64,000 bases of DNA from Gemmatimonadaceae bacterium (GTDB lineage Bacteria; Gemmatimonadota; Gemmatimonadetes; Gemmatimonadales; Gemmatimonadaceae). How positions within the stretch are numbered: position 1 is the stretch's first letter; each line of letters begins with the position of its first letter. The notes beneath the pieces were generated by a model. The model had not been told where the DNA came from and did no database searches. It worked only from the letters and a program-made list of their open reading frames with translations. A program made the position numbers and the translations under genes. The stretch lies in NCBI GenBank assembly GCA_051859245.1, contig JBHYGA010000006.1, positions 32,001 through 96,000 on the forward strand, given 5' to 3'. Positions 1-64,000 of this stretch are shown here, one piece after another.

Positions 1-198
1 CGCGGTCGCGGACCTGCGGCATGGCGCGAGGCGATGGCCGTCGATACCAGCAATATGGCGACTGGTTCCGTTCATCTGGAACCCAGCCATGCAAACGGTG
101 ACCGAACTCTGACGACTGCCGTCGTACAGATGCGAGCGGAAACGGAACGTGCGACTATTCTGGGCGTACAGCGATACAGTGTAATGCTGCCCCGTTGA
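1..198 (+). CDS. Possible 3' end of a CDS entering the window
   Basis: Frame 1 is open from base 1 to TGA at 196-198 (RGRGPAAWREAMAVDTS...VMLPR*); no recognisable motif. Confidence 0.3.
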   Translation, partial: RGRGPAAWREAMAVDTSNMATGSVHLEPSHANGDRTLTTAVVQMRAETERATILGVQRYSVMLPR

Positions 199-300
199 CT
201 GATCGGAGATTTTGGTGACAAAGGACGAGACGCGACACAGGGTTCCTCGACAGTTGTGCGACAGCAAGGTCGCGCAGCGGGAGCTTGTCGCGTGACGTCG

Positions 301-2346
301 ATGCGATCGGTCTGGTGGCGCGTGGCGGGCATGAGCGCCGTGTTGGCGGCGTTTGCAGGTGGCATGTGGCTCGGCGAGCGGCGCGAGCAGTCGCGCCAGC
401 CCTGGGCGCGCGAACGGCTGCTGTCCACGGCGCTCGATTCGGTGCGGGTCAACTACCTCGACTCCTTGCCGGAAGGTGAGTTGATGCGCCGTGCGGTGAG
501 TGGCATGCTGCGCGAACTCCACGACCCGTATGCCGCCTTGCTCGAAAGCAGCGGTGCGTCGACGTACCGCGGCACACTGCGTGGCGAAAGTCAGGGGCTT
601 GGCCTGCTGCTGCGGCTGCGCGGGCAGTCGGTGGTGGTGCGACGTGTGGTGCCCGGATCGCCGGCCGCGCTGGCAGGCGTTCGGTCAGGTGACGTGGTGG
701 TGGCGGTCGATGGCCGAAAGGCCAACGAGGCCTGGAGTTCGCCCCGCCCCGAAATGACCTCGGATTCCGCCGGCGCGCGGTCGGCAGAAATGTTGAGCCT
801 CGACATCGTACGATTTGCCGCACGAGACACGGTCACTGTTGGTATAGTGCCATCTTCATGGCGTGCTTCTGCTGTTACAGACGTGTCGATGATTCTGCCC
901 ACGGTTGGCTTCGTCACGCTGGCGTCCTGTTCTACCGGCTCCACAGAGGCGCTCGAGGAGGCGGTTGAAGGACTGATCGACCGCGGCGCCAAATCGCTCG
1001 TGCTTGATTTGCGCGGCAACATGGGCGGGCTGTACGAGGAAGGGGTCAAAGCGGCGTCGCTGTTCCTGTCGCGTGGCGATCTGGTGGCTTCGCTGGACCG
1101 GCGCGGCAGCGCGGATCGTCAGGAACAGAGCGCCCGCCACACGCGCTGGCCCAACCTTCCGCTCGTCGTGCTCGTTGATGCAAACACCGCCAGCTCGGCC
1201 GAGCTGATCGCCGCGGCGCTGCGCGATCATGGACGCGCACTGCTTGTAGGCGACCACACCTACGGCAAAGGCTTCGTACAGCGGGTGGTCAACATCAATC
1301 CGGAACTGTCGCTGCGACTGACGACGGCGCGCTGGCTGTCGCCCGCTGGTACAGCGCTCACGCGTCGTGAGGAAAAGGGAGGGGTGGTGACAGGGGGGCT
1401 GGCGCCAGACATCAAGGTATGGCCCGCCGCTCGCATTGACCCATCGGCAGTACCTGCATCGTTGTCGCCGGTGATGGCTCGCACGTTGAGCGAGGCCGTG
1501 GATGCGGTGGTGGTGCAAGCCATGCTCGATGGGTCGAGCAACGCGCCGCTCCCATTGCTTGAGCGTCGTTTGCGCGACTCTCTGACCTCGGTGCTCTCGC
1601 GTTCGGAGTTGTCCACCGAACGACGCGAAGCGCTGCTCGGCGACGGCACGCGGGTGGCTGTGCGTCGGCTGCTGGAAATGTCCCGCGGCGAAGACGCGTT
1701 GTGGCAGTACGCAGCGCTCGACGATCCGGCGTTGCGCGCCGCGATCGATGTGGTCGCACCGGGCCGATTGACGCCGGCTGGCTTCGAGAATCCGCGTTCA
1801 ATCGCGGGTGACAGTGGCGCCGCGCAGGGCGATAGCCTGCTGGTTGCGCGTCTCTCGCAGTGGACCCTTCGGCGATACGCCGAGAGCGAAGTGATCTCGC
1901 CTGACAGCATTGCGCAGGCCCGGGCCGCCGGGCGCGAGTCGCCGTCGTCGGCGCGCATCATGGGGATTGTTGGCAACACGACACGTGACACCGTCATGGC
2001 CGTGCACTTCGGGGATCTCCCGTTCGCGCCGCCGCATGCGGCCGGTCGGCGGGTGCTGCTTGAGGATCCATCGGGCAACATGACCACGCTGGAGGCGCAG
2101 GTTCTGGCGCGCATCCCGGTGCGAGCGCCGGTGGCGCCGATCCGTAGCTCGGATCGTGGTGTTCGCTGGCGACACGGGTGGGCGTATCTCGTGGTGCTGC
2201 CTGAAAAGAGCGCCGCGGTACACGCGGGCGGTTATCCAGGGTGGCGCCTCGGTCCGCCACCTCGTGTGGCCACGCGGCCTCGGGCGAGAAGTTCGACGCG
2301 TTCGCGCGCCGCGAGCGAGCCGGTCGTGCGCGACAGTTCTCGCTAG
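301..2346 (+). CDS. S41A C-terminal processing protease (CtpA/Prc-like) with PDZ domain and long C-terminal extension
   Basis: N-terminal TM anchor, 'GMLRELHDPY', PDZ (VVPGSPAALAGVRSGD), LDLRGNMGG, catalytic ASSAE and TYGKG motifs; ATG at 301. Confidence 0.9.
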   Translation: MRSVWWRVAGMSAVLAAFAGGMWLGERREQSRQPWARERLLSTALDSVRVNYLDSLPEGELMRRAVSGMLRELHDPYAALLESSGASTYRGTLRGESQGLGLLLRLRGQSVVVRRVVPGSPAALAGVRSGDVVVAVDGRKANEAWSSPRPEMTSDSAGARSAEMLSLDIVRFAARDTVTVGIVPSSWRASAVTDVSMILPTVGFVTLASCSTGSTEALEEAVEGLIDRGAKSLVLDLRGNMGGLYEEGVKAASLFLSRGDLVASLDRRGSADRQEQSARHTRWPNLPLVVLVDANTASSAELIAAALRDHGRALLVGDHTYGKGFVQRVVNINPELSLRLTTARWLSPAGTALTRREEKGGVVTGGLAPDIKVWPAARIDPSAVPASLSPVMARTLSEAVDAVVVQAMLDGSSNAPLPLLERRLRDSLTSVLSRSELSTERREALLGDGTRVAVRRLLEMSRGEDALWQYAALDDPALRAAIDVVAPGRLTPAGFENPRSIAGDSGAAQGDSLLVARLSQWTLRRYAESEVISPDSIAQARAAGRESPSSARIMGIVGNTTRDTVMAVHFGDLPFAPPHAAGRRVLLEDPSGNMTTLEAQVLARIPVRAPVAPIRSSDRGVRWRHGWAYLVVLPEKSAAVHAGGYPGWRLGPPPRVATRPRARSSTRSRAASEPVVRDSSR

Positions 2347-2380
2347 GAGTCCGGTGTTCGCATTGTCGCGTGTGAAATCA

Positions 2381-4501
2381 ATGTCCCGTCTCGGTCGCCG
2401 TGCGGCCGTGCTCTCCGCACTCTTGCTGCTGCATGCGCCAGTCGCATTCGCGCAGCAAGCGGGGGATAGTACGCCGATGAAGCGGGGCGACACATGGAAT
2501 GATTCGGTCGCCCTTGCACGGGTCGCGAGCGCGATTGATCGCCGCGGTGTGCAACTCGCCGACAGCACGCTCGTGGACTATCAGGCGACCGCGCGCGGTT
2601 TTCTGGCGTTCCTTGCGCAGTTGGGCGAAGATTTTGCGGATCCGCCGCGTGTGGTGCAAACCGAGCAACTCGCACTGCGTGTGTCATGGTGGCAACCGGG
2701 ACGCAGCGCGCAACAACTCGTTGGCCGACGTGACACCACGTTGATGCCCGCCAGTGTGGGATACTATCGAGACCGCTACGGCGTGGTGCTCGACAACTTG
2801 CCGGATCGCATTCGACTTGGTGACGGATTTGATGTTGCCGATGTCCCGCATCCGCTCGCGCAAGGTGCCGACAGTCTGTACGAATATCGGCGCGGCGAAT
2901 CGTTCTCCATGCGCTTGCCCGATCGATCCGTCATTGTGCAGGAAGTGCAGTTCAGACCACGCGATCCAGCGAAGGCGCGTGCCGTTGGCAGCGTGTATCT
3001 CGATATTGAAACGTCGGCGGTCGTGCGGTTGCAACTCACGTTCACGCGCGCGGCAATTCTGGATCGGCGCATTGAAACGTTGGTGGTCACGCTCGAGAAC
3101 AGTCTGGTGCGCGGACGCTACTGGTTGCCGCGCCGACAGGAAGTGGAAGTGGTGCGACGCAGCACGTGGATGGATGTCCCGGCGCGCGGCATTGTGCGCG
3201 GTCATTGGGAAGTGTCGCAGTACACGGTCAATGAAGGTGTCGACGCGCTCACGCTCATTCTGCCAAAGTGGAGCAGTCTGTCACGTGATTCGCTTGAGAA
3301 GTGGGCGTTTGAGGGCGAAGTCGTAAACGTGTTGCCGCCGGATATGCTCGTCGCGCGCGATGCTGATGTACGTGACGCGCAGCTGCGCGCAGAAACGGCA
3401 TTGCGCTCAGCGGCATTGTCTCGACCCATGACGCTGGCGGCGGCAGGCCGCGGTGTCTCAGACGCGGTGCGCTATTCTCGCGCTGAAGGATTGGGGCTGG
3501 GATTTGGGTTGGCGCATCGTTGGCCGCAAGCGATCACACTGAGCGGTCGTCTGCGCTACGGCGTGGACGACGTATCGGCCAAGGGTCGTATCAGTCTGGA
3601 CAAACGTCCGGCACTTGGCGGCGCACCGATTGTTGAACTGTTTGCGGAACGACAGTATCGAGAGCTCGGCACACCGGAACGCGCGGGCGTGACCAACTCG
3701 TTCGCATCGCTGTTCTTTGGCAGCGACTACACATCGCCCGTAGATCTTCGCGCGATTGGCGTGCAGTGGCGACCGGGTAACGCGCGACACTGGTCGCTGC
3801 GCGCAGCCTACGAAGATGAACGTGCACTGGAGCTTGTGGCGCGTCCTCTCTCGGGAACGTTCGCCCCGATCAAGCCGGCGTGGTCGTTGCAAGGCGTGCG
3901 CGCCGACCTGGCACGCACGGGTCGTTTTGGTGAGACGGGCTTTCGAAACGGCTCGTGGACATGGCGTGCCATTGGATCGTCTGCGTCCGGTCGCGATGAA
4001 CGCGATGTCATCGTGCGCCCGCTCGCGTTGCGACTTGAAGCCGACGCATTCATGCAGTGGCCGTTGTCCAATGGCGGATTGATCGTTGCCAGCACGCTGC
4101 TGGGTACATCGATTGGCGGCGGTTTGCCACCGCAGTGGCTGCAGTACGCGGGTGGTCCGCGTTCAGGTCCCGGGTACGGGTTCCACGATTTTGTCGGGCG
4201 TGCGATGGCGTCACCGCACCTTGAGTGGCGCATACCCGTGCCGTTCCCGTCGTTACCACTGGGGAAATACGGCGCCTCGCCGTCGCGAATTCTGTTAGCG
4301 CCGTTTGCGCACGCCGTACTGCTGCACGGTGCGGATCCGAGCCCCACCGTGTCGCGCTATCAGGATGGTGTGTATCCGGCGGTCGGTCTCGGTGCCCTGT
4401 TGTTTTACGACTTGCTGCGCGTGGACGTCTCGCGCGGTCTGCACCGCGGCACGTGGCGCTTTGCGATCGATGTGGATCGTGCGTTCTGGGGCATTCTGTA
4501 G
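2381..4501 (+). CDS. Secreted/outer-membrane beta-barrel protein (DUF5686-like or BamA/TamA-like C-terminus)
   Basis: Signal peptide (AFA/QQ), amphipathic beta-strand pattern, aromatic C-terminus 'FAIDVDRAFWGIL'. Confidence 0.65.
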   Translation: MSRLGRRAAVLSALLLLHAPVAFAQQAGDSTPMKRGDTWNDSVALARVASAIDRRGVQLADSTLVDYQATARGFLAFLAQLGEDFADPPRVVQTEQLALRVSWWQPGRSAQQLVGRRDTTLMPASVGYYRDRYGVVLDNLPDRIRLGDGFDVADVPHPLAQGADSLYEYRRGESFSMRLPDRSVIVQEVQFRPRDPAKARAVGSVYLDIETSAVVRLQLTFTRAAILDRRIETLVVTLENSLVRGRYWLPRRQEVEVVRRSTWMDVPARGIVRGHWEVSQYTVNEGVDALTLILPKWSSLSRDSLEKWAFEGEVVNVLPPDMLVARDADVRDAQLRAETALRSAALSRPMTLAAAGRGVSDAVRYSRAEGLGLGFGLAHRWPQAITLSGRLRYGVDDVSAKGRISLDKRPALGGAPIVELFAERQYRELGTPERAGVTNSFASLFFGSDYTSPVDLRAIGVQWRPGNARHWSLRAAYEDERALELVARPLSGTFAPIKPAWSLQGVRADLARTGRFGETGFRNGSWTWRAIGSSASGRDERDVIVRPLALRLEADAFMQWPLSNGGLIVASTLLGTSIGGGLPPQWLQYAGGPRSGPGYGFHDFVGRAMASPHLEWRIPVPFPSLPLGKYGASPSRILLAPFAHAVLLHGADPSPTVSRYQDGVYPAVGLGALLFYDLLRVDVSRGLHRGTWRFAIDVDRAFWGIL

Positions 4502-4561
4502 GGCCGCTGATGTAATTTGTGCGACGTGCGTTACGCTCCCACGCCTTTCGCCCATCATCGC

Positions 4562-5176
4562 ATGCCCAAGTCATCGCCCGCGAAAACGTACGATCAAAAG
4601 TACTTCGAGAAATGGTATCGCGACCCGGTGCATCGGGTGCGTACGCCAGTGGAGTTTGCTCGACAGGTCGACTTCGCGCTGCATATGACAGAATGGGTGC
4701 TGCAACGTCGCGTGACGAGCGTGCTCGATGTGGGATGTGGCGAAGGGCAATGGGGTGTGGCGCTGCGCAAGCGTCGTCCGAAGTTGCATTACGTTGGTGT
4801 GGACCCGAGCAACTGGGCGGTGGAGACACACGGTGCGCGTCGAGGCGTTCGCTTGGGTGGGATCACGGATCTGGATGCCGTGCTCGATCCCGACGCGCAG
4901 TTTGACCTTGTACTGTGCGTTGGCATGCTCAACTATCTCGACGCGGCCACACTGCGTGTGGGACTACGTCAGGTAGCGCGCCGTACAGCGGGTGTCGCGT
5001 ATCTCGAGATTTTCGCGCACGGCGATGAATATGTGGGTGATACGGCGTGGCCCAAACCGAAGCCCGCCGCGTGGTATCGCACCACGTTGCAGAGCGCTGG
5101 ATTTATCCCGCTTGGGATGCAGTGTTACGTGACGCGTGCCGAAGCGGATCGGCTTTCGGCGATGGAGCGCGGATAG
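4562..5176 (+). CDS. Class I SAM-dependent methyltransferase
   Basis: VLDVGCGEG motif I, GVD motif II, FDLVLC motif. Confidence 0.88.
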   Translation: MPKSSPAKTYDQKYFEKWYRDPVHRVRTPVEFARQVDFALHMTEWVLQRRVTSVLDVGCGEGQWGVALRKRRPKLHYVGVDPSNWAVETHGARRGVRLGGITDLDAVLDPDAQFDLVLCVGMLNYLDAATLRVGLRQVARRTAGVAYLEIFAHGDEYVGDTAWPKPKPAAWYRTTLQSAGFIPLGMQCYVTRAEADRLSAMERG

Positions 5177-5299
5177 GCGACGCGATGTTCTTCGGCGGCG
5201 TTGGCGTTGGCGTTGTGCCGATGTGGCGTGCGAAACCCTCGCATCGTACGAGCGTAGGAGTGGAGGACGGACGTTCACTACACTCCCGGAGATCGTGTC

Positions 5300-5932
5300 A
5301 TGCGATGGTCAAGTCTGAATCGCGCCGCTCTTGCTGCGACGCTATTGCTCGTTACCGCCACGAGTCAGGCGCAGGCGCAACGTGAAGAAACACTGATCGG
5401 GCGCCGCGGTGGCACCAGCTACGGTGGATTCGGCGGTCCTGTCGTGAAGATCGGGCGAATCGCGGGTGAAGACGCCGTGTTCTCTGGCGGGCGCGGCGGT
5501 TTGATCATCAATCACAAGTTCGTGATCGGTTTTGGCGGTTACTCACTCGCGAGGGAGAATGTGCGGACCGGCTTTGCGTTCTCCAACGGAGACGAGCCCG
5601 CGCTCGGCCTCGACTACGGCGGTCTGGAGTTCGAATACGTTTTTCGTCCCTTCCGCCTTGTGCACGTCACCACTCACATGACGCTCGGCGGCGGAGAGGC
5701 CACGTACGAAACGCGCCGAGAGGTGGATGGCGCGACATCAACGCAGCGACTGGCGTCAGAGGTGTTTGTGCTGGAGCCTGCCCTCAACGCTGAAGTGAAC
5801 ATCACGTCGTGGTTCCGCATGGGACTGGGTGCCGGCTATCGATACGTCGACGGTAGCGACCTCCCGCGCGCGAACGACGGGGCGCTGAGCGGCGCGGTGG
5901 GTACGCTGACGTTCAAGTTCGGCAGCTTCTAG
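5300..5932 (+). CDS. Small outer-membrane beta-barrel protein
   Basis: Signal peptide (AQA/Q), Gly/aromatic alternating strands (YGGLEFEY, LGAGYRY), C-terminal FKFGSF. Confidence 0.75.
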   Translation: MRWSSLNRAALAATLLLVTATSQAQAQREETLIGRRGGTSYGGFGGPVVKIGRIAGEDAVFSGGRGGLIINHKFVIGFGGYSLARENVRTGFAFSNGDEPALGLDYGGLEFEYVFRPFRLVHVTTHMTLGGGEATYETRREVDGATSTQRLASEVFVLEPALNAEVNITSWFRMGLGAGYRYVDGSDLPRANDGALSGAVGTLTFKFGSF

Positions 5933-5979
5933 TCCGCGCGGTGCTCGCGCGGCGCGTGTTTGCGCGCTACGTATAGGAG

Positions 5980-6807
5980 ATGACTTCTCCCACCCAGTTT
6001 GCAGCAGACGTGGCCGCCGCGCGTCTCGCACATCGTTTTCCACCGCACCTTCGGGAGCGGGCCGAAGTGTTGGTGCGGCACTCGTTGCAGTTGCTCTTCC
6101 CGCATTTTGGTGCGCAGCCCTCCACCGAACCCGACGCGGTTCGTGTGGAGGTGGAGCAGCTCTCCCAGTTGGTGCGAGAGACCGTCGCGTCGGTCAGCGA
6201 TGATGCACACGCCGATCGATGCGCATTCGCCTACGCGGCCTCGCTCTTCGAAGTGCGTCACGCACTCACCGACGATGCGAACGCCCTGTTGCTCGGCGAC
6301 CCAGCGGCCGGCAGTCTGGATGAGGTGATTCTGGCCTATCCGGGCTTCCTCGCGACGGCAGTGCATCGCATTGCGAACGTACTGTATCGGGAGCATGTGC
6401 CGTTATTGCCTCGCCTGATGAGCGAATGGGCACATCGAGAGACCGGCATCGACATTCACCCCGGCGCAACGATCGGCAGTGGGTTTGCCATCGATCACGG
6501 CACCGGTGTTGTGATTGGAGAAACCACGACGATCGGTGACCGCGTTCGTGTGTATCAAGGCGTCACACTGGGCGCGCTCGCCGTGCACAAGCGTTTGGCG
6601 CACAGTAAACGACACCCCACGATCGAAGACGGCGTGGTGATTTACGCGAACGCGACAATTCTCGGTGGCGACACGGTTGTTGGCGCCGACAGTATTGTCG
6701 GGGGAAACGTGTGGCTCACGCATAGTGTACCACCACGATCGCGTGTGCAGTTTGAAAGCACGGTGGACACGCGGCCCGCAGACGATGGCATTGAGTTTCA
6801 CATCTGA
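5980..6807 (+). CDS. cysE: Serine O-acetyltransferase
   Basis: [40 protein letters not shown] hexapeptide motifs; directly upstream of cysK. Confidence 0.95.
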
Positions 6808-6837
6808 CGCTACCCAGCGTCTTCTTCCGGAGGATTC

Positions 6838-7755
6838 ATGCGCGCCGAATCGATTCTCGAGACCATTGGACGTACGCCCCATGTTCGCTTGCAGCGCATG
6901 TTCGATTCGCGGGTGGAAGTCTGGATGAAACTTGAGCGCGCCAATCCGGGCGGCAGCATCAAGGACCGCATTGCTCTTGCGATGATCGAAGATGCAGAGC
7001 GCTCCGGTGCGCTCACGCCTGGCAGCGTGATTGTTGAGCCAACGTCGGGCAATACGGGGATCGGGCTGGCCATGGTGGCGGCGGTCAAGGGCTACAAGTT
7101 GGTGCTGGTGATGCCCGAGTCCATGTCTGTGGAGCGCCGTCGCATCATGGCCGCGTATGGCGCGACGTTCGAACTCACGGCGCGCGAACTCGGCATGAAG
7201 GGCGCCATGGCGCGCGCGAACGAGCTCGCGGCATCGATGCCGAATGCATGGATGCCCCAGCAGTTTGACAATCCGGCCAACATTCGAGTGCACGCCGAGA
7301 AAACGGCGCGCGAGATTCTTGAAGACTTTCCATTGGGCCTCGACTGCATGATCACGGGTGTGGGCACGGGCGGACACATTACCGGCTGTGCGGAAGCACT
7401 CAAGGCGAACTGGCCCGGATTCCGCGTGCTGGCCGTGGAACCGCTCAAATCACCGGTGATCAGCGGTGGCGCGCCATCTCCGCATCGCATTCAGGGCATT
7501 GGTGCGGGATTCATTCCGGCCAATCTGCACACGTCCGTGCTCGACGGCACTGTACAGGTAACGGAAGAAGACGCGATGCTGATGGCGCAGCGGGCAGCGC
7601 GCGAGGAAGGCATCTTCATCGGCATATCCTCCGGTGCGTCGCTTGCGGCCGTTGCACAAACGCTGCCGGATCTGCCCGACGGCTCACGCGTGATCACGTT
7701 CTGCTATGACACGGGCGAGCGGTACTTGTCGATTGACGGACTGTTTCCGGTGTAG
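6838..7755 (+). CDS. cysK: Cysteine synthase A
   Basis: [14 protein letters not shown] (PLP lysine), [29 protein letters not shown]. Confidence 0.96.
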
Positions 7756-7764
7756 CGTTGTACG

Positions 7765-8979
7765 CTAGCTGAGCAACCGCGCGAGCACGCTCCACAGTGC
7801 TCGTGTGCCCAGCGTGAGTGTGACGACGACAATCACTGCGCCGGCGATATTCGCGCTCACGCCGTTCGCGTGCTCGCCAAGTGTATTGCGATCATTCATC
7901 ACGAACACCAGAAAACCGGCAATGATTGGCAGCAAGAATCCATTTGCTGCCTGAGCGGCGAGAATTGCGGGCAGTGGTTGTACGCCACTGATTGCGACCA
8001 GCAATCCTGTGGCAATTACGGTGAGCCACACAGCGCGCAGGCGTGCATCGCGCAAATCGCGTGGCCAGCCGAGCACGCCGGCTACCGCCCATGCCGCGGC
8101 CATCGGCGCGGTGATCGCGGATGTCATGCCGGCTGCAAACAGGCCGAGTGCAAAGACAACCGTGGCCCATTCGCCGAGCAGCGGTGTGAGTTGCGCGGCC
8201 ATGCTGCCTGCGGAATCCACTGTGGCGCCGCGCGCACCAGCAGCGGTAGCGGTGACAACGATCGCCATGGAAACGAGTCCACCGAGGCCAATCGCGACGA
8301 CCGAATCAAGTCTCGCCGCGAGCAGTCGATCGCGTGGTGTTCCGTCGGTAAATCGTTCGGCCGCTGCGCTGGCGTGCAAGAACAAGTTGTACGGTACGAT
8401 GGTGGTCCCGATCAAACCGAGCGCCAGCAACGCGGAGCCTTCGGGTAGCCGCGGCCGCACGAGGTCACGCACAATCGCGCCCCAATCGGGAGAGACGGCG
8501 ACGGCAGTAATCAGAAACAGCAACGACATGATGATCACAAGCGTGACCAGCACTCGCTCGATCACGCGATAGCGACCCGTGAACAACAGGAGCGCCGCGC
8601 AGCATGCAACAACTGCGGCCCAGATGCGCGGTCCACCGGTCAACGCGATATCGAGACCGAGTGCGGCGCCGAGCAGGTTGCCGGTCTGGTAGGCGGCGTT
8701 TCCGCCGGCGATTGCAAAGATGACAAGTGACACGACGAACGTACGTGCCACTCGTGCTGTCACGCGCTTGCGCAGCGCCTCACCAAGTCCGAGACCGCCG
8801 ATCGTGCCAAGTCGCGCGGACATTTCCTGCAGAATGATCGTGCCGATTGTAGCAAACGCGAGGGCCCAGAGCAGCGTGGTCCCGCTGCGCACGCCCGCGA
8901 GCGTACATGTGGTGACTGTGCCAGGTCCAATGAACGCGGCGGCAACCAGCGCGCCGGGACCGATGCGAACTCGGGCCAC
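7765..8979 (-). CDS. NRAMP-family divalent metal transporter
   Basis: GPGALVAAAFIGPGTVTT, QEMSARLG, GTTIVPYNLFLH; multi-TM. Confidence 0.9.
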   Translation of the reverse strand: MARVRIGPGALVAAAFIGPGTVTTCTLAGVRSGTTLLWALAFATIGTIILQEMSARLGTIGGLGLGEALRKRVTARVARTFVVSLVIFAIAGGNAAYQTGNLLGAALGLDIALTGGPRIWAAVVACCAALLLFTGRYRVIERVLVTLVIIMSLLFLITAVAVSPDWGAIVRDLVRPRLPEGSALLALGLIGTTIVPYNLFLHASAAAERFTDGTPRDRLLAARLDSVVAIGLGGLVSMAIVVTATAAGARGATVDSAGSMAAQLTPLLGEWATVVFALGLFAAGMTSAITAPMAAAWAVAGVLGWPRDLRDARLRAVWLTVIATGLLVAISGVQPLPAILAAQAANGFLLPIIAGFLVFVMNDRNTLGEHANGVSANIAGAVIVVVTLTLGTRALWSVLARLLS

Positions 8980-9000
8980 GCGAGTAGGCGCGGCCTCAGC

Positions 9001-9582
9001 CTACAGTGAGTCGAGCAAGTCGTCGATCGCGCGCTTATCTGCGTCGCGCAGCTCGTCTCCGCCACCAATGATCTTTTGCAGAATATCAACCGCTTCTGCT
9101 GCAAGATCTTCGGGATGGCGTCGGTCTTTTTCGAACCGCACGATATGGCCGAGCAAAATGGTCTCGTACGGATGCGCGGGCCCGTTGTCTTCGTCGCTTT
9201 CGCTCTCTTCGTAACTCGGCACACTCGCCTTCCACGGCTCATGCTCATGGGCGGCTTCTTCGAGCGCATCGCGCGGGACCAGCGCGAACAACCGACACTG
9301 CAGGCCAGGCGATTCTTCAAACGCGAAGAGTCCAATCGGCAGCGGCTCTTCGAACAGCTTCAGGGCAACAAGGCGATCAATTGCCTCGGGGGGCATCGCG
9401 CATCGCGCGACCAGTCGCCCGTCGATGTACGCGGCGAGCGCACTTGACTCGGGTGCGCGCGGATCCTCGAGGCGTGAGACAGACAAGCGAATGGGCTCCC
9501 GCGTGGTGACAAACACGGCGGGGCGCGATTCGCTGTCGTTCTCGTCGTCGCTGTTGGTAAAGTCGAGCGGATCGTCAGCCAT
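9001..9582 (-). CDS. Hypothetical acidic cytoplasmic protein
   Basis: 193 aa ORF, co-oriented with neighbours, D/E-rich, 'EPWKASVP'. Confidence 0.7.
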   Translation of the reverse strand: MADDPLDFTNSDDENDSESRPAVFVTTREPIRLSVSRLEDPRAPESSALAAYIDGRLVARCAMPPEAIDRLVALKLFEEPLPIGLFAFEESPGLQCRLFALVPRDALEEAAHEHEPWKASVPSYEESESDEDNGPAHPYETILLGHIVRFEKDRRHPEDLAAEAVDILQKIIGGGDELRDADKRAIDDLLDSL

Positions 9583-9702
9583 GGCGGCGAATGGGATGGC
9601 ACGAAATGAAGACAGGGCGTTTTGGCGCCACCTGCAGGTTAGACACCGGACGTCGTGATATAAAGCCCATCGTTAGCCCGCACGCGCGGAACCTCGCGCG
9701 GG

Positions 9703-11460
9703 TCATGATTTCTGGCCGGGGACGTCACCGGGTTCCGTCTTCTCGAATACGCTACCCAACGCCATCCAGATTGGCACCAGTTCCGCCAGCACGATCGCGA
9801 GTGCGATGGCAGCGGCCACCGGTACGCTCCACGCGCCCCACCACATGCGGCCGATGAACGCCATGGCCAGACCCAGCAGCGCCGGAAACACGAGCGCCAC
9901 GGCTGCAACGACCAGCGTGATGCCGAAGGTAAGCATGGTCTGGCCCATGGCTTCAAAGCCTCGGCGGTCGGTCCCCAGTTGCACCCACGCCGGATACAGA
10001 AGCGCCAGGCCGTTTTGCACGGTGAACGTGAGCAGGTTGAACATCGGAACCAGCAACAGCACGGTCAGCGCGGCTGGCCACGGCGCACCCACAAGGTCAA
10101 GCGCGCTGGCACGCGTGGATTCGTTGAAGATCGCGAAAACCACTGGCACCATCAGGAGCGCGAAGATCGTGATGGAGTGCAGGATCGACACGCCCACAAT
10201 TTCGGCGCTCACAATCGCGCGCCCACTGAGTGGCAGCGTGCGAATGGTGCCGAGGTCGCGCAGATCAAGGCGCAGATCGAATCGCGTCCACACGGGTCCG
10301 AGCTGCAACAGCATGAAGCCCCAGATCACGGTGATCGACAGCACCGCCTCGAACGGCATGCCGACAGACGCCTGTAGCGCGAGTAATGATCCGGCGAAGA
10401 CCACAATGAAAATGGCAAGTTGCCGTAACCACCCGCCGCCGCGCAGCGCCGCCGCGTGATTCTTCCACGCAATCATGATGGCGGGATGACCGAAGCGCGG
10501 GATCGGCAGAATACGGGCGACCGATCCGCGCTTGGAGCGCTTGGTGGAGAGCTGTTTGCCCGACAGGGAGGCAATAGCCTTGGCCCGTTCCTGCGACGCT
10601 TCAAGGGCCGCCTCTTCGAATGCCGCGTCGGTGCGTACTACCCACATGAAGTGCAGCAACAGTACAAGCAGCGCGGGTCCGAGAGACCACAACCACGCGG
10701 TACCTGACGTGGCGAACACGGGTGCGACCAGCGCTTGCACTGGTGCGAGTACGATGCGCGCGGCGGGGTGCTGCAAGGCATCGTGCACGGCGCCGAGCAC
10801 CGTACCAAAGCCGAGCACCCACGAGGACGTAATTGCGGGACGTGCTTGCCACAGCAGCGTGGCGATGGTGCCGAACATGACGACAAACACCATCACAGGC
10901 AAAGCAGCGCGTTTTCGTCCTGCACTGCTGTTCTGCGCGGCACTCAGTCGCACGAGGGCTGCGGCAAGCCGATGCAGCGTGAAGGTGGAGAACAGAATCC
11001 AGAGCGCGATGCCACGTTGCCAGCCTTCAATGGACGCACCGCTGCCACGCAGCAACACAACCCAAATCAGGACGTTCAGCAGAATCGCCAGTTGACCGCG
11101 CACCAGTTTGGATTGTACCAGCTCGCGTCGCGAAATGGGCGCCGGAAACAACAGGTGCACTTCTGCGGGTGTAAACGCGAGCGCCGTTCGATCGGGTTTG
11201 CTTAACCACCAGCGTGCCGACAGCAACAGCAGCACGGCCGCAACGACCGTTTCACCGGCACCGTTCGTATTGATCGAGGTAAACGGCGAAGACTCGGGAT
11301 TGCCGTTGGCCTGGACCACGAACCACAGGTACAAGCCGCCGAGCAACATGGCCACGACGTAGCGTGGTTGCCGAAGCTGCGCCTTCTGCGCGAGCACACG
11401 ATTTCGCGCGGACGCAAACCAGAGATACGTGAGTGCCGATGCCGTGGTGCGCGTGCTCAC
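9703..11460 (-). CDS. Putative ABC exporter permease
   Basis: Many TM segments, 'FTPAEVHLLFPAPISRR', 'AWKN'; GTGA overlap with the ABC ATPase. Confidence 0.85.
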   Translation of the reverse strand: MSTRTTASALTYLWFASARNRVLAQKAQLRQPRYVVAMLLGGLYLWFVVQANGNPESSPFTSINTNGAGETVVAAVLLLLSARWWLSKPDRTALAFTPAEVHLLFPAPISRRELVQSKLVRGQLAILLNVLIWVVLLRGSGASIEGWQRGIALWILFSTFTLHRLAAALVRLSAAQNSSAGRKRAALPVMVFVVMFGTIATLLWQARPAITSSWVLGFGTVLGAVHDALQHPAARIVLAPVQALVAPVFATSGTAWLWSLGPALLVLLLHFMWVVRTDAAFEEAALEASQERAKAIASLSGKQLSTKRSKRGSVARILPIPRFGHPAIMIAWKNHAAALRGGGWLRQLAIFIVVFAGSLLALQASVGMPFEAVLSITVIWGFMLLQLGPVWTRFDLRLDLRDLGTIRTLPLSGRAIVSAEIVGVSILHSITIFALLMVPVVFAIFNESTRASALDLVGAPWPAALTVLLLVPMFNLLTFTVQNGLALLYPAWVQLGTDRRGFEAMGQTMLTFGITLVVAAVALVFPALLGLAMAFIGRMWWGAWSVPVAAAIALAIVLAELVPIWMALGSVFEKTEPGDVPGQKS

Positions 11461-12266
11461 TCGTCGCGCGCAGGCATGTGTTCAACCGCGACTGGCGTGG
11501 TCTCGGTGGACGCGTCCGCGCGCGTCGCGGTGTCTGCACTGTGCGGGTCAGTGCCGGTGAGCGCAATGAACATGTCTTCCAGCGACAAGCCCGCGAGCTC
11601 CGGACGTTCGGCCACGATCTCCGGGATCGTGCCGTACGCCACTCGTTCGCCACGGCGGATCACGAGCAGACGCGTGCACAACTCCTGCACCAGATGCAGC
11701 AGATGTGAACTGAGAATGACGGCGGAGCCTGCGCGCGCTCGCGCCGCAATCGTTGCTTTCATGCGCCGAATACCAACTGGATCAAGCCCAGTGAGTGGTT
11801 CGTCAAGCATGAGGGCGACAGGATCGTGCAGCAATCCGCACGCAATCGCGAGCTTTTGTTTCATACCACGCGAGAGTTCCGTAGGCAGCGCGTCGCGTTT
11901 TGCATCGAGTTCGAGTTCAACGAGCAGCGGATCAATTCGCGACTCCGCATCGCGAACACGATAGAGCCGCGCCATGAACCGGAGATGCTCAACAACCGTG
12001 AGATACTCAAAGAGTTGCGGTTCATCGGGAATGAACGCGAGGTGACGCTTGGCTTCGACCGGATGCGCGACGAGATCAATACCGTTGACACGGATCGTGC
12101 CCGATGTGGGCTGCAGAATCCCTGCAAGCGCACGCAACGTGCTGGTTTTTCCTGCACCGTTCGGGCCAACAAGTCCGAGCACATCACCCGGAGCAACGGT
12201 AAACGACAAGTTGTGTACTGCGCGAAAATCGCCGTAAAGTTTGTTGTATTGCGAAACTTCAATCAC
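11457..12266 (-). CDS. ABC transporter ATP-binding protein
   Basis: Walker A GPNGAGKTS, signature LSRGMKQK, Walker B LMLDEP, H-loop SSH; GTG start overlapping upstream stop. Confidence 0.95.
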   Translation of the reverse strand: MIEVSQYNKLYGDFRAVHNLSFTVAPGDVLGLVGPNGAGKTSTLRALAGILQPTSGTIRVNGIDLVAHPVEAKRHLAFIPDEPQLFEYLTVVEHLRFMARLYRVRDAESRIDPLLVELELDAKRDALPTELSRGMKQKLAIACGLLHDPVALMLDEPLTGLDPVGIRRMKATIAARARAGSAVILSSHLLHLVQELCTRLLVIRRGERVAYGTIPEIVAERPELAGLSLEDMFIALTGTDPHSADTATRADASTETTPVAVEHMPARDE

Positions 12267-13183
12267 ACGCCCGTTCCGTTCGTAAGCAGTGGTTCCGTGA
12301 GCACCACACGAACAGTACCACCGGCCGCGAGACATCGCTCGGTCGTTCCGCCACGTCGCGCTGCTACAGTCCCGGCCGCCGCACCACCCGCGGCGCCAAT
12401 CACGGCACCCTTGGTGTCGCCACCCAGAATGCGTCCGGCAATCGCGCCAGCAATCGCGCCGCCAATGATTTTGGCTTTATCGTTGCCACCGGCAACACGC
12501 GCGTTGCTGAGCTCGCTTTCGATCGCGGCGGTGGCAGTCACCGGTAACAGTGCACCATCTATTGAAACGGACAGCACGCGAAAAGTGAGTGTGCTATCAG
12601 TCGCTGTAGCGAGCTCAAGCAGAACGGGTGTGCCCGCCGCCAAGCGTACGCCGTCCGCACCCGCCACATCGCTGGCGAGTCGCATCACCACACGATCGCC
12701 GGGTCGATTGGTGGTGTTGCACACGCGAGTGCCGGTCGCTCCAACCAGCGCGGTACCCGCGCCGAGCATGGCGCGTCGTGCGGGTGCGGGAGCCGGCGCG
12801 TTGACCGGCGCAGGTTCTGCGCTGGGCGCAGGTGCGGGCGCGGTCTCAACCACATCGGGCGTTGGCGCTGGACGCGGCGTTGTGGACTGGGGGCGCGCTG
12901 CTGGAACGCGCGCCGGTGATGGCGCCCGTGACGGCGGTGCCACCGGCGAAACGACAGGCGTTGGCGTGCGCTCGGAGGTGGCCGTGTCGCCGAAAGTGGA
13001 CAACGGTGTGGTGGACGGCGCCGTGGCAAGACTCAAGTCGCGCTCGAGCGCGGGATCGAGTGACGATGCCCGGTCGCCGGACGTCTCGCACGCAGAGAGC
13101 GCGCACACGATTCCCGCGAAAAAGAGGCCTCGCGTAAACGGCTGAGCACGATTGGCGAAAAAAGCCACGCTTTTGTTCATCAT
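12263..13183 (-). CDS. Pro-rich lipoprotein with C-terminal glycine-zipper
   Basis: Lipobox LSA/C, Pro/Thr/Ala linker, GGAIAGAIAG...GAAGGAAAG zipper. Confidence 0.8.
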   Translation of the reverse strand: MMNKSVAFFANRAQPFTRGLFFAGIVCALSACETSGDRASSLDPALERDLSLATAPSTTPLSTFGDTATSERTPTPVVSPVAPPSRAPSPARVPAARPQSTTPRPAPTPDVVETAPAPAPSAEPAPVNAPAPAPARRAMLGAGTALVGATGTRVCNTTNRPGDRVVMRLASDVAGADGVRLAAGTPVLLELATATDSTLTFRVLSVSIDGALLPVTATAAIESELSNARVAGGNDKAKIIGGAIAGAIAGRILGGDTKGAVIGAAGGAAAGTVAARRGGTTERCLAAGGTVRVVLTEPLLTNGTGV

Positions 13184-13298
13184 GTGACGATACTCCCTCT
13201 GAGAGCGCGCCGCGACTGCCGTGATCCACGCGGGCGTAGCTCCACTACTCGCCGCGAGCGTTCGCGGTTCCGATTGCCACTTCCCGAGACACCGCCGC

Positions 13299-14555
13299 AT
13301 GGCATCTTCGTCGCTGCCACTTCCACCGACTGCACAGGACGTCTGCCTCGCTCGGCAGCCGATCTTTGACCTGGGCAATCGGTGTGTGGCCTACGAGCTG
13401 CTCTATCGCGCCAACGCGGTGTCGACGAGCGCCGGCGGTTTTTCGGTGGACGCCATGTGCAGCGACACAGCCTTGCATGCGGTCGTGTCGATCGGACTGG
13501 ATCGGCTGACCGCCGGTGCGCCCGCGTGGATCAATCTGGGGCGCGAACACCTCGTGGCAGATCTATACCGGGTGTTCAATCCGCGCGAAGTCGTGCTCGA
13601 ACTGCTCGAAACCATCACGCCCGATCAGCAGGTCATTGACGCGTGCCGGCGTGCGGTGAGCGAAGGCTACACCATCGCGCTCGATGATTTCGAAGGAAAG
13701 TCATCGTGGGTGCCGCTGCTCGAAATCGCGTCGATCGTCAAGGTAGATGTGCTGGGACATGATGCGGTCAGTCTGTCCTCGTTCATTGCACCGCTGCGTC
13801 GCTACACACATCTCACGCTGCTGGCCGAGCGGGTGGAAACCGGATCCATGCGCGTGCTCTGCGCAAAGCTCGGATTCAGTCTGTTTCAGGGCTACTACTT
13901 CAGCCGACCGGAAACCCTCGGCGGACGCGCACTGTCGCTGCAACAAGTGACGATTGCCAATCTGCTGCAGCTGTTGAGCGATCCCGAAGTGAGTGAGCGT
14001 GCGCTTGACGAGGCGTTTGGATCGCACCCGTCGTTATCATACGCCCTGCTGCGCATTGTAAACTCGGCAAGTCTTGGCTTTCGGAATGTCGAATCCATTC
14101 CGTACGCGGTACAACTGCTCGGCCGCGCTGCGCTCTCGCGCTGGCTGCTGATCCTGCTCGTGTCGGGTGTCGCGTCGCGCAATCCGATTGCACAGGAAGC
14201 CGTGAAGCACGCGCTGGTACGCGCACGGTTCTGCGAGATCGTGACAGCGGCAACCGGATCCGGCGATCCGTCGGCGCGATTCCTTGTGGGATTGCTGTCG
14301 CGCTTTGATGTGTTGCTGGGCCTGCCAATGACAGAGGTGCTTGATCGACTGCCGGTCAGTGCCGATGTGCGCGACGCGCTGCTCCACGGCGTGGGCCCAC
14401 ACGCCCATGTGCTCTCGCTGATTGAAGCGTACGAGCACGCTGCGTGGGAGACGGTATCGGAGTTGGGCGCAACGACCGGCGCGTCGCTCGGCGAAGCGTA
14501 CGTGCAGGCCGTAACGTGGGCCGAATCGCGCCTGTCGGTAAGCCCAACGCCGTAA
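13299..14555 (+). CDS. EAL and HDOD domain protein (YuxH/PdeH-like c-di-GMP phosphodiesterase)
   Basis: ARQPIFD, AYELLYR, IALDDF, AERVE, LFQGYYF, then HDOD (LSYALLRIVNS, FLVGLLS). Confidence 0.9.
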   Translation: MASSSLPLPPTAQDVCLARQPIFDLGNRCVAYELLYRANAVSTSAGGFSVDAMCSDTALHAVVSIGLDRLTAGAPAWINLGREHLVADLYRVFNPREVVLELLETITPDQQVIDACRRAVSEGYTIALDDFEGKSSWVPLLEIASIVKVDVLGHDAVSLSSFIAPLRRYTHLTLLAERVETGSMRVLCAKLGFSLFQGYYFSRPETLGGRALSLQQVTIANLLQLLSDPEVSERALDEAFGSHPSLSYALLRIVNSASLGFRNVESIPYAVQLLGRAALSRWLLILLVSGVASRNPIAQEAVKHALVRARFCEIVTAATGSGDPSARFLVGLLSRFDVLLGLPMTEVLDRLPVSADVRDALLHGVGPHAHVLSLIEAYEHAAWETVSELGATTGASLGEAYVQAVTWAESRLSVSPTP

Positions 14556-14598
14556 ACGTTTGCTGACGGTTGGTGAACGCTAACAACGTCCCGCGTGT

Positions 14599-15474
14599 TT
14601 ACGGGGTTTTGGCGTTCGACGAACCTGACGGAGGACTCGGCGCCTCAACGGCCGGCGGTCCCTGTTCGATCGGTGCGTCGCCAACGACCCCTTCCGGCAC
14701 ATTGGTGAACGGAAGCAGCAGCGAAATACGACGATTCGCCGGCGCCGACGGATCATTGGGCACGCGCAGTCGCTTGTCGGCGTACCCGCGCACTTCGACC
14801 AGACGTTCCTGTCCAACACCAGACGCTTCCAGAACTCGACGAGCCGCGTTTGCACGATCCGAGCTTAGCTCCCAGTTCGTGTACGAGGCATCAGGGCTGA
14901 ACTTCGCGGCGTCGGTGTGTCCTTCCAGCACGATCGGATGTGAGAGTGTAGACAGTTCACTGCCCACCACTTGCAACACGAGCGCGATCGCCGGCTTGAT
15001 CGTGGCGGAGCCAAGCGGGAAATACACATCGCCGGCGCCACTTTCGATCAGCTCGATGCGCAGACCTTCGCTCGTGACGGCCACTTCAACGTCCGCCTTG
15101 AGCTTGGCGAGCGAGTCGTTGGCCTGCAGCTTGGCCAGAATGCGCTGTTTGGCGGCCTCGAATGTTTTTTCTTCATTGGCGCGAACCACCAGGCGCAGCG
15201 GCGTACGTTGCATGGTCGTGATGGTAGAGCCCACGGCAATCGGGCTTGATCCCGCACCGTAGCCTTTGCGATAGCCAACGGGATTCGAGAAGTAGCCCTC
15301 GATCGCGGACTTGGTCTGGTCGTCCATGCCAAGAATCCACATCACCATGAAGAAGGCCATCATCGCGGTCACGAAGTCGGCGTATGCCACTTTCCACGAA
15401 CCACCATGGTGGCCGCCGTGCCCGGCGACCTTCTTCTTGACGATGACGATTTTCTTGCCGCCGCGAGCTGACAT
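14599..15474 (-). CDS. motB: Flagellar stator protein MotB
   Basis: HGGSWKVAYADFVTAMMAFF; OmpA-like domain EGHTD, NWELSSDRA, NRRI. Confidence 0.96.
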   Translation of the reverse strand: MSARGGKKIVIVKKKVAGHGGHHGGSWKVAYADFVTAMMAFFMVMWILGMDDQTKSAIEGYFSNPVGYRKGYGAGSSPIAVGSTITTMQRTPLRLVVRANEEKTFEAAKQRILAKLQANDSLAKLKADVEVAVTSEGLRIELIESGAGDVYFPLGSATIKPAIALVLQVVGSELSTLSHPIVLEGHTDAAKFSPDASYTNWELSSDRANAARRVLEASGVGQERLVEVRGYADKRLRVPNDPSAPANRRISLLLPFTNVPEGVVGDAPIEQGPPAVEAPSPPSGSSNAKTP

Positions 15475-15476
15475 GC

Positions 15477-16334
15477 TTAGGCCGCCTTCTTGCGCGTCAT
15501 TTCTTCGAGCTCCGAGAAGCTAGGACGCTCGTGTGGCTCGACGTTGCGACGGGCGAACTCTACTGCGGTCATGGGCGCATCGCCGCGGGCAAACGAGAGC
15601 AGAGCGGTACGGATGCACAACATGTAATCGTTCTCCGCGTGAATCCGTGACGTGATCGCCGCAGCGATTGGGCTGAGCAATCCGTAAGCGAGAAGGATTC
15701 CGAGAAACGTGCCTACAAGTGCAGCAGCAACCTTCTGTCCGATCTCTGCGGCCTCACCACCGATTGACCCCATGGTGATGATGACGCCGAGCACGGCGGC
15801 TACGATGCCGAAGCCCGGCATGGCGTCGCTTACAGCAGAGACCGCTTGCGGCACCTTCATTGCTTCGTGATGATGTTTCTCGAGATCGAGGTCGAGGATT
15901 TCCGCGAGGTTGTGGTCTTCAACGGCGCCGGTCAGCAGCACTTTGAGTGTGTCACACAACAATGACACCGCATGATGATTGTTAAGAAATGAGGGATACT
16001 TCTGAAAAATGTCGGACGCTTTTGGATCTTCAATGTGTGCTTCAAGTCCAACGAGTCCGTCCTTTCGTGCCTTCTGAAAGATTTCGTAAAGAACCTGCAG
16101 CAGTTCGGCGTACGCTTGCGCGCCGAACGGGGTAGGCTTCACGAGTGCCACTAATTGTCCGATTGTAGCTTTGATGACTGCCGGAGGGTTCGCAGCAATG
16201 AGTGCGCCGAGTCCGGCACCACCAATGATCACGAACTCGCTGGGCTGAATCAAAACTGCCAGTTGGCCGTGGTGCATGACGTAGCCACCCAGCACGGCAC
16301 CGAAGACGATGACTAATCCGATAATGACGATCAC
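15477..16334 (-). CDS. motA: Flagellar stator protein MotA
   Basis: ARKDGLVGLE, PGFGIVAAVLGV, AALVGTFLGI; adjacent to motB. Confidence 0.96.
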   Translation of the reverse strand: MIVIIGLVIVFGAVLGGYVMHHGQLAVLIQPSEFVIIGGAGLGALIAANPPAVIKATIGQLVALVKPTPFGAQAYAELLQVLYEIFQKARKDGLVGLEAHIEDPKASDIFQKYPSFLNNHHAVSLLCDTLKVLLTGAVEDHNLAEILDLDLEKHHHEAMKVPQAVSAVSDAMPGFGIVAAVLGVIITMGSIGGEAAEIGQKVAAALVGTFLGILLAYGLLSPIAAAITSRIHAENDYMLCIRTALLSFARGDAPMTAVEFARRNVEPHERPSFSELEEMTRKKAA

Positions 16335-16367
16335 GCGGTCGTACCTGAGCCTGAGTGGTGATTACAC

Positions 16368-17102
16368 ATGGCGGTTCGCCAGATGAGTGGTGTCCAGGGG
16401 ACGCCCAATGATGCGAGTGGAGATGGGCTGCCAGCGCTGAGTACCGGTCCCGAAAACGGACTGGCCATGGCGCGCTCGCGTTGGCTCGATCTGCACGACG
16501 AGTTGTTGCGCGGAGTGACGCATGCGCTGAGCAATCGCATTGCGACCCTCTCGGCGAGTGCGTACATGCTGGAATTCGAAGACGTGAGCTGCTCGCAGGC
16601 CGCTGAATCGCTGCGGCAGGAAACCGATCGCATGGACAGCCTGCTGCAGTTGCTGCGACTGCTGCCGTCCCGCGACGATGCCGCGTTCGAACCGGTGGTC
16701 GCGGCCGACGTCGTTGAACAGGCCGTTGCCTTGCACGCCCATCACTGCGACTTGCGCGATGTGGTGGTTGAAGTGCGTACGGATGCCGACGTGCTGCCCG
16801 TGTGGGTAGAGCCGCACACGCTCATGCAAGCGCTGCTGCTCGCGCTGAGCGCGGCGAAGCGCACGGCGTTCCCGCACATGCTCGGCGTGCAGTTGCACGT
16901 GCATGGTGACGCTGATGTCGTGCGATTCAGTGTGTACCCGGACGCTGTCGTGGCCAACGTTGATACGCTGCGAACCGCGCTCGACGCCGGTGCCGCAGAC
17001 CGCAGTCTGCAATCCGCGCTCGGCAGTGCCCAGGCTCGCGCGGACGGTGGCTGTGAGCTCACCCTCCCCACGCTGCCAGCCGCGCGACGCGCGGGTCGGT
17101 GA
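16368..17102 (+). CDS. Histidine-kinase-like protein with H-box but degenerate ATP-binding domain (alternative start 16467)
   Basis: LRGVTHALSNRIATL (H-box-like), PHTLMQALLLALSAAKR (N-box position lacking Asn), GGCELTLP (terminal CA-domain strand). Confidence 0.6.
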   Translation: MAVRQMSGVQGTPNDASGDGLPALSTGPENGLAMARSRWLDLHDELLRGVTHALSNRIATLSASAYMLEFEDVSCSQAAESLRQETDRMDSLLQLLRLLPSRDDAAFEPVVAADVVEQAVALHAHHCDLRDVVVEVRTDADVLPVWVEPHTLMQALLLALSAAKRTAFPHMLGVQLHVHGDADVVRFSVYPDAVVANVDTLRTALDAGAADRSLQSALGSAQARADGGCELTLPTLPAARRAGR

Positions 17103-17125
17103 CACGACGGCGGTTCGCACAAACA

Positions 17126-17401
17126 TCAGGTTGCAACCTTCGGAGTATTGACCGCGGGCGTGGTGGGCTTGGCGCCACGCGGGGCGGCGCCAAGTGATGC
17201 GAGCCACGAGCTATCAGCGGGGACCGTCGCGCGCTGATTTTCACTCGCGACGGACTGTGCGATTTCGCCGCGCAGAATTCGCAGCTCGGCGGGCGCTTCA
17301 ATGCCGAGGCGCACGCCGCCCTTGTCGCAGGCCACCACCACAATGCGAATGCCGCCCTCAATGAGGATCGATTCGCCTTCTTTTCTGCCGAGTACGAGCA
17401 T
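17126..17401 (-). CDS. csrA: Carbon storage regulator CsrA
   Basis: MLVLGRKEGESILI...VRLGIEAP..LRILRGEI. Confidence 0.93.
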   Translation of the reverse strand: MLVLGRKEGESILIEGGIRIVVVACDKGGVRLGIEAPAELRILRGEIAQSVASENQRATVPADSSWLASLGAAPRGAKPTTPAVNTPKVAT

Positions 17402-17415
17402 GTGTGATCGCTCCG

Positions 17416-18864
17416 TCAGATGAGATTGAGGAGCGTCTGCAGCATTTCGTCGGCCGTTTTCACCAGCTTGGTGGCGGCGACATACGATTGCTGCACGCGC
17501 ATGAGTTGAATGAGTTCTTCGTCGGTGCTCACACCGCTCACGGACTGCCGGCGCGAATCCGCCTGGTCAACCAGAATGGTGCGAACCGAGCTGTCGTCGG
17601 TCGCGCCGCGTACATCGAGGCCGAGTCGCGTGACCGTCGTTCGGAAGAACGTGGCGAAGCCGGTGTTTTCGGTTTGGCCGTTCGGACCAGTGTACGAAAT
17701 CGCCGAGCTGTTGTTGCGGAGCGCGCTGAGTGCGAGCGCGACACTGTTGTCGAGCGGCGCGTTGGCGTTGCCCGATGACGCGATGTTAGCCGGATCGTTT
17801 GCGACATCGGCGAACAGTTTGATGGTGCCGGCGCGTACCGGATCACCAACCGTGCCCGGATCAAAGAAATCGCCTGCTGCGGTGCCGGGAATCGCGTTGC
17901 CGCTAAACACAAAGCCGGCGGAGTGCGCCGTGTTGACCGCGCTGACGATCGTGGACGCCATGGTATCGAGGCGGCCGCGCAGTGTGGGCACGTCGGTGTT
18001 GATCACGTCCACGAGACCCTTGAGCTCACCGGCCAGTGGCGCAAGTCGGTCCACGCTGTTGCCCAGGCGAAGACGCACTGGAATGTCTGACGGCGTAACC
18101 GCTGGCGGTGGCACCGGCGGGTCCATTTCCAGCTTGAGTGGACGTGCCGACGTACCATCAACGAGTGTGGAGTTCGCCACCATCACGGTAATCGAACCAT
18201 CGCGCTGCGGCTCGGCGCGCGCGCCGACCATTCGCGACAAGTCGTCGATCAACAGATCACGCTGGTCTCGCAAATCGGACGCGACCGTGCCAGTGGCTTC
18301 AGCCGTCGTGATGCGACCATTCAGTTCGGCAACCTGCTCGGCAAACTGATTGACCTGCGAGACAAGCGCGTCGAGTCGAGACGTGACCTGTTCGCGTGTC
18401 TGTGTGAGCTGCGTATCGTAATCGTTGAACAGCTGCGCCAGCTGCTTGCCGCGCTGCTGCACAACGGCTTTCGCAGAAAGACTGCCGGGTGATGTGGCGA
18501 GATCGCTGAACGACGCCCAGAACTGATCGAGTGACGCTGACATGCCAGCGTCGGCCGGTTCACCAAAGATTCCTTCCACCTGCGACAACAAGTCACGACG
18601 AGTGGTGGACTCGCCAAGCAGGCTTGAGGCGGTGCGAAATGACTGATCGAGCAGCGCGTCACGCTGACGTTCGATGCCGTTGAACGCGACACCGGTTCCG
18701 ATGTTGCCATACGGCATACGGATTGGCGTGTTGGCGGACAACAGCGGACGTTGCCGTGAAAAGCCCGGCGTCTCCGCGTTCGCCACGTTGTGCGACACCA
18801 CCTGGAGCGAAGTCTGGTGTGCCAGCAGCGCGGTACGGGCAATGCTGAAGAGGCCGGAAGACAT
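17416..18864 (-). CDS. flgK: Flagellar hook-associated protein 1
   Basis: SHNVANAETPGFSRQ, LRDQRD, SGVSTDEELIQLMRVQQSY. Confidence 0.95.
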   Translation of the reverse strand: MSSGLFSIARTALLAHQTSLQVVSHNVANAETPGFSRQRPLLSANTPIRMPYGNIGTGVAFNGIERQRDALLDQSFRTASSLLGESTTRRDLLSQVEGIFGEPADAGMSASLDQFWASFSDLATSPGSLSAKAVVQQRGKQLAQLFNDYDTQLTQTREQVTSRLDALVSQVNQFAEQVAELNGRITTAEATGTVASDLRDQRDLLIDDLSRMVGARAEPQRDGSITVMVANSTLVDGTSARPLKLEMDPPVPPPAVTPSDIPVRLRLGNSVDRLAPLAGELKGLVDVINTDVPTLRGRLDTMASTIVSAVNTAHSAGFVFSGNAIPGTAAGDFFDPGTVGDPVRAGTIKLFADVANDPANIASSGNANAPLDNSVALALSALRNNSSAISYTGPNGQTENTGFATFFRTTVTRLGLDVRGATDDSSVRTILVDQADSRRQSVSGVSTDEELIQLMRVQQSYVAATKLVKTADEMLQTLLNLI

Positions 18865-18868
18865 GGTA

Positions 18869-19411
18869 TCAGACCGTTCGGTTAACGACGAGTCCGCGCG
18901 GCTGCGACGTTGCGGGTGCACCGCCTTCTGCCGCGTAGGTTGTGGGCGTAGTGGGTTCGCCTGACATCACGCGCACCTGCTGCGTGTTGTGGGCGAGCGC
19001 TTCACGCAACAGCTTGCGATTCATTCCCACTTCACGTGAGAGCGTATCGGCAGCCGCTTGCAAACGGACGCGCGCTTCGCGCAGGCGATCGTCGACCTGT
19101 GCGCCAAGTCGCGCTTCGAGATCACGCAGTGGCATATCGGCTGTGCCACCGAGCAGCTCGTTCAGTTGACGACGACGCTGACGCGCCTGGCCAAGCGTGG
19201 CCAGAATGCGGTGCGTTGCGAAGACACTTTCGTCGACGCTGTCGATATCATCAGCGCCAACGGCGCTGCGCTGCCGGCGCATTTGCACGACAAGATCGTC
19301 CAGCAGTCGACGCTCAGTGGAGAGCGCGTCGTGCAGGGCTTCGAGCATGGCCGGCGCGATCTGCGAGTAGGCCATGGAAGCGGGTTCGGCGGTGAGCAGA
19401 GCTGGAGACAT
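18869..19411 (-). CDS. flgN: Flagellar export chaperone FlgN
   Basis: Helical protein between flgJ and flgK, 'NRKLL' motif, C-terminal 'VVNRTV'; TGATG coupling to flgJ. Confidence 0.8.
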   Translation of the reverse strand: MSPALLTAEPASMAYSQIAPAMLEALHDALSTERRLLDDLVVQMRRQRSAVGADDIDSVDESVFATHRILATLGQARQRRRQLNELLGGTADMPLRDLEARLGAQVDDRLREARVRLQAAADTLSREVGMNRKLLREALAHNTQQVRVMSGEPTTPTTYAAEGGAPATSQPRGLVVNRTV

Positions 19412-19785
19412 CAGAGGTCTGGCTGGCTTACGGTATCGGGATGCGATGCAGCGGCTGCTGCTTCGCTGGTGATCGGCGTAACGAGGTGCTGGCTGAGCTG
19501 CCGGTACAACGCCTGCGACAAACCGCGCTCCCAATGCTTGGGAGTCTCGGCAGCAAGGTGCTGATCCATCATCGCGGTAAACATGTCTTCTCCGGCCCCT
19601 CCTGAAACGATTCCTTCCTGCTGCGGAACGGATTCGCGCATAGCCTTGTACAGCTGTTGCACGAACACACCTTCCAGCTGCGTCACCGCCTGTTGCAGCT
19701 TTGCATCACGTGCAGGCTGAGCACCGTTGCCTGGCACGGCGGGCGTTTTAGGCGTAACGGGTGAACTACCGAGGCGATTGATCAT
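19411..19785 (-). CDS. flgJ: FlgJ, rod-binding domain only
   Basis: KLQQAVTQLEGVFVQQLYKAMR...MFTAMMDQ...GLSQALYRQL; 124 aa, no glucosaminidase domain. Confidence 0.88.
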   Translation of the reverse strand: MINRLGSSPVTPKTPAVPGNGAQPARDAKLQQAVTQLEGVFVQQLYKAMRESVPQQEGIVSGGAGEDMFTAMMDQHLAAETPKHWERGLSQALYRQLSQHLVTPITSEAAAAASHPDTVSQPDL

Positions 19786-20828
19786 CGAACGATGATCTCC
19801 GCTGTGATTGCACCCACGTCGCGCAGCGCGGCAAAGATGGCCGCGATTTCCTGCGGCGGTGTTTGCACTGCGTGCAGCGCACTCGCCACTTTTTGCACGG
19901 GTGTGCCAATCGCCAGGCGAACACTGCCCGCAGCGGCTCCCGCTTCATCGGCGGCTGGTGCGTCACCAATGGACAGCGTGACCCCACCGTGGCTGACCGT
20001 GGCCGGCCCAACCGTGATATCGCCACCAACCACCACGGTGCCGTCCTTGCCATCAATCACAAGTCGTGGTTTGAGATCAGGACGCACCGCGAGTTCAAGA
20101 ATCTTCGCGAGCGAAGTTGCACGCTCCGCGCCATCGGGGAGCGTGAGCCTGATCGCGCCTTCGTCTTCAATCGCCGCCACGTCACCCTGCAACTGACCGT
20201 TGATCGCGGTCACAATGCGAGTGGCCGTGCCAAGATCCGGTTCGCGCAGAAACAAGCGTGCACTTGAGGCTGCGAGTGTAGGACGTGGCAGATCCGCTTC
20301 GAGAATTCCGCCGCTCGGGATGCGTGCCGACGTTTCGATTGTTGGTGCATAGCGCGTGGCCGAACCGCCTTCGCTCACGAGCAGCGGTCCTTGTGCTGTG
20401 GCCATGGCTGGTCCGCCTGGTTCGGCCACGAGCGGTGTCATGTACAACACACCACCACGCAGCGAACGTGCGTCACCCATGCTGGCCACCTGAATCTCAA
20501 ACCGCCCACCAGCGCGCAGATACGGCGACATTTCAGCAGTCACCAACACCGCGGCAACATTGCGCATGCGCAAGAGGTTCGGTGGTACTTCAATGTCAAA
20601 TCGGCGCAGCAAGTTGACGACCGACTGCACGGTCTGTCCGGCCGTTTGTCCACCAATCGCGCGGTCGCCTGTGCCATCAAGGCCAACGACGAGTCCGTAA
20701 CCCATCAGGCGCACCGGCATTGCGCCTTCGGCCGTCGTGAGATCGCGAATACGTGCTTCCGCCTGGGCGGCAACAGTGTTCGGCAGCACGAGCGTGAGCG
20801 CCGCCGACAAGAAGAGGAGACGGATCAT
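19782..20828 (-). CDS. flgI: Flagellar P-ring protein
   Basis: LMGYGLVVGLDGTGD, NVAAVLVTA, GDARSLRGG. Confidence 0.95.
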   Translation of the reverse strand: MIRLLFLSAALTLVLPNTVAAQAEARIRDLTTAEGAMPVRLMGYGLVVGLDGTGDRAIGGQTAGQTVQSVVNLLRRFDIEVPPNLLRMRNVAAVLVTAEMSPYLRAGGRFEIQVASMGDARSLRGGVLYMTPLVAEPGGPAMATAQGPLLVSEGGSATRYAPTIETSARIPSGGILEADLPRPTLAASSARLFLREPDLGTATRIVTAINGQLQGDVAAIEDEGAIRLTLPDGAERATSLAKILELAVRPDLKPRLVIDGKDGTVVVGGDITVGPATVSHGGVTLSIGDAPAADEAGAAAGSVRLAIGTPVQKVASALHAVQTPPQEIAAIFAALRDVGAITAEIIVR

Positions 20829-21484
20829 GGGAGGAAGATTCCCAGGATGCGCGTGAGCAGACCTGACTTGGTCTTGCCGAGCGGTCCCGGCGAGTTGTAG
20901 CTCAGCGTTGCGTCAGCCACACGATATGACTCTACAAGATTCTGCGGTGACACATCCTGCGAACGCACCCATCCCTCAAACACGACATCCTGTGCGGCTT
21001 TATCCACGGTGATGTTTTTGGTGCCGCGCACCTGCATCAGGCCGTTGGCACCAAGCGCGACAACGCGCACACTCATTTCGTTCTGGAAACGATTCTCACG
21101 GCGCAGCGCACCACGCTGTTGCGTGTCAGAATCATTGCGCGTGTCAATGCCTCCCGACTTGGTACCTGACGATGGCAGTCGAATAGACGCGCCCATATTC
21201 TTGCGACGCGTATCTGTGGCCATGTTGTCTTTCACGGCCGTTGAGATGGTGTAGTCGTCGATCAGGACGGTGATCACATCACCAACCGCAAACGAGCGGC
21301 GATCCGCAAACCATGACTGACGCGGTGCGCGTGCTGGCGTTGCATCAGCGACCGCCGTTGAATCGACAACGGGCGGTGCAGCCTGCGCACGCAACGTTGG
21401 TGCGCCGATCAGCAGCGCAGCGAACGTCGCGGTAACCGCAGCGAGCAACAGATCACGTGTAGTGGTGCTTGATGAATGAGTCAC
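20825..21484 (-). CDS. flgH: Flagellar L-ring protein (start uncertain, 21484 or 21526)
   Basis: DRRSFAVGDVITVLI, NGLMQVRG.K, G.VR..D, SYRVADA; between flgA and flgI. Confidence 0.88.
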   Translation of the reverse strand: MTHSSSTTTRDLLLAAVTATFAALLIGAPTLRAQAAPPVVDSTAVADATPARAPRQSWFADRRSFAVGDVITVLIDDYTISTAVKDNMATDTRRKNMGASIRLPSSGTKSGGIDTRNDSDTQQRGALRRENRFQNEMSVRVVALGANGLMQVRGTKNITVDKAAQDVVFEGWVRSQDVSPQNLVESYRVADATLSYNSPGPLGKTKSGLLTRILGIFLP

Positions 21485-21491
21485 GGGCAGC

Positions 21492-22034
21492 TCAGCGAAG
21501 GCGAACAGAATCAGGTGCGATCGCAATGCCAGTTAACCGGCGATTGCGACCAACGCGAACGGAGACGGCACCACCAACGGGCGCATTCCCCAAAGCAACA
21601 GCGGAGACCGCAAGCGAGACGGTCCCATCACTCCACAGCGCGAACACCGGCCGCCCAGCGGTCACCACGGGGCGCGGAATCACGGCCGGTGCGCGCAACC
21701 ATTCGCCGGCTGAGACCGCACGCTGCACAAGCCAACCGGCGCGTGGCGTCGTGGTGTCGAGTCCGAATGGCAAACGTCCCTGAATCGCGGTATCGGCCAC
21801 GATGAAATCATCAGCGCGAAGCGTGTCGCCGCGCACAAGCGCGCGTGTCGCTACAGCACGCGACCACGTGACCAGCGGCGCGCTCACGGCCCGGGCATAG
21901 GTCGCCGACGTGCCCTGCGCGTGCGCTTCGAAATACGCCGACGCGAACGCCGGCGCCACGAGCGTGGCGACAATGCCGCTCAACACGGTGGCAAAGAAGA
22001 AGATCACGAGGCGAGGCAACGAAGACACGGTCAC
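21492..22034 (-). CDS. flgA: P-ring assembly chaperone FlgA (SAF domain, short)
   Basis: Signal sequence, VATRALVRGDTLRADD, ALGNA..G..VSVR; between flgG and flgH. Confidence 0.8.
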   Translation of the reverse strand: MTVSSLPRLVIFFFATVLSGIVATLVAPAFASAYFEAHAQGTSATYARAVSAPLVTWSRAVATRALVRGDTLRADDFIVADTAIQGRLPFGLDTTTPRAGWLVQRAVSAGEWLRAPAVIPRPVVTAGRPVFALWSDGTVSLAVSAVALGNAPVGGAVSVRVGRNRRLTGIAIAPDSVRLR

Positions 22035-22823
22035 TTAGCGCGTCAGATTGTTGGCGATCTGACCCATCTCGTCGGACGTCTTGATGGCCTTCGAGTTGAT
22101 TTCATACGCGCGCATGGCGGTGATCATCTCCACCATTTCCTGCACGATTTCAACGTTCGAGGCTTCCAGACTTCCCTGCTGCAACCGACCCATGCCTTCT
22201 TCGCTCGGAAATCCGATCGCCGGCGTGCCGCTCGCGGCCGTTGGTGCATACAGATTCTGACCAAGGGCCAGCATGCCGCTCGGATTCACAAACCGCGCGA
22301 GTTCAATACGACCCACTTCGCTCGGCTGCGTGTCGTTGGAGCGAATCACGCTCACAATACCCGTGGGCGAAATGGTGATTTCACTTGCGTCGTCGGGAAT
22401 GCGAATGGGCGGCACCAGACCTTCGCCGCTGCTCGTTACGAGCAATCCCTGATCGGAAATACCGAAGCTTCCATCGCGTGTGTACGCGATGTCGCCGTTG
22501 TTCTTCTGCACCTGGAAAAAGCCATCGCCTTCAATGGCGACGTCAAGATTGCGACCGGTCTGGTCAATCGCGCCCTGCATGTGCATGCGCTGCACCGCGG
22601 CGAGACGCGTTCCGCGCCCAACCTGAATGGCCGGATTCGTAAACGAATCACCGGTGCCGAGCACTTGCGTGCCCTGTACGGTTTGATACAGCAAGTCTTC
22701 GAACTGCGCGCGGCTTCGCTTGAAGCCTGGCGTGTTCACGTTGGCCAGATTGTTGGCGATGACCTGCGTACGAGTCTGCTGGGCCATCATGCCGGTAGCG
22801 GCAGCGCGGAGTGCGGGATCCAT
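22035..22823 (-). CDS. flgG: Distal rod protein FlgG
   Basis: IANNLANVNTPGFK, FEDLLYQ, YTRDGSF, LEASNV, RAYEINSK. Confidence 0.96.
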   Translation of the reverse strand: MDPALRAAATGMMAQQTRTQVIANNLANVNTPGFKRSRAQFEDLLYQTVQGTQVLGTGDSFTNPAIQVGRGTRLAAVQRMHMQGAIDQTGRNLDVAIEGDGFFQVQKNNGDIAYTRDGSFGISDQGLLVTSSGEGLVPPIRIPDDASEITISPTGIVSVIRSNDTQPSEVGRIELARFVNPSGMLALGQNLYAPTAASGTPAIGFPSEEGMGRLQQGSLEASNVEIVQEMVEMITAMRAYEINSKAIKTSDEMGQIANNLTR

Positions 22824-22844
22824 GGTATGTCTCGTGTGAGTGAC

Positions 22845-23561
22845 TTAGACAGGCTTGCCGAGATCGTTCACGGCAATCCCGCGCACAGCATCAAGTGTGG
22901 AGATTGTTTTTTGCGCAGCGCCGAACCGGTGCAGGACCTGCAGCATCGAGGTCATCGCATCCATCGGATTCACGTTGCTTTCTTCAATGAAGCCCTGCTT
23001 CACGCGACGTTCCGCAGGCGGCACATCGGCGCGCGAAACGTCGGGGAGGAAGCGCACACCACCTTCATGTTGCGGACTGACGCCTGCGGCAATGCGCTCA
23101 ACGCGCAGCTGGCCCATAGCGCGGCCGTCAACCGAGATTTTTCCAGCGGCGTCGATTTCAATGTTGGCGGTGCCGTTGGGCGGCACGCGGATATCGCCGG
23201 TGTCGCTCTGCAACGCGTTGCCTGCGTTGTCGACCACTCGACCTTCCGGATCCAGACGAAAGCTTCCGCCGCGTACGTGGCGTTCGCCTTCCGCCGTCCG
23301 GACTACAAAGAAGCCGTCGCCCTCGAGCGCGAGATCGAGCGGGTTGTTGCTTTGTGCCACCGTGCCCGGCGTGAGGTCCACGCGCGTGTCGGTCGCTGAG
23401 ACCGCGTCGCCGACCAGACGGGCGAACACCTGCTCGCGCTTGAAGCCGGCGGTGCTCACGTTGGCGAGGTTATTGGCCAGCACCTGCTGCCGCCGCTCAA
23501 GCATGGCGAGCGACGCCGCGGCACTGGTCATTCCGTTAATACGAACGGGTCCTGGGGGCAT
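22845..23561 (-). CDS. flgF: Basal-body rod protein FlgF
   Basis: LANNLANVSTAGFK, NPLDLALEGDGFF, IEESNVN; directly upstream of flgG. Confidence 0.9.
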   Translation of the reverse strand: MPPGPVRINGMTSAAASLAMLERRQQVLANNLANVSTAGFKREQVFARLVGDAVSATDTRVDLTPGTVAQSNNPLDLALEGDGFFVVRTAEGERHVRGGSFRLDPEGRVVDNAGNALQSDTGDIRVPPNGTANIEIDAAGKISVDGRAMGQLRVERIAAGVSPQHEGGVRFLPDVSRADVPPAERRVKQGFIEESNVNPMDAMTSMLQVLHRFGAAQKTISTLDAVRGIAVNDLGKPV

Positions 23562-23631
23562 TGGCAGATCAAGTTGGGCCGATACGGTCCGTGGACTATC
23601 CCGAACGGTACTGGCGTCTGCCCCTCTATAA

Positions 23632-23647
23632 AGCAACGGTCGGGCCA
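23632..23647 (-). promoter_or_regulatory. sigma54 (-24/-12) promoter of the flgF operon
   Basis: Minus strand TGGCCCGACCGTTGCT: GG-N10-GC, close to consensus TGGCACG-N4-TTGCW. Confidence 0.85.
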
Positions 23648-23674
23648 CAGTGGCCCGACCGTTATTGCGTTGCG

Positions 23675-23687
23675 TAAGTCGTTTATT
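23675..23687. promoter_or_regulatory. IHF-like site upstream of the flgF promoter
   Basis: TAAGTCGTTTATT, one mismatch to YAANNNNTTGATW, in an AT-rich island. Confidence 0.5.
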
Positions 23688-23746
23688 TTTATTGCTTTAG
23701 AAGTGCAATGGAAAAATATGCCTATCTCTTGATGAGCGCCGCGATG

Positions 23747-23761
23747 CGGCAAATCATGCCG
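23747..23761. promoter_or_regulatory. Candidate enhancer palindrome CGGCA-N5-TGCCG
   Basis: CGGCAAATCATGCCG, 100 bp upstream of the sigma54 element; variant TGGAAAAATATGCCT at 23709-23723. Confidence 0.6.
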
Positions 23762-24359
23762 TTGTGGGCGGGAGTTGCCGTGCCGGATCGGCGATGGCCA
23801 GTAGAACCGAGACCGCGTCCACCGGCATTCCCGTGCGGCGTGCGATATCAGTGAGCGACGCACCCTGCTGCGCCAGCGTGAGCACCTGCTTCGGCGTGGG
23901 ATGACCACCGCGACGGCTGCTGGTCGCAGGCACGACGTTCAGCGACAGATTGCCAACGGGCGCGGCGGGCGACGCGGAACGGCGGCTTCTATAGGAAAGC
24001 ACAGCCGCTGTCAGGCCAAACACGCCGGCGAGCAGCGAGATCACGATCATGGCAAGCGTGCGGGGGGAAGTCTCGCCGGAGAGGATCGATGAGACGCCAC
24101 GCGAGGTCGCACTGGCCGTTGCTTCAGTCCAGGTGAGCGCGCTGCTGAGAACCGGTCCGCTTGCGTCCAGCATCGCGGAGGCGGCCGAGCGTGCCACGGG
24201 CAGCAACTCGCCAGGCGCTGCGACGGCTGCTCCAGCCACGATGCCAATCGTCATGACGCCGAGCGTGATCGCCGCGAGTTTGCCCCACGCGACGGAATCG
24301 GTGCGAACCGCAGACGCGCGATGACGCGGCGCGCGTTTCGTCATGAGTCGGGCAATCAT
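23754..24359 (-). CDS. Membrane protein with C-terminal HTH-like domain (SwrB/DUF2802-like)
   Basis: Two hydrophobic segments; C-terminus 'QVLTLAQQGASLTDIARRTGMPVDAVSVLL'; ATGA-coupled to fliA. Confidence 0.6.
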   Translation of the reverse strand: MIARLMTKRAPRHRASAVRTDSVAWGKLAAITLGVMTIGIVAGAAVAAPGELLPVARSAASAMLDASGPVLSSALTWTEATASATSRGVSSILSGETSPRTLAMIVISLLAGVFGLTAAVLSYRSRRSASPAAPVGNLSLNVVPATSSRRGGHPTPKQVLTLAQQGASLTDIARRTGMPVDAVSVLLAIADPARQLPPTTA

Positions 24360-25144
24360 GCGATACGCTCGCGGATTGGCTGCAGATCCGTGCGCAACTT
24401 GCCGAGTGCCTTGCTGCGAATCTGCGACACGCGCGACTCAGTCAGTTCGAGCACCTTGGCGATTTCGTGCAACTTGAGCTCTTCGAAGTAGTACAGCGAG
24501 AGCACAATGCGCTCCTGCTCCTTGAGGCGCAGAATCGCGTCCTTGAGGTGATGCACTTCCATTTCGTGATTCATCGCTTCTTCCACTTCGGAATCTTCAC
24601 TCGATGTGAGGATTTCGATGGGCGCGGGTGCATGGCTTTCACGCTCGCCTGGTGCACGATCGAGCGGAATGTGATGCGCGCCCTCAACGTCGGCCTGCCA
24701 ACGCCACAGCGTATCGCGATCCACACCCAGATGTTCACACAGCTCTTCATCGTTGGGAATGCGACCGAGCACCCGCATGAGCGTTTCGCGTGCCGCAGAG
24801 ATCTCGCGCGTCTTGCGACGAATCGATCGTGGCACATGATCCTGCTTGCGCAGTTCATCAAGAATGGCGCCACGAATGCGCGGTGCGGCGAACGTGCTGA
24901 AGGCCAGTCCTCGCGCCGGTTCAAAACCCTCAAGCGCCGTCATCAATCCGATAGTACCCGCGCTCACCAGTTCGTCAAAATCAGCGCGCACGGCGAGTGT
25001 GCGTGACATCTGACGCGCGACATGATGCACGAGTCCGAGATGATCCTGCAGCAGACGAGCGCGCGAGGATTCATCGCCCTGCTTGAAGGCGTCCCAGAGT
25101 GTGTGGTTCATAACGGACGTTCCTCGAGGCGTGATGACAGCCAT
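24356..25144 (-). CDS. fliA: Flagellar sigma factor (sigma28, FliA/WhiG)
   Basis: ELVSAGTIGL, FSTFAAPRIRGAILDELR, LYYFEEL, LTESRVSQI. Confidence 0.95.
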   Translation of the reverse strand: MAVITPRGTSVMNHTLWDAFKQGDESSRARLLQDHLGLVHHVARQMSRTLAVRADFDELVSAGTIGLMTALEGFEPARGLAFSTFAAPRIRGAILDELRKQDHVPRSIRRKTREISAARETLMRVLGRIPNDEELCEHLGVDRDTLWRWQADVEGAHHIPLDRAPGERESHAPAPIEILTSSEDSEVEEAMNHEMEVHHLKDAILRLKEQERIVLSLYYFEELKLHEIAKVLELTESRVSQIRSKALGKLRTDLQPIRERIA

Positions 25145-25147
25145 GGT

Positions 25148-26029
25148 TCAAACACCGGAGCGAGTAGTGGAAACAGCAGGAACCATGCGAAGCACGGTAT
25201 CGTGAGCGGCGACCGCGACCGGAGATCCGGTGACGGCGTCCAGGAATGGCATGCCGGCAAGTAGCGCGGCATCAAGCGCGAAATCGTTCGGCAACGCTCC
25301 GGCAAACGAGAGCGAGCGGCCGAGAAACTGCTGTGCGCCCTGGGCGAGCGTGTCGGCGACACGAGAGGCGGTACTGTCATCGAGTCTGTTGACCAGCACA
25401 TCGATGTCGAGGCGGGGTTGGCGTGCGTGTACGGCTTTGAGCAGCGCGTATGACGACGCCATCGCAATGGGATCCTGTCCTGCAGTGACAACAACCAGTC
25501 GGACATTGGCTCGGCTGCCATCAATAGCGGCAAGCACTGCATCGAGACGCGAGCCGGCGTCGATCACCATCAACGCGTAGCTGTCGGCAAGTGTATGCAG
25601 CCGCGCAAAACAGGCGCGGCGTTCCGCCGTCGTGAGTGGCGCGACATCGCTGGCACTGTCTCCACGACCGCCGGCCACGAATGACAGTGTCTCGGAGATC
25701 TGCAGCGGCAGTTGTGCGGCTTGCGTGTTTCCGCCGAGCAGTGACGGCCAGCGCAGACGAGGGGCAACGCCAAGCAACAGCGCGTGCGGACCAACCAGTT
25801 CATCGCCGTCAACCAGCAACGTGCGATGACCGTCTCCTGCAGCTGCCAGAGCAAGCAAAGACGCGACGAGCGACGTGCCACTGCCACCGCGTCCACTGGC
25901 GCATACCAATACTGTTGGACCGGTCGCATCTGCTCGGCGCGACGATTCAACACCACCGCGTGCGGCGAGCGCACTGCGGAGTCCATCAAGTTGCGACCCG
26001 CGCGCGGGCGTGGAGAGCAGGGCGGACAT
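25148..26029 (-). CDS. flhG: FlhG/FleN MinD-like protein with degenerate P-loop
   Basis: Between flhF and fliA; N-terminal SQLDGLR (DQAxxLR-like), ASGRGGSGTS, LLVDGD, VIDAG, SYALLK, LVNR. Confidence 0.8.
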   Translation of the reverse strand: MSALLSTPARGSQLDGLRSALAARGGVESSRRADATGPTVLVCASGRGGSGTSLVASLLALAAAGDGHRTLLVDGDELVGPHALLLGVAPRLRWPSLLGGNTQAAQLPLQISETLSFVAGGRGDSASDVAPLTTAERRACFARLHTLADSYALMVIDAGSRLDAVLAAIDGSRANVRLVVVTAGQDPIAMASSYALLKAVHARQPRLDIDVLVNRLDDSTASRVADTLAQGAQQFLGRSLSFAGALPNDFALDAALLAGMPFLDAVTGSPVAVAAHDTVLRMVPAVSTTRSGV

Positions 26030-26871
26030 CAGGCGGCGGTCCACGCGTCGTCGGCGTCAACGCCGAGTCCAAGCGAACGCAGCAAGCGCGGCACCGCTGG
26101 CGCGAGGTCGGCCGGAACGTCTTGACCGTCGGTGATCCAGCGTGTTGGGAGCGCCAATGAGAGCGCGAGATCCGTGACCCCACGCTCACCCGGCACTTCA
26201 TCGAGTTTGGAGAGCATGATGTGCGTGGCGCCAACATGCGAATTGCTGGTGCGATACGCGCGCTCCGCGTCCAACGCCAGATCACCACGGATCGTGGCCG
26301 GTAACACGAGATGCACTTCGTCGGGCTTGAGCGCGTCAAGCAGAGTGCGCCAGCGATCCGTCACATCGGCCGCATTGGGCGATCGGCCCGGTGTGTCCAC
26401 AATGATCACATCGCAGTCGCGCAAACGCGAAAACGCATCGGCGATTTCGCTTGCATCGTAGACCACATCGAACGGCACATTCGCGAGCTCGGCGTATGTC
26501 GCCAGCTGATCCATGCCGCCCACGCGATACGTATCAATCGTGAGTAGTCCGGGGCGTCCAATGCCGAACGTTCCTGGGCGCACCGCGAGTTTGGCAGCCG
26601 TTGTTGTTTTGCCTGCGCCGGTTGGGCCAACGAGCGCGATGACGTACGGACGGCCCGATGCGCGGCGCAGCGGCGTGGGCAGCGGTGCTGCCTGCAAGCG
26701 CTCGCGCACATGTTCGAGCGTATCGGTAGTGGCGGCGAGCACTTCAACACGCGGCACACCGTCATCACGTACCGTACGCGTGTGCAGAATCATCGCGTCT
26801 TCGCCCAACGCTTTGCGCGCCCGCGCCGACACCTGGCTGAAGTCCGCTCCACGAAAGCACTCAAGTTGCAT
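26029..26871 (-). CDS. flhF: SRP-family GTPase FlhF (short)
   Basis: GPTGAGKTTT, DTYRVGG, DTPGR, SKLDE, GQDVPADL; N-terminal LGEDAMILHTR. Confidence 0.92.
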   Translation of the reverse strand: MQLECFRGADFSQVSARARKALGEDAMILHTRTVRDDGVPRVEVLAATTDTLEHVRERLQAAPLPTPLRRASGRPYVIALVGPTGAGKTTTAAKLAVRPGTFGIGRPGLLTIDTYRVGGMDQLATYAELANVPFDVVYDASEIADAFSRLRDCDVIIVDTPGRSPNAADVTDRWRTLLDALKPDEVHLVLPATIRGDLALDAERAYRTSNSHVGATHIMLSKLDEVPGERGVTDLALSLALPTRWITDGQDVPADLAPAVPRLLRSLGLGVDADDAWTAA

Positions 26872-28948
26872 TGGTCATCTCCCAGGTCGCGACGCTGTGC
26901 AACGTGATGGTGGCCGGCAGTTCACCGAGCGACACCACGGGCAGCGAAGGCAAAACAGGTTCAATCAGTCGACGCACACCAACGCGAAGCGATGGCGGTG
27001 TAATCAGCGGCAGCGGACGACCATCAACGGCGTGCGTGGTGGCCATCTGATTCAGCGAGCGCAGCAGCATGGCCAGTGAATCCGGCGTGAGCAGCGGCAC
27101 ACCCTGCGCCGCAACACGCGGTGAGAACAGACCGGTGAGAGCGCTCTCAAGCTTTGGTCCAATCGTTACGCCGCGCACAGTACCCGTGGCATCAGCGAAC
27201 ATGCGTGCAATCACATTGGTCAGTGCACGACGCGCTGCTTCCGTGAGTGCTTCCGGATCCTTTGTGGATTCCGCACCATCGCCAATCGCCTCAAGAATCG
27301 TGACGAGATCGCGAATCGGAACGCGCTCACGCAGCAGGCGTTGCAGCACACGATGCAACGTGCTGAGCGAAATCTTGTTGGGGACGATTTCGTCAACGAG
27401 CGCCGGATGCGACTTCTTGAGCGTCTCGATCATGCCTTGCACTTCCTGACGGCCCAGCAGCTCGGCGGCGTTCGACTTGAGCGTCTCCATGAGGTGCGTG
27501 GCGACGACGGTTGTCGGTTCGACGACAACAAATCCAAGTGCTTCGGCTTCGGTGCGACGCGGTGATGCAATCCAGCGCGCGGGCATGCCGAAAGACGGAT
27601 CCACTGTCTCCATGCCTTCGATGTCACCAACCACGCCACCCGTATCGAGTGCCATGAGGAAGCGCGGCAATACTTCACCACGCGCAACTTCGGAGCCGCG
27701 CAGCTTGATGAGGTACTCGTTGGCCGGCAGGCGAATGTCGTCGCGAATGCGAATGGGTGGCACGAGAATACCGAGCTCAAGCGCAGCCTGCTTGCGCAGC
27801 AGTGAAATGCGCTCGAGCAAATCGCCGCCCTGGCCTTCATCCACGAGTGGAATCAGCGCGTAACCCACTTCCAGTTCGATCGGATCGATCTGCAGCAGAT
27901 CGCGCATCGGATCGGTTTCCTGCGGCTCTTCCGGCTCCGGCGCAGGGCCGAGCAGTGCGAGTTCTTCGCGGCGCACTTCCTGCTTGCTGCTGGCTCGTGC
28001 GAGCAGCGCCGTACCACCGGCGAGTGCAATGAACGGCAGAATCGGCAGCCCGGGAACCAGCGCAAACGACGCCAGCAGTCCACTCGTAATCCAGAGCGCG
28101 CGTGGGTGTGCGCTGAGCTGATTGCTCAGCACAACGCCGATCCGATCTGTTCCAGTCGCCGCGGTGACCATGATACCAGCCGCGGTGGAAATGATCAGTG
28201 CCGGAATCTGCGAAACCAGGCCGTCGCCGACGGTAAGAATCGTGTACGTCGAGGCAGCGGTTGCAAAATCCATGTCGCGCTGCACTACACCAATGAAGAC
28301 ACCGCCGAGCACGTTGACCACGACAACGAGGATGCCAAGAATGGCGTCGCCTTTGACGTACTTGGATGCACCATCCATGGCACCATAGAAGTCGGCCGTG
28401 CGCGAGATGTCATCGCGACGACGACGGGCTTCCTTTTCGTCGATCAAGCCGGCGCTGAGATCAGCGTCGATTGCCATCTGTTTGCCAGGCATGGCATCGA
28501 GGGTAAAGCGTGCCGCAACTTCAGCAATACGGCCAGCACCCTTGGTAATAACAATGAAGTTGATGCCAATGAGCAGCAAAAAGATCACGATACCAACAGC
28601 GTAGTTGCCGCCGATCACAAACGCGCCAAACGCTTCAATGACTTCGCCGGCTTCGCCCTTGGACAGAATCAGTCGCGTGCTCGACACGTTCAGTCCGATG
28701 CGGAAGAGCGTGAGCAGCAGAATGAGCGACGGAAATGAGCTGAAGTCGAGCGGATTCGTGTTGTACAGCGACACGAGCAACACCACCAGCGACAATCCGA
28801 TGCTGGCCGCGAGGCACAGATCGAGCAGCACGGGTGGCAACGGAATGACGATGAGCGCGAGAATGAACACCACGGCCATCGCGAGGCCGATTTCGGCGAT
28901 CTTCCGCCCGCCAGCTTCCATTGGAATCGGAATTGCAGCGCTGGTCAT
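26861..28948 (-). CDS. flhA: Flagellar export protein FlhA
   Basis: RIAEVAARFTLDAMPGKQMAIDADL, FYGAMDGASK, LLRERVPIRDL. Confidence 0.97.
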   Translation of the reverse strand: MTSAAIPIPMEAGGRKIAEIGLAMAVVFILALIVIPLPPVLLDLCLAASIGLSLVVLLVSLYNTNPLDFSSFPSLILLLTLFRIGLNVSSTRLILSKGEAGEVIEAFGAFVIGGNYAVGIVIFLLLIGINFIVITKGAGRIAEVAARFTLDAMPGKQMAIDADLSAGLIDEKEARRRRDDISRTADFYGAMDGASKYVKGDAILGILVVVVNVLGGVFIGVVQRDMDFATAASTYTILTVGDGLVSQIPALIISTAAGIMVTAATGTDRIGVVLSNQLSAHPRALWITSGLLASFALVPGLPILPFIALAGGTALLARASSKQEVRREELALLGPAPEPEEPQETDPMRDLLQIDPIELEVGYALIPLVDEGQGGDLLERISLLRKQAALELGILVPPIRIRDDIRLPANEYLIKLRGSEVARGEVLPRFLMALDTGGVVGDIEGMETVDPSFGMPARWIASPRRTEAEALGFVVVEPTTVVATHLMETLKSNAAELLGRQEVQGMIETLKKSHPALVDEIVPNKISLSTLHRVLQRLLRERVPIRDLVTILEAIGDGAESTKDPEALTEAARRALTNVIARMFADATGTVRGVTIGPKLESALTGLFSPRVAAQGVPLLTPDSLAMLLRSLNQMATTHAVDGRPLPLITPPSLRVGVRRLIEPVLPSLPVVSLGELPATITLHSVATWEMTNAT

Positions 28949-28950
28949 GA

Positions 28951-30048
28951 TCAGGCCGCCGCAGTGCCGCGCCAGGCATTGCCATGGCGTTGTTTCTGAC
29001 GCATCACGAAGGCCAGCACTTCAGCCACCGCGAGATAAAAATCAACTGGAATCATGGAACCAACCCGCGCCACTTTCACGAGTGCGCGCGCCAATGGTTT
29101 GTTCTCGATCACCGGCACACCTGAGGCAAACGCGAGCGCCTTGATTTTTTCGGCGATCTTGCGCTGTCCAATGGCGAGCACGAACGGTGCAGGGGCGAGA
29201 TCGGTGTCGTACTTGAGCGCGATCGCGATGTGGGTTGGGTTGACAATCACCACGTCGGCTGATTTCACGTCGGTAAACATCTGCCGACGAATGCGCTCGC
29301 GTGCGATTGCACGACGACGCGCTTTGATGTTGCCATCGCCTTCGGCGCTCTTGCTTTCGTCCTTGATTTCCTGCTTGGACATTTTCATGTCTTCGGCGTT
29401 CTGCCAGCGCTGATAGCCGTAGTCGATCAGTGCGAGCACCAGGAACATCATGCCCGCGTTACGCAGCAGCTTGAGCGTGTATTCGCCAACCGTACTCATG
29501 AGCGCCGTGGGCTCGAGCAGTGGCAATGTCTCAAGCGCCGGGAGCGCGCGGCGCATCGTCATCCAGACCACGATCGCGACGATGCCCATCTTGACGAGCG
29601 ACTTGATCAACTCCACGACCGAACGCGCTGAGAAGATTTTCTTGAAGCCGCTGATCGGATTGATGCGCGAGAACTTTGGCGCCAGCGTTTTGGTCGTGAA
29701 GAGCGCGCCAACCTGCGCACCATTTACAGCAACTGCGATCGCGATGCTGGCGCCGAGCACTCCGGCCATCGCGGCCATCGTGCGCCAGCCCACACCCTGC
29801 AAGTTGGCAATCGCACCGCCGTCCATACGCGCGGGATCTCCCGCGTACATGAGGCTCTGTCCCATCGCGTCAAGCAGAAAGCGCCACAGCGGCGGACCGG
29901 CCATGGTGAGTGTCATGCCCATCGCGAGCAGGAACGCCGCAGTCATGAACTCGGGGCTTTTCGCAATCTGTCCTTCGTTACGCGCGTCTTCTTTTTTCTT
30001 GTCTGTGGCGTCTTCGGTCTTTTCGCCGCCCTGTCCTTCCTTCGCCAT
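28951..30048 (-). CDS. flhB: Flagellar export switch protein FlhB
   Basis: EKTEDAT, MKMSKQEIKDE, NPTH autocleavage motif. Confidence 0.96.
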   Translation of the reverse strand: MAKEGQGGEKTEDATDKKKEDARNEGQIAKSPEFMTAAFLLAMGMTLTMAGPPLWRFLLDAMGQSLMYAGDPARMDGGAIANLQGVGWRTMAAMAGVLGASIAIAVAVNGAQVGALFTTKTLAPKFSRINPISGFKKIFSARSVVELIKSLVKMGIVAIVVWMTMRRALPALETLPLLEPTALMSTVGEYTLKLLRNAGMMFLVLALIDYGYQRWQNAEDMKMSKQEIKDESKSAEGDGNIKARRRAIARERIRRQMFTDVKSADVVIVNPTHIAIALKYDTDLAPAPFVLAIGQRKIAEKIKALAFASGVPVIENKPLARALVKVARVGSMIPVDFYLAVAEVLAFVMRQKQRHGNAWRGTAAA

Positions 30049-30050
30049 AC

Positions 30051-30845
30051 TCAGCGACCTCCCGGCAGCGCAAACGCGCCCATCGTGCTCTCAAGCGAGC
30101 GACCAAACTCCGTGGGCCACTGTGCGAGCGCACCGCCAATCACCGACAGCGTGAGCGCGAGCGTGAGCAGACCAATGCCGATCTGCAGCGGAAACGCAAC
30201 GCTGAAAATGTTGAGCTGCGGCGCCGCTCGGCTCAGTACGCCGAGCGACACGTTGGCCAGCATGATCGCGCCGAGCACCGGCGCAGAGAATCGGAGGGCC
30301 GCGGCAAAGATTGACGAACCCGTGGCGGCGAGCGCCTGTGCACCTTCCGCCATATTGATCGGCGCGCCAAGTGGCAACACCGCGAAGGTGTCCGCGAGTG
30401 CGTCGATCATCATCACGTGCCCGCCCGCGGTGAGCAGCAACGTGAGCGCGAGCAGTTGCATGAACTGACCGAGCACCATCGTCTGCCCACCTTGCGTGGG
30501 ATTGAAAATGGCGGCGCCGGAGAGACCGATGGAAATGGCCATCATATCACCGGCCGCTTCCGCTCCGGCAATGATGATCGCGCCGGCAAAACCAATCGCG
30601 AAGCCAATGAGCGTTTCGCCAATGAAGGCGGCGGGCGTAATCACAATCTCACCGGCCGGCGCGCTCGCAAGCGCGGTGGGCAGCAGCACCACGGCGAAGA
30701 GTGCGAGGCACGCCGTGCGCAGGCGCATCGGCACCGTCTTGGCCGACCAGAGCGGGGCGACCATCAGCAGTCCCCCGACGCGCAGCGCGACGAGCACGAG
30801 AGCTGACGCCGTTCCAGGCGCGAACAGGTCGGGAAAACCGCTCAC
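30051..30845 (-). CDS. fliR: Flagellar export protein FliR
   Basis: Multi-TM, LSRAAPQLNIFSVAFP; GTGA overlap with fliQ stop. Confidence 0.93.
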   Translation of the reverse strand: MSGFPDLFAPGTASALVLVALRVGGLLMVAPLWSAKTVPMRLRTACLALFAVVLLPTALASAPAGEIVITPAAFIGETLIGFAIGFAGAIIIAGAEAAGDMMAISIGLSGAAIFNPTQGGQTMVLGQFMQLLALTLLLTAGGHVMMIDALADTFAVLPLGAPINMAEGAQALAATGSSIFAAALRFSAPVLGAIMLANVSLGVLSRAAPQLNIFSVAFPLQIGIGLLTLALTLSVIGGALAQWPTEFGRSLESTMGAFALPGGR

Positions 30846-31111
30846 GCCACCATCCCGGGAATCCCCTGGATGAGCGCCTTGGTGTACTTGATCAGGATCT
30901 GCATCAGCCACGGCAGGCCGATAATGAACGCCGCGCCAACGCCCACCAGCTTGGGCACGAACGAGAGCGTCTGCTCCTGGATCTGCGTTACCGACTGCAC
31001 CACGCTCACCAGCAGACCAATGCCGAGCGCGATGATCAGCATGGGCGCTGAGATCATCAGGGCGGTCAGGATGGCTTCGCGCGAGAGGTCGATAACGAAC
31101 TGGTGCGACAT
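30842..31111 (-). CDS. fliQ: Flagellar export protein FliQ
   Basis: GLLVSVVQSVTQIQEQTLSFVPKL. Confidence 0.95.
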   Translation of the reverse strand: MSHQFVIDLSREAILTALMISAPMLIIALGIGLLVSVVQSVTQIQEQTLSFVPKLVGVGAAFIIGLPWLMQILIKYTKALIQGIPGMVA

Positions 31112-31177
31112 GCGGAGATCTGGTGGTCGATGATGATGTTGCCATGACGGAACGAGTCCGCCTCGACCACAACAGAA

Positions 31178-31193
31178 AGCAGGAGTCGTACCA
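31178..31193 (-). promoter_or_regulatory. sigma54 promoter of the fliQR-flhBAFG-fliA operon
   Basis: Minus strand TGGTACGACTCCTGCT (GG-N10-GC). Confidence 0.75.
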
Positions 31194-31232
31194 CGACCGT
31201 TCAGCTTGTTCAGGATTACGGAAAGTGTTGCA

Positions 31233-31245
31233 AATAAACGATTTG
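31233..31245. promoter_or_regulatory. IHF-like site upstream of the fliQ promoter
   Basis: AATAAACGATTTG, one mismatch to WATCAANNNNTTR. Confidence 0.5.
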
Positions 31246-31291
31246 CATTGTTTGTATTTGGTTGTGCGCCAACGGCTGTTCGGCGCCGGAC

Positions 31292-31306
31292 CGGCATTTT
31301 CTTCCC
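31292..31306. promoter_or_regulatory. Candidate enhancer site (CGGCA-N5-TGCCG variant)
   Basis: CGGCATTTTCTTCCC, 99 bp upstream of the sigma54 element. Confidence 0.5.
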
Positions 31307-31382
31307 TATTGCCGAAGCGGCGCAAAGGCGACCAGAGCCACTAGGAAGGAGATGCCGATCACAGATTCACTCCGCGAAAACC

Positions 31383-31413
31383 AAAAAGCCGCGACCCTCA
31401 AGGGTCGCGGCTT
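31383..31413 (-). terminator. Rho-independent terminator after fliOP
   Basis: Minus strand GCCGCGACCC-TTGA-GGGTCGCGGC followed by TTTTT. Confidence 0.85.
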
Positions 31414-31457
31414 CGATTTCTGATGGCGGGTCCAGACAGCCCAGCAGTTGCCGGTCG

Positions 31458-33092
31458 CTATTTGAAGCTTTGGATCAGGCTCTGCATGGTGAGGCTCCAT
31501 CCGTCCACCAGCACGAACAAGAGCAACTTGAAGGGCAGCGAAATCATCGCCGGAGGCAGCATGAACATGCCCATGGCCATGAGGACGGACGCCACCACCG
31601 CATCGATAATGATGAACGGCAGGTAGATCGCGAATCCGATCTGGAACGCGGTGCGCAGCTCACTGGCCACAAAGGCCGACATGAGCACGTGCAGCGGTAC
31701 GTCATCCGGCGTTTCCGGTTGCTCGATGCGGCTCATCTCCACAAAGGTGCGCAGATCTTTCTCGTTCGTCTGCCGCAGCATGAACTCGCGGAACGGGACG
31801 ACGCCGGTTTTCAGCATCTCCGTTTGTTCGATGCGTCCCTCAAGCCAGGGGCTGATCGCGGTGCGATTGGCTTCCGACAGGGTAGGCGCCATCACGAACC
31901 CGGTGAGCAAGAGCGCGAGGCCCGCCACGAGGTGAGCCGGAGGCGCGCTTTGCGTACCCATCGCCTGCTTGAGAAAATGCAGCACAATCAGGATACGCGT
32001 GAAGCCGGTCATCATGAGTAGCAGCGTTGGCACGAGCGTCATGAGTCCCATCATCAACACGACACCAACGGTACCGTTCAAGCGCAGTCCGCCATCTGGA
32101 CCGTTTCCGACACGCAGGTCGAGCTGGGGCGCCAGACCTGAAACAGCGTCAGCCACCGAGGCCGGCTGCGTCGGATCGGGCTCGGCGACAGTCGCGTCGG
32201 CCGGCCGCGCCGAGTTGCTGGTCGCGGCATTTGCGGCGGGCGCTCCTGCGGTCTGGGTTCCTGCGGTAGCCGCGGCGGCGTTCGTGGCATTGGCCGGCCG
32301 TGCGGCACCGGCCGCTGGTCGCGTGTTGCCAACCGGTGCGACGGTTGGCGCTGCGGGTGTGTTCGGTGCGGGCGGAGTTGGGCGAACGACCGGCGGCTGA
32401 ACCGTGGGTACCGGTGCTCCGCCTGCGGCTGGTGGCGCCTGCGCTCCGGCTCCGAACGGCGACGTGAACTGCGAAAGCACCGCAAACGCCGCGATCGACA
32501 GCAGACGAGTGGACGGTGCGAGCGTCATGGACAGCACGCTGTGCAGATCGCGGTGTGCTGAGCGCGGGGCTGCCGCTACAACAGTCGGCGTTTGCACCAC
32601 GGGCTGCGGCGACGTGACCACGTGTTGGCCGAGCGATGCGTTCGTGGCTTGCGAGAGGGCGCGATCAAATGAAGGTGCTGCAGCGGCGACGTTGGCATTC
32701 GCGCCACGCCGCGCGACCAAGGCGCGCTGCAGCGGTGCGGTAAACGCATTCGTCAATGACTTGGTGAACGCGGCGTGTGCGGTGGCGCTTGACACCATTG
32801 GCATTGGCAACTCGCTGCCGGCCACAATGCGCTGACGGTCGGCTTCGTCAACTTCAAACAGTGTGTGTACGCCACCATCGCCAACGGAGACGGCGAGCAC
32901 TTTCTCACCAACACGCACTACGGCCAGTCCCGACTTGGGGCCAAGTGGCAGTCGTTGCACGATCTCCACTTGCAAGCGCGAACGTCCTGACAGCGCACCA
33001 CCACCCACGCGCTTCAGCGCCCACACCGTCAGTGCGATGAGACCAAGTACAAACACCAGTGCTGCGAGAATTCCGATGCCAGCCGAAAGCAT
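31458..33092 (-). CDS. fliP: FliO-FliP fusion protein
   Basis: N-terminal FliO (TM, then QRLPLGPKSGLAVVRVGEKVLAVSV); C-terminal FliP (MMTGFTRI, SELRTAFQIGF, MGMFMLPP, PFKLLLFVLVDGW); one continuous 544 aa frame. Confidence 0.9.
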   Translation of the reverse strand: MLSAGIGILAALVFVLGLIALTVWALKRVGGGALSGRSRLQVEIVQRLPLGPKSGLAVVRVGEKVLAVSVGDGGVHTLFEVDEADRQRIVAGSELPMPMVSSATAHAAFTKSLTNAFTAPLQRALVARRGANANVAAAAPSFDRALSQATNASLGQHVVTSPQPVVQTPTVVAAAPRSAHRDLHSVLSMTLAPSTRLLSIAAFAVLSQFTSPFGAGAQAPPAAGGAPVPTVQPPVVRPTPPAPNTPAAPTVAPVGNTRPAAGAARPANATNAAAATAGTQTAGAPAANAATSNSARPADATVAEPDPTQPASVADAVSGLAPQLDLRVGNGPDGGLRLNGTVGVVLMMGLMTLVPTLLLMMTGFTRILIVLHFLKQAMGTQSAPPAHLVAGLALLLTGFVMAPTLSEANRTAISPWLEGRIEQTEMLKTGVVPFREFMLRQTNEKDLRTFVEMSRIEQPETPDDVPLHVLMSAFVASELRTAFQIGFAIYLPFIIIDAVVASVLMAMGMFMLPPAMISLPFKLLLFVLVDGWSLTMQSLIQSFK

Positions 33093-33133
33093 GAGCGTGT
33101 TGTGTGTTGCGAGGACGACGTGAACAGCGCGGA

Positions 33134-33559
33134 CTACGCGGCTTCTTTCGCGGCACCGCCGCGCGACAGAATGCGCGTTACGCGCACGCCGAAGTGTTCG
33201 CCCAGCACCACCACTTCACCTTCTGCAAAACGACGATCGCCAACAAAAATGTCGATCGGTTCACCCGCGAGGCGTTCGAGCTGAATCACCGAACCACGTC
33301 CGAGGCGCAGGATTTCCTGCACCGACATGGACGTGCGTCCCAGTTCAATGGAAATCGGCAGTGACAAGCTGAACAGCATGCTCAGTGGCACTTCGGTGCT
33401 CGATGCGGCAACGCGTTCGAACTCGGCGAGTTGTGGTGCGGCTGGCTGATTGCCAGCCGGTGCAGGTGTTGATTCTGCGACCGGCTGGGTAGCAGGTTGA
33501 CCGGCCGCTTTCGCAGCCTGTACGCTCGCAACGAGCGCGTCGATTTCAGCGGGATTCAT
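33134..33559 (-). CDS. fliN: Motor switch protein FliN
   Basis: IELGRT, LGRGSVIQLERLAGEP, GEVVV, FGVRVT. Confidence 0.95.
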   Translation of the reverse strand: MNPAEIDALVASVQAAKAAGQPATQPVAESTPAPAGNQPAAPQLAEFERVAASSTEVPLSMLFSLSLPISIELGRTSMSVQEILRLGRGSVIQLERLAGEPIDIFVGDRRFAEGEVVVLGEHFGVRVTRILSRGGAAKEAA

Positions 33560-33574
33560 ATGCGTCTGGGTTGG

Positions 33575-34555
33575 CTAAAGCGTGTTCGGTGTCACCGAGT
33601 CAACAATGCGTACCGCGAGCATTCCGCTCACTCGGCCCGCCTGGCCTACAAACCGTTCCTGTTCACCGGCGCGCACGATCAATCGTGCATCCTTCGGAAT
33701 TCCGGTTGGGATGACGCTGCCAACGGAGAGTTCGGTGAGATCCTGCAGTGTCATTTCAAACTGTGGCATGCGCACCGAGATCGGCACGCGCATATCACGC
33801 ACGGCGTTTTCCGACTTCAGGCGTGCGGCTTCGCGTTCCGCGTCGTTCGAATGCAACAGCGCCAGTCGCTGCTGACCACTCGACGTGAAAAACTTGTCGA
33901 GCACGGAGAACGGCAGACAGATGAGCATGAGGCTGCTCTGATTGGCTGCGGTGATTTCCACGTTGGCCACAAGCACGGGATCTTCGCGGTTCGCCACCTG
34001 CAGAATTTCTGGCGATGATTCGAAGCCCGTGATGTTGATGCCCATGGGAACGTGATCCTGCCAGATTTCTTCGGTCAGCTGCGCCACGCGGTCGGCAACC
34101 GTGCGAATCGCCATGCGTTCGATCGGCGTGAGCGAACGATTGGGTACGGCGGCCTGACCCGTACCACCAAACACGCGATCAATCACGTAGAAGCCGAACT
34201 CGGGACCGATGTCGATGACACCTTTCTGACCGGTTTCGGCGATTTCAAAGACGAATGACGAACAGGGTGTTGGCAGCGACAGCGTGAACTCACCAAAGCT
34301 GAATTGCTCGACGCTTTGCAGACGAACTTCGATTTGTCCGCGCACGCGTGAGATCACCCACGCTTCCAGATTCTTGACCAGTCGCTCGTACATGGCTTCG
34401 AGCGTACGCAGACGTTCCTTGCTGACACGCGCTGGTCGACGGAAGTCATACACCTGCACGTCCACACCGGCGCCGGCTTTTGGCGTGGCGCGTCCGGCGC
34501 CACTGCTGCCGAGCAGTCGGTCAATGTCGTGCTGCGAAAGCGTCTCGGAGCTCAT
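33575..34555 (-). CDS. fliM: Motor switch protein FliM
   Basis: LSQHDIDRLL CheY-binding peptide, YDFRRP, FGG.G, RSLTPIE. Confidence 0.94.
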   Translation of the reverse strand: MSSETLSQHDIDRLLGSSGAGRATPKAGAGVDVQVYDFRRPARVSKERLRTLEAMYERLVKNLEAWVISRVRGQIEVRLQSVEQFSFGEFTLSLPTPCSSFVFEIAETGQKGVIDIGPEFGFYVIDRVFGGTGQAAVPNRSLTPIERMAIRTVADRVAQLTEEIWQDHVPMGINITGFESSPEILQVANREDPVLVANVEITAANQSSLMLICLPFSVLDKFFTSSGQQRLALLHSNDAEREAARLKSENAVRDMRVPISVRMPQFEMTLQDLTELSVGSVIPTGIPKDARLIVRAGEQERFVGQAGRVSGMLAVRIVDSVTPNTL

Positions 34556-34565
34556 GCGTGGCCGC

Positions 34566-35108
34566 TCACTGAACCACGTATTTGGGGAAGTACACGCGCA
34601 GGACCGTCTTCTTACCGAAGCGTTCGTTGATCGCGTTCTGGACTTCGACCTTGATGGAGTCGCGAAGGGTGATGTCGGTGAGCTCCTCGACCGTTTTGCC
34701 GCCGAGCGTGGAGAGCACCACGTCACTGAGCTCCGCATCACGGGTCTGCAGCGCGGTCACGCCGGCCGCGTTGGCGCATTCAATGGTGAGGGTCAGCAGC
34801 AGGAATCGCGTGCCACCAGATCCGGCTGGATTCAGCGCCAGATTGTCCAGCGTATGCAGCGCGGGCGCTGCGGCGCCGGCGGCTGCGGAGTCGCCCTCGG
34901 CCAGTTCGGTTGAATCAGTGGCCGCGGAGTCCACGGCGACCACACCAAAGCCCAGAGCTTTTGCTGCCGCTGGACCTACCACCACAGCACCGGTGCCCAC
35001 GCCAACGGCGAGGCCCACTATGATGGCGACCATGAGGGGCAGGCGCGCCTTGATACCGCTGGGCGCTGCCGCCTGTTCTGGTGCCTGTGTTTCTGGAGAG
35101 TCGGCCAT
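34566..35108 (-). CDS. fliL: Flagellar basal body-associated protein FliL
   Basis: Single TM, LNPAGSGGTRFL, VLRVYFPKYVVQ C-terminus. Confidence 0.92.
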   Translation of the reverse strand: MADSPETQAPEQAAAPSGIKARLPLMVAIIVGLAVGVGTGAVVVGPAAAKALGFGVVAVDSAATDSTELAEGDSAAAGAAAPALHTLDNLALNPAGSGGTRFLLLTLTIECANAAGVTALQTRDAELSDVVLSTLGGKTVEELTDITLRDSIKVEVQNAINERFGKKTVLRVYFPKYVVQ

Positions 35109-35149
35109 AAAGTAGAATCGGGGAAACGAGAATATCCGATTCTGTTAGA

Positions 35150-35165
35150 AGCATACCTGATGCCA
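35150..35165 (-). promoter_or_regulatory. sigma54 promoter of the fliLMN-fliOP operon
   Basis: Minus strand TGGCATCAGGTATGCT (GG-N10-GC); AT-rich tract at about 35201-35230 upstream. Confidence 0.78.
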
Positions 35166-35308
35166 CGCCGATTTCGGGCGCACCGGGCGGTGCTGAAGCC
35201 GATTTATCTATATATACTGTATATAGTTAGCCGATATTTGCGGGCTCTGGGGCGAAGTGGGGACCTCGCGCTACTCGGCTCGAAAACTGGGAATAAATGG
35301 CGCCGGAG

Positions 35309-35350
35309 CGGCAAATGCTGCCGATCGGTCTGGGCCGGAAATTTATTCCC
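35309..35350. promoter_or_regulatory. Candidate enhancer sites
   Basis: CGGCAAATGCTGCCG (35309-35323) and CGGAAATTTATTCCC (35336-35350). Confidence 0.6.
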
Positions 35351-35360
35351 GTCCGACTGA

Positions 35361-36140
35361 TTAGAACTTCTTGCTGGCGCCGCGGAGCCAGTAGATCACG
35401 AGCTCGCAGGGCTGCTGCCCGGATACGAGCACGTAGCTGCGAAAGCGGGCTGGCACCTTGATAAACTCGTCGTAGTACTCGATCGCGACCACGTCGTTGG
35501 GTCGCCAGTTCATATCTGGTGGGAATGAGCCGGGCTCCGCCAGCATCGGCGGTTGCCCATTCCAGAGTTCAACGAGGCAGCGACTGGGTCGGGCCATAAT
35601 GCGCCACTCGCGTCCCATGGGGCCGAGTACCATGTTGCGCCGCAGCCCGGGCATGCCCTCGAACATGTCGGCCCACTGATCTGATCGCAGGGAACGCAGG
35701 GTACCGGCGTCGCGGAAATAGCCGAGCCCTGCCTGTCGGCGACATTCGAAGCCTTCGAGCGTCGTGGTGGCGCAGCGATCGGCGTCGGCCATGGCACGAA
35801 CGGTGTCGAGCGTGTTCGAGAACTGGGTCATGACCAGCACCAACCCTTCAGCCATTCCGGGCCTGTAGTTGAAGGACGCACTGAAACTGATATAGCCGAC
35901 TTTGCGGACGCGAATCTCGTACGTGCCGGCTTTCCCCAGCGGAAGTACAAATCGGCCGTCCTGATCAGTGCGGGCGCGGATCGGCGTGTTGGCGATGCTG
36001 ACATCAGCATCAGGTAGCGGTCGACCGAGGGTGTCCACGACGGAGCCGCGGATGGGCTGCGCGTGCGAGATCGCCGGCATGAGAAACGCCAGCATCACGG
36101 CGACAATCGCCAGCGCGGAAACGTTCGACGTGAGACGCAT
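35361..36140 (-). CDS. Secreted protein with carboxypeptidase-regulatory-like domain
   Basis: Signal peptide, IRGSVVDTLGRPLPDADV...RTDQDGRF...VRKVGY, then plug-like 'VVAIEYY...C..VIYWLR'. Confidence 0.8.
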   Translation of the reverse strand: MRLTSNVSALAIVAVMLAFLMPAISHAQPIRGSVVDTLGRPLPDADVSIANTPIRARTDQDGRFVLPLGKAGTYEIRVRKVGYISFSASFNYRPGMAEGLVLVMTQFSNTLDTVRAMADADRCATTTLEGFECRRQAGLGYFRDAGTLRSLRSDQWADMFEGMPGLRRNMVLGPMGREWRIMARPSRCLVELWNGQPPMLAEPGSFPPDMNWRPNDVVAIEYYDEFIKVPARFRSYVLVSGQQPCELVIYWLRGASKKF

Positions 36141-36303
36141 CACAACCGAGTACTCAGATCAGCGGTCGTTGATCCATGCGGCCTCGCGGGCAACCGGTTC
36201 AGCCCGCCGTACGCACTCTCGGTCAGCCGCACTCAACTCCCCATGCCACCGGGAGTGTCGCACGAGCAGCCCACAGGTTCGCCCCCCGCACACAGCCGCT
36301 TCC

Positions 36304-37731
36304 GTGTTTACTCCGCTTCTGCTCGCCGCCGCGCTGGTCGTTGACGCCGACTGCTCGTTGACCCTCTCTCGGCTCGCGACGAAAGTCGTGGCCAACTACG
36401 CTGGCTATCACCTCGAGGTGGTGGGCGCACGTCGTGTTGCGTACGACTCGATGCTTCGCGCACTTCAACCGCGCGCGGCGTCCGCCGCGGTCGACCAATG
36501 CCTTCCGGTGCTACGCAGCTACATCGCCTGGTTCAACGATCCGCACCTCGCGATCATCGAATCCACGAACATTGACAGCGCGGAAACACGACGACGCTCG
36601 GGCAGCATCAGAACAATCGCGTTGACTGAAGCCGAGGTGCTTCGTGGCCTGAGGGCACGCAGCACGATCGATCCAATTGAAGGCATCTGGTATGATGGGT
36701 CGATGCGTCTGGCAATTGTACCGGACCCAGACGCGGCACGCGGCACGTTCGCCGCGGTGGTTGTGGCGAGCGACACGATCACGTTGCCAATTGGTGCTGT
36801 GCGCGGGACCTTCACACGCCAACCTGATTCGACCTACGCGTGGACGCTCCACACGCGCAAGCTGGCGCGTCAATCGGGAACCGCCACGATTCACCGACGA
36901 AGCATGCTGCGGTTATCGCCAGGCATGTGGGGAAAGACCGCGCCGCTCGCGCCAGCCGATACGGGATGGCTTGATCCTGCTGATGTGCACCGTGCGACGC
37001 TTCGTGCGTGGGACGATGTTGTCGTCATCTCGATTCCCTCGCATGACTATGCGTTCAAGGCGCACTTTGACAGCCTGCTCACCGCGAATCGCAGCACGCT
37101 GGCTTCCGCGCGACGTCTGATCGTCGATCTCCGTGGCAACGAGGGCGGTGGATCGCAAATGATTGCGCGACTTCATCCATACCTCGTGGGCGATTCACTA
37201 CGCCGCGACGGATTTGATCAAACGGAGGCCGTGATGTGGTCATCTCCGGATCAGATTGCGTATGCACGCCGTGCATTCGGTGCAGATACGAGCGCGTTCG
37301 TCAGGCGCCTCGTGGCGGCACTGGAAGCGGCTCCCGGCACGCTGGTCCCGATGTACGATTCGTCGGTGCCAGCTCCCATGCCGCGCCCGATCATTCCGAT
37401 TTACGGGCCACGTCGAGTTGGCGTACTGATTGACGGCGGCACCGTCAGCGCGTCGGAAGTGACGGTGCAACTCGCGAAGCGCAGCGGACGTGCGATTGTG
37501 TACGGCGAACGCACGGCCGGTGCACTCGACTATCAGAGCACATCATTCACGCGCTTGTCACCGGACGAAAATCGGTGGCTGCTGTTGTATCCCACGATCA
37601 CTGCGTCAGCCAAACTGCCGGCTGGTGGAATGCGCGGCGTTGGAATTGCGCCTGACGTCAGCGTTCGTTGGTCCATGATTGGCGATCCAATCGCGCACAT
37701 CGCGGAACTGCTGCGCGCGAAGAACGAGTGA
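36304..37731 (+). CDS. S41 family peptidase (secreted)
   Basis: FNDPHL, LIVDLRGNEGG, TVSASE, GERTAG, GIAPDV; GTG start with hydrophobic leader. Confidence 0.85.
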   Translation: MFTPLLLAAALVVDADCSLTLSRLATKVVANYAGYHLEVVGARRVAYDSMLRALQPRAASAAVDQCLPVLRSYIAWFNDPHLAIIESTNIDSAETRRRSGSIRTIALTEAEVLRGLRARSTIDPIEGIWYDGSMRLAIVPDPDAARGTFAAVVVASDTITLPIGAVRGTFTRQPDSTYAWTLHTRKLARQSGTATIHRRSMLRLSPGMWGKTAPLAPADTGWLDPADVHRATLRAWDDVVVISIPSHDYAFKAHFDSLLTANRSTLASARRLIVDLRGNEGGGSQMIARLHPYLVGDSLRRDGFDQTEAVMWSSPDQIAYARRAFGADTSAFVRRLVAALEAAPGTLVPMYDSSVPAPMPRPIIPIYGPRRVGVLIDGGTVSASEVTVQLAKRSGRAIVYGERTAGALDYQSTSFTRLSPDENRWLLLYPTITASAKLPAGGMRGVGIAPDVSVRWSMIGDPIAHIAELLRAKNE

Positions 37732-37778
37732 TGTAGTACACGTTCGATTTCCGGCGCGAACGAAGAGTTGAAACGACA

Positions 37779-37811
37779 AGTGGCCCGGCGAGACAACGTC
37801 GCCGGGCCACT
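37779..37811. terminator. Hairpin between convergent S41 gene and flgE (likely terminator)
   Basis: AGTGGCCCGGCGA / TCGCCGGGCCACT 13-bp perfect stem; weak T tract on the minus side. Confidence 0.7.
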
Positions 37812-37831
37812 CGTCACACTACGGCACTACC

Positions 37832-39352
37832 TTACCGCTTCACGTTCATCAGTTCCTGCAGCATTTCATCCGACGTCGACACGACCTTGCCGTTCGCCTG
37901 GAAGCCGCGCTGCGCGACGATCATGCTCGTGAACTCCTGCGCGAGGTCAACGTTCGACATTTCGAGTGCACCGGCCGTCATCTGCGACTGTGAGCCCTCG
38001 AGTGCGAAGCCGAGCACCGCGCTGCCGGAGTTGGCCGACTCCTGATACATGTTGTCACCAACGCGGAGCAAACCAGCCGGGTTGTTGAAGTCGGCGAGCA
38101 CGATCTTGCCCAACGGTGACGTGGTGCCGTTGGTGAAGAAGCCGGTGATCAAGCCGAAGCGGTCGATCGAGAAGTTCTGCAGCGAGCCGGCCGTGTAACC
38201 GTCCTGATCGCGCAGTACGGCCGTTGATGCCGTTGACGCGAACTGCGTGAGACCGTTCACGCCACCAGCAAGCTTGATATCAACCTGCACCGGATTCGCA
38301 CCAGGCACGGCGAAATCAATCGCGGCTGTGATATTCGTAGTCATGACACCAGTCGGGTCGAACGTGAGTGTTCCACCGTTCACGCCCGGGTCCGCCGCGG
38401 TTGGGCTCATGAAGTACGACACTTCAATCGCGGAGTCGGACGGCATGTTGGCCGTGAACGACACACCCGGCGGCGGGCCAGCCGTGAACGACCAGGCAGC
38501 GGGCGATTCGTAGTTCGCGCCGGTCGGGCTCGTGACACGCACATTCTCTGGCAGGATTTCATAGCCAGCGGGCGGCGTTGGCAACTCGATCGCCGTGGGC
38601 GGCGAGTTGGAATCCGTCTCAAATGTCTGACGCGATGCACTCGTAGCTGGATCGAGCTGCCACGACCATTCGTTCGCGCCCGTCTTCCACATCTGAATCT
38701 TCACGTCGTGCTTGGTGCCTTGCGAATCGTACACGGCAATCTGCGTTTCCGTCCACGCCTTTTCATTGGACGGCAGCGCGCGATCCGCCGGATCAAGGAA
38801 GTCGCCCTGAAAGATCGGCGACGACGCATTGAGGTTACCGGCAAGCGTGACTTCGCTCGTGGGACGCGCAGACACTTTCTGTCCGAACGGCAAACGGATG
38901 TCCTGAATACCGTCCTGCAGCAATCCGTTTTCGTACATGCGACCCTGCACCACGAAACCGTTGGTTGGCGACACGAGCTGTCCGAGCGCGTCTACCTGAA
39001 AGTTTCCTGAACGCGTGTAGAAGCTCTGGTTGCCTTTACGCACAACGAACAGTGAGTCACCCTGAATCGCGATGTCGGTGCCAAGACCGGTCGTTTCAAT
39101 GTTGCCCTGATTGAAGATCTGATCGATGGAGCCGATCTGCATACCAAGTCCGATCTGAATCGGATTGATACCACCCTGATCTCCAGGCGGACGGCTCGCG
39201 CCCTGCAGCAGCTGAGCGAAACCTTCTTTGAACGTGACACGGCCTGCCTTAAATGCGACGGTGTTGACGTTTGCGATGTTGTTACCGATGACGTCCATGC
39301 GAACCTGATGATTGCGCAGGCCCGATACACCGGCGAAGAGAGAACGCAGCAT
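37832..39352 (-). CDS. flgE: Flagellar hook protein
   Basis: MDVIGNNIANVNT, YTRSGNF, VYDSQG, LEMSNVDLAQEF, QRGFQAN. Confidence 0.96.
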   Translation of the reverse strand: MLRSLFAGVSGLRNHQVRMDVIGNNIANVNTVAFKAGRVTFKEGFAQLLQGASRPPGDQGGINPIQIGLGMQIGSIDQIFNQGNIETTGLGTDIAIQGDSLFVVRKGNQSFYTRSGNFQVDALGQLVSPTNGFVVQGRMYENGLLQDGIQDIRLPFGQKVSARPTSEVTLAGNLNASSPIFQGDFLDPADRALPSNEKAWTETQIAVYDSQGTKHDVKIQMWKTGANEWSWQLDPATSASRQTFETDSNSPPTAIELPTPPAGYEILPENVRVTSPTGANYESPAAWSFTAGPPPGVSFTANMPSDSAIEVSYFMSPTAADPGVNGGTLTFDPTGVMTTNITAAIDFAVPGANPVQVDIKLAGGVNGLTQFASTASTAVLRDQDGYTAGSLQNFSIDRFGLITGFFTNGTTSPLGKIVLADFNNPAGLLRVGDNMYQESANSGSAVLGFALEGSQSQMTAGALEMSNVDLAQEFTSMIVAQRGFQANGKVVSTSDEMLQELMNVKR

Positions 39353-39388
39353 GTAGGAATATTCCTCTGGTGATAAGTGGCCGCAGAC

Positions 39389-40192
39389 TTAGCTGCGGAT
39401 CTGAAGCAGTGATGAGAACGGAACGCTCATGCGATCGCCGAGCAGCAATGTGGGAACGCCTTGTTCGTAGCGCAGTCCGGTAATACGTCCGCTGGTGTAC
39501 GTCTTGGCGGGGAGCCAGTTGGCCTGAGCGTCCGCCATGTCAAATCGATACGAATACTGACCAGGCTCGAGCGGCGGCGTGATGCCGAAGTCTTCGAGTT
39601 GAAACGACTGCATGCCTTTGCTGACATCGCCGATCACGTAGCTGCCGATTGCTTCACCTTTTGCGTCAACAACCGTGAGACGACCAATGCCTTCCTTCTC
39701 GCCAGTGTCCACGGTGATGGAGCCTTCACCATCGCGATCGACAAACACCTGATCACCCGCGACCACACCAGTGCGCCCGACCGTGTTAATCGCCATGGAC
39801 TGCTCAAGCAGTTTGGCCATTGCATCGCCCTGCGCGATCGTGATTTCACTGAGATCTTCAATCGCGTTGCCCAGCTCGACCTGGCTCTCGGCCACAACCT
39901 TCATGTTCGAGTTGATATCAATGAGCTGCTCAACCTGCGAGAACTGCGCGAGCTGTGCGGCCATTTCCTGGCCGTCCATCGGGTTGAGTGGATCCTGATT
40001 CTTCATCTGCGCCACGAGCAGCTGCAAAAACTCATTGCGGCCAAGCGCGTCGTTTTTCTTGCCAGTACCGGCCTCTTTCGGCGGCGTGGCCTCGGCCGGC
40101 GCCTGCACCGGCGCGTTCGGATCTGCCGCTGTGTTGTTAAAGCGCGGTGCAATCGCGGTTGGCGTGCTGATCGCGCGCGTGATGTCAAACAT
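39389..40192 (-). CDS. flgD: Hook capping protein
   Basis: EFLQLLVAQMKNQDPLNP, AQLAQFSQVEQ. Confidence 0.95.
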   Translation of the reverse strand: MFDITRAISTPTAIAPRFNNTAADPNAPVQAPAEATPPKEAGTGKKNDALGRNEFLQLLVAQMKNQDPLNPMDGQEMAAQLAQFSQVEQLIDINSNMKVVAESQVELGNAIEDLSEITIAQGDAMAKLLEQSMAINTVGRTGVVAGDQVFVDRDGEGSITVDTGEKEGIGRLTVVDAKGEAIGSYVIGDVSKGMQSFQLEDFGITPPLEPGQYSYRFDMADAQANWLPAKTYTSGRITGLRYEQGVPTLLLGDRMSVPFSSLLQIRS

Positions 40193-42282
40193 CAGTGATT
40201 CTCCTGCCGGTTGTTGCGCCGGCCCTGCTGGTGATTGCTCTCCTGCTCGTCGCGCGCATCGCGGCCCGGCTGCTGCTTGGCCGCTGGACGATCCTTCGTG
40301 CCCGAGTCGTGCGTGTGCTGCTGGCCCATCTGCTGTCCGTGCGACGCACCCGCGGTCTTGAGCACTTCTGAACGGTCAGCCATTGCCTGACGCATGGCGT
40401 CTCCTTCGCTGCTGCGTGCAGTCTGCTGGACGCGCAGCGGTTCTGTTTCCAGGCCGTGTCGGCCGAGTGCGTCTTGCAGGTCAGCCGTTTGCATGCGCAA
40501 CCGATCGGCGAGCGCCGCATTGTTGGTGCTGATCTGCGCGCCAACCGCGCCACCGCGCAGGTTCACGCGAATCTCTTCAGCGCCCGTTGGCGTGTCGATC
40601 TTCATGGTCAGCGACGAAACCGACGGCGCCGGCGCGTCTTCACGCAATACAGCGATCGCTTCCGCACGTGCGGCGGCAGTACTGCCGGCCGGTGCCTGCA
40701 CACGCGGTGCGCCGGCGTCGAGTACACGATCAACGCTTGCGTTGAGCGCACCGATGGCACTACCCGCATCGGCTACACTTGCCGCGCGATCAAGTCCACG
40801 CGCGCGTTCGCCGCTATTGCCGCGCGACTCACGGTCTGATGCGCTGCTCGTGCCACCCTGACGGGCGCGCCCCTGCGATGCAATCTCCGAAATGCGCGCA
40901 CCAAATGTGGACGCGGTGTCAGACGGGCGTGCGTTGTCGAACAGCGGTACGTTCTCGGCGTCGGCGCGTAGCGATCCCGCGCGCACGCCATTCCCCGGTC
41001 GAGCTACCTGTGCGACTTGAGCTACCTGCGCCACGTGTGCCACACGCGCAACGGATGCGACCTGTGCGATGCCGCCCATATTGGCGACGCGTGTGCTCTG
41101 TTCACGAACGCCATCTCGCAGCGAGTCATCGCCATGCAAGCCGTTCGCTGATCCGCGCAACTCCAGATGTCCAGGATCGCGCATGCCGAGCGTCTTTACG
41201 CCTTCTTCCGCGGCAATCGCGTGCAGGCGCGCATACGCGACCGGATGATTCCACTTGCCATCAATGATGACGTCGGCGGCTTCACCTGACTCGTGCGCAC
41301 TGTTGGTTGTCCAGGTGACGATCGGTCCTGGAGCTGTGCGCCCCTGCGCATACAGATGTTCCTGACGCTCCCCGGAACGCACGGTCTCGACCACCTGCAC
41401 ATCGTGTCCGAACTCGTCGCGCATGCGATCGACAATCCGGTCAAGGCGCGCACGGAACTCCGGTGCCAGACCCTCAATATCACGAACCGGCGTTGCCACG
41501 TTCTCGGCTGATTTTGCGACGGCGTTGGCGAACTCTGGACGCGCGGTCTCCGCGATGACGCGGCCACGCGGCGTGCCGGCGACATCAAGCAAAGCGTCGA
41601 GCGCCGCACGGACATCGGCCGCGCGCTGATCATTGCGCGCCATCAACTCACCGCGTCCACGGCCAGCTGCCCGCTCAGCAAGGGCCAGCAGATCCGCGTT
41701 GGCCATTCCCGTATTGTTCAACTCGCCCTCGTTCTGTGCGCCAGCGAGGGCTGCGGCCAACTCGGCGGCGCGACCCTTGGCGAGTCCGTTCACACCGCGT
41801 GCTGACTCACGTTCTCCAATAGAGGCTGCGGACCGATTCTCGACATTGTTGGAAACCAGAATCGCCCGTGCGGCACGCATCGCGTCGGACTGCAGCGCTC
41901 GCGCCAGTGCGCGCTGATCCGCGTCGGGCATCGAGGACGGTGTCTCAGCTTCCGACGTTGGCTGCTCGGATTCGCTTTCGTTGTCTACGGTGAGGACCTG
42001 CACGTCCGCATCGCTCTCTTCAGCGTTCACGTCGAGCGAGAGCGTGTCTGGTGCGGCATTGGCCGGGGGCTTCGGCGCTGTTCCGCCGAGCAACGCGAGC
42101 AGCAGCGAGAAGTCAGGCGGTGTGTGTTCGCGGTCCGCCTTGTCCGTACGCGACGTTTCATCGGCGCCCTCATTGCGCGACGCTCGTTCAGCCGGTTGCG
42201 GCCGATCGGTGTGTCGGGCACGAATGACCGAGGGTCCGGCAGAAGTTGCCGAAACGTTTGATGTAAACGGCAACAAGCTCAC
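40192..42282 (-). CDS. fliK: FliK-like hook-length control protein with internal M15 peptidase domain
   Basis: Canonical fliK position directly upstream of flgD; low-complexity N-terminus; C-terminal T3S4-like 'IRVNLRGGAVGAQIST...LQDALGRHGL' with Q-rich tail; central RSGERQ..LYAQGRT..SAHESGEAAD..DPGHLE. Confidence 0.8.
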   Translation of the reverse strand: MSLLPFTSNVSATSAGPSVIRARHTDRPQPAERASRNEGADETSRTDKADREHTPPDFSLLLALLGGTAPKPPANAAPDTLSLDVNAEESDADVQVLTVDNESESEQPTSEAETPSSMPDADQRALARALQSDAMRAARAILVSNNVENRSAASIGERESARGVNGLAKGRAAELAAALAGAQNEGELNNTGMANADLLALAERAAGRGRGELMARNDQRAADVRAALDALLDVAGTPRGRVIAETARPEFANAVAKSAENVATPVRDIEGLAPEFRARLDRIVDRMRDEFGHDVQVVETVRSGERQEHLYAQGRTAPGPIVTWTTNSAHESGEAADVIIDGKWNHPVAYARLHAIAAEEGVKTLGMRDPGHLELRGSANGLHGDDSLRDGVREQSTRVANMGGIAQVASVARVAHVAQVAQVAQVARPGNGVRAGSLRADAENVPLFDNARPSDTASTFGARISEIASQGRARQGGTSSASDRESRGNSGERARGLDRAASVADAGSAIGALNASVDRVLDAGAPRVQAPAGSTAAARAEAIAVLREDAPAPSVSSLTMKIDTPTGAEEIRVNLRGGAVGAQISTNNAALADRLRMQTADLQDALGRHGLETEPLRVQQTARSSEGDAMRQAMADRSEVLKTAGASHGQQMGQQHTHDSGTKDRPAAKQQPGRDARDEQESNHQQGRRNNRQENH

Positions 42283-42902
42283 GGTGTGGTGCTCGCTGGT
42301 GTTGTGGTTGCGGCCTTCGTAAGCGAAGCCGCGCGGGACGCGGGGAGCGCGGTCAACACGGCCGCTGCCTGGCGATCTCCCATCATGGAAAGAATCGTGC
42401 GGATGTCTTTGTCCGACATTTGCTCCAATACCTTGGCTGCATCTTTGGATGACATCGCGCTGAAAATCTTGGCGAGTCGACGTTCCGGCAGCACTTCGGC
42501 CACGGGCACCGCGGGTGCAGTTGCAGCCGGTGTGCCCTTCGCAGACGCGGTGACTTCCGGTGTCAGTGTTGCAGCGGGCGCGAGAGGTGGTGACACCGAA
42601 GGCGTGACGCCGGCCGTCTGCTGATTTCGCTCTGACACGAGCGCACGAATCGAATCTGCTGGAGTACTGAGTGCGTTGAGTGCAGAGTCGGCGCTCGCAC
42701 TATCGGCCTGCGCTTGCAGCGCGGCCTCTGCGAGTGCGGCGCTATCGGCCATGATGCTATCCATCCGGACCTTCGCGATCGAATCCTGCACCACAACATG
42801 CGCCGCGTACGTCGTACGCGAATGCATGACGGAGTAGCCAGCACTTCCGGCCAATCCGACCACGATCGCGAGTATAGCGGGGAGAATAGCGGTCTTGAGC
42901 AT
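42279..42902 (-). CDS. MotE/FlbB-like protein (MgtE N-terminal-like domain)
   Basis: N-terminal TM, RLAKIFSAMSSKDAAKVLEQM...ILSMM..RQAAAVL; between fliJ and fliK. Confidence 0.8.
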   Translation of the reverse strand: MLKTAILPAILAIVVGLAGSAGYSVMHSRTTYAAHVVVQDSIAKVRMDSIMADSAALAEAALQAQADSASADSALNALSTPADSIRALVSERNQQTAGVTPSVSPPLAPAATLTPEVTASAKGTPAATAPAVPVAEVLPERRLAKIFSAMSSKDAAKVLEQMSDKDIRTILSMMGDRQAAAVLTALPASRAASLTKAATTTPASTTP

Positions 42903-42913
42903 CAGGATGCGAC

Positions 42914-43450
42914 TCAGATGACCGGCGAAGCCGGCGGTGTAAGTGAGCGGTCGATGGCGAGCGGTTCGGACGAATCAGCGGGGGCATTCATGTCAGTGCT
43001 TCTACGCATGGATCGTGCCTGCGTGAATCGCGAGAGCGCGATTTCATCCATGTGCATTCGGTCGCGCTGTTGCTCGGCGTCAAACCAGCGTTCGGAATGC
43101 CGCTCCTTCAGGCGTCCGATCACGCGCCGATCCCGCGACGCGAGATGCAAGGCGGCTTGTGCTTCCGCAACCACGCGCTCGGCTTCCTGTACGTCATCCG
43201 AGGCACGGGCGAGGCGGTCATCGAGCTGGCCGATAATGAACGACAAATGATGCAGTTCTCCGGCCGTGATGACACCGCGTGCCGCGGCCTGCAACGTTTC
43301 ACGCTGCAGCTCACGAAGCGAGTGCATGGCCGCCTGCTGCCGCTTGCATTCGTTGGCCTGATCCGTTGCAGACGCGAGCGTGCGTGCACGGGCTTGCTCG
43401 GATTCTTCACGCAACTCAAGCACACGCTGCAATCGAAAGCGAAAACTCAT
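42914..43450 (-). CDS. fliJ: Flagellar export protein FliJ
   Basis: FRFRLQRVLELRE, LKER, MDEIA; coupled to fliI. Confidence 0.9.
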   Translation of the reverse strand: MSFRFRLQRVLELREESEQARARTLASATDQANECKRQQAAMHSLRELQRETLQAAARGVITAGELHHLSFIIGQLDDRLARASDDVQEAERVVAEAQAALHLASRDRRVIGRLKERHSERWFDAEQQRDRMHMDEIALSRFTQARSMRRSTDMNAPADSSEPLAIDRSLTPPASPVI

Positions 43451-44799
43451 GACGGTCTCCGCGTGGCATTGGCAATGGTGCCACCAAGCTGGGTCAGCGC
43501 CGCATACGTGTCGCCATACAGCGTGACGTCATCCGGTGCCTGGCGGAGAAAGCCAAGGGTTGCGTCCCGGTGCGCGATGGCCGCATCGGCGTACGGATCA
43601 CTTCCGCGCTGATAGGCGCCCACCATGATCAGGTCTTCCTTTTCGCGATATGCGGCTTCGAGGCGTTGCACTTCGCCGGCCGCTTCACGCTGCGCCGGCG
43701 AAATGATCGCGTCGCGCACTCGGCTCTTGGATTCCAGAATATCGATAGACGGGTAGTGATTCTGCGCCGCGAGTTTTCGCGTGAGTACGATGTGTCCATC
43801 GAGAATGGAGCGCGTGGCGTCGGCGACTGGTTCGTTGAAGTCGTCGCCATCCACAAGCACGGTGTAGATGCCGGTAATGCCACCGCGCGTGCCATTGCCT
43901 GCCCGCTCAAGCAAGCGCGGCAGATTGGCAAACACGCTGGGCGGATAACCCTTTGTTGTTGGCGGCTCACCCGTGGCCAGTCCGATTTCGCGCCAGGCCA
44001 TCGCTACGCGTGTCACGGAGTCGACCATCAGCAGCACCTGCTTACCCTGGTCACGAAAGTATTCCGCAATCGCGGTGGCAACGAGCGCACCACGCGCACG
44101 CACCAGCGCGGCCTGATCACCAGTGGCCACAATCACCACACTGCGCGCGAGTCCCTCTTCACCAAGTGAGTTGTCGAGAAACTCGCGTACTTCACGGCCG
44201 CGCTCACCAAGCAGCGCGATCACGTTGACATCCGCGCGTGCGTGACGCGCGATCATGCCAAGCATGGTGCTCTTGCCAACGCCGGAGCCGGCAAAAATTC
44301 CAACGCGCTGTCCGCGTCCAATCGTGAGCAGTCCATCAATCGCGCGCACACCCGTTTCGAGCGGACGATCGATTGTCTGGCGCTCCAACGGATTCGGCGG
44401 TTCAGCGGAAAGTGGTACACGATCCACTACATCAAGCTTGCCTTTGCCATCAATGGGATGACCCAGTCCGTTGAGCACGCGTCCGAGCAGTCCTGGACCG
44501 ACGTCCACGCCAAAGGAGCGGCCAAGCGGCTGCACAATGCTGCCCTGATGCAGTCCATCCATTTCGCCCAGCGGCATGAGCAACACGCCGCTCTCATGAA
44601 ACCCAACAACTTCCGCAAGCACCGAACGATCACGCGAGTGGCTGGTGACGCGACAGAGCGCACCCAAACCGGCCTCAAGGCCCGTGGCTTCAAGCACGAG
44701 TCCGACAACGCGCGTCACACGACCGTACGTGGCGAAGCGATCTACATCGGTAAGGCGCGACGCAAACGTATCTGCGGCGTGATGCAGTGCGGCGCTCAT
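43447..44799 (-). CDS. fliI: Flagellar export ATPase
   Basis: AGSGVGKS, GERGREV, MVDSVTR, GEPPTTKGYPPS, LDGHIVL. Confidence 0.96.
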   Translation of the reverse strand: MSAALHHAADTFASRLTDVDRFATYGRVTRVVGLVLEATGLEAGLGALCRVTSHSRDRSVLAEVVGFHESGVLLMPLGEMDGLHQGSIVQPLGRSFGVDVGPGLLGRVLNGLGHPIDGKGKLDVVDRVPLSAEPPNPLERQTIDRPLETGVRAIDGLLTIGRGQRVGIFAGSGVGKSTMLGMIARHARADVNVIALLGERGREVREFLDNSLGEEGLARSVVIVATGDQAALVRARGALVATAIAEYFRDQGKQVLLMVDSVTRVAMAWREIGLATGEPPTTKGYPPSVFANLPRLLERAGNGTRGGITGIYTVLVDGDDFNEPVADATRSILDGHIVLTRKLAAQNHYPSIDILESKSRVRDAIISPAQREAAGEVQRLEAAYREKEDLIMVGAYQRGSDPYADAAIAHRDATLGFLRQAPDDVTLYGDTYAALTQLGGTIANATRRPS

Positions 44800-45494
44800 G
44801 ACTGCACCTGTCCGAGCGCGCGGTAGGCCCGCTCCAGCGCGGTATCAATGCGACCGTCAAGCACACGTTCGCGTCCGTCCACGAGGCAACCGCCACGCAC
44901 AATGTGCGGATCGGCAAACCAGTGAATGGCGCGCTTCTCCGTTCCGACCAGTGCGTGCTGCGAAATGACCTCCTGCACAATGGCAAGATCGTCGGGGTGC
45001 AGTCGCACGGTGATCTGTCGCTCCATGGGGAACTGCTGCAACGAGCGCGTAACCAGATCGGTCACGACAGATGGTTCCATGGTGAGTTCGCGCTGAATCA
45101 GATGGCGGGCGATCGAGACGGCGCTTGCGGCAAGATTCTCCTCGATGTTGCCAAGCCAGCGCTGTTCGTGCGCCTGCACCAGCGACGTTGCGTCGATGAG
45201 CGCCTGCAGCACGCGCGATATCTGATCCGCGGCAGCGGTGTGCGATTCTTCAACGCCAGCGGCGTGACCACGCGCGTAGGCGTCCTTCTCGATGCGGGCC
45301 TTCATTTCTGCAACGCGCGCCGCAACTGCCGCCTCGAACGCCGCGTTGTCGAGACGCGGCTCCGGATCGGACTGCTCGGCGTGTTCGCCAATCGGCGTGG
45401 ACATGTCGATGGGCATGAACACATCTGGCACCTCGAGTTCGTCGAGGTACCACGCGGACGCGTTGTACGGCGAGAATCCGTCAGACAATGACAT
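44796..45494 (-). CDS. fliH: Flagellar assembly protein FliH
   Basis: AYARGHAAG repeat, VRLHPDD, GGCLV, LDGRID. Confidence 0.9.
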   Translation of the reverse strand: MSLSDGFSPYNASAWYLDELEVPDVFMPIDMSTPIGEHAEQSDPEPRLDNAAFEAAVAARVAEMKARIEKDAYARGHAAGVEESHTAAADQISRVLQALIDATSLVQAHEQRWLGNIEENLAASAVSIARHLIQRELTMEPSVVTDLVTRSLQQFPMERQITVRLHPDDLAIVQEVISQHALVGTEKRAIHWFADPHIVRGGCLVDGRERVLDGRIDTALERAYRALGQVQS

Positions 45495-46527
45495 CTTCTG
45501 ACCCCGCCGAGAGTACGATCTCGCCCGTTTCCTCGAGCGCCCGGACCTTCGCCACAATGTCGGCCTGCGAGGCTTCCACGTCGCGCATCTTGACCGGTCC
45601 CAGGAACTCGATCTCCTCCTTGAGGCCTGCAACCGCACGCTGCGACATGACACCCATGATGCGCTGCTTGAGCTCGGGACTTGCCGCCTTGAGGGCGAGC
45701 GCCAGCTGCTTGACGTCGATTTCGCGCAGCAACCGCTGCAGCGACTTGTCGTCGAGCGCACTGAGATCTTCGAACACAAACATGAGATTCTTGATCTGAT
45801 CGCTGAGTCCAGGATCGCGATCGGAGACGGCCTCGAGCACTTCCTTTTCGAGGGACGTACTGACCAGGTTGAGCACCGCAGCAACGGCCGCCGGTCCACC
45901 AACACTGCTCATGCCCTGCGTGAATGCGAGTTCCGCCTCGCTGCCGATGGCCCGCTCAACGAGCGAGATCATTTCCGGTGCGACTTTTTCCATGCGAGCA
46001 ATTCGATACATCACTTCGCCGCCGAGCGCCGTGTCAAGTTCGCGCAGAATCTGGGCAACATGCGCGGGATCAAGGTGGGCGAGAATGAGTGCGATTGTTT
46101 GCGGATGTTCACCACGCAGCGTGCTACCAAGCTGCTGCGGATCGGCGCGACGCAGACGACCGAACCGATCGCTGTCGGCGAGCTGGCCCTGAATGCGCTT
46201 GAGAATCTGCATGGCTTTGGCTGAGCCAAAGGCTTCTTCCAGCACTTCGCGCGCAAACTCAACGCCACCGGTGGAGAGCGAATCAACGCCGACGGTAAGT
46301 TCAAGCCACTCCGACAACACCATGGAGATGGTCTCGGACGGCACGCGGTCGAGCGTGGCCATTTCGAGCGCCACGATTTCCGCTTCTTCAGGATGCAGTT
46401 GTCCCGTGACTTTGGCCGCGTGCTTCGCGCCGAGCGCCATGCACACGATGGCAACTTTCTGCCGCCCGGTCAGGCGATCAGCGGAATACTTATCACCGCC
46501 GCGCGTGGGAACGATCGCTGTTGCCAT
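45481..46527 (-). CDS. fliG: Motor switch protein FliG
   Basis: LTGRQKVAI, EHPQTIALILAHL, MFVFEDL, LGPVKMRDVE. Confidence 0.96.
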   Translation of the reverse strand: MATAIVPTRGGDKYSADRLTGRQKVAIVCMALGAKHAAKVTGQLHPEEAEIVALEMATLDRVPSETISMVLSEWLELTVGVDSLSTGGVEFAREVLEEAFGSAKAMQILKRIQGQLADSDRFGRLRRADPQQLGSTLRGEHPQTIALILAHLDPAHVAQILRELDTALGGEVMYRIARMEKVAPEMISLVERAIGSEAELAFTQGMSSVGGPAAVAAVLNLVSTSLEKEVLEAVSDRDPGLSDQIKNLMFVFEDLSALDDKSLQRLLREIDVKQLALALKAASPELKQRIMGVMSQRAVAGLKEEIEFLGPVKMRDVEASQADIVAKVRALEETGEIVLSAGSEDVIV

Positions 46528-46529
46528 GA

Positions 46530-48086
46530 TCAGTTCCGCAGCCAGGTGCGCATGACACGAACGGCCGCATCAGGACGCTGTTCAACAGTCGCGATGGCCT
46601 GCTCGCGTTCCGGCGTGGTCGCAGGTGGCGGCAACACCACGGGCTTCTTCACGGCGAGTGCAAGGTCGGCGTCCATGTCCGGCTCGGGTTCGCGAAGCTG
46701 TCCGCTACTCAGCGCCGGCTGGTTCGACGGTGCCGCGGCCATCAACACCGGCGCTGGCGCGGGTGCGGGCTTCAACGCACGTACCGACACCATGGCGATG
46801 ATCAACAGCACGACCAGCGACGCGATCGCCACCACCGGCTTGGGGTTGTCGAGCACGCGTGACACCATGGTGGGCGTCGGCACGGAATCCGCGACGGTCT
46901 GCTCAATCACCGGCATGTCAAACGGTGCGCTGATCACCGATAGTCCGTCACCACGCGCGGTATCAATACCGAGTGCGTTGCGGACGAGCGCTTCGATGCG
47001 TGTGAGTTCTTCGGCGCTGCGCGGCGTGACCACCGGCGGTGTGGTGGAGGCACCGTCTGCATCAGGCGTGATCGTGACTTTGTCCGCGACCAATACGGCC
47101 ACGGTCATTTTTTTCACGTCGCCGACTGCACCGGTGAACGACTCCACGCTGCGCGTGGTCTCAAAGGTGGTGGCGACATTGGTTGACGCCGCGCCCGCCT
47201 GACCTGCTTGCGGTGTGATCTCGGACTTGTGTTCAACGCTGACCACTTGCTGGTCCGGATTCACGGCCTGCGTGGTGCGCTCGATCTTGTCAAAGTTGAT
47301 CGTCGCTGCGACTTGCACGCGTGCGTTGCCCGCACCCACAATCTGCGACAGCAACGCTTCCGCCTTGTCTTCGAGATACTTCTCCACGTCGCGCTGCATC
47401 GTGACCTGACGACTCGACAGACCAACACCTGAGGCATCGTCGAGCGTGGTGAGCGCGTTGCCGCGTTCATCGATAATCACCACATGATCGGCTTCGAGCC
47501 CGCCCACGGAGCCAGCCACGAGGCTGGCAATTCCGCGCACCGTTTCCGGACTTGGCGTGTCTCCGCCCGTCATCGCGAGCGTGACCGACGCTTTTGACTG
47601 ACGCGCGTCCTTCTTGAAAATCTTGTCGTCTTCGAGCGCGAGGTGCACCTGCACGCGCTCCACATTGCGCATGGTGCCGATGTTGCGCTCAAGTTCACCT
47701 TCAAGCGCACGACGGTAATTCACTTTTTGTGTGAAGTCCGTCATGCCCCACGTGGGCTTGTCAAAGAGTTCGAGTCCGGGACGACCGCCGCCAGGCAGCG
47801 CCTCGCGCGCCAACGCCACGCGTGCGGTTGCGACCTTGGAAGCCTCCACCATGACGGTGCCACCGGCATTCTCGAGCTTGAATGCGATGCCAGCCTCGGT
47901 GAGTTTATCCGTAATCACACCGACAGACTCAATCGGCACATCGGCATACAGCGGCACATACGTGGGCTGTGTTGCCCAGCGCGACAGGCCAAACACCAAC
48001 GCCGTCGCAACCACGCCGACGGCAATGATGGCCATCTGGCGATTGCCTTCAACACGTCCAAACACTGAGGGAAGCAGGGAAGCCAT
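46530..48086 (-). CDS. fliF: MS-ring protein
   Basis: GLELFDK, RALEGELER, KASVTL, RGD..SV, VMRTWL. Confidence 0.96.
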   Translation of the reverse strand: MASLLPSVFGRVEGNRQMAIIAVGVVATALVFGLSRWATQPTYVPLYADVPIESVGVITDKLTEAGIAFKLENAGGTVMVEASKVATARVALAREALPGGGRPGLELFDKPTWGMTDFTQKVNYRRALEGELERNIGTMRNVERVQVHLALEDDKIFKKDARQSKASVTLAMTGGDTPSPETVRGIASLVAGSVGGLEADHVVIIDERGNALTTLDDASGVGLSSRQVTMQRDVEKYLEDKAEALLSQIVGAGNARVQVAATINFDKIERTTQAVNPDQQVVSVEHKSEITPQAGQAGAASTNVATTFETTRSVESFTGAVGDVKKMTVAVLVADKVTITPDADGASTTPPVVTPRSAEELTRIEALVRNALGIDTARGDGLSVISAPFDMPVIEQTVADSVPTPTMVSRVLDNPKPVVAIASLVVLLIIAMVSVRALKPAPAPAPVLMAAAPSNQPALSSGQLREPEPDMDADLALAVKKPVVLPPPATTPEREQAIATVEQRPDAAVRVMRTWLRN

Positions 48087-48095
48087 ACGGATTGT

Positions 48096-48422
48096 TTACG
48101 ACTGCATGTTGATGAGCGTGCGATAACTCTCGACCAGCTTGTTGCGCATTTCGATCAGCATGTCGAGCGCAATGCCCGACTCTTCCTGCGCGGCCATCAC
48201 CTGATGCAGCTCGACATCTTCACCGGCCACAAACCGGCGCGTCATATCGCCAGCGTGATTTCGCACTTCGCTGATGTTGTTGAGCACGCTGGAGAGAGTG
48301 TCGCCAAACGACGGCCCGTCTTCATCCATGCCCGGCAGCGACAACGGACGAGCGCCCGTGTCGAGTCCTGGCTGCTGAAACTCGGGCAGACTGCGTGTGA
48401 TGAGATCAATGCGTGATGACAT
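48096..48422 (-). CDS. fliE: Basal-body protein FliE
   Basis: SFGDTL, ELHQVMAA, MRNKLVESYRTLINMQ. Confidence 0.93.
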   Translation of the reverse strand: MSSRIDLITRSLPEFQQPGLDTGARPLSLPGMDEDGPSFGDTLSSVLNNISEVRNHAGDMTRRFVAGEDVELHQVMAAQEESGIALDMLIEMRNKLVESYRTLINMQS

Positions 48423-48432
48423 GGCGTATTCC

Positions 48433-48798
48433 TCAGGCGCGGACGTCGAGACGACCACCGCGCATGGCGGGCGGCGTTGGCATCGTGGCGTTCTTGATCT
48501 TGCCGTACGTGAGCGGGCCGAGTGACGCGGACTTCGAGAAGAAGGCGCGCTCTTCCGTGGTGAGCACATTCCACAGCGCGGGATCCGTTCCTGCGGGGGC
48601 TTCAGCGGGAACCGATGTGGGCTGCGATGCAATCGTCGGGCGCGCGGTCACCGCGGCGCGCTCGGTTATACCAGCGCGCTCCGTTGCCGGACGAGCGGCC
48701 GGTGCGTTGCCATTCTGAACACCCTGAGTGCCGTTCGAACGAACCAGCGGACCGAGTGAGTTCAGCAGCGGATTGTTGTTGATGCCGTTGATGCTCAT
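48433..48798 (-). CDS. Hypothetical flagellar-operon protein
   Basis: 121 aa ORF filling the flgC-fliE gap; Asn-rich N-terminus, LTTEERAFF, C-terminal RGGRLDVRA. Confidence 0.75.
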   Translation of the reverse strand: MSINGINNNPLLNSLGPLVRSNGTQGVQNGNAPAARPATERAGITERAAVTARPTIASQPTSVPAEAPAGTDPALWNVLTTEERAFFSKSASLGPLTYGKIKNATMPTPPAMRGGRLDVRA

Positions 48799-48836
48799 GA
48801 CAGGCGAACCGAAAGAGAGAGGCGATGCATGGTGAA

Positions 48837-49427
48837 TCAGATGTCGAGCGCGGCGCGCAACATGGATTTCGTGGTCTGAAACACCGTCGCGTTGGCTTCA
48901 TACAAGCGCTTCGCGTCGAGCAGATTCACGAGTTCCTGTGTGGGATCGATGTCGGGATACCGCACGTAGCCGTTGGTGTCGGCGTCCGGATGACCGGGTT
49001 CGTACACGAGCTTTCCGGCGTCTGCCGGTCCCATTTCCGTTCCGGCAACTCGCACGCCATGCAGGCCGTCGTCCGGTGGATTCATGGGAATCGGAATCGC
49101 GCGATTCACATCGCCAATGGCCGGCAGCTGAAACGGCTGCGCACCGAACGGTCCGCTGGCCGTGGGCAGCGTTCCGTTGATCGCCGGCTGGTTGCCATTG
49201 CGCGTGTTCTCGCGCGTGGCGGTTTCAATGACTGTCGTGCGACGACGGTACGGTCCGCCTTCCGCCGTACGCGTCACGTCAGCGTTTGCAATGTTCTGGG
49301 CGATCGTTTCCATGCGCGCGCGCTGCGCTGACAACCCGCTCGCCGAAATGCTCAGCGAGCGAAAGTGTGGGCGAGGCGGCTGTACTCCGGCCGCAGGCAA
49401 CAGACCGAGACGACGTGGGTCAGTCAT
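48837..49427 (-). CDS. flgC: Proximal rod protein FlgC
   Basis: SASGLSAQRARM..IAQNIANA, PYRRR, YEPGHPDAD..GYV.YP, YEAN. Confidence 0.95.
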   Translation of the reverse strand: MTDPRRLGLLPAAGVQPPRPHFRSLSISASGLSAQRARMETIAQNIANADVTRTAEGGPYRRRTTVIETATRENTRNGNQPAINGTLPTASGPFGAQPFQLPAIGDVNRAIPIPMNPPDDGLHGVRVAGTEMGPADAGKLVYEPGHPDADTNGYVRYPDIDPTQELVNLLDAKRLYEANATVFQTTKSMLRAALDI

Positions 49428-49723
49428 CAGGTGCCCTTGATCGCGGTGCGAATGCTCTGGTACGTGCGCTCGAGCAGCTTGGCGGTAGTCAGAAACCGCA
49501 GCTGCTCATCCGCCAGGTCCATCATTTCCTGCTCGACGTCTACCGGATTGGCTTCGGCCAGTTCGGCGTCGCCCTCACCGGCCTTGAGCGCAAACCCGTC
49601 GCTATTGCCAAGTGAGGCTTTGGCCACGCGGTCGCTGATCGCACGCGACCGGGCAACACTCTGGTCGAGTGCCCCTCGCAGCGGCGACGCATTGGAAACG
49701 CGATCAATAAATCCGAAGAGCAT
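49427..49723 (-). CDS. flgB: Proximal rod protein FlgB (short, divergent)
   Basis: First gene before flgC; C-terminus VDVEQEMMDLADEQLRF...IRTAIKG. Confidence 0.78.
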   Translation of the reverse strand: MLFGFIDRVSNASPLRGALDQSVARSRAISDRVAKASLGNSDGFALKAGEGDAELAEANPVDVEQEMMDLADEQLRFLTTAKLLERTYQSIRTAIKGT

Positions 49724-49767
49724 TTGTGTAGCCTCGTGGAACGGCGTGAGTGTCCACGAGTTACAAA

Positions 49768-49783
49768 AGCAATGCTTGGGCCA
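49768..49783 (-). promoter_or_regulatory. sigma54 promoter of the flgB operon
   Basis: Minus strand TGGCCCAAGCATTGCT (GG-N10-GC); IHF-like TAAGTGCTTGTAT at 49824-49836. Confidence 0.85.
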
Positions 49784-49882
49784 CAAATCTGACGGGTCTG
49801 ATTCAGACTGTGCAGAAGTAGTCTAAGTGCTTGTATTTAAAGGTTTTTGACCTTCCATATCAGCCCGGACATGTGGTTCGAA

Positions 49883-49963
49883 CGGCACTATTTGCCGCTC
49901 TTGAGCAGTGCCGAACATCGGTCCGAATGCGGCACAAACTTCCGCACTGGGAATTGATGGCCG
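49883..49963. promoter_or_regulatory. Cluster of candidate enhancer sites
   Basis: CGGCACTATTTGCCG (49883-49897), CGGCACAAACTTCCG (49930-49944), GGGAATTGATGGCCG (49949-49963). Confidence 0.62.
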
Positions 49964-49991
49964 AGTTTGCCGGGTCGGCTAGCTCTGGTTA

Positions 49992-51002
49992 TTACCCGGA
50001 TATAAAGTGCGGTTGCGTCCACGCCATATCGCCGTTGGACTCCAGGACCCGCACGCGCACGTAGCCTTCGCTGCCGCGAAATCGGTAGGTGGCCGGACTC
50101 GTCAGCGTCTCCTGGAGCACCGCGCCGCCGCGGCCGATGAACTGGATGCGGTATTTGCTCCACGCCGTCACACGCACGGTGACCGTCAGCTCGGTGGTCG
50201 ACGCGGCAATCTCGTTGAGCTCGACACCGGTGGAAGAGTAGAAGTCGCCTCGTTCCATGGCCTCCAGAATCGCCGCCGTCGACAGCGTATCGGCCCGCAC
50301 ATAGATCCAGCCTTTACCAGGGCGTGAGGCGGTGCGGTCGTCGTGGCGCTTGAAATGATGAGCGTCGTCCACCGCGAGCCCGTAGATCCTCACGTTGCGG
50401 GTGAGAATCGTGTCCCACATCGCTTCTAATGAAGGGACGCCGCCGCCACCGAGGTTGTTGACCTGCGGGTGACCGTTGAAAATCTCAAAGAGCCGGGTGT
50501 TGCGGACGCGCGCCAGCTCATCGGCCGACAGGGCCCAGCCGAAGCTTGGGTGGTTGATGTGCGGTACGCCGCCCGCCGCGCGAATGGCATCGACGTTGCG
50601 CTGCACCACCTCGACAGCACTGGTCCCACCCTGCGGCGCGACCAATGTGGACACGTTGAGTCCATTGATGTGAAGGGGCCGACTCTCAAACCGGTCGGTC
50701 ACTTCTTCGCCCTTGATGACCAGAAAACGATTGTCCAGCCCGTGCAGAGCGTTCAAGCCATCCACGCTGGTGATCACGTTGTGATCGGTAAGCACAACAA
50801 ACTGGTACCCGTGCGACCGGTACCATTTCACCACATCATCAGGGTGCGAGTCGCCGTCGCTGTTGAGCGTATGCGTGTGCGTGTTGCCCTTGTACCAACG
50901 TGGCGCGCGCGCCTTGAGGGGATTTTCCGTGATCGGCCGAAGCGCCGTGATCGCGGCGCCGAGTGACACCACGGTGAGCAGCGGCAGCAAGCGGATTCGC
51001 AT
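49992..51002 (-). CDS. PHP-domain (CehA/McbA-family) metallohydrolase, secreted
   Basis: WYKGNTHTHT, SDGD, LTDHN, INHP, EIFNG, DDAH; signal peptide. Confidence 0.88.
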   Translation of the reverse strand: MRIRLLPLLTVVSLGAAITALRPITENPLKARAPRWYKGNTHTHTLNSDGDSHPDDVVKWYRSHGYQFVVLTDHNVITSVDGLNALHGLDNRFLVIKGEEVTDRFESRPLHINGLNVSTLVAPQGGTSAVEVVQRNVDAIRAAGGVPHINHPSFGWALSADELARVRNTRLFEIFNGHPQVNNLGGGGVPSLEAMWDTILTRNVRIYGLAVDDAHHFKRHDDRTASRPGKGWIYVRADTLSTAAILEAMERGDFYSSTGVELNEIAASTTELTVTVRVTAWSKYRIQFIGRGGAVLQETLTSPATYRFRGSEGYVRVRVLESNGDMAWTQPHFISG

Positions 51003-51139
51003 ACAGTCTCCTGAACGGTGAGATTGACACACACGCAGCGCTTCCGGAACCGGATGCTCTGAGGGTAAGATGCAGGTCAGGTCACCAACGCGCTGGTGCT
51101 CGCGCCAGCCGCAGGGTCCTCTACCATTTCTCCCCCCGA

Positions 51140-51445
51140 ATGATGGCTATCGAAAACAAGCCCAGTCGTAACGAAGAGGAATATTTCGCACGACTCGACG
51201 CAGACTTGCGCAAAGAGTTGCGGCAGCGGGCGGATGACGAGCGCGCCGCACGAGTGGCTGCCGATCGCAACAAGTGCCCGCGTGACGGAGCGACGTTGGT
51301 CAGCAAGGAGACACATCACGTCACGATTGATCAGTGTCCAGAGTGCGATGGGATCTGGCTGGACAAAGGTGAACTGGAAATCCTTGCGAAAGGACAGATT
51401 GATCGCACCGGTTTTGTTGGCAATCTGCTGAATATCTTCAAGTAG
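51140..51445 (+). CDS. zf-TFIIB zinc-ribbon protein with N-terminal coiled coil
   Basis: CPRD...IDQCPECDGIWLDKGELE. Confidence 0.85.
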   Translation: MMAIENKPSRNEEEYFARLDADLRKELRQRADDERAARVAADRNKCPRDGATLVSKETHHVTIDQCPECDGIWLDKGELEILAKGQIDRTGFVGNLLNIFK

Positions 51446-51450
51446 CCTTT

Positions 51451-53250
51451 ATGTGTATCCGCTGGCCGTGCCGTAGTGCGTTGTTGGCCAGCGGTTACCT
51501 GCTGCTTGCCGCCTGCAGCGGGAGCGACGCGGTTGATCCCGGCGCAGCGCCGAGCGCCGTCGTTGTTACGCCGGCCGCTCAAAACATCTCGTCGCTTGGT
51601 GTCACCGCGCGATTGAGCGCGGAAGTGCGTAGCGTCAACGGTGCGGTGCTTTCCAGCCGCGCGATTACGTGGACGCGGAAAGGCAGCGGCGCAACGGCGG
51701 TGAGTGACAGTGGCGTCGTGACCGTTCTCGCGAACGGTGTAGACACCATCACGGCAACGAGCGGATCGCTTACGGGCACGGCGGTCATCACCGTGAATCA
51801 AGTGGCCGCGAGCATCACGCTCACGCCGGCGCCATCGAACATTTCGGTGCTCGGCGCGTCGCAACAGTTGAGCGCGAGCGTGGTCGACGCGAACGGGCGT
51901 TTTCTCCCGTTGGCGGTGGCAACGTGGACTTCTTCCAACAGCGCGAGTTTGCCGATCACCGCTGATGGCGTAGTAACGGCTGCTCGGCCCGGCGCGAGCG
52001 TGATCACGGCCACGTTTGCTGGCGTGTCGGCGACGCGCGACATGACCGCAACGCTGACGTCACCGGTGGGCGGCCCCATCCTTGGTGCAACCGTGCCGTG
52101 CGCTGGTGGCATGGCTGGCCCGTTCCCCTGCGAGAATGTGGATCTGCTCGCGTTCCTGCCGGTGTCTGGCATGGGCGGCGGTCCAGGCGTGGACCTGAAT
52201 GATCTGTGGGGATGGACGGACGAGACGAGCGGCAAAGAGTACGTGATCGTCATGCGTCGTGATGGCACCGCGTTCGTAGACGTGAGTGATCCGCGCAATC
52301 CGATTTTTCTGGGGAGCCTGCCGATCACACCCGGTGCGACGCCGAACATATGGCATGACGTGAAGGTGTATCAGGGATATGCGTTCATTGTGGCGGACGC
52401 GGCCGGACCACATGGCATGCAGGTGTTCGATTTGCGCCGGCTTCGTGAACACGCGGGTTTCCCGCGCACATTCACCCCGGATGCGACGTATACGAACATC
52501 AACAGCGCGCACAACATCGCGATCAATGAGGCGACCGGCTTCGCGTATATCGTAGGCGCAAGCGGCGGTGGTCAAACGTGCGGCGGCGGCTTGCACATGG
52601 TCGACATTCGCTCACCAGGTGCGCCAGTGTTTGCGGGTTGCTTCGCGGATCCGATGACGGGCCGAGTGTCAACCGGCTACACGCACGACGTGCAATGTGT
52701 ACGCTATCAGGGACCGGACACGCGATACACCGGTCGCGAAATCTGCCTCGGCAGCAATGAAACACACTTGAGCGTTGCCGACGTGACGGAAAAGCAGACG
52801 CCCGTAGCCATCAGCCGCGCGAGTTATCCGCAGGTTGGTTACACGCATCAGGGGTGGTTCACACAGGATCAGCGATACTTTCTCGTGAATGACGAGACAG
52901 ACGAGACACGTTTTGGTCTGCGAACGCGAACGCTGATCTGGGACGTGGCCGATCTCGAAGATCCCGTGCTGGTAGGCGAGTATCTGGGACCGAACCCGGC
53001 GTCCGATCACAACCACTACATTCGTGATTCGCGCATGTATGCGTCCACGTACCAGTTTGGGCTTCGTGTCATCGATGTGAGCAACCCGAAAGCGCCATCG
53101 CAGATTGGCTACTTTGATACGGCGCCGAACTTTCCCAACACGCCGGGCTTTGGCGGGTCGTGGAGCAACTATCCGTACTTCAAGAGCGGCATCATTGTGA
53201 TGACCAGCCGCACCGAAGGTTTCTTCGTGTTGCGCCTGCGGCCGAACTAA
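51451..53250 (+). CDS. Lipoprotein with Ig-like (Big_2) domains and choice-of-anchor B / LVIVD beta-propeller
   Basis: Lipobox LAA/C, two Ig-like repeats, NDLWGWTD, WHDVKVY, SAHNI, YTHDVQC, YTHQGW, WSNYPYF. Confidence 0.85.
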   Translation: MCIRWPCRSALLASGYLLLAACSGSDAVDPGAAPSAVVVTPAAQNISSLGVTARLSAEVRSVNGAVLSSRAITWTRKGSGATAVSDSGVVTVLANGVDTITATSGSLTGTAVITVNQVAASITLTPAPSNISVLGASQQLSASVVDANGRFLPLAVATWTSSNSASLPITADGVVTAARPGASVITATFAGVSATRDMTATLTSPVGGPILGATVPCAGGMAGPFPCENVDLLAFLPVSGMGGGPGVDLNDLWGWTDETSGKEYVIVMRRDGTAFVDVSDPRNPIFLGSLPITPGATPNIWHDVKVYQGYAFIVADAAGPHGMQVFDLRRLREHAGFPRTFTPDATYTNINSAHNIAINEATGFAYIVGASGGGQTCGGGLHMVDIRSPGAPVFAGCFADPMTGRVSTGYTHDVQCVRYQGPDTRYTGREICLGSNETHLSVADVTEKQTPVAISRASYPQVGYTHQGWFTQDQRYFLVNDETDETRFGLRTRTLIWDVADLEDPVLVGEYLGPNPASDHNHYIRDSRMYASTYQFGLRVIDVSNPKAPSQIGYFDTAPNFPNTPGFGGSWSNYPYFKSGIIVMTSRTEGFFVLRLRPN

Positions 53251-54779
53251 GCACGCGCTACGCGCAGCACTTCGTCGAGCGTGGTCACCCCCGCACGCAC
53301 CAAACGCAGGGCATCGTCGCGCAGCGTGCGCATGCCGTTCCCAATCGCGATCGCGCGCAGTTCTTCCGACCCGCGACGGGCCTGTGTCTCAAGGCGCAGC
53401 TCGTTGTCCATCACGAGCAGTTCGTATACGCCCTGACGCCCGCGGTATCCGGTATCCCGACAGTACTCACAACCGGTTCCTTTCCACACGGTCTCGAGTC
53501 CCAGTGCGGCGAGATCAAACGAACGCGCGGCTCGTGCGTCTGGTGTGGTGGGTGTCTTGCACTTGGGGCAAATCACGCGCACCAGTCGCTGCGCCAGCAC
53601 CGCGTCTACAGTGCTGGCCACGAGGTACGAGGCAACACCGAGATCCAGCAAACGCGTGAGTGCCGTGGGCGCATCGTTGGTGTGCAGCGTGGACAGGACA
53701 AGATGGCCGGTGAGCGCAGCTTGCGTGGCAATCTGCGCTGTTTCTGCGTCGCGAATTTCGCCCACCAGAATGATGTCCGGGTCCTGCCGCAGCAGTGAGC
53801 GCAGCGCTGCGGCAAAGGTCACGCCCACTTTTTCATTAACGGGTACCTGCGGCACGCCGGGCAATTCGTACTCAACCGGATCTTCAACCGTGAGAATTTT
53901 CTCACGACCGGTGCGCAGCAGCTCAATGGCGCCGTACAACGTAGTGGTTTTTCCGGAGCCGGTTGGGCCGGTCACGAGTACGATGCCGTGCGGACGCGAG
54001 ATACTTTCCCGAAACAGTTCGAGTGTATCGTCGGCCATGCCCATGTCAGTGAGCGAGATGCGACCGCGCTCCTTGTCGAGCAGTCGCAGCACCACACTCT
54101 CACCGCGCAGCGTGGGCGCCGTTGAGACACGCACGTCTACCTGACGATTCTGCAAGCGCAGCCGAATGCGTCCGTCCTGTGGCATACGGCGCTCCGCAAT
54201 ATCCAGCTCGGCCATGATCTTGAGGCGGCTGACAATCGCTGCCGTGAGATGCGGCGGGGGCGACGGTGCGGGCTGGAGCACACCGTCAACGCGGTAGCGA
54301 ACATGCAAACCGTCGGCGTAGCCCTCAAGATGAACATCGGACGCACGCGCGTCGAGCGCTTCAATGATCAGCAGGTTCACGAGACGCACCACTGGCGCTT
54401 CGTTCGCCAGATGCAGCAAATCATCCAACGGAATTTCATCAATACCCAGCGCGCGACTCTCGGACGACATGCCGGCGATCATGCCTTCTGCTGTTGTCGC
54501 ATCCTGCGCGTAGACGCGACGAATCGTGCTGCGAACGTCGTGCTCCGTGAATCGCACCAGTGCCACGGACGCGTTGAACTGCAGGCGCAGCTCGTCTAAT
54601 GCGAGCGGTTGCACACGATCGAGCCACGTGGCAACCGTGAGTTCGCCGGCGTGCAGCTTGAGCGGCAACACCGCGTGCTGCTCAAGCCAGTCTGCCGACA
54701 ACACACCGGACATCCGCTCGACTTCGAGCAGCTCACTCGCCGAGTGTTCCGCCGGGCCCGCGCCGTTGACTGCGGTCAT
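53247..54779 (-). CDS. gspE: Type II secretion ATPase
   Basis: ASDVHLE, GPTGSGKTTT, TVEDPVE, LRQDPD, GHLVLSTLHTN, tetracysteine motif. Confidence 0.95.
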   Translation of the reverse strand: MTAVNGAGPAEHSASELLEVERMSGVLSADWLEQHAVLPLKLHAGELTVATWLDRVQPLALDELRLQFNASVALVRFTEHDVRSTIRRVYAQDATTAEGMIAGMSSESRALGIDEIPLDDLLHLANEAPVVRLVNLLIIEALDARASDVHLEGYADGLHVRYRVDGVLQPAPSPPPHLTAAIVSRLKIMAELDIAERRMPQDGRIRLRLQNRQVDVRVSTAPTLRGESVVLRLLDKERGRISLTDMGMADDTLELFRESISRPHGIVLVTGPTGSGKTTTLYGAIELLRTGREKILTVEDPVEYELPGVPQVPVNEKVGVTFAAALRSLLRQDPDIILVGEIRDAETAQIATQAALTGHLVLSTLHTNDAPTALTRLLDLGVASYLVASTVDAVLAQRLVRVICPKCKTPTTPDARAARSFDLAALGLETVWKGTGCEYCRDTGYRGRQGVYELLVMDNELRLETQARRGSEELRAIAIGNGMRTLRDDALRLVRAGVTTLDEVLRVARA

Positions 54780-56488
54780 CAGAACTGCGGCTCACGCAGG
54801 AAGAACTCCGGCAACACCGGTGGGCGACGACCGACCGTGGAGTCCGGGATACCTACATTGATTGTGTCGCCGCCAATGCGAACGCGGCCCTCAATGCGCA
54901 GGTCCTTCAGAAGATCGCTGCTGTTTCGCACCGATTCGCGAAGCCGATCAATATCTTCGTCGCTTGAGACAATATGCGGAGTGAGGAAGAGAAAGAGCTC
55001 CGTGGTGCGATTGCTGCGCGACGTATTGCCAAACAGCCAGCCGATCAACGGAAGTCGGCTCAGGAATGGAATGCCAGAGGTGGATTCGTCCGATGTGTTG
55101 TCGGAAAGCCCACCGATCACCGTAGTCTGGCCGTCACGCACAAATACCGACGTTTGCGCTTCGCGCTCATTGATGATCGGGGCATCGAACAGCAAGTTGT
55201 TGCTCACGTCGTTATTGGTTTGCACCACTTCCATGTTCACATACCCATCGGTGTTGATCGTGGGAGTGATGGTGAGCGTTTTACCAACCGGCAAATACTG
55301 AATGGTTTGCACACGCGAGTTAGGATCAATGCCACCCGCCTGCGTGACCTGAACAAACGGTACGCTCGAGCCAACGTTGAGCACCGCTTGTTTGTTGTTT
55401 TGCGCAATGATGATCGGTAACGCCAGCACCTTCACGTCACCACGCGTTTGCAGTGCGTTGATTGCCAGATCGTAGTTCACCGAGCCGCGTCCGCCGGTGA
55501 GTAAGTACACAAAGTCGCGCGCGGTGCCAGCGCCCGGCAGGCGAGCCGCCGTGTCACCACTTGTACGCGTTGCGGTACCCGAGACACCCAGGCCAAGATC
55601 ACTACTGCGCTCAACCTGCGCGATGGTGACTTCGATGAGCACCTGCAGCGGGCGCAGATCCACGGACTGCACCAGCGATTGCAGCGCCTGAAAATCTTCT
55701 GCGGTAGAGCGAACAATCAGTGAATTGGTAGTTTCGTCTGCGACAATGCGAATATCGGAGAATGCCAGACCGTTGTTGCTCGATCCGTTCTGCAGTCCAA
55801 ACGCAGCGGCCATTGCTTCCCGAATCGCAACCTGCGGATTGTTCGGATTATTGTTTCCTCCACCTCCCTGCTGCGCGTTCCCACCAATAATCCCTACAAC
55901 GCCAGCACCACCACGTCCGCCTTGCTGAATGCCCTGAATCCCCTGGATGCCACCGGGCGCGGTGACATTACGCGTCGCCCCCCCCACGTTGCCTGAGCCC
56001 GTGAGCAAGTTCATGAGCATCGGCGCAACGGTGGTTGCGGTGGAGTGCTTGAGTCGCACGGTGTACAGATTCAGCACGCGATTCTGCTGTGCCTGCTGCG
56101 CCATCTGCTGCGGCGTGAGACGAGGCGGCGGTGCAACACGCGGCGGGCCAACCAGGCGAATCACCGACGTCCCTTCTGTGACCGTGATTTCGCTCCCCTC
56201 GGCCACGGCCTTGATCGCCTCGATCGCGGCTTCTCGATTCATCTGCTGCGCCATACGCAGCGACACTTTCGCGGCCGGCATGTTGCTGAGCGTAATGTTC
56301 AGTCCACCCGCTTCAGCAATGGCACGAAGGACAACCGCAACGTCCTGCTCGACAAAGTCGAGCACCAGACCATCGGGGCTGTTGCGCAGCGCGGCCGAGT
56401 CACGTCGCGGCGGCGCGCCACCGCGCTGCGAAAGCAGCGGCGACGCGCAGACGGCCAACAACAGGGTGACGTGGAAAAACGATCTCAT
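54779..56488 (-). CDS. gspD: Type II secretion secretin
   Basis: ADETTNSLIV, QVLIEVTI, DGQTTVIGGL, GIPFLSRLPLIGWLF, TELFLFLTPHIV. Confidence 0.92.
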   Translation of the reverse strand: MRSFFHVTLLLAVCASPLLSQRGGAPPRRDSAALRNSPDGLVLDFVEQDVAVVLRAIAEAGGLNITLSNMPAAKVSLRMAQQMNREAAIEAIKAVAEGSEITVTEGTSVIRLVGPPRVAPPPRLTPQQMAQQAQQNRVLNLYTVRLKHSTATTVAPMLMNLLTGSGNVGGATRNVTAPGGIQGIQGIQQGGRGGAGVVGIIGGNAQQGGGGNNNPNNPQVAIREAMAAAFGLQNGSSNNGLAFSDIRIVADETTNSLIVRSTAEDFQALQSLVQSVDLRPLQVLIEVTIAQVERSSDLGLGVSGTATRTSGDTAARLPGAGTARDFVYLLTGGRGSVNYDLAINALQTRGDVKVLALPIIIAQNNKQAVLNVGSSVPFVQVTQAGGIDPNSRVQTIQYLPVGKTLTITPTINTDGYVNMEVVQTNNDVSNNLLFDAPIINEREAQTSVFVRDGQTTVIGGLSDNTSDESTSGIPFLSRLPLIGWLFGNTSRSNRTTELFLFLTPHIVSSDEDIDRLRESVRNSSDLLKDLRIEGRVRIGGDTINVGIPDSTVGRRPPVLPEFFLREPQF

Positions 56489-56503
56489 AGTTCGGTACCG
56501 CGT

Positions 56504-57007
56504 TTAAGTGGGGTTCGCATTGATTGCGAACCGCTCGCCGGACACAGTGGAGAACTCCACCACGCCGCGCTTGATCGACCGCACGGTGAAATCACCAACC
56601 TGGTCTCCCACACGCACGATCACGGTGGGTGCGCCGTTGAGCGAGCACATGGCGAAGGTTCGATTGCCCGTGCCAACAACGGTGCCCAGCACGAGCAGTT
56701 GTGACACGTCAACTGGCTCTGCTTCAACGTAGGTGTCCTCATTGCCAGGCAGTCGATATCTGGTCACGGGCGGGCTACGATCCGGCGAGAACAGATTGTC
56801 TTCGACCACCGCACTCACATTGAGTGCCTGCGCGGTTTGCCTGGCGGCCAACGCTGCGGCCGTATTGAACTGCGGTGGTGCGGCGTCGGGTACAGGCTCG
56901 ATGCGCAGTGCCACCACGAACGACCAGACCGCGAATGACGCGGCCAGAATCAGCGCGCCAATCGCTGCCTGCACGCGCTGCTGCTTCAATACATCGCGGC
57001 TCATCAT
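56504..57007 (-). CDS. GspC/PilP-like assembly protein
   Basis: N-terminal TM, NLFSPDR, LLVLGTV...VRVGDQV.DFTVRSI (HR-domain-like). Confidence 0.65.
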   Translation of the reverse strand: MMSRDVLKQQRVQAAIGALILAASFAVWSFVVALRIEPVPDAAPPQFNTAAALAARQTAQALNVSAVVEDNLFSPDRSPPVTRYRLPGNEDTYVEAEPVDVSQLLVLGTVVGTGNRTFAMCSLNGAPTVIVRVGDQVGDFTVRSIKRGVVEFSTVSGERFAINANPT

Positions 57008-57612
57008 TGCGCGCCTCCCGCAGGGCGAGGCGCGTCTTCAGGAATCGCGTACCCAACAATCGACGCCGAGATTGAAACGGGTTCGATGCCGTCTTCCGTG
57101 ACCGGACCCTGGGTGACCGACACATCCAGTCGCTCGATGCGCACCAGCTTGTCGCCGCGCTCCAGGGCCTGCAGAAAGTTGAGCAGTCCCTGCAAGTCTG
57201 ACTCGGCACGCAGCGCCACGTGCAGCGTTCGCACGCCCGCCTCGCCAACGGTTGCGGGACGCGTCGTTGCGTTCTGCAACCAGACATCATGCTCGCGAGC
57301 CACAGCGCCGAGGTGCGAGACCAACTCGGCCGTGGCCATGACATCATCACGTCCGGCAAAGAGCCGCGGCGACATCGCTCGCATGAGTGAGTCGGCGAGC
57401 GCCTGCATGCCGGGGTTGCGTTGCGCGGCCGTGACGGCCGCACGTTCACGTGCCAGTGCGGCGCGTTCAACGCTCAGAAAGTCGCGCGACTCTTCCAGCG
57501 ACGAGCGAAACGGCTTCACGCCCCAGATGAAAAACAGCGCGGGTGCCAGAATCAACGCGCCGAGCGTGAGCGCGCGTTTGTCGCGCGCTGACATGGCCGT
57601 GAGCCGACTCAT
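57004..57612 (-). CDS. gspM: GspM/PilO-like protein
   Basis: MSARDKR, TM, coiled coil, GLLNFLQALE..LVRIERL. Confidence 0.78.
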   Translation of the reverse strand: MSRLTAMSARDKRALTLGALILAPALFFIWGVKPFRSSLEESRDFLSVERAALARERAAVTAAQRNPGMQALADSLMRAMSPRLFAGRDDVMATAELVSHLGAVAREHDVWLQNATTRPATVGEAGVRTLHVALRAESDLQGLLNFLQALERGDKLVRIERLDVSVTQGPVTEDGIEPVSISASIVGYAIPEDAPRPAGGAQ

Positions 57613-59030
57613 CGCTTCACACCCGATGAATCAACGGAGGCACGTTTCAGAAGCGCGGTAATCTGAAAGCGCTCAAACGCTTCGCCTTCGGGTGTTGTTT
57701 CGCGACGTACCGGTGCTGATGCGTGTACACCGCTCAGCTGTGGCACCTGTTCAATTGAATCGAACACGCGCGCTGCATACATCGCGAGTCCATCAATTCC
57801 AACGGTATCCGCGCGACCACGAAATCCCGTGAGATGTGCCTCAGCCGGCAACTGCTCAGACACGCCACCGATCACCGTGGACCACGCCGCCGCATCTCGC
57901 TCAGCAGCAGCGAGCACTGCCAGCTGTCGAAATGCGGTTTCAACCGTTGAACGACCAACAAGTGTGGTGGCCAGCTGCGGCCGTAGCAGTTCACGCTCGG
58001 CACGAACGGCCTCAAGTTCCCGACGAGTGTCCCACAGTTGCAGTGCGGCACCAATCAAAGCAAGCGCCGCTGCACCGGCAAACATTCGTGTCGTCAGCGA
58101 GCGAATCGCACGAGCGCGCACCGCGCGCTTGGCGTCGGTGACAAGTGCCGGTGTCAGTGTTGACTGCACGTGCGCCGCAGCGAGCGCGTCTGGTGCGGCG
58201 ATCAACTCACGTTCGCCCACGGTTGGCACTCGTACAGGAAGTCCGCGCGCCTGTAGCGCACGTTCCAGCACGGTCCGCGGCTGGGCCGCGCCGACCAGAA
58301 GCAGGGGGCCGCCAAACACGGCGTGCTCCTGCGCAATCTCGGCGCTGTCAGCATCTCCGGCGCGCAGCCGACGCATCGCAATCAGCTGATCGCGGTTGAG
58401 GCGGAGCAAGTCAGTGTGCGTGTCATGCACCACGAGCAGCGTTGTCACGCTGACATTCCGATCACTGAACTGCGCGGCGGCTTCGCTCCAGGCCGCCACT
58501 GCGGGAACGATGACATCGACCTGCCAACCGGCGGCTCGCGAGGAATCGTAGAGCGTTTGCAGCAACCGCGTAGCTGCCGATACCGCCAGCCGTGGTGCGG
58601 GATCAGCTGCGTTTGAGCGCTTGCGATCGGTTCGACGGACCGCTGGGCGCGGTGCAATTCCAACCACCTGCGCGCCGCGAGCCTGGACAAAATATCTGCT
58701 GGCGTTCCTCGTCAGCAGCTGACGCAATGGTTCGTCTGCAAGCGGTGGTGTGTGCACAAACTGCACCTCCGCGAGCGGTGGCATCAGTGCGATCCGCAGT
58801 GATCCGTTTGATACGCCCGATTCGGCCGCCAATGTGCGGAGCGCGGCCACAAGATCAGGCCATACGGCGCCGACGTCTCCGTTAACCGGCGCCAGCGGTG
58901 CGCGCCACGTGTGTGCGGTCGCACTGCCGGGGCGCGTGAACACCGCGCACAGTTCGGCTGCCGAGACCGCGATGCCAACAGACGCCGCAGAACGTTGGGC
59001 GACACGGGAAGGGCTCACCATTGCTGCCAT
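57609..59030 (-). CDS. gspL: GspL-like protein (cytoplasmic domain plus PilN-like periplasmic domain)
   Basis: Position between K and M; single TM, then 'SEQLPAEAHLT..IDG.A' and FERF. Confidence 0.7.
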   Translation of the reverse strand: MAAMVSPSRVAQRSAASVGIAVSAAELCAVFTRPGSATAHTWRAPLAPVNGDVGAVWPDLVAALRTLAAESGVSNGSLRIALMPPLAEVQFVHTPPLADEPLRQLLTRNASRYFVQARGAQVVGIAPRPAVRRTDRKRSNAADPAPRLAVSAATRLLQTLYDSSRAAGWQVDVIVPAVAAWSEAAAQFSDRNVSVTTLLVVHDTHTDLLRLNRDQLIAMRRLRAGDADSAEIAQEHAVFGGPLLLVGAAQPRTVLERALQARGLPVRVPTVGERELIAAPDALAAAHVQSTLTPALVTDAKRAVRARAIRSLTTRMFAGAAALALIGAALQLWDTRRELEAVRAERELLRPQLATTLVGRSTVETAFRQLAVLAAAERDAAAWSTVIGGVSEQLPAEAHLTGFRGRADTVGIDGLAMYAARVFDSIEQVPQLSGVHASAPVRRETTPEGEAFERFQITALLKRASVDSSGVKR

Positions 59031-59977
59031 CGGATCTGCGCCGTGTTGTTGTTTCCGCGCTGAATCAATGCGATCAGGCGAGCAGGTTGTGCGGTGAGCG
59101 TGTCGTGCACAAAGATGGTGAGTTGCACATCGCGTGTATCGACCGTGGCGCGTTGACTGAGCTGTTGTTCGGCGCGCGATGTCTGACCGCCGCCGCCGGC
59201 TTGGCCTTGAGCGGACAGAACAGATGCAATCGATGTAATGCGGCGACCGCCAGAGCGCATGGCGAGAATGTTGGCGATGGTCACATCCGTCATGCCAGGC
59301 AATGCTCGCAGGACTGCCTCGGGCGCCGTGTTCAGGTTGACGCGTGTTGCCGTGCCGTAGGTGGTGAGATATGGCTTGACGGCCGCGAGGATTTCGTCGG
59401 TGATACCGGGAACATGAATCAGATCGTCGACTTCGCGAAACGGACCATTGGTTGGCAACACCAGTCGGTCGTCACGCATATACTGCTCGCGTTCCGCGCC
59501 GGCGATGCGCGGTAAGTCGTCTACGTCAATCCAGTCCATGATCGACTGCGCGATGCCGTCCGCTGCCTGATAGTCGCGCAGTACAAATCCAAACAGCTGC
59601 TTGAGTTCTGTTTCGCTGAGGTTGTTCAGATTCAGTTGCGTGCCAAGGTCCGTGACGATCACATCAATGGGCACGTCGCCAACTTGCAGCGGACCGGAGT
59701 ACAATGAGTCGGCGTCGAGCCACGGGTCAGAAGCGCGCAGTGCGGCAGCGCTGCCGCGGGCATTCAGCGTGCGCAGGTCATTCTCGAGTCGCGCCATCAT
59801 GGTGGCCAGCGCACCGGTGGTTGCGGCACGATCGCGGGCGCGATCACGCGCGGCGAGGCCGAGCACGTGTCGTTCGCGCGCGGTGAGTGAGAACTGCAGC
59901 GCAACGCTGGCAATCATGACCACGAGCCACATGGCCGCCAGCATTGCGAATCCGCGTCGTGGGCGACGAGTCGTCAT
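59015..59977 (-). CDS. gspK: Minor pseudopilin GspK
   Basis: RRG/FAMLAAMW, LNLN, IMDWID, NGPF, VNLNTAP..VL.ALPG. Confidence 0.9.
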   Translation of the reverse strand: MTTRRPRRGFAMLAAMWLVVMIASVALQFSLTARERHVLGLAARDRARDRAATTGALATMMARLENDLRTLNARGSAAALRASDPWLDADSLYSGPLQVGDVPIDVIVTDLGTQLNLNNLSETELKQLFGFVLRDYQAADGIAQSIMDWIDVDDLPRIAGAEREQYMRDDRLVLPTNGPFREVDDLIHVPGITDEILAAVKPYLTTYGTATRVNLNTAPEAVLRALPGMTDVTIANILAMRSGGRRITSIASVLSAQGQAGGGGQTSRAEQQLSQRATVDTRDVQLTIFVHDTLTAQPARLIALIQRGNNNTAQIRWQQW

Positions 59978-60924
59978 GGTGCACCACCTGGCGTGGGCGG
60001 AATCGGTCGGCGGGCGCCGCCACCGGGTCCGCCCGCGCCTCGACCACCGCCACCTCGTACTCCGCCGCCTTGCATTCCGCCGCCGGCACCGCCGCCGCGC
60101 ACACCGCCGCCACGACCGCCGCCTCCGCCACCTCCGCCGCCGCCGCCGCGTCCACCACCACCACCGCCGCGAATTCCACCACCAATGGCGCCACCACCAC
60201 CAGGGCCAAGTTCGGAGTCATCAACGCCGGCCGCTTGTCCCGCACCGGGCATCGCAAACACGAGTGGCAAGGAAAGCAGCGGGTGCACCTCACTCGTATC
60301 CGAAGCAAACGAAAGACGTGCGGCAATCGGTCGAATGGCTGCCACTTCAGATGCAGGTGTCCACCGATTGGTGGTGCGGTCCAGATACTCCACCGTGATC
60401 TGAGTAATCGCCGAGTCCAGCTGACGACGTTGCAACGGCGCGGCGGCGTTCTGCTGATACTCGATGGTGAGTCCCTGCTCAAGCGTATTGGGATCGCCAT
60501 CCACAAACAGTCGCACCAGCACGTTTGGTGTGAGCGCCGGTGTGAGTGCGCTCGTACTGAAACGCAGTTCATCGCCGCTCGACACTGCGGCGGTGATTAC
60601 CGGCACGAGACTCGAGCTGGAGGTGGCCGTCCGAACAGCCGACGCTCTGGCGGAAACGCCAGGTGCGCCCTGCGATTGTATGCGAATCGATCCCGACGAC
60701 ACCCAGCTTCGCAGCAAGTCACGTAGTGCCGCTGCGCGTTCGACTTGCAGCGACGAGTCGACCACAACGCGACGATGATCTATGATGGTGCCAAAGGCCG
60801 CGGCACCAGCGGCCGCCATGAGGCCCGTGATCACGACACCCACCACCAGCTCAACCAGCGTCATTCCCGCTCGCGACGCGCGTGCGACGCGACGGGGCAA
60901 GACGGCGTGCGGCGCGCGGCTCAC
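59974..60924 (-). CDS. gspJ: Minor pseudopilin (GspJ-like) with Gly-rich tail
   Basis: RAG/MTLVEL prepilin motif; GTGA coupling to the upstream gene. Confidence 0.75.
   Translation of the reverse strand: MSRAPHAVLPRRVARASRAGMTLVELVVGVVITGLMAAAGAAAFGTIIDHRRVVVDSSLQVERAAALRDLLRSWVSSGSIRIQSQGAPGVSARASAVRTATSSSSLVPVITAAVSSGDELRFSTSALTPALTPNVLVRLFVDGDPNTLEQGLTIEYQQNAAAPLQRRQLDSAITQITVEYLDRTTNRWTPASEVAAIRPIAARLSFASDTSEVHPLLSLPLVFAMPGAGQAAGVDDSELGPGGGGAIGGGIRGGGGGGRGGGGGGGGGGGRGGGVRGGGAGGGMQGGGVRGGGGRGAGGPGGGARRPIPPTPGGAP
59993..60205. repeat. Low-complexity GGN/CCN trinucleotide tract encoding GGRG-rich tail
   Basis: Runs of ccg/cca/cct triplets on the + strand. Confidence 0.8.
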
Positions 60925-61319
60925 GAACTGCCTCCGCGCGTTGCAAACGGTGGGCGTCGATACTGCGCGGTGTGGACGGTACTCGAACCGTCCATCCAGC
61001 GCAGTGTGATCGTCACATCGTATAGCCCCGGATAAATCGCATGCGGTGCTGATTCCGTCGTCCACGTATAGCCGTCGAGTGGCGCGTCGAACTGACCCTC
61101 CGCGATGGAATCCGGGAGACTCTGGAGCTCTCGATCGGTCGCCAGATTCAACAGGTTGACGCGTTCGCTCAGCAATGCTTCCACTTCGATGGCGCGACGC
61201 GCGCGCTCTGACGTGCGCATCTCCGCGCCGACCGTGGCCAGCGCGCTGATAGTGGTCACGGCCACAATCGCCAATGATGCGATGGCTTCGAAGAGCGAGA
61301 TGCCGCGTCTAGCGCGCAT
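60921..61319 (-). CDS. gspI: Minor pseudopilin (GspI-like)
   Basis: RRG/ISLFEAI, G.F..P..GYTW. Confidence 0.75.
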   Translation of the reverse strand: MRARRGISLFEAIASLAIVAVTTISALATVGAEMRTSERARRAIEVEALLSERVNLLNLATDRELQSLPDSIAEGQFDAPLDGYTWTTESAPHAIYPGLYDVTITLRWMDGSSTVHTAQYRRPPFATRGGSS

Positions 61320-61758
61320 ACGCACCTGCAACTCCGCTCCAGGGGTCAACGGCGATGACTGACGTGCCGCGCGTTCCTCTCACAAGCAACGTATCGGCGA
61401 ACGCGGCGCCGCTTGGACGAAATACGAACTGCAAGCGAGGACGATCCGTCTCCATGGATTCCACTACGCCCAGATCGAGTTGGCCCTCGGCGTACAACCC
61501 AGAACCCGAAATGCCTGTCGTGTCCACACGATACAGGCCGTTCACCGGATCGATGCGCAGCGCCACGGTTTGCGACGACACGATGGCCAGCTTGCGACTA
61601 TCGCGCAGCACACCGAGAATCGCGTCGGTGAGACTCGGCGGCTCATCGTTTCTGAGCGACGCCCACTGCGGCACCACGAGCAACGCCGTGACGGCCATGA
61701 TCGCAAACACGATCGTCATTTCCCAGAGCGTGAATCCGCGGCGCAGGCGTGTGCTCAT
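61309..61758 (-). CDS. gspH: Minor pseudopilin (GspH-like)
   Basis: RRG/FTLWEM, FRPSG, VDPWSG. Confidence 0.78.
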   Translation of the reverse strand: MSTRLRRGFTLWEMTIVFAIMAVTALLVVPQWASLRNDEPPSLTDAILGVLRDSRKLAIVSSQTVALRIDPVNGLYRVDTTGISGSGLYAEGQLDLGVVESMETDRPRLQFVFRPSGAAFADTLLVRGTRGTSVIAVDPWSGVAGAYAR

Positions 61759-62960
61759 GCGAACGACGTGGCGTTGATGCCGTAGATAGCCTGCAGCAAC
61801 GACAGTGCGATCAGCGCGACAATCGCGCCGAAAATCACGATCATGACGGGCTCTGCGAGTGTGGCCAGTCGCTGTGTCGCACGTTCCGTGCGCTCTTCAA
61901 AAATATCAGCCGCCTTCATGAGAAACTCACGCAAGCGACCGGCCTCTTCACCAACGCCGATCAACTGCGCGAGCAACGGGGGAAAGATGGCGCTGTCCGC
62001 CACGGCGGCGCGCAGCGAGCTGCCTTCACGCACGCGCGTGCGAATGCGTTCGGCGTGCTCGCGCGCGATCGGATCGCTCAGGGATTCCACCGTGTCATCG
62101 AGTGCGGCCAGCAACGGCGCGCCGCCGCCGATCAGCACGCCAACAAGTCGTGCAAAACGCGCCGCCAGCGCATACATGCGAAGGGTTCGTACCAGTGGCA
62201 GCGCCAGCATCAGCTGCGCGGCCGCACGTCGTCCTTCTGCACTCTGTCGCATCCAGACGCCCAACAACACCGCACCGGCGGGAATGAGCATCAACGGCAT
62301 CCAGAAGCGACGCAAGAACGCCGAAGCGCCGAGCAGAAAGCGCGTGGACGTTGGCAGCTGTGCTCCGGTGCCCTCAAGCAACTCCACGAACTGCGGCAGC
62401 ACAAAAAACAACAAGACGATCACGGCGATCCCTCCGGCCGCCGCGAGCAGCAGTGGATAGATCGCCGCGGACAACACGCGACCGCGCAGCTGTTCGTCGC
62501 GTTCCAACTGAATCGCCAGACGATTGAACGCACTGTCGAGGTCGCCACTGCGCTCCCCCGCGCGCACAACGCCCACGTACATGCGGGAGAAGAGAGCAGG
62601 AAACGCCGTCATCGCGGCCGAGAGCGTTTCGCCGCGTTCCACGCGCGCACGCACTTCCTGCAGTGCATCGCGCACCGAACCGGACGCAACGCCGGTCGCG
62701 GCATTTAGCGCTTGCGCCAGCGGCATGCCCGCTGGAAGCAACGCCGCCATCGCGCGCGTGACCTCCAGCACTTCACGTCGACTGCCGAAGCGTGCACCGC
62801 CCGTGCTCGCGGCCGCGCCATCGGGTGCATCGGCGATTTCGAGCACCAGCAAGCCACGGTCTTCCAGCGTTCGCGACAACGCACCGGCGCTGGCGGCGTG
62901 TTCAACGCCCCGCAGGCTGGCACCGGCGGTATTGACCGCTTTGAACGCGAAGGCAGGCAT
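61755..62960 (-). CDS. gspF: Type II secretion platform protein
   Basis: AGMPLAQAL, AGERSGDL, AAIYP, GEEAGRL, LAEP. Confidence 0.94.
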   Translation of the reverse strand: MPAFAFKAVNTAGASLRGVEHAASAGALSRTLEDRGLLVLEIADAPDGAAASTGGARFGSRREVLEVTRAMAALLPAGMPLAQALNAATGVASGSVRDALQEVRARVERGETLSAAMTAFPALFSRMYVGVVRAGERSGDLDSAFNRLAIQLERDEQLRGRVLSAAIYPLLLAAAGGIAVIVLLFFVLPQFVELLEGTGAQLPTSTRFLLGASAFLRRFWMPLMLIPAGAVLLGVWMRQSAEGRRAAAQLMLALPLVRTLRMYALAARFARLVGVLIGGGAPLLAALDDTVESLSDPIAREHAERIRTRVREGSSLRAAVADSAIFPPLLAQLIGVGEEAGRLREFLMKAADIFEERTERATQRLATLAEPVMIVIFGAIVALIALSLLQAIYGINATSFA

Positions 62961-62984
62961 GCGTGTGTGGCCGGATGGAAACGT

Positions 62985-63425
62985 CTACTGCCAGCTCAGA
63001 ATGTCGGCGTCTTCACCGTCGCCGCCAGGCTGGCCATCGGCGCCAAGCGAAATCAGATCGAAGCCAGTGGGATTGGACTGTCCGGGGAAGATGTAGATGT
63101 AGGCGCGTCCCCAGGGATCAAGCGGTACGGCCTTTCGCAGGTACGGTCCGCGCCAGTTTGCCGGCGGCTGAATCGACGGCAGCTCCCACAGAGCGTTTAG
63201 TCCCTGCTCGGACGACGGGTACGAGCCATTGTCGAGTCGATAGGCGTCAAGCGTGGTGGCGATCATTTCCATTTGCGACTTGGCGGTCGCGGACTTGGCC
63301 GCGCCAACGTGCTGAAAGACGTTTGGCGCAACCAGCGCGGCCAGGATCGCAATGACGACGATGACGACCAGAATCTCAATCAACGTGAAAGCACGTCGAC
63401 GAACGCGCACGTGAGGACCGTACAT
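62985..63425 (-). CDS. gspG: Major pseudopilin
   Basis: RRA/FTLIEILVV, YRLDNG.YP, QGL.AL, WRGPYL, DPWG, SLGADG. Confidence 0.94.
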   Translation of the reverse strand: MYGPHVRVRRRAFTLIEILVVIVVIAILAALVAPNVFQHVGAAKSATAKSQMEMIATTLDAYRLDNGSYPSSEQGLNALWELPSIQPPANWRGPYLRKAVPLDPWGRAYIYIFPGQSNPTGFDLISLGADGQPGGDGEDADILSWQ

Positions 63426-63730
63426 GGGAGGGAGCTGCGAGGGGAGGGAGAAGCCGTGTCTTTGGACACGCGCCGCGACACCACGGTTTGCGCTCATCGA
63501 CCGTAACGGGAGACGCCTGTGTATCGTCAACGTTAGCGCGTTTCGTGGGCCACGACTACGGGCGCGTATGGCAGGGTTCGGCAGGGCCATCCGTGTAATA
63601 GCTGTGACTCGATCGCCCGTGGCGTTCCGGCCGGAGGGTGCGCATACTCCAGTCACTGCTGGTCATCTCAATCCCGCCGTGAGCCCATGCCAGCGCGCCC
63701 CGTGTCTCCGTTCTCCCAGAGGAAGTGAAC

Positions 63731-64000
63731 ATGCCTGTGCAGTCGGACACCGCGCGCGATGTGAATGTTGCGAACCGTCGCGATTTCCTGCGTCAGGCGA
63801 CGGGTCGGGCGCGAGCGTCGGTTGCGTCATCCGCTGCCGAATCGCTGAACATATCGGCGCTTGTACCAACGCCCGCGAGCTGGGCTGATCCTCGATTGCG
63901 TTTGTTGCGACGTGCAACCAACGGACTGCGCAGCGGTGATGTGCTCGACGTCAACAATCGCGGGTATCAACAGTGGTTGAACGAACAGGTCAACTACACG
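63731..64000 (+). CDS. 5' part of a probable DUF1800-family protein (runs off window)
   Basis: GAGGAAG RBS then ATG 63731; MPVQ...NRRDFLRQ...LRLLRRATNG...GYQQWLNEQ resembles the DUF1800 N-terminus. Confidence 0.6.
   Translation, partial: MPVQSDTARDVNVANRRDFLRQATGRARASVASSAAESLNISALVPTPASWADPRLRLLRRATNGLRSGDVLDVNNRGYQQWLNEQVNYT

Follow-up and report, generated by a model that had tools for sequence, protein, structure and literature searches.

The flagellar hook ruler FliK is, according to the ruler model, exported in only a few molecules per flagellum, and to our knowledge no characterised FliK carries an enzymatic domain, nor was such a FliK found in the literature searched. In Salmonella, FliK is exported during both rod and hook assembly (PMC13344023). 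FlgJ homologs have been divided into hydrolase-fused, peptidase-fused and single-domain classes, the last of which are assumed to need a separate hydrolase, and dual-domain FlgJ is described as an early substrate of the flagellar type III secretion system (T3SS) through which a peptidoglycan hydrolase reaches the place where the rod grows (PMC13584718). The same source describes the hydrolase activity of Salmonella FlgJ as enhancing flagellar assembly without being required for it, catalytic mutants still being flagellate, and reports that B. subtilis has no need for a dedicated enzyme (PMC13584718); by analogy, dedicated hydrolysis may be dispensable for rod passage. A related task is served in Acinetobacter's type VI secretion system (T6SS) by TagX, a Ply500-like pfam13539 protein that cleaves the L-Ala-D-Glu bond and is required for assembly of the T6SS through the wall (PMC5061870).

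Here we describe a flagellar locus in a 64-kb stretch of DNA (the window, by which we mean the whole stretch analysed), in which a single open reading frame (ORF), fliK-M15, combines FliK-like regions with a putative zinc peptidase; its features are collected in Table 1. We consider it somewhat more probable than not that fliK-M15 is the FliK ruler and switch of Gemmatimonadota with an embedded, intact M15_4 domain, and that the product is exported by the T3SS and opens the wall for the rod. The M15_4 domain (LAS, zinc), predicted to be catalytically intact, has the N-terminal ruler region on one side and the C-terminal T3S4 switch on the other, and for this organism we infer T3SS export, enzymatic activity, bond specificity and a role in rod penetration.

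Table 1. Coordinates of fliK-M15, its parts and the flagellar genes discussed (positions in the window)
Feature	Position	Strand	Details
fliK-M15 ORF	40192..42282	minus	696 aa, GTG start; ORF list, translation, Pfam
N-terminal region, aa 1-265	41488..42282	minus	composition and hydropathy; presumed T3SS export signal and ruler segment
M15/LAS zinc peptidase core, Peptidase_M15_4-like	41158..41469	minus	aa 272-375; hhalign, Foldseek; presumed L-Ala-D-Glu endopeptidase
H330 codon, presumed first zinc ligand (S-x-H-x2-G-x-A-x-D motif)	41293..41295	minus	H in 244/244 aligned sequences
D337 codon, presumed second zinc ligand	41272..41274	minus	D in 243/244; aligns with the Ply500 Asp
D369-P-G-H372, presumed general base (D369) and third zinc ligand (H372)	41167..41178	minus	each in 243/244
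(V/I-A-x)8 tripeptide repeat, IAQVASVARVAHVAQVAQVAQVAR	40999..41070	minus	aa 405-428, linker between M15 and T3S4 domains
T3S4 / Flg_hook domain, substrate-specificity switch of FliK	40417..40632	minus	aa 551-622; Pfam PF02120
C-terminal polar tail	40195..40407	minus	aa 626-696; Gln-, Arg-, Gly- and His-rich (composition)
ylxF-like gene, MgtE_N / FliG-like domain	42279..42902	minus	207 aa; Pfam; upstream of, and translationally coupled to, fliK-M15
flgD (hook cap)	39389..40192	minus	Pfam FlgD, E=8e-24; directly downstream of fliK-M15
flgE (hook protein)	37832..39352	minus	Pfam Flg_bbr_C, FlgE_D2 and D1 domains
FlgJ, single-domain	19411..19785	minus	124 aa; Rod-binding PF10135, E=4.5e-13; directly after flgI, before flgN and flgK

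An initial annotation, made from the sequence alone, had reported a 696-aa ORF at the fliK position. The ORF is present, on the minus strand, which the annotation had not given, and by Pfam it lies between the ylxF-like gene and flgD/flgE, downstream of fliG-fliJ. The gene order in the window is fliG, fliH, fliI, fliJ, the MgtE_N protein (ylxF-like), fliK-M15, flgD and flgE. The reading frame is unbroken; its start overlaps the upstream stop in the sequence GTGA, and its stop overlaps the start of flgD in TGATG. The four strings quoted in support of a peptidase, LAPEFRARL, VVETVRSGERQEHLYAQGRTAPGPIVT, SAHESGEAADV and DPGHLE, all occur in the translation, and the segment L272-E374, encoded by 41161-41469, falls inside the stretch of about 41158-41480 to which they had been assigned. 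From the N to the C terminus, the protein consists of a low-complexity region, the M15 peptidase, a repeat-bearing linker, the T3S4 (Flg_hook) domain and a polar tail. The window contains most flagellar genes, and motAB, flgH and flgI are found in the same cluster as fliK-M15.

The HMM scan that the annotation had proposed bore out one half of its expectation and not the other. Flg_hook (PF02120) was matched with 31.3 bits vs a cut-off of 29.8 (E=1.8e-7), whereas for the peptidase domain alone PF13539 (Peptidase_M15_4) gave no match and VanY (PF02557) stayed below its gathering score (E=0.21, 11.8 bits vs a cut-off of 25); the whole protein had no match in NCBIfam. Among the 54 scanned rows of the family alignment, VanY matched two and M15_3 one at E≤0.01. 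Since the curated M15 HMMs miss their thresholds, the FliK-embedded domain represents a divergent clade, and its assignment to M15 rests on profile-profile and fold evidence. An hhalign comparison of the FliK-M15 alignment with a set of 33 stand-alone M15 proteins, most with precomputed PF13539, gave a probability of 99.8% and E=2.1e-30 over 119 columns at 42% identity. When a 145-aa piece was searched with phmmer against PDB sequences, Ply500 (2vo9, E=0.0015) and LysB4 (6akv, E=0.0016) were found, and these values improved to 3.3e-10 and 4e-9, respectively, once the family profile was used. Phage genes annotated as L-alanyl-D-glutamate endopeptidases, Lysinibacillus phage endolysins among them, share 37-48% identity with the domain (E down to 1e-11). 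Among short proteins (79-254 aa), scores of 140-156 bits are reached by fragments of the fused family, whereas the stand-alone relative that comes next has 65 bits; judged by these sequence comparisons, the FliK-embedded M15 domains form a clade separate from the stand-alone enzymes.

Structure prediction, another check that had been suggested, returned an M15 fold: when aa 251-395 were modelled with AlphaFold (pLDDT 87, pTM 0.79) and compared with the PDB in Foldseek, Ply500, LysB4, LysECD7 and ChiX ranked highest, followed by LdcB, VanXY and Hedgehog. The nine PDB matches at E≤0.001 are all M15 enzymes (Ply500, LysB4, LysECD7, ChiX, LdcB, VanXYc and RB49 peptidase); the match to Ply500 has E=7.7e-7 and a TM score of 0.61, and the L-Ala-D-Glu endopeptidase group spans E=7.7e-7 to 1.3e-5. 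LAS domains, as the Hedgehog match illustrates, can retain a zinc site without being known peptidases.

All four M15C hallmark motifs read in the translation as the annotation had them, namely R302-S-x3-Q307, L310-YAQGRT316, S328-x-H330-x2-G333-x-A335-x-D337 and D369-x2-H372, and its view that the His/Asp/His zinc ligands appear intact is borne out by their conservation (H330 in 244/244, D337 and H372 in 243/244 sequences). In addition to H330, residues R302, R306, Q307, G314, R315 and S328 are invariant in all 244 sequences, and Q313 and E374 occur in 241 and 237 of them, respectively. In the phmmer alignment H330 falls on the His of the Ply500 sequence 'SNHNYGVAVD', and the equivalent of the D369-P-G-H372 motif, D-x-P-H-F-E, is conserved in stand-alone M15_4 proteins. 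The zinc-ligand roles in FliK-M15 are presumed by analogy with Ply500 and TagX, as the latter is described in PMC5061870.

The regions flanking the peptidase resemble those of a FliK. The N-terminal region is rich in Ala, Ser, Arg and Pro, has no Cys and includes 'DFSLLLALLGG', for which the family alignments A1 and A2 both show the consensus FxxLLALLA. By hydropathy, a composition-only test, no Sec-type hydrophobic segment was found in the first 70 aa (maximum KD19 0.76). Cysteine is likewise absent from 158 of 173 full-length-like relatives, of which 165 have (V/I-A-x) runs of at least three units (n from 3 to 10); the DNA at the site of the tripeptide repeat contains no tandem repeat. The claim of a FliK-like C-terminus agrees with the Flg_hook match at aa 551-622, above the Pfam gathering score. 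In alignment A1, 54 rows were scanned, the first of them being the 145-aa peptidase piece, which is unable to match Flg_hook; of the 53 full-length relatives, 43 match the domain (E≤0.01). It is also present in all 30 named Atlas clusters that lie closest to the C-terminal part of the protein. The AlphaFold model of the T3S4 domain (pLDDT 74 overall, 86-95 in the core) has the order beta-beta-beta-alpha-beta and is weakly matched in the PDB, with the switch domain of PscP (5cuk; E=0.018, probability 0.99) in first place and FliK-C (2rrl; E=0.11) in twelfth, all matches lying above E=0.001. Over residues 621-650 the confidence of the model is low, with mean pLDDT values of 60, 58 and 51 in successive blocks.

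The FliK-M15 fusion is conserved phylum-wide in Gemmatimonadota. The peptidase domain is encoded at 364 species-genome loci, and we compared the best 80 of these with 10-kb flanks, 77 of which come from Gemmatimonadota. Both domains lie within a single ORF in 78 of the 80 genomes, so that the fusion, whose occurrence beyond one assembly had been named as a check, is not peculiar to the window; at the database level, 227 of 244 relatives contain both domains in constant order. The two exceptions among the loci are L061, where the M15 and Flg_hook domains are in separate ORFs, and L043, which is cut by a contig end, and the short proteins that could pass for a FliK without the fusion have their first residue within the M15 motif or within the linker. 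The ylxF-like gene is found upstream in 72/80 loci (in the eight misses the contig starts no more than about 1.1 kb from the match), flgD downstream in 77/80 (three misses on contigs ending soon after the match) and flgE in 68/80; the ylxF-like / fliK-M15 / flgD synteny is seen at every examined locus with enough flank. Across the 80 loci, conservation within the protein is highest in the M15 core, with a median identity to the window of 63%, followed by T3S4 (49%), the linker (32%) and the N-terminal region (29%), the least conserved; the core also exceeds FlgD (45%) and FliJ (43%).

The annotation had further supposed that the FlgJ muramidase is missing and that the fused ruler takes its place. 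Within the window this premise is correct: FlgJ is 124 aa long, PF10135 is its only significant family in Pfam, and it has no glucosaminidase or peptidase domain. The suggested co-occurrence of the fusion with a short FlgJ is seen in this window (n=1); at the related loci, flgJ lies beyond the 10-kb flanks that were compared. Among the ORFs of the window, no other peptidoglycan hydrolase families were found, though hydrolases may be encoded elsewhere in the genome, and no second Flg_hook protein, of the kind that would point to a separate true fliK. The fliK-M15 ORF has no match to Rod-binding PF10135 and is not a FlgJ, although its product may function in the way that the hydrolase half of FlgJ does.

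The zinc domain of the ruler probably opens the cell wall for the growing flagellar rod. Because it has no Sec signal, FliK-M15 would pass unfolded out of the cytoplasm by way of the type III export gate of the flagellum, as one of the early substrates (rod/hook class). As long as the growing rod has not passed the peptidoglycan, copies that have been exported would leave the rod tip and enter the periplasm, where the M15 domain would fold, bind zinc and cleave peptide stems, with the L-Ala-D-Glu bond as the most likely target; the local opening of the wall for the rod would be a job beyond the single-domain FlgJ of this organism. After the outer membrane has been crossed, the same protein would work as the ruler, and its T3S4 domain would flip the export switch, ending FliK export and, with it, the delivery of lytic activity. 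As a cytoplasmic L-Ala-D-Glu peptidase could meet wall precursors, some restraint before export would be needed; none was identified. A stronger version, in which the hook ruler of Gemmatimonadota is the dedicated wall-opening enzyme of the flagellum, required for rod passage and ending its own export, is one that we put forward tentatively and regard as open to considerable doubt. With the lytic activity placed on an early substrate whose own switch ends early export, periplasmic delivery would be confined to the rod/hook window, and if this is true, the delivery of a dangerous enzyme stops by itself at hook completion, a built-in timer of which we know no case in any flagellar or injectisome ruler. 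An exported hook ruler with a built-in wall-cutting zinc domain would be an arrangement new to description.

The signs of an active enzyme (invariant residues, fold and hhalign) would be expected equally if the M15 domain served some other flagellum-linked wall remodelling, such as making room for the P-ring or for the anchoring of the stator (MotB), or improving efficiency, and were helpful rather than required. Consistent with this, motAB, flgH and flgI are in the same cluster, and the hydrolase activity of Salmonella FlgJ is described as enhancing assembly without being required (PMC13584718). We give this explanation a small but real chance, since the higher identity of M15 than of the switch domain (63% vs 49%) and its retention in 78/80 genomes argue for a strongly selected role, and delivery via the rod tip fits rod passage best. 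It seems to us improbable that the module is non-catalytic, acting in peptidoglycan binding or as a knob, spacer or anchor of the ruler outside the channel, with zinc kept for stability as in Hedgehog. Hedgehog N-terminal domains are indeed among the fold matches, and the N-terminal domain, linker and C-terminal domain of Salmonella FliK are all described as mattering for length control (PMC6972891); against it, invariance extends beyond the metal ligands, and R302, R306, Q307, Q313, R315, S328 and D369 are common to the stand-alone enzymes. An enzyme aimed outwards, by which FliK released to the medium during hook growth would attack neighbouring Gram-positive walls as a form of antibacterial delivery, would agree with the closest structures and phage matches, which are endolysins for Gram-positive walls (Ply500, LysB4, Lysinibacillus phage), and with the secretion of Salmonella FliK (PMC13344023). 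Yet the domain lies within the flagellar core operon in every examined genome, modules for targeting or of an immunity-like kind were not seen, the cell itself needs the activity given its short FlgJ, and only few FliK molecules are exported per flagellum in the ruler model, which together make this very improbable.

Two further explanations concern the nature of the ORF itself. It might be an M15 peptidase with a T3S4-like export/switch module rather than the ruler, the real FliK being elsewhere in the genome; the Flg_hook score just above its cut-off (31.3 vs 29.8 bits), the weak fold match to T3S4 structures and a Flg_hook search confined to the 64-kb window leave some room for this. We nevertheless hold it to be highly improbable in view of the exact fliK slot between the ylxF-like gene and flgD/flgE, the Flg_hook matches in 43/53 full-length relatives and 30/30 named Atlas clusters, and the fact that no other Flg_hook protein is present among the ORFs of a window in which most flagellar genes are found. 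That the fusion is an artefact, through misassembly or through two genes being read as one, has a practically negligible chance: apart from the separate ORFs of L061, nothing in its support was found, and it is contradicted by the unbroken frame and by the same architecture in 78/80 independent species genomes and 227/244 database proteins, while the cut locus L043 and the short FliK-like proteins that begin inside the M15 motif or linker have the explanations given above.

Taking fliK-M15 as a wall-opening ruler, its resemblance to the FliK of Salmonella enterica and E. coli lies in the slot near flgD/flgE, the C-terminal Flg_hook/T3S4 domain, the low-complexity N-terminus without a Sec signal and the polar C-terminal tail. 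Salmonella FliK is described as FliKN (1-207) plus a C-terminal domain (PMC6972891), whereas the protein here has 696 aa, with the 104-aa zinc peptidase core and the (V/I-A-x)n repeat between ruler and switch. The peptidase itself shares its fold with the M15C L-alanyl-D-glutamate endopeptidases Ply500, LysB4 and ChiX, together with the motifs R..RQ..LYAQGRT, S-x-H..G-x-A-x-D and D-x-x-H of Ply500-type enzymes; CwlK is grouped with them, by name only, in source annotations and in PMC5061870. Unlike the FliK-embedded domains, which fall into their own clade, Ply500, LysB4, CwlK and ChiX are phage endolysins or stand-alone wall enzymes. TagX belongs to the same peptidase family, with a Ply500-like active site, and is likewise dedicated to a trans-envelope machine that crosses the wall of its producer, but it is described as a membrane-anchored stand-alone protein of a T6SS cluster, thus neither a secreted substrate nor a ruler, and serves a different machine (PMC5061870).

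SltF is exported by the Sec system. As FliK-M15 would, SltF (Rhodobacter), PleA (Caulobacter) and BB0259 (Borrelia) supply a single-domain FlgJ with an outside hydrolase; as described, they are independent lytic transglycosylases, none of them fused to a T3SS substrate and none a peptidase (PMC13584718; PMC8517470). In peptidase-fused FlgJ, the peptidase is of the M23/M37 type. These proteins resemble FliK-M15 in that a peptidase, not a glycosidase, is fused to a flagellar export substrate (PMC13584718), but the partner is FlgJ, while here it is FliK and the peptidase is M15_4. The closest functional analogue of fliK-M15 is the dual-domain FlgJ of beta/gamma-proteobacteria, which joins a rod cap to a glucosaminidase: there the carrier is the rod cap and the enzyme a glycosidase of the glycan strands, whereas here the carrier would be the ruler and the enzyme a metallopeptidase of the stem peptides, with the Rod-binding domain sitting in the separate 124-aa FlgJ.

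The fliK-M15 ORF (Table) starts on the stop codon of the upstream gene (GTGA) and stops on the ATG of the downstream gene (TGATG), and it is therefore embedded in an operon and translationally coupled on both sides. According to Pfam, the genes are arranged in the order of transcription as flgC, fliE, fliF, fliG, fliH, fliI, fliJ, a gene for a 207-aa MgtE_N/FliG-like protein, which we equate with ylxF of the Bacillus fla/che operon, then the fliK-M15 ORF, flgD and flgE. They belong to a near-complete flagellar regulon, which also includes motAB, flgK, flgN, flgI, flgH, flgA, flgG, flgF, fliA, flhG, flhF, flhA, flhB, fliR, fliQ, fliP/O, fliN, fliM and fliL. Three further ORFs inside the cluster have no flagellar-family Pfam match at E<=0.1; their positions are those expected for flgL, an unknown gene after fliA, and flgB.

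Features of the flagellar region and its surroundings (window coordinates)
Feature	Coordinates	Strand	Remarks
fliK-M15 ORF	40192..42282	-	uninterrupted, 696 codons, GTG start
M15 peptidase motifs	within 41161-41469	-	inside fliK-M15 ORF
Tripeptide repeat (V/I-A-x)8, 'IAQVASVARVAHVAQVAQVAQVAR'	40999-41070 (aa 405-428)	-	between peptidase and switch domain
207-aa protein	42279-42902	-	MgtE_N and weak FliG_N/FliG_M likeness; between fliJ and fliK, coupled to fliK
FlgJ, 124 aa			directly after flgI; flgN and flgK next; Rod-binding PF10135 only
Near-complete flagellar regulon	~14.6-49.8 kb
CarboxypepD_reg-domain gene	35361-36143	-	breaks flagellar cluster between flgE and fliL
S41 C-terminal-processing peptidase gene	35968-37731	+	likewise between flgE and fliL
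FliO/FliP ORF, 544 aa	31458-33092	-	FliO aa 24-90, FliP aa 348-539
EAL + HDOD protein	13221-14555	+	adjoins motA/motB
Type II secretion / type IV pilus-like cluster	53247-63917	-	after flagellar region
Three ORFs without flagellar-family match	16362-17207, 23754-24359, 49427-49786	-	inside flagellar cluster

Several other features of the region deserve mention. The S41 peptidase and CarboxypepD_reg genes were rejected as parts of the system; they are present in one of the 44 related loci with enough downstream sequence, namely that of the closest relative (L001), and the pair looks like a lineage-specific insertion in the window. The FliO and FliP matches, separated by ~250 aa, lie within one ORF, which represents either a FliO-FliP fusion or an internal start codon for FliP, and a FliQ-FliR fusion was apparent only, FliQ being a separate ORF in another frame. 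The EAL + HDOD protein beside motA/motB suggests a possible c-di-GMP link to motor control. The secretion-like cluster encodes a T2SSE ATPase, a secretin, a PilN-like protein, T2SSK, pseudopilins, T2SSF and T2SSG.

Several lines of evidence agree that the product of the fliK-M15 ORF is FliK. In addition to the slot of its gene in the operon, its C-terminus, which the initial annotation had described as FliK-like, is recognized as such by the Pfam model Flg_hook at aa 551-622 (31.3 bits, just over the gathering score of 29.8). The same model matches 43 of the 54 scanned rows of the family alignment, one row of which is the peptidase piece alone, and is found in all of the 30 named ESM Atlas clusters nearest to the C-terminal part. 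The predicted structure of this part has a confident beta-beta-beta-alpha-beta core, which in the PDB comes closest to the switch domain of PscP, an injectisome ruler (5cuk, E=0.018, probability 0.99), Salmonella FliK-C (2rrl) following in 12th place (E=0.11); both of these Foldseek matches are weak when taken alone, and no T3S4 structure was matched at E<=0.001. A second Flg_hook protein was absent from the other scanned ORFs of the 64-kb window.

All the peptide strings on which the M15 assignment had been based are present in the translation of the ORF, and the peptidase motifs map to R302, S303, Q307, L310-T316, S328, H330, G333, A335, D337, D369 and H372. The HMM scan that had been proposed as a check succeeded for Flg_hook and failed for the M15 models, none of which reached threshold in the Pfam scan of the whole ORF; NCBIfam gave no match for the whole 696-aa protein, and in a Pfam scan of the 145-aa peptidase piece (aa 251-395) VanY stayed at 11.8 bits, well below its cut-off of 25, and Peptidase_M15_4 was absent. 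Among the 54 scanned alignment rows, two match VanY and one Peptidase_M15_3 at E<=0.01. More sensitive comparisons of sequence, profile, fold and phage genomes agree with each other, and we therefore accept the middle domain as a member of the M15/LAS superfamily, closest to Peptidase_M15_4 (M15C-like) and forming a divergent clade of its own. A phmmer search of PDB sequences with the 145-aa piece returned the L-Ala-D-Glu endopeptidases Ply500 (2vo9, E=0.0015) and LysB4 (6akv, E=0.0016), with which it shares the stretch RS..Q..LYAQGRT.PG.IVT...S.H..G.A.D; a profile of the 54-member family matched the same two at 3.3e-10 and 4e-9, respectively, but neither FliK nor T3S4 structures. When compared profile to profile with 33 stand-alone relatives, the majority of which have a precomputed PF13539 assignment, the family gave a probability of 99.8% (E=2.1e-30, 42% identity over 119 columns). 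The structure prediction that had been proposed as a check also yielded an M15 fold: the AlphaFold model of the 145-aa piece (54-sequence alignment; pLDDT 87, pTM 0.79) has nine PDB matches at E<=0.001, M15 enzymes throughout, including Ply500, LysB4, LysECD7, the Serratia L-Ala-D-Glu endopeptidase ChiX, LdcB, VanXYc and the RB49 peptidase, while VanX, VanY and Hedgehog domains rank lower. Furthermore, tblastn against phage genomes returned six records, the best of which (36-48% identity, E down to 1e-11) are annotated as L-alanyl-D-glutamate endopeptidase or endolysin.

The active site was examined in an alignment of 244 proteins, comprising the query and all distinct proteins among the database matches listed, except P0002, which is identical to the query. 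Because similarity to the query was the basis of selection, every one of these proteins has an M15 domain by construction; this does not hold for the invariance of single residues. R302, R306, Q307, G314, R315, S328 and H330 are found in 244 of the 244 proteins, D337, D369 and H372 in 243, Q313 in 241 and E374 in 237, so that the putative zinc ligands H330, D337 and H372, which had appeared intact in this one protein, are so in nearly all aligned relatives. In the alignment with Ply500, H330 and D337 fall on His and Asp of its S-x-H...D motif, and the motif D-x-x-H-(F/L)-E is common to the FliK-M15 family and the stand-alone enzymes. By analogy with Ply500 and TagX (PMC5061870), H330, D337, D369 and H372 are given putative roles as metal ligands and general base.

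The conservation of this architecture and of its genomic context can be read directly from related proteins and genomes. Among 1.84 billion representative proteins, the 145-aa piece has 1734 matches at E<=0.001, 535 at <=1e-10 and 322 at <=1e-30, and the best 150 of the 1734 are nearly all 400-1000 aa long with the M15 domain in mid-protein. Using a locally built profile of the C-terminal domain, we found both domains in 227 of the 244 aligned proteins, the peptidase invariably coming first, with median lengths of 227 aa for the N-terminal arm, 122 aa for the linker and 57 aa for the tail; the 17 without a C-terminal match range from 163 to 648 aa, and 15 do not exceed 516 aa. In a collection of genome contigs with one genome per species, 475 stretches match the search patterns and 364 encode a relative, and the best 80 of these 364 loci were used for all the locus analyses. 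The fusion, whose conservation in related genomes had been called for as a check, is present as one ORF with both domains in 78 of the 80; one exception (L043) stops at a contig edge, and in the other (L061, a Gemmatimonas MAG, 10001-10800) the peptidase and the switch domain lie in different ORFs, possibly through a frameshift or sequencing error, possibly because the gene is truly split. The neighbourhood is likewise kept, with the ylxF-like gene in 72 loci, fliJ in 71 and fliI in 69 upstream, and flgD in 77 and flgE in 68 downstream; the eight loci without the ylxF-like gene start within ~1.1 kb of the match, and the three without flgD stop within ~1.1 kb past it.

Of these 80 loci, 76 are assigned by record title to Gemmatimonadaceae, Gemmatimonas, Gemmatimonadales or Gemmatimonadota, and one to Longimicrobium, from a second class of the same phylum. 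Another of the 80, on a contig labelled Candidatus Kuenenia stuttgartiensis (Planctomycetota; L019, CALQGY020000005.1), carries the complete Gemmatimonadota-type fliG-to-flgE block with a FliK-M15 gene, and is probably mis-binned, since its gene order is the same and its domain identity is 63%. The whole protein falls among three ESM Atlas clusters, whose members of known taxonomy are mostly Gemmatimonadota; one of these was automatically named 'M15 family metallopeptidase', and Flg_hook occurs in 22% of the members of a second. When the 80 loci are compared with the window protein, the M15 core has a median identity of 63%, the T3S4 core 49%, the linker 32% and the N-terminal arm 29%, and thus the enzyme module is the best-kept part of this FliK; the corresponding medians are 83% for FliI, 80% for FlgE and FliG, 45% for FlgD and 43% for FliJ. 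A search with the C-terminal region among proteins <382 aa gave seven matches, none of which is evidence of an unfused FliK, because all of them lie on short contigs (1-18 kb) or lack a contig record; of the five inspected in detail, two start at 'MRDPGHLE' inside the peptidase motif and three in the linker or switch domain. Short 'stand-alone' peptidase relatives scoring 140-156 bits were also set aside as probable fragments of the fused family, coming from contigs of ~1-10 kb or, once, having no contig record.

The regions flanking the peptidase have features of their own. The N-terminal arm is of low complexity and without a Sec-type hydrophobic segment, and its alignment consensus contains a conserved FxxLLALLA motif near residue 55; enterobacterial FliK may have a similar motif near its N-terminus. 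Cysteine is absent from the protein, as it is from 158 of 173 full-length-like relatives. In the linker, runs of 3-10 (V/I-A-x) units occur in 165 of these 173 relatives, with repeat positions >=90% conserved in the alignments. Recent DNA slippage was rejected as the origin of the repeat, because TRF finds no DNA tandem repeat at the site of the (V/I-A-x)8 run. The repeat may serve the ruler as a rigid spacer or for docking.

The supposition that a FlgJ muramidase is missing was borne out in the window, whose FlgJ consists of the Rod-binding domain alone (E=4.5e-13), with neither a glucosaminidase nor a peptidase domain; nor do the scanned ORFs of the window include any member of the lytic transglycosylase, GH73, M23 or amidase families. 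According to PMC13584718, FlgJ homologs are hydrolase-fused, peptidase-fused or single-domain, and those of the last class presumably work with a free-standing enzyme, examples being PleA in Caulobacter and SltF in Rhodobacter. The organism studied here belongs to the single-domain class, and the only wall enzyme within its flagellar cluster sits inside FliK, the pairing of short FlgJ with FliK-M15 being documented for this window.

As to export, catalysis, bond specificity and phenotype, we infer a mechanism on the basis of an experimental precedent for route and timing and another precedent for wall opening. In Salmonella, FliK export peaks in mutants whose structures stop short of the outer membrane (PMC13344023). 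TagX of Acinetobacter, which belongs to the same Pfam family as the FliK-M15 peptidase and serves the T6SS, cleaves L-Ala-D-Glu, with GlcNAc-MurNAc-L-Ala as a product, and is needed for that system to assemble through the producer's wall (PMC5061870). By analogy, Gemmatimonadota FliK would leave the cytoplasm unfolded as an early export substrate and be set free at the rod tip into the periplasm, where it would fold round zinc and cut back stem peptides at that spot, making way for the rod and possibly also for the P-ring; it would afterwards act as the hook ruler. Its own switch domain, in stopping the export of early substrates, would also stop delivery of the enzyme.

Against this explanation, LAS folds can lack catalysis, as in Hedgehog, which is itself among the fold matches of the peptidase piece. 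Moreover, an L-Ala-D-Glu peptidase in the cytoplasm would have to be kept in check until it is exported, and no mask was identified in FliK-M15; the full-length form of TagX was inactive (PMC5061870), which hints that masking is possible. The need for a dedicated enzyme at all has also been questioned in recent work: dedicated hydrolysis is dispensable in Salmonella and reportedly not required in B. subtilis (PMC13584718), and the role of FliK-M15 at the wall could therefore be a gain in efficiency rather than a requirement. Point mutants of the four putative catalytic residues would offer a genetic handle for parting the enzymatic role from that in length control within one gene; among cultured members of the genus Gemmatimonas, the type strain G. 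aurantiaca T-27 is flagellated.

In the few lineages for which it is known how flagella with a hydrolase-less FlgJ cross the wall, free-standing lytic transglycosylases do the work. In Gemmatimonadota the ruler itself appears to harbour a peptidase throughout the phylum, and this domain is better conserved than the switch domain of the same protein. We found no description of a FliK with a peptidase domain in the full-text literature searched, in which subscription journals are thinly covered, and the database names of these proteins vary among 'hypothetical protein', 'M15 family metallopeptidase', 'CwlK' and 'YcbK'; many are at present not recognized as FliK. The fusion indicates that T3SS rulers can bear cargo domains in nature, the laboratory parallel being the engineered FliK-Bla fusions, and it would widen the range of M15_4 L,D-endopeptidases as wall-openers from the T6SS to the flagellum. 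FlgJ already provides the case of a flagellar T3SS substrate with a wall hydrolase attached, and TagX that of an M15_4 endopeptidase opening the wall for an envelope machine; what is new here is the ruler as the carrier of the wall enzyme.
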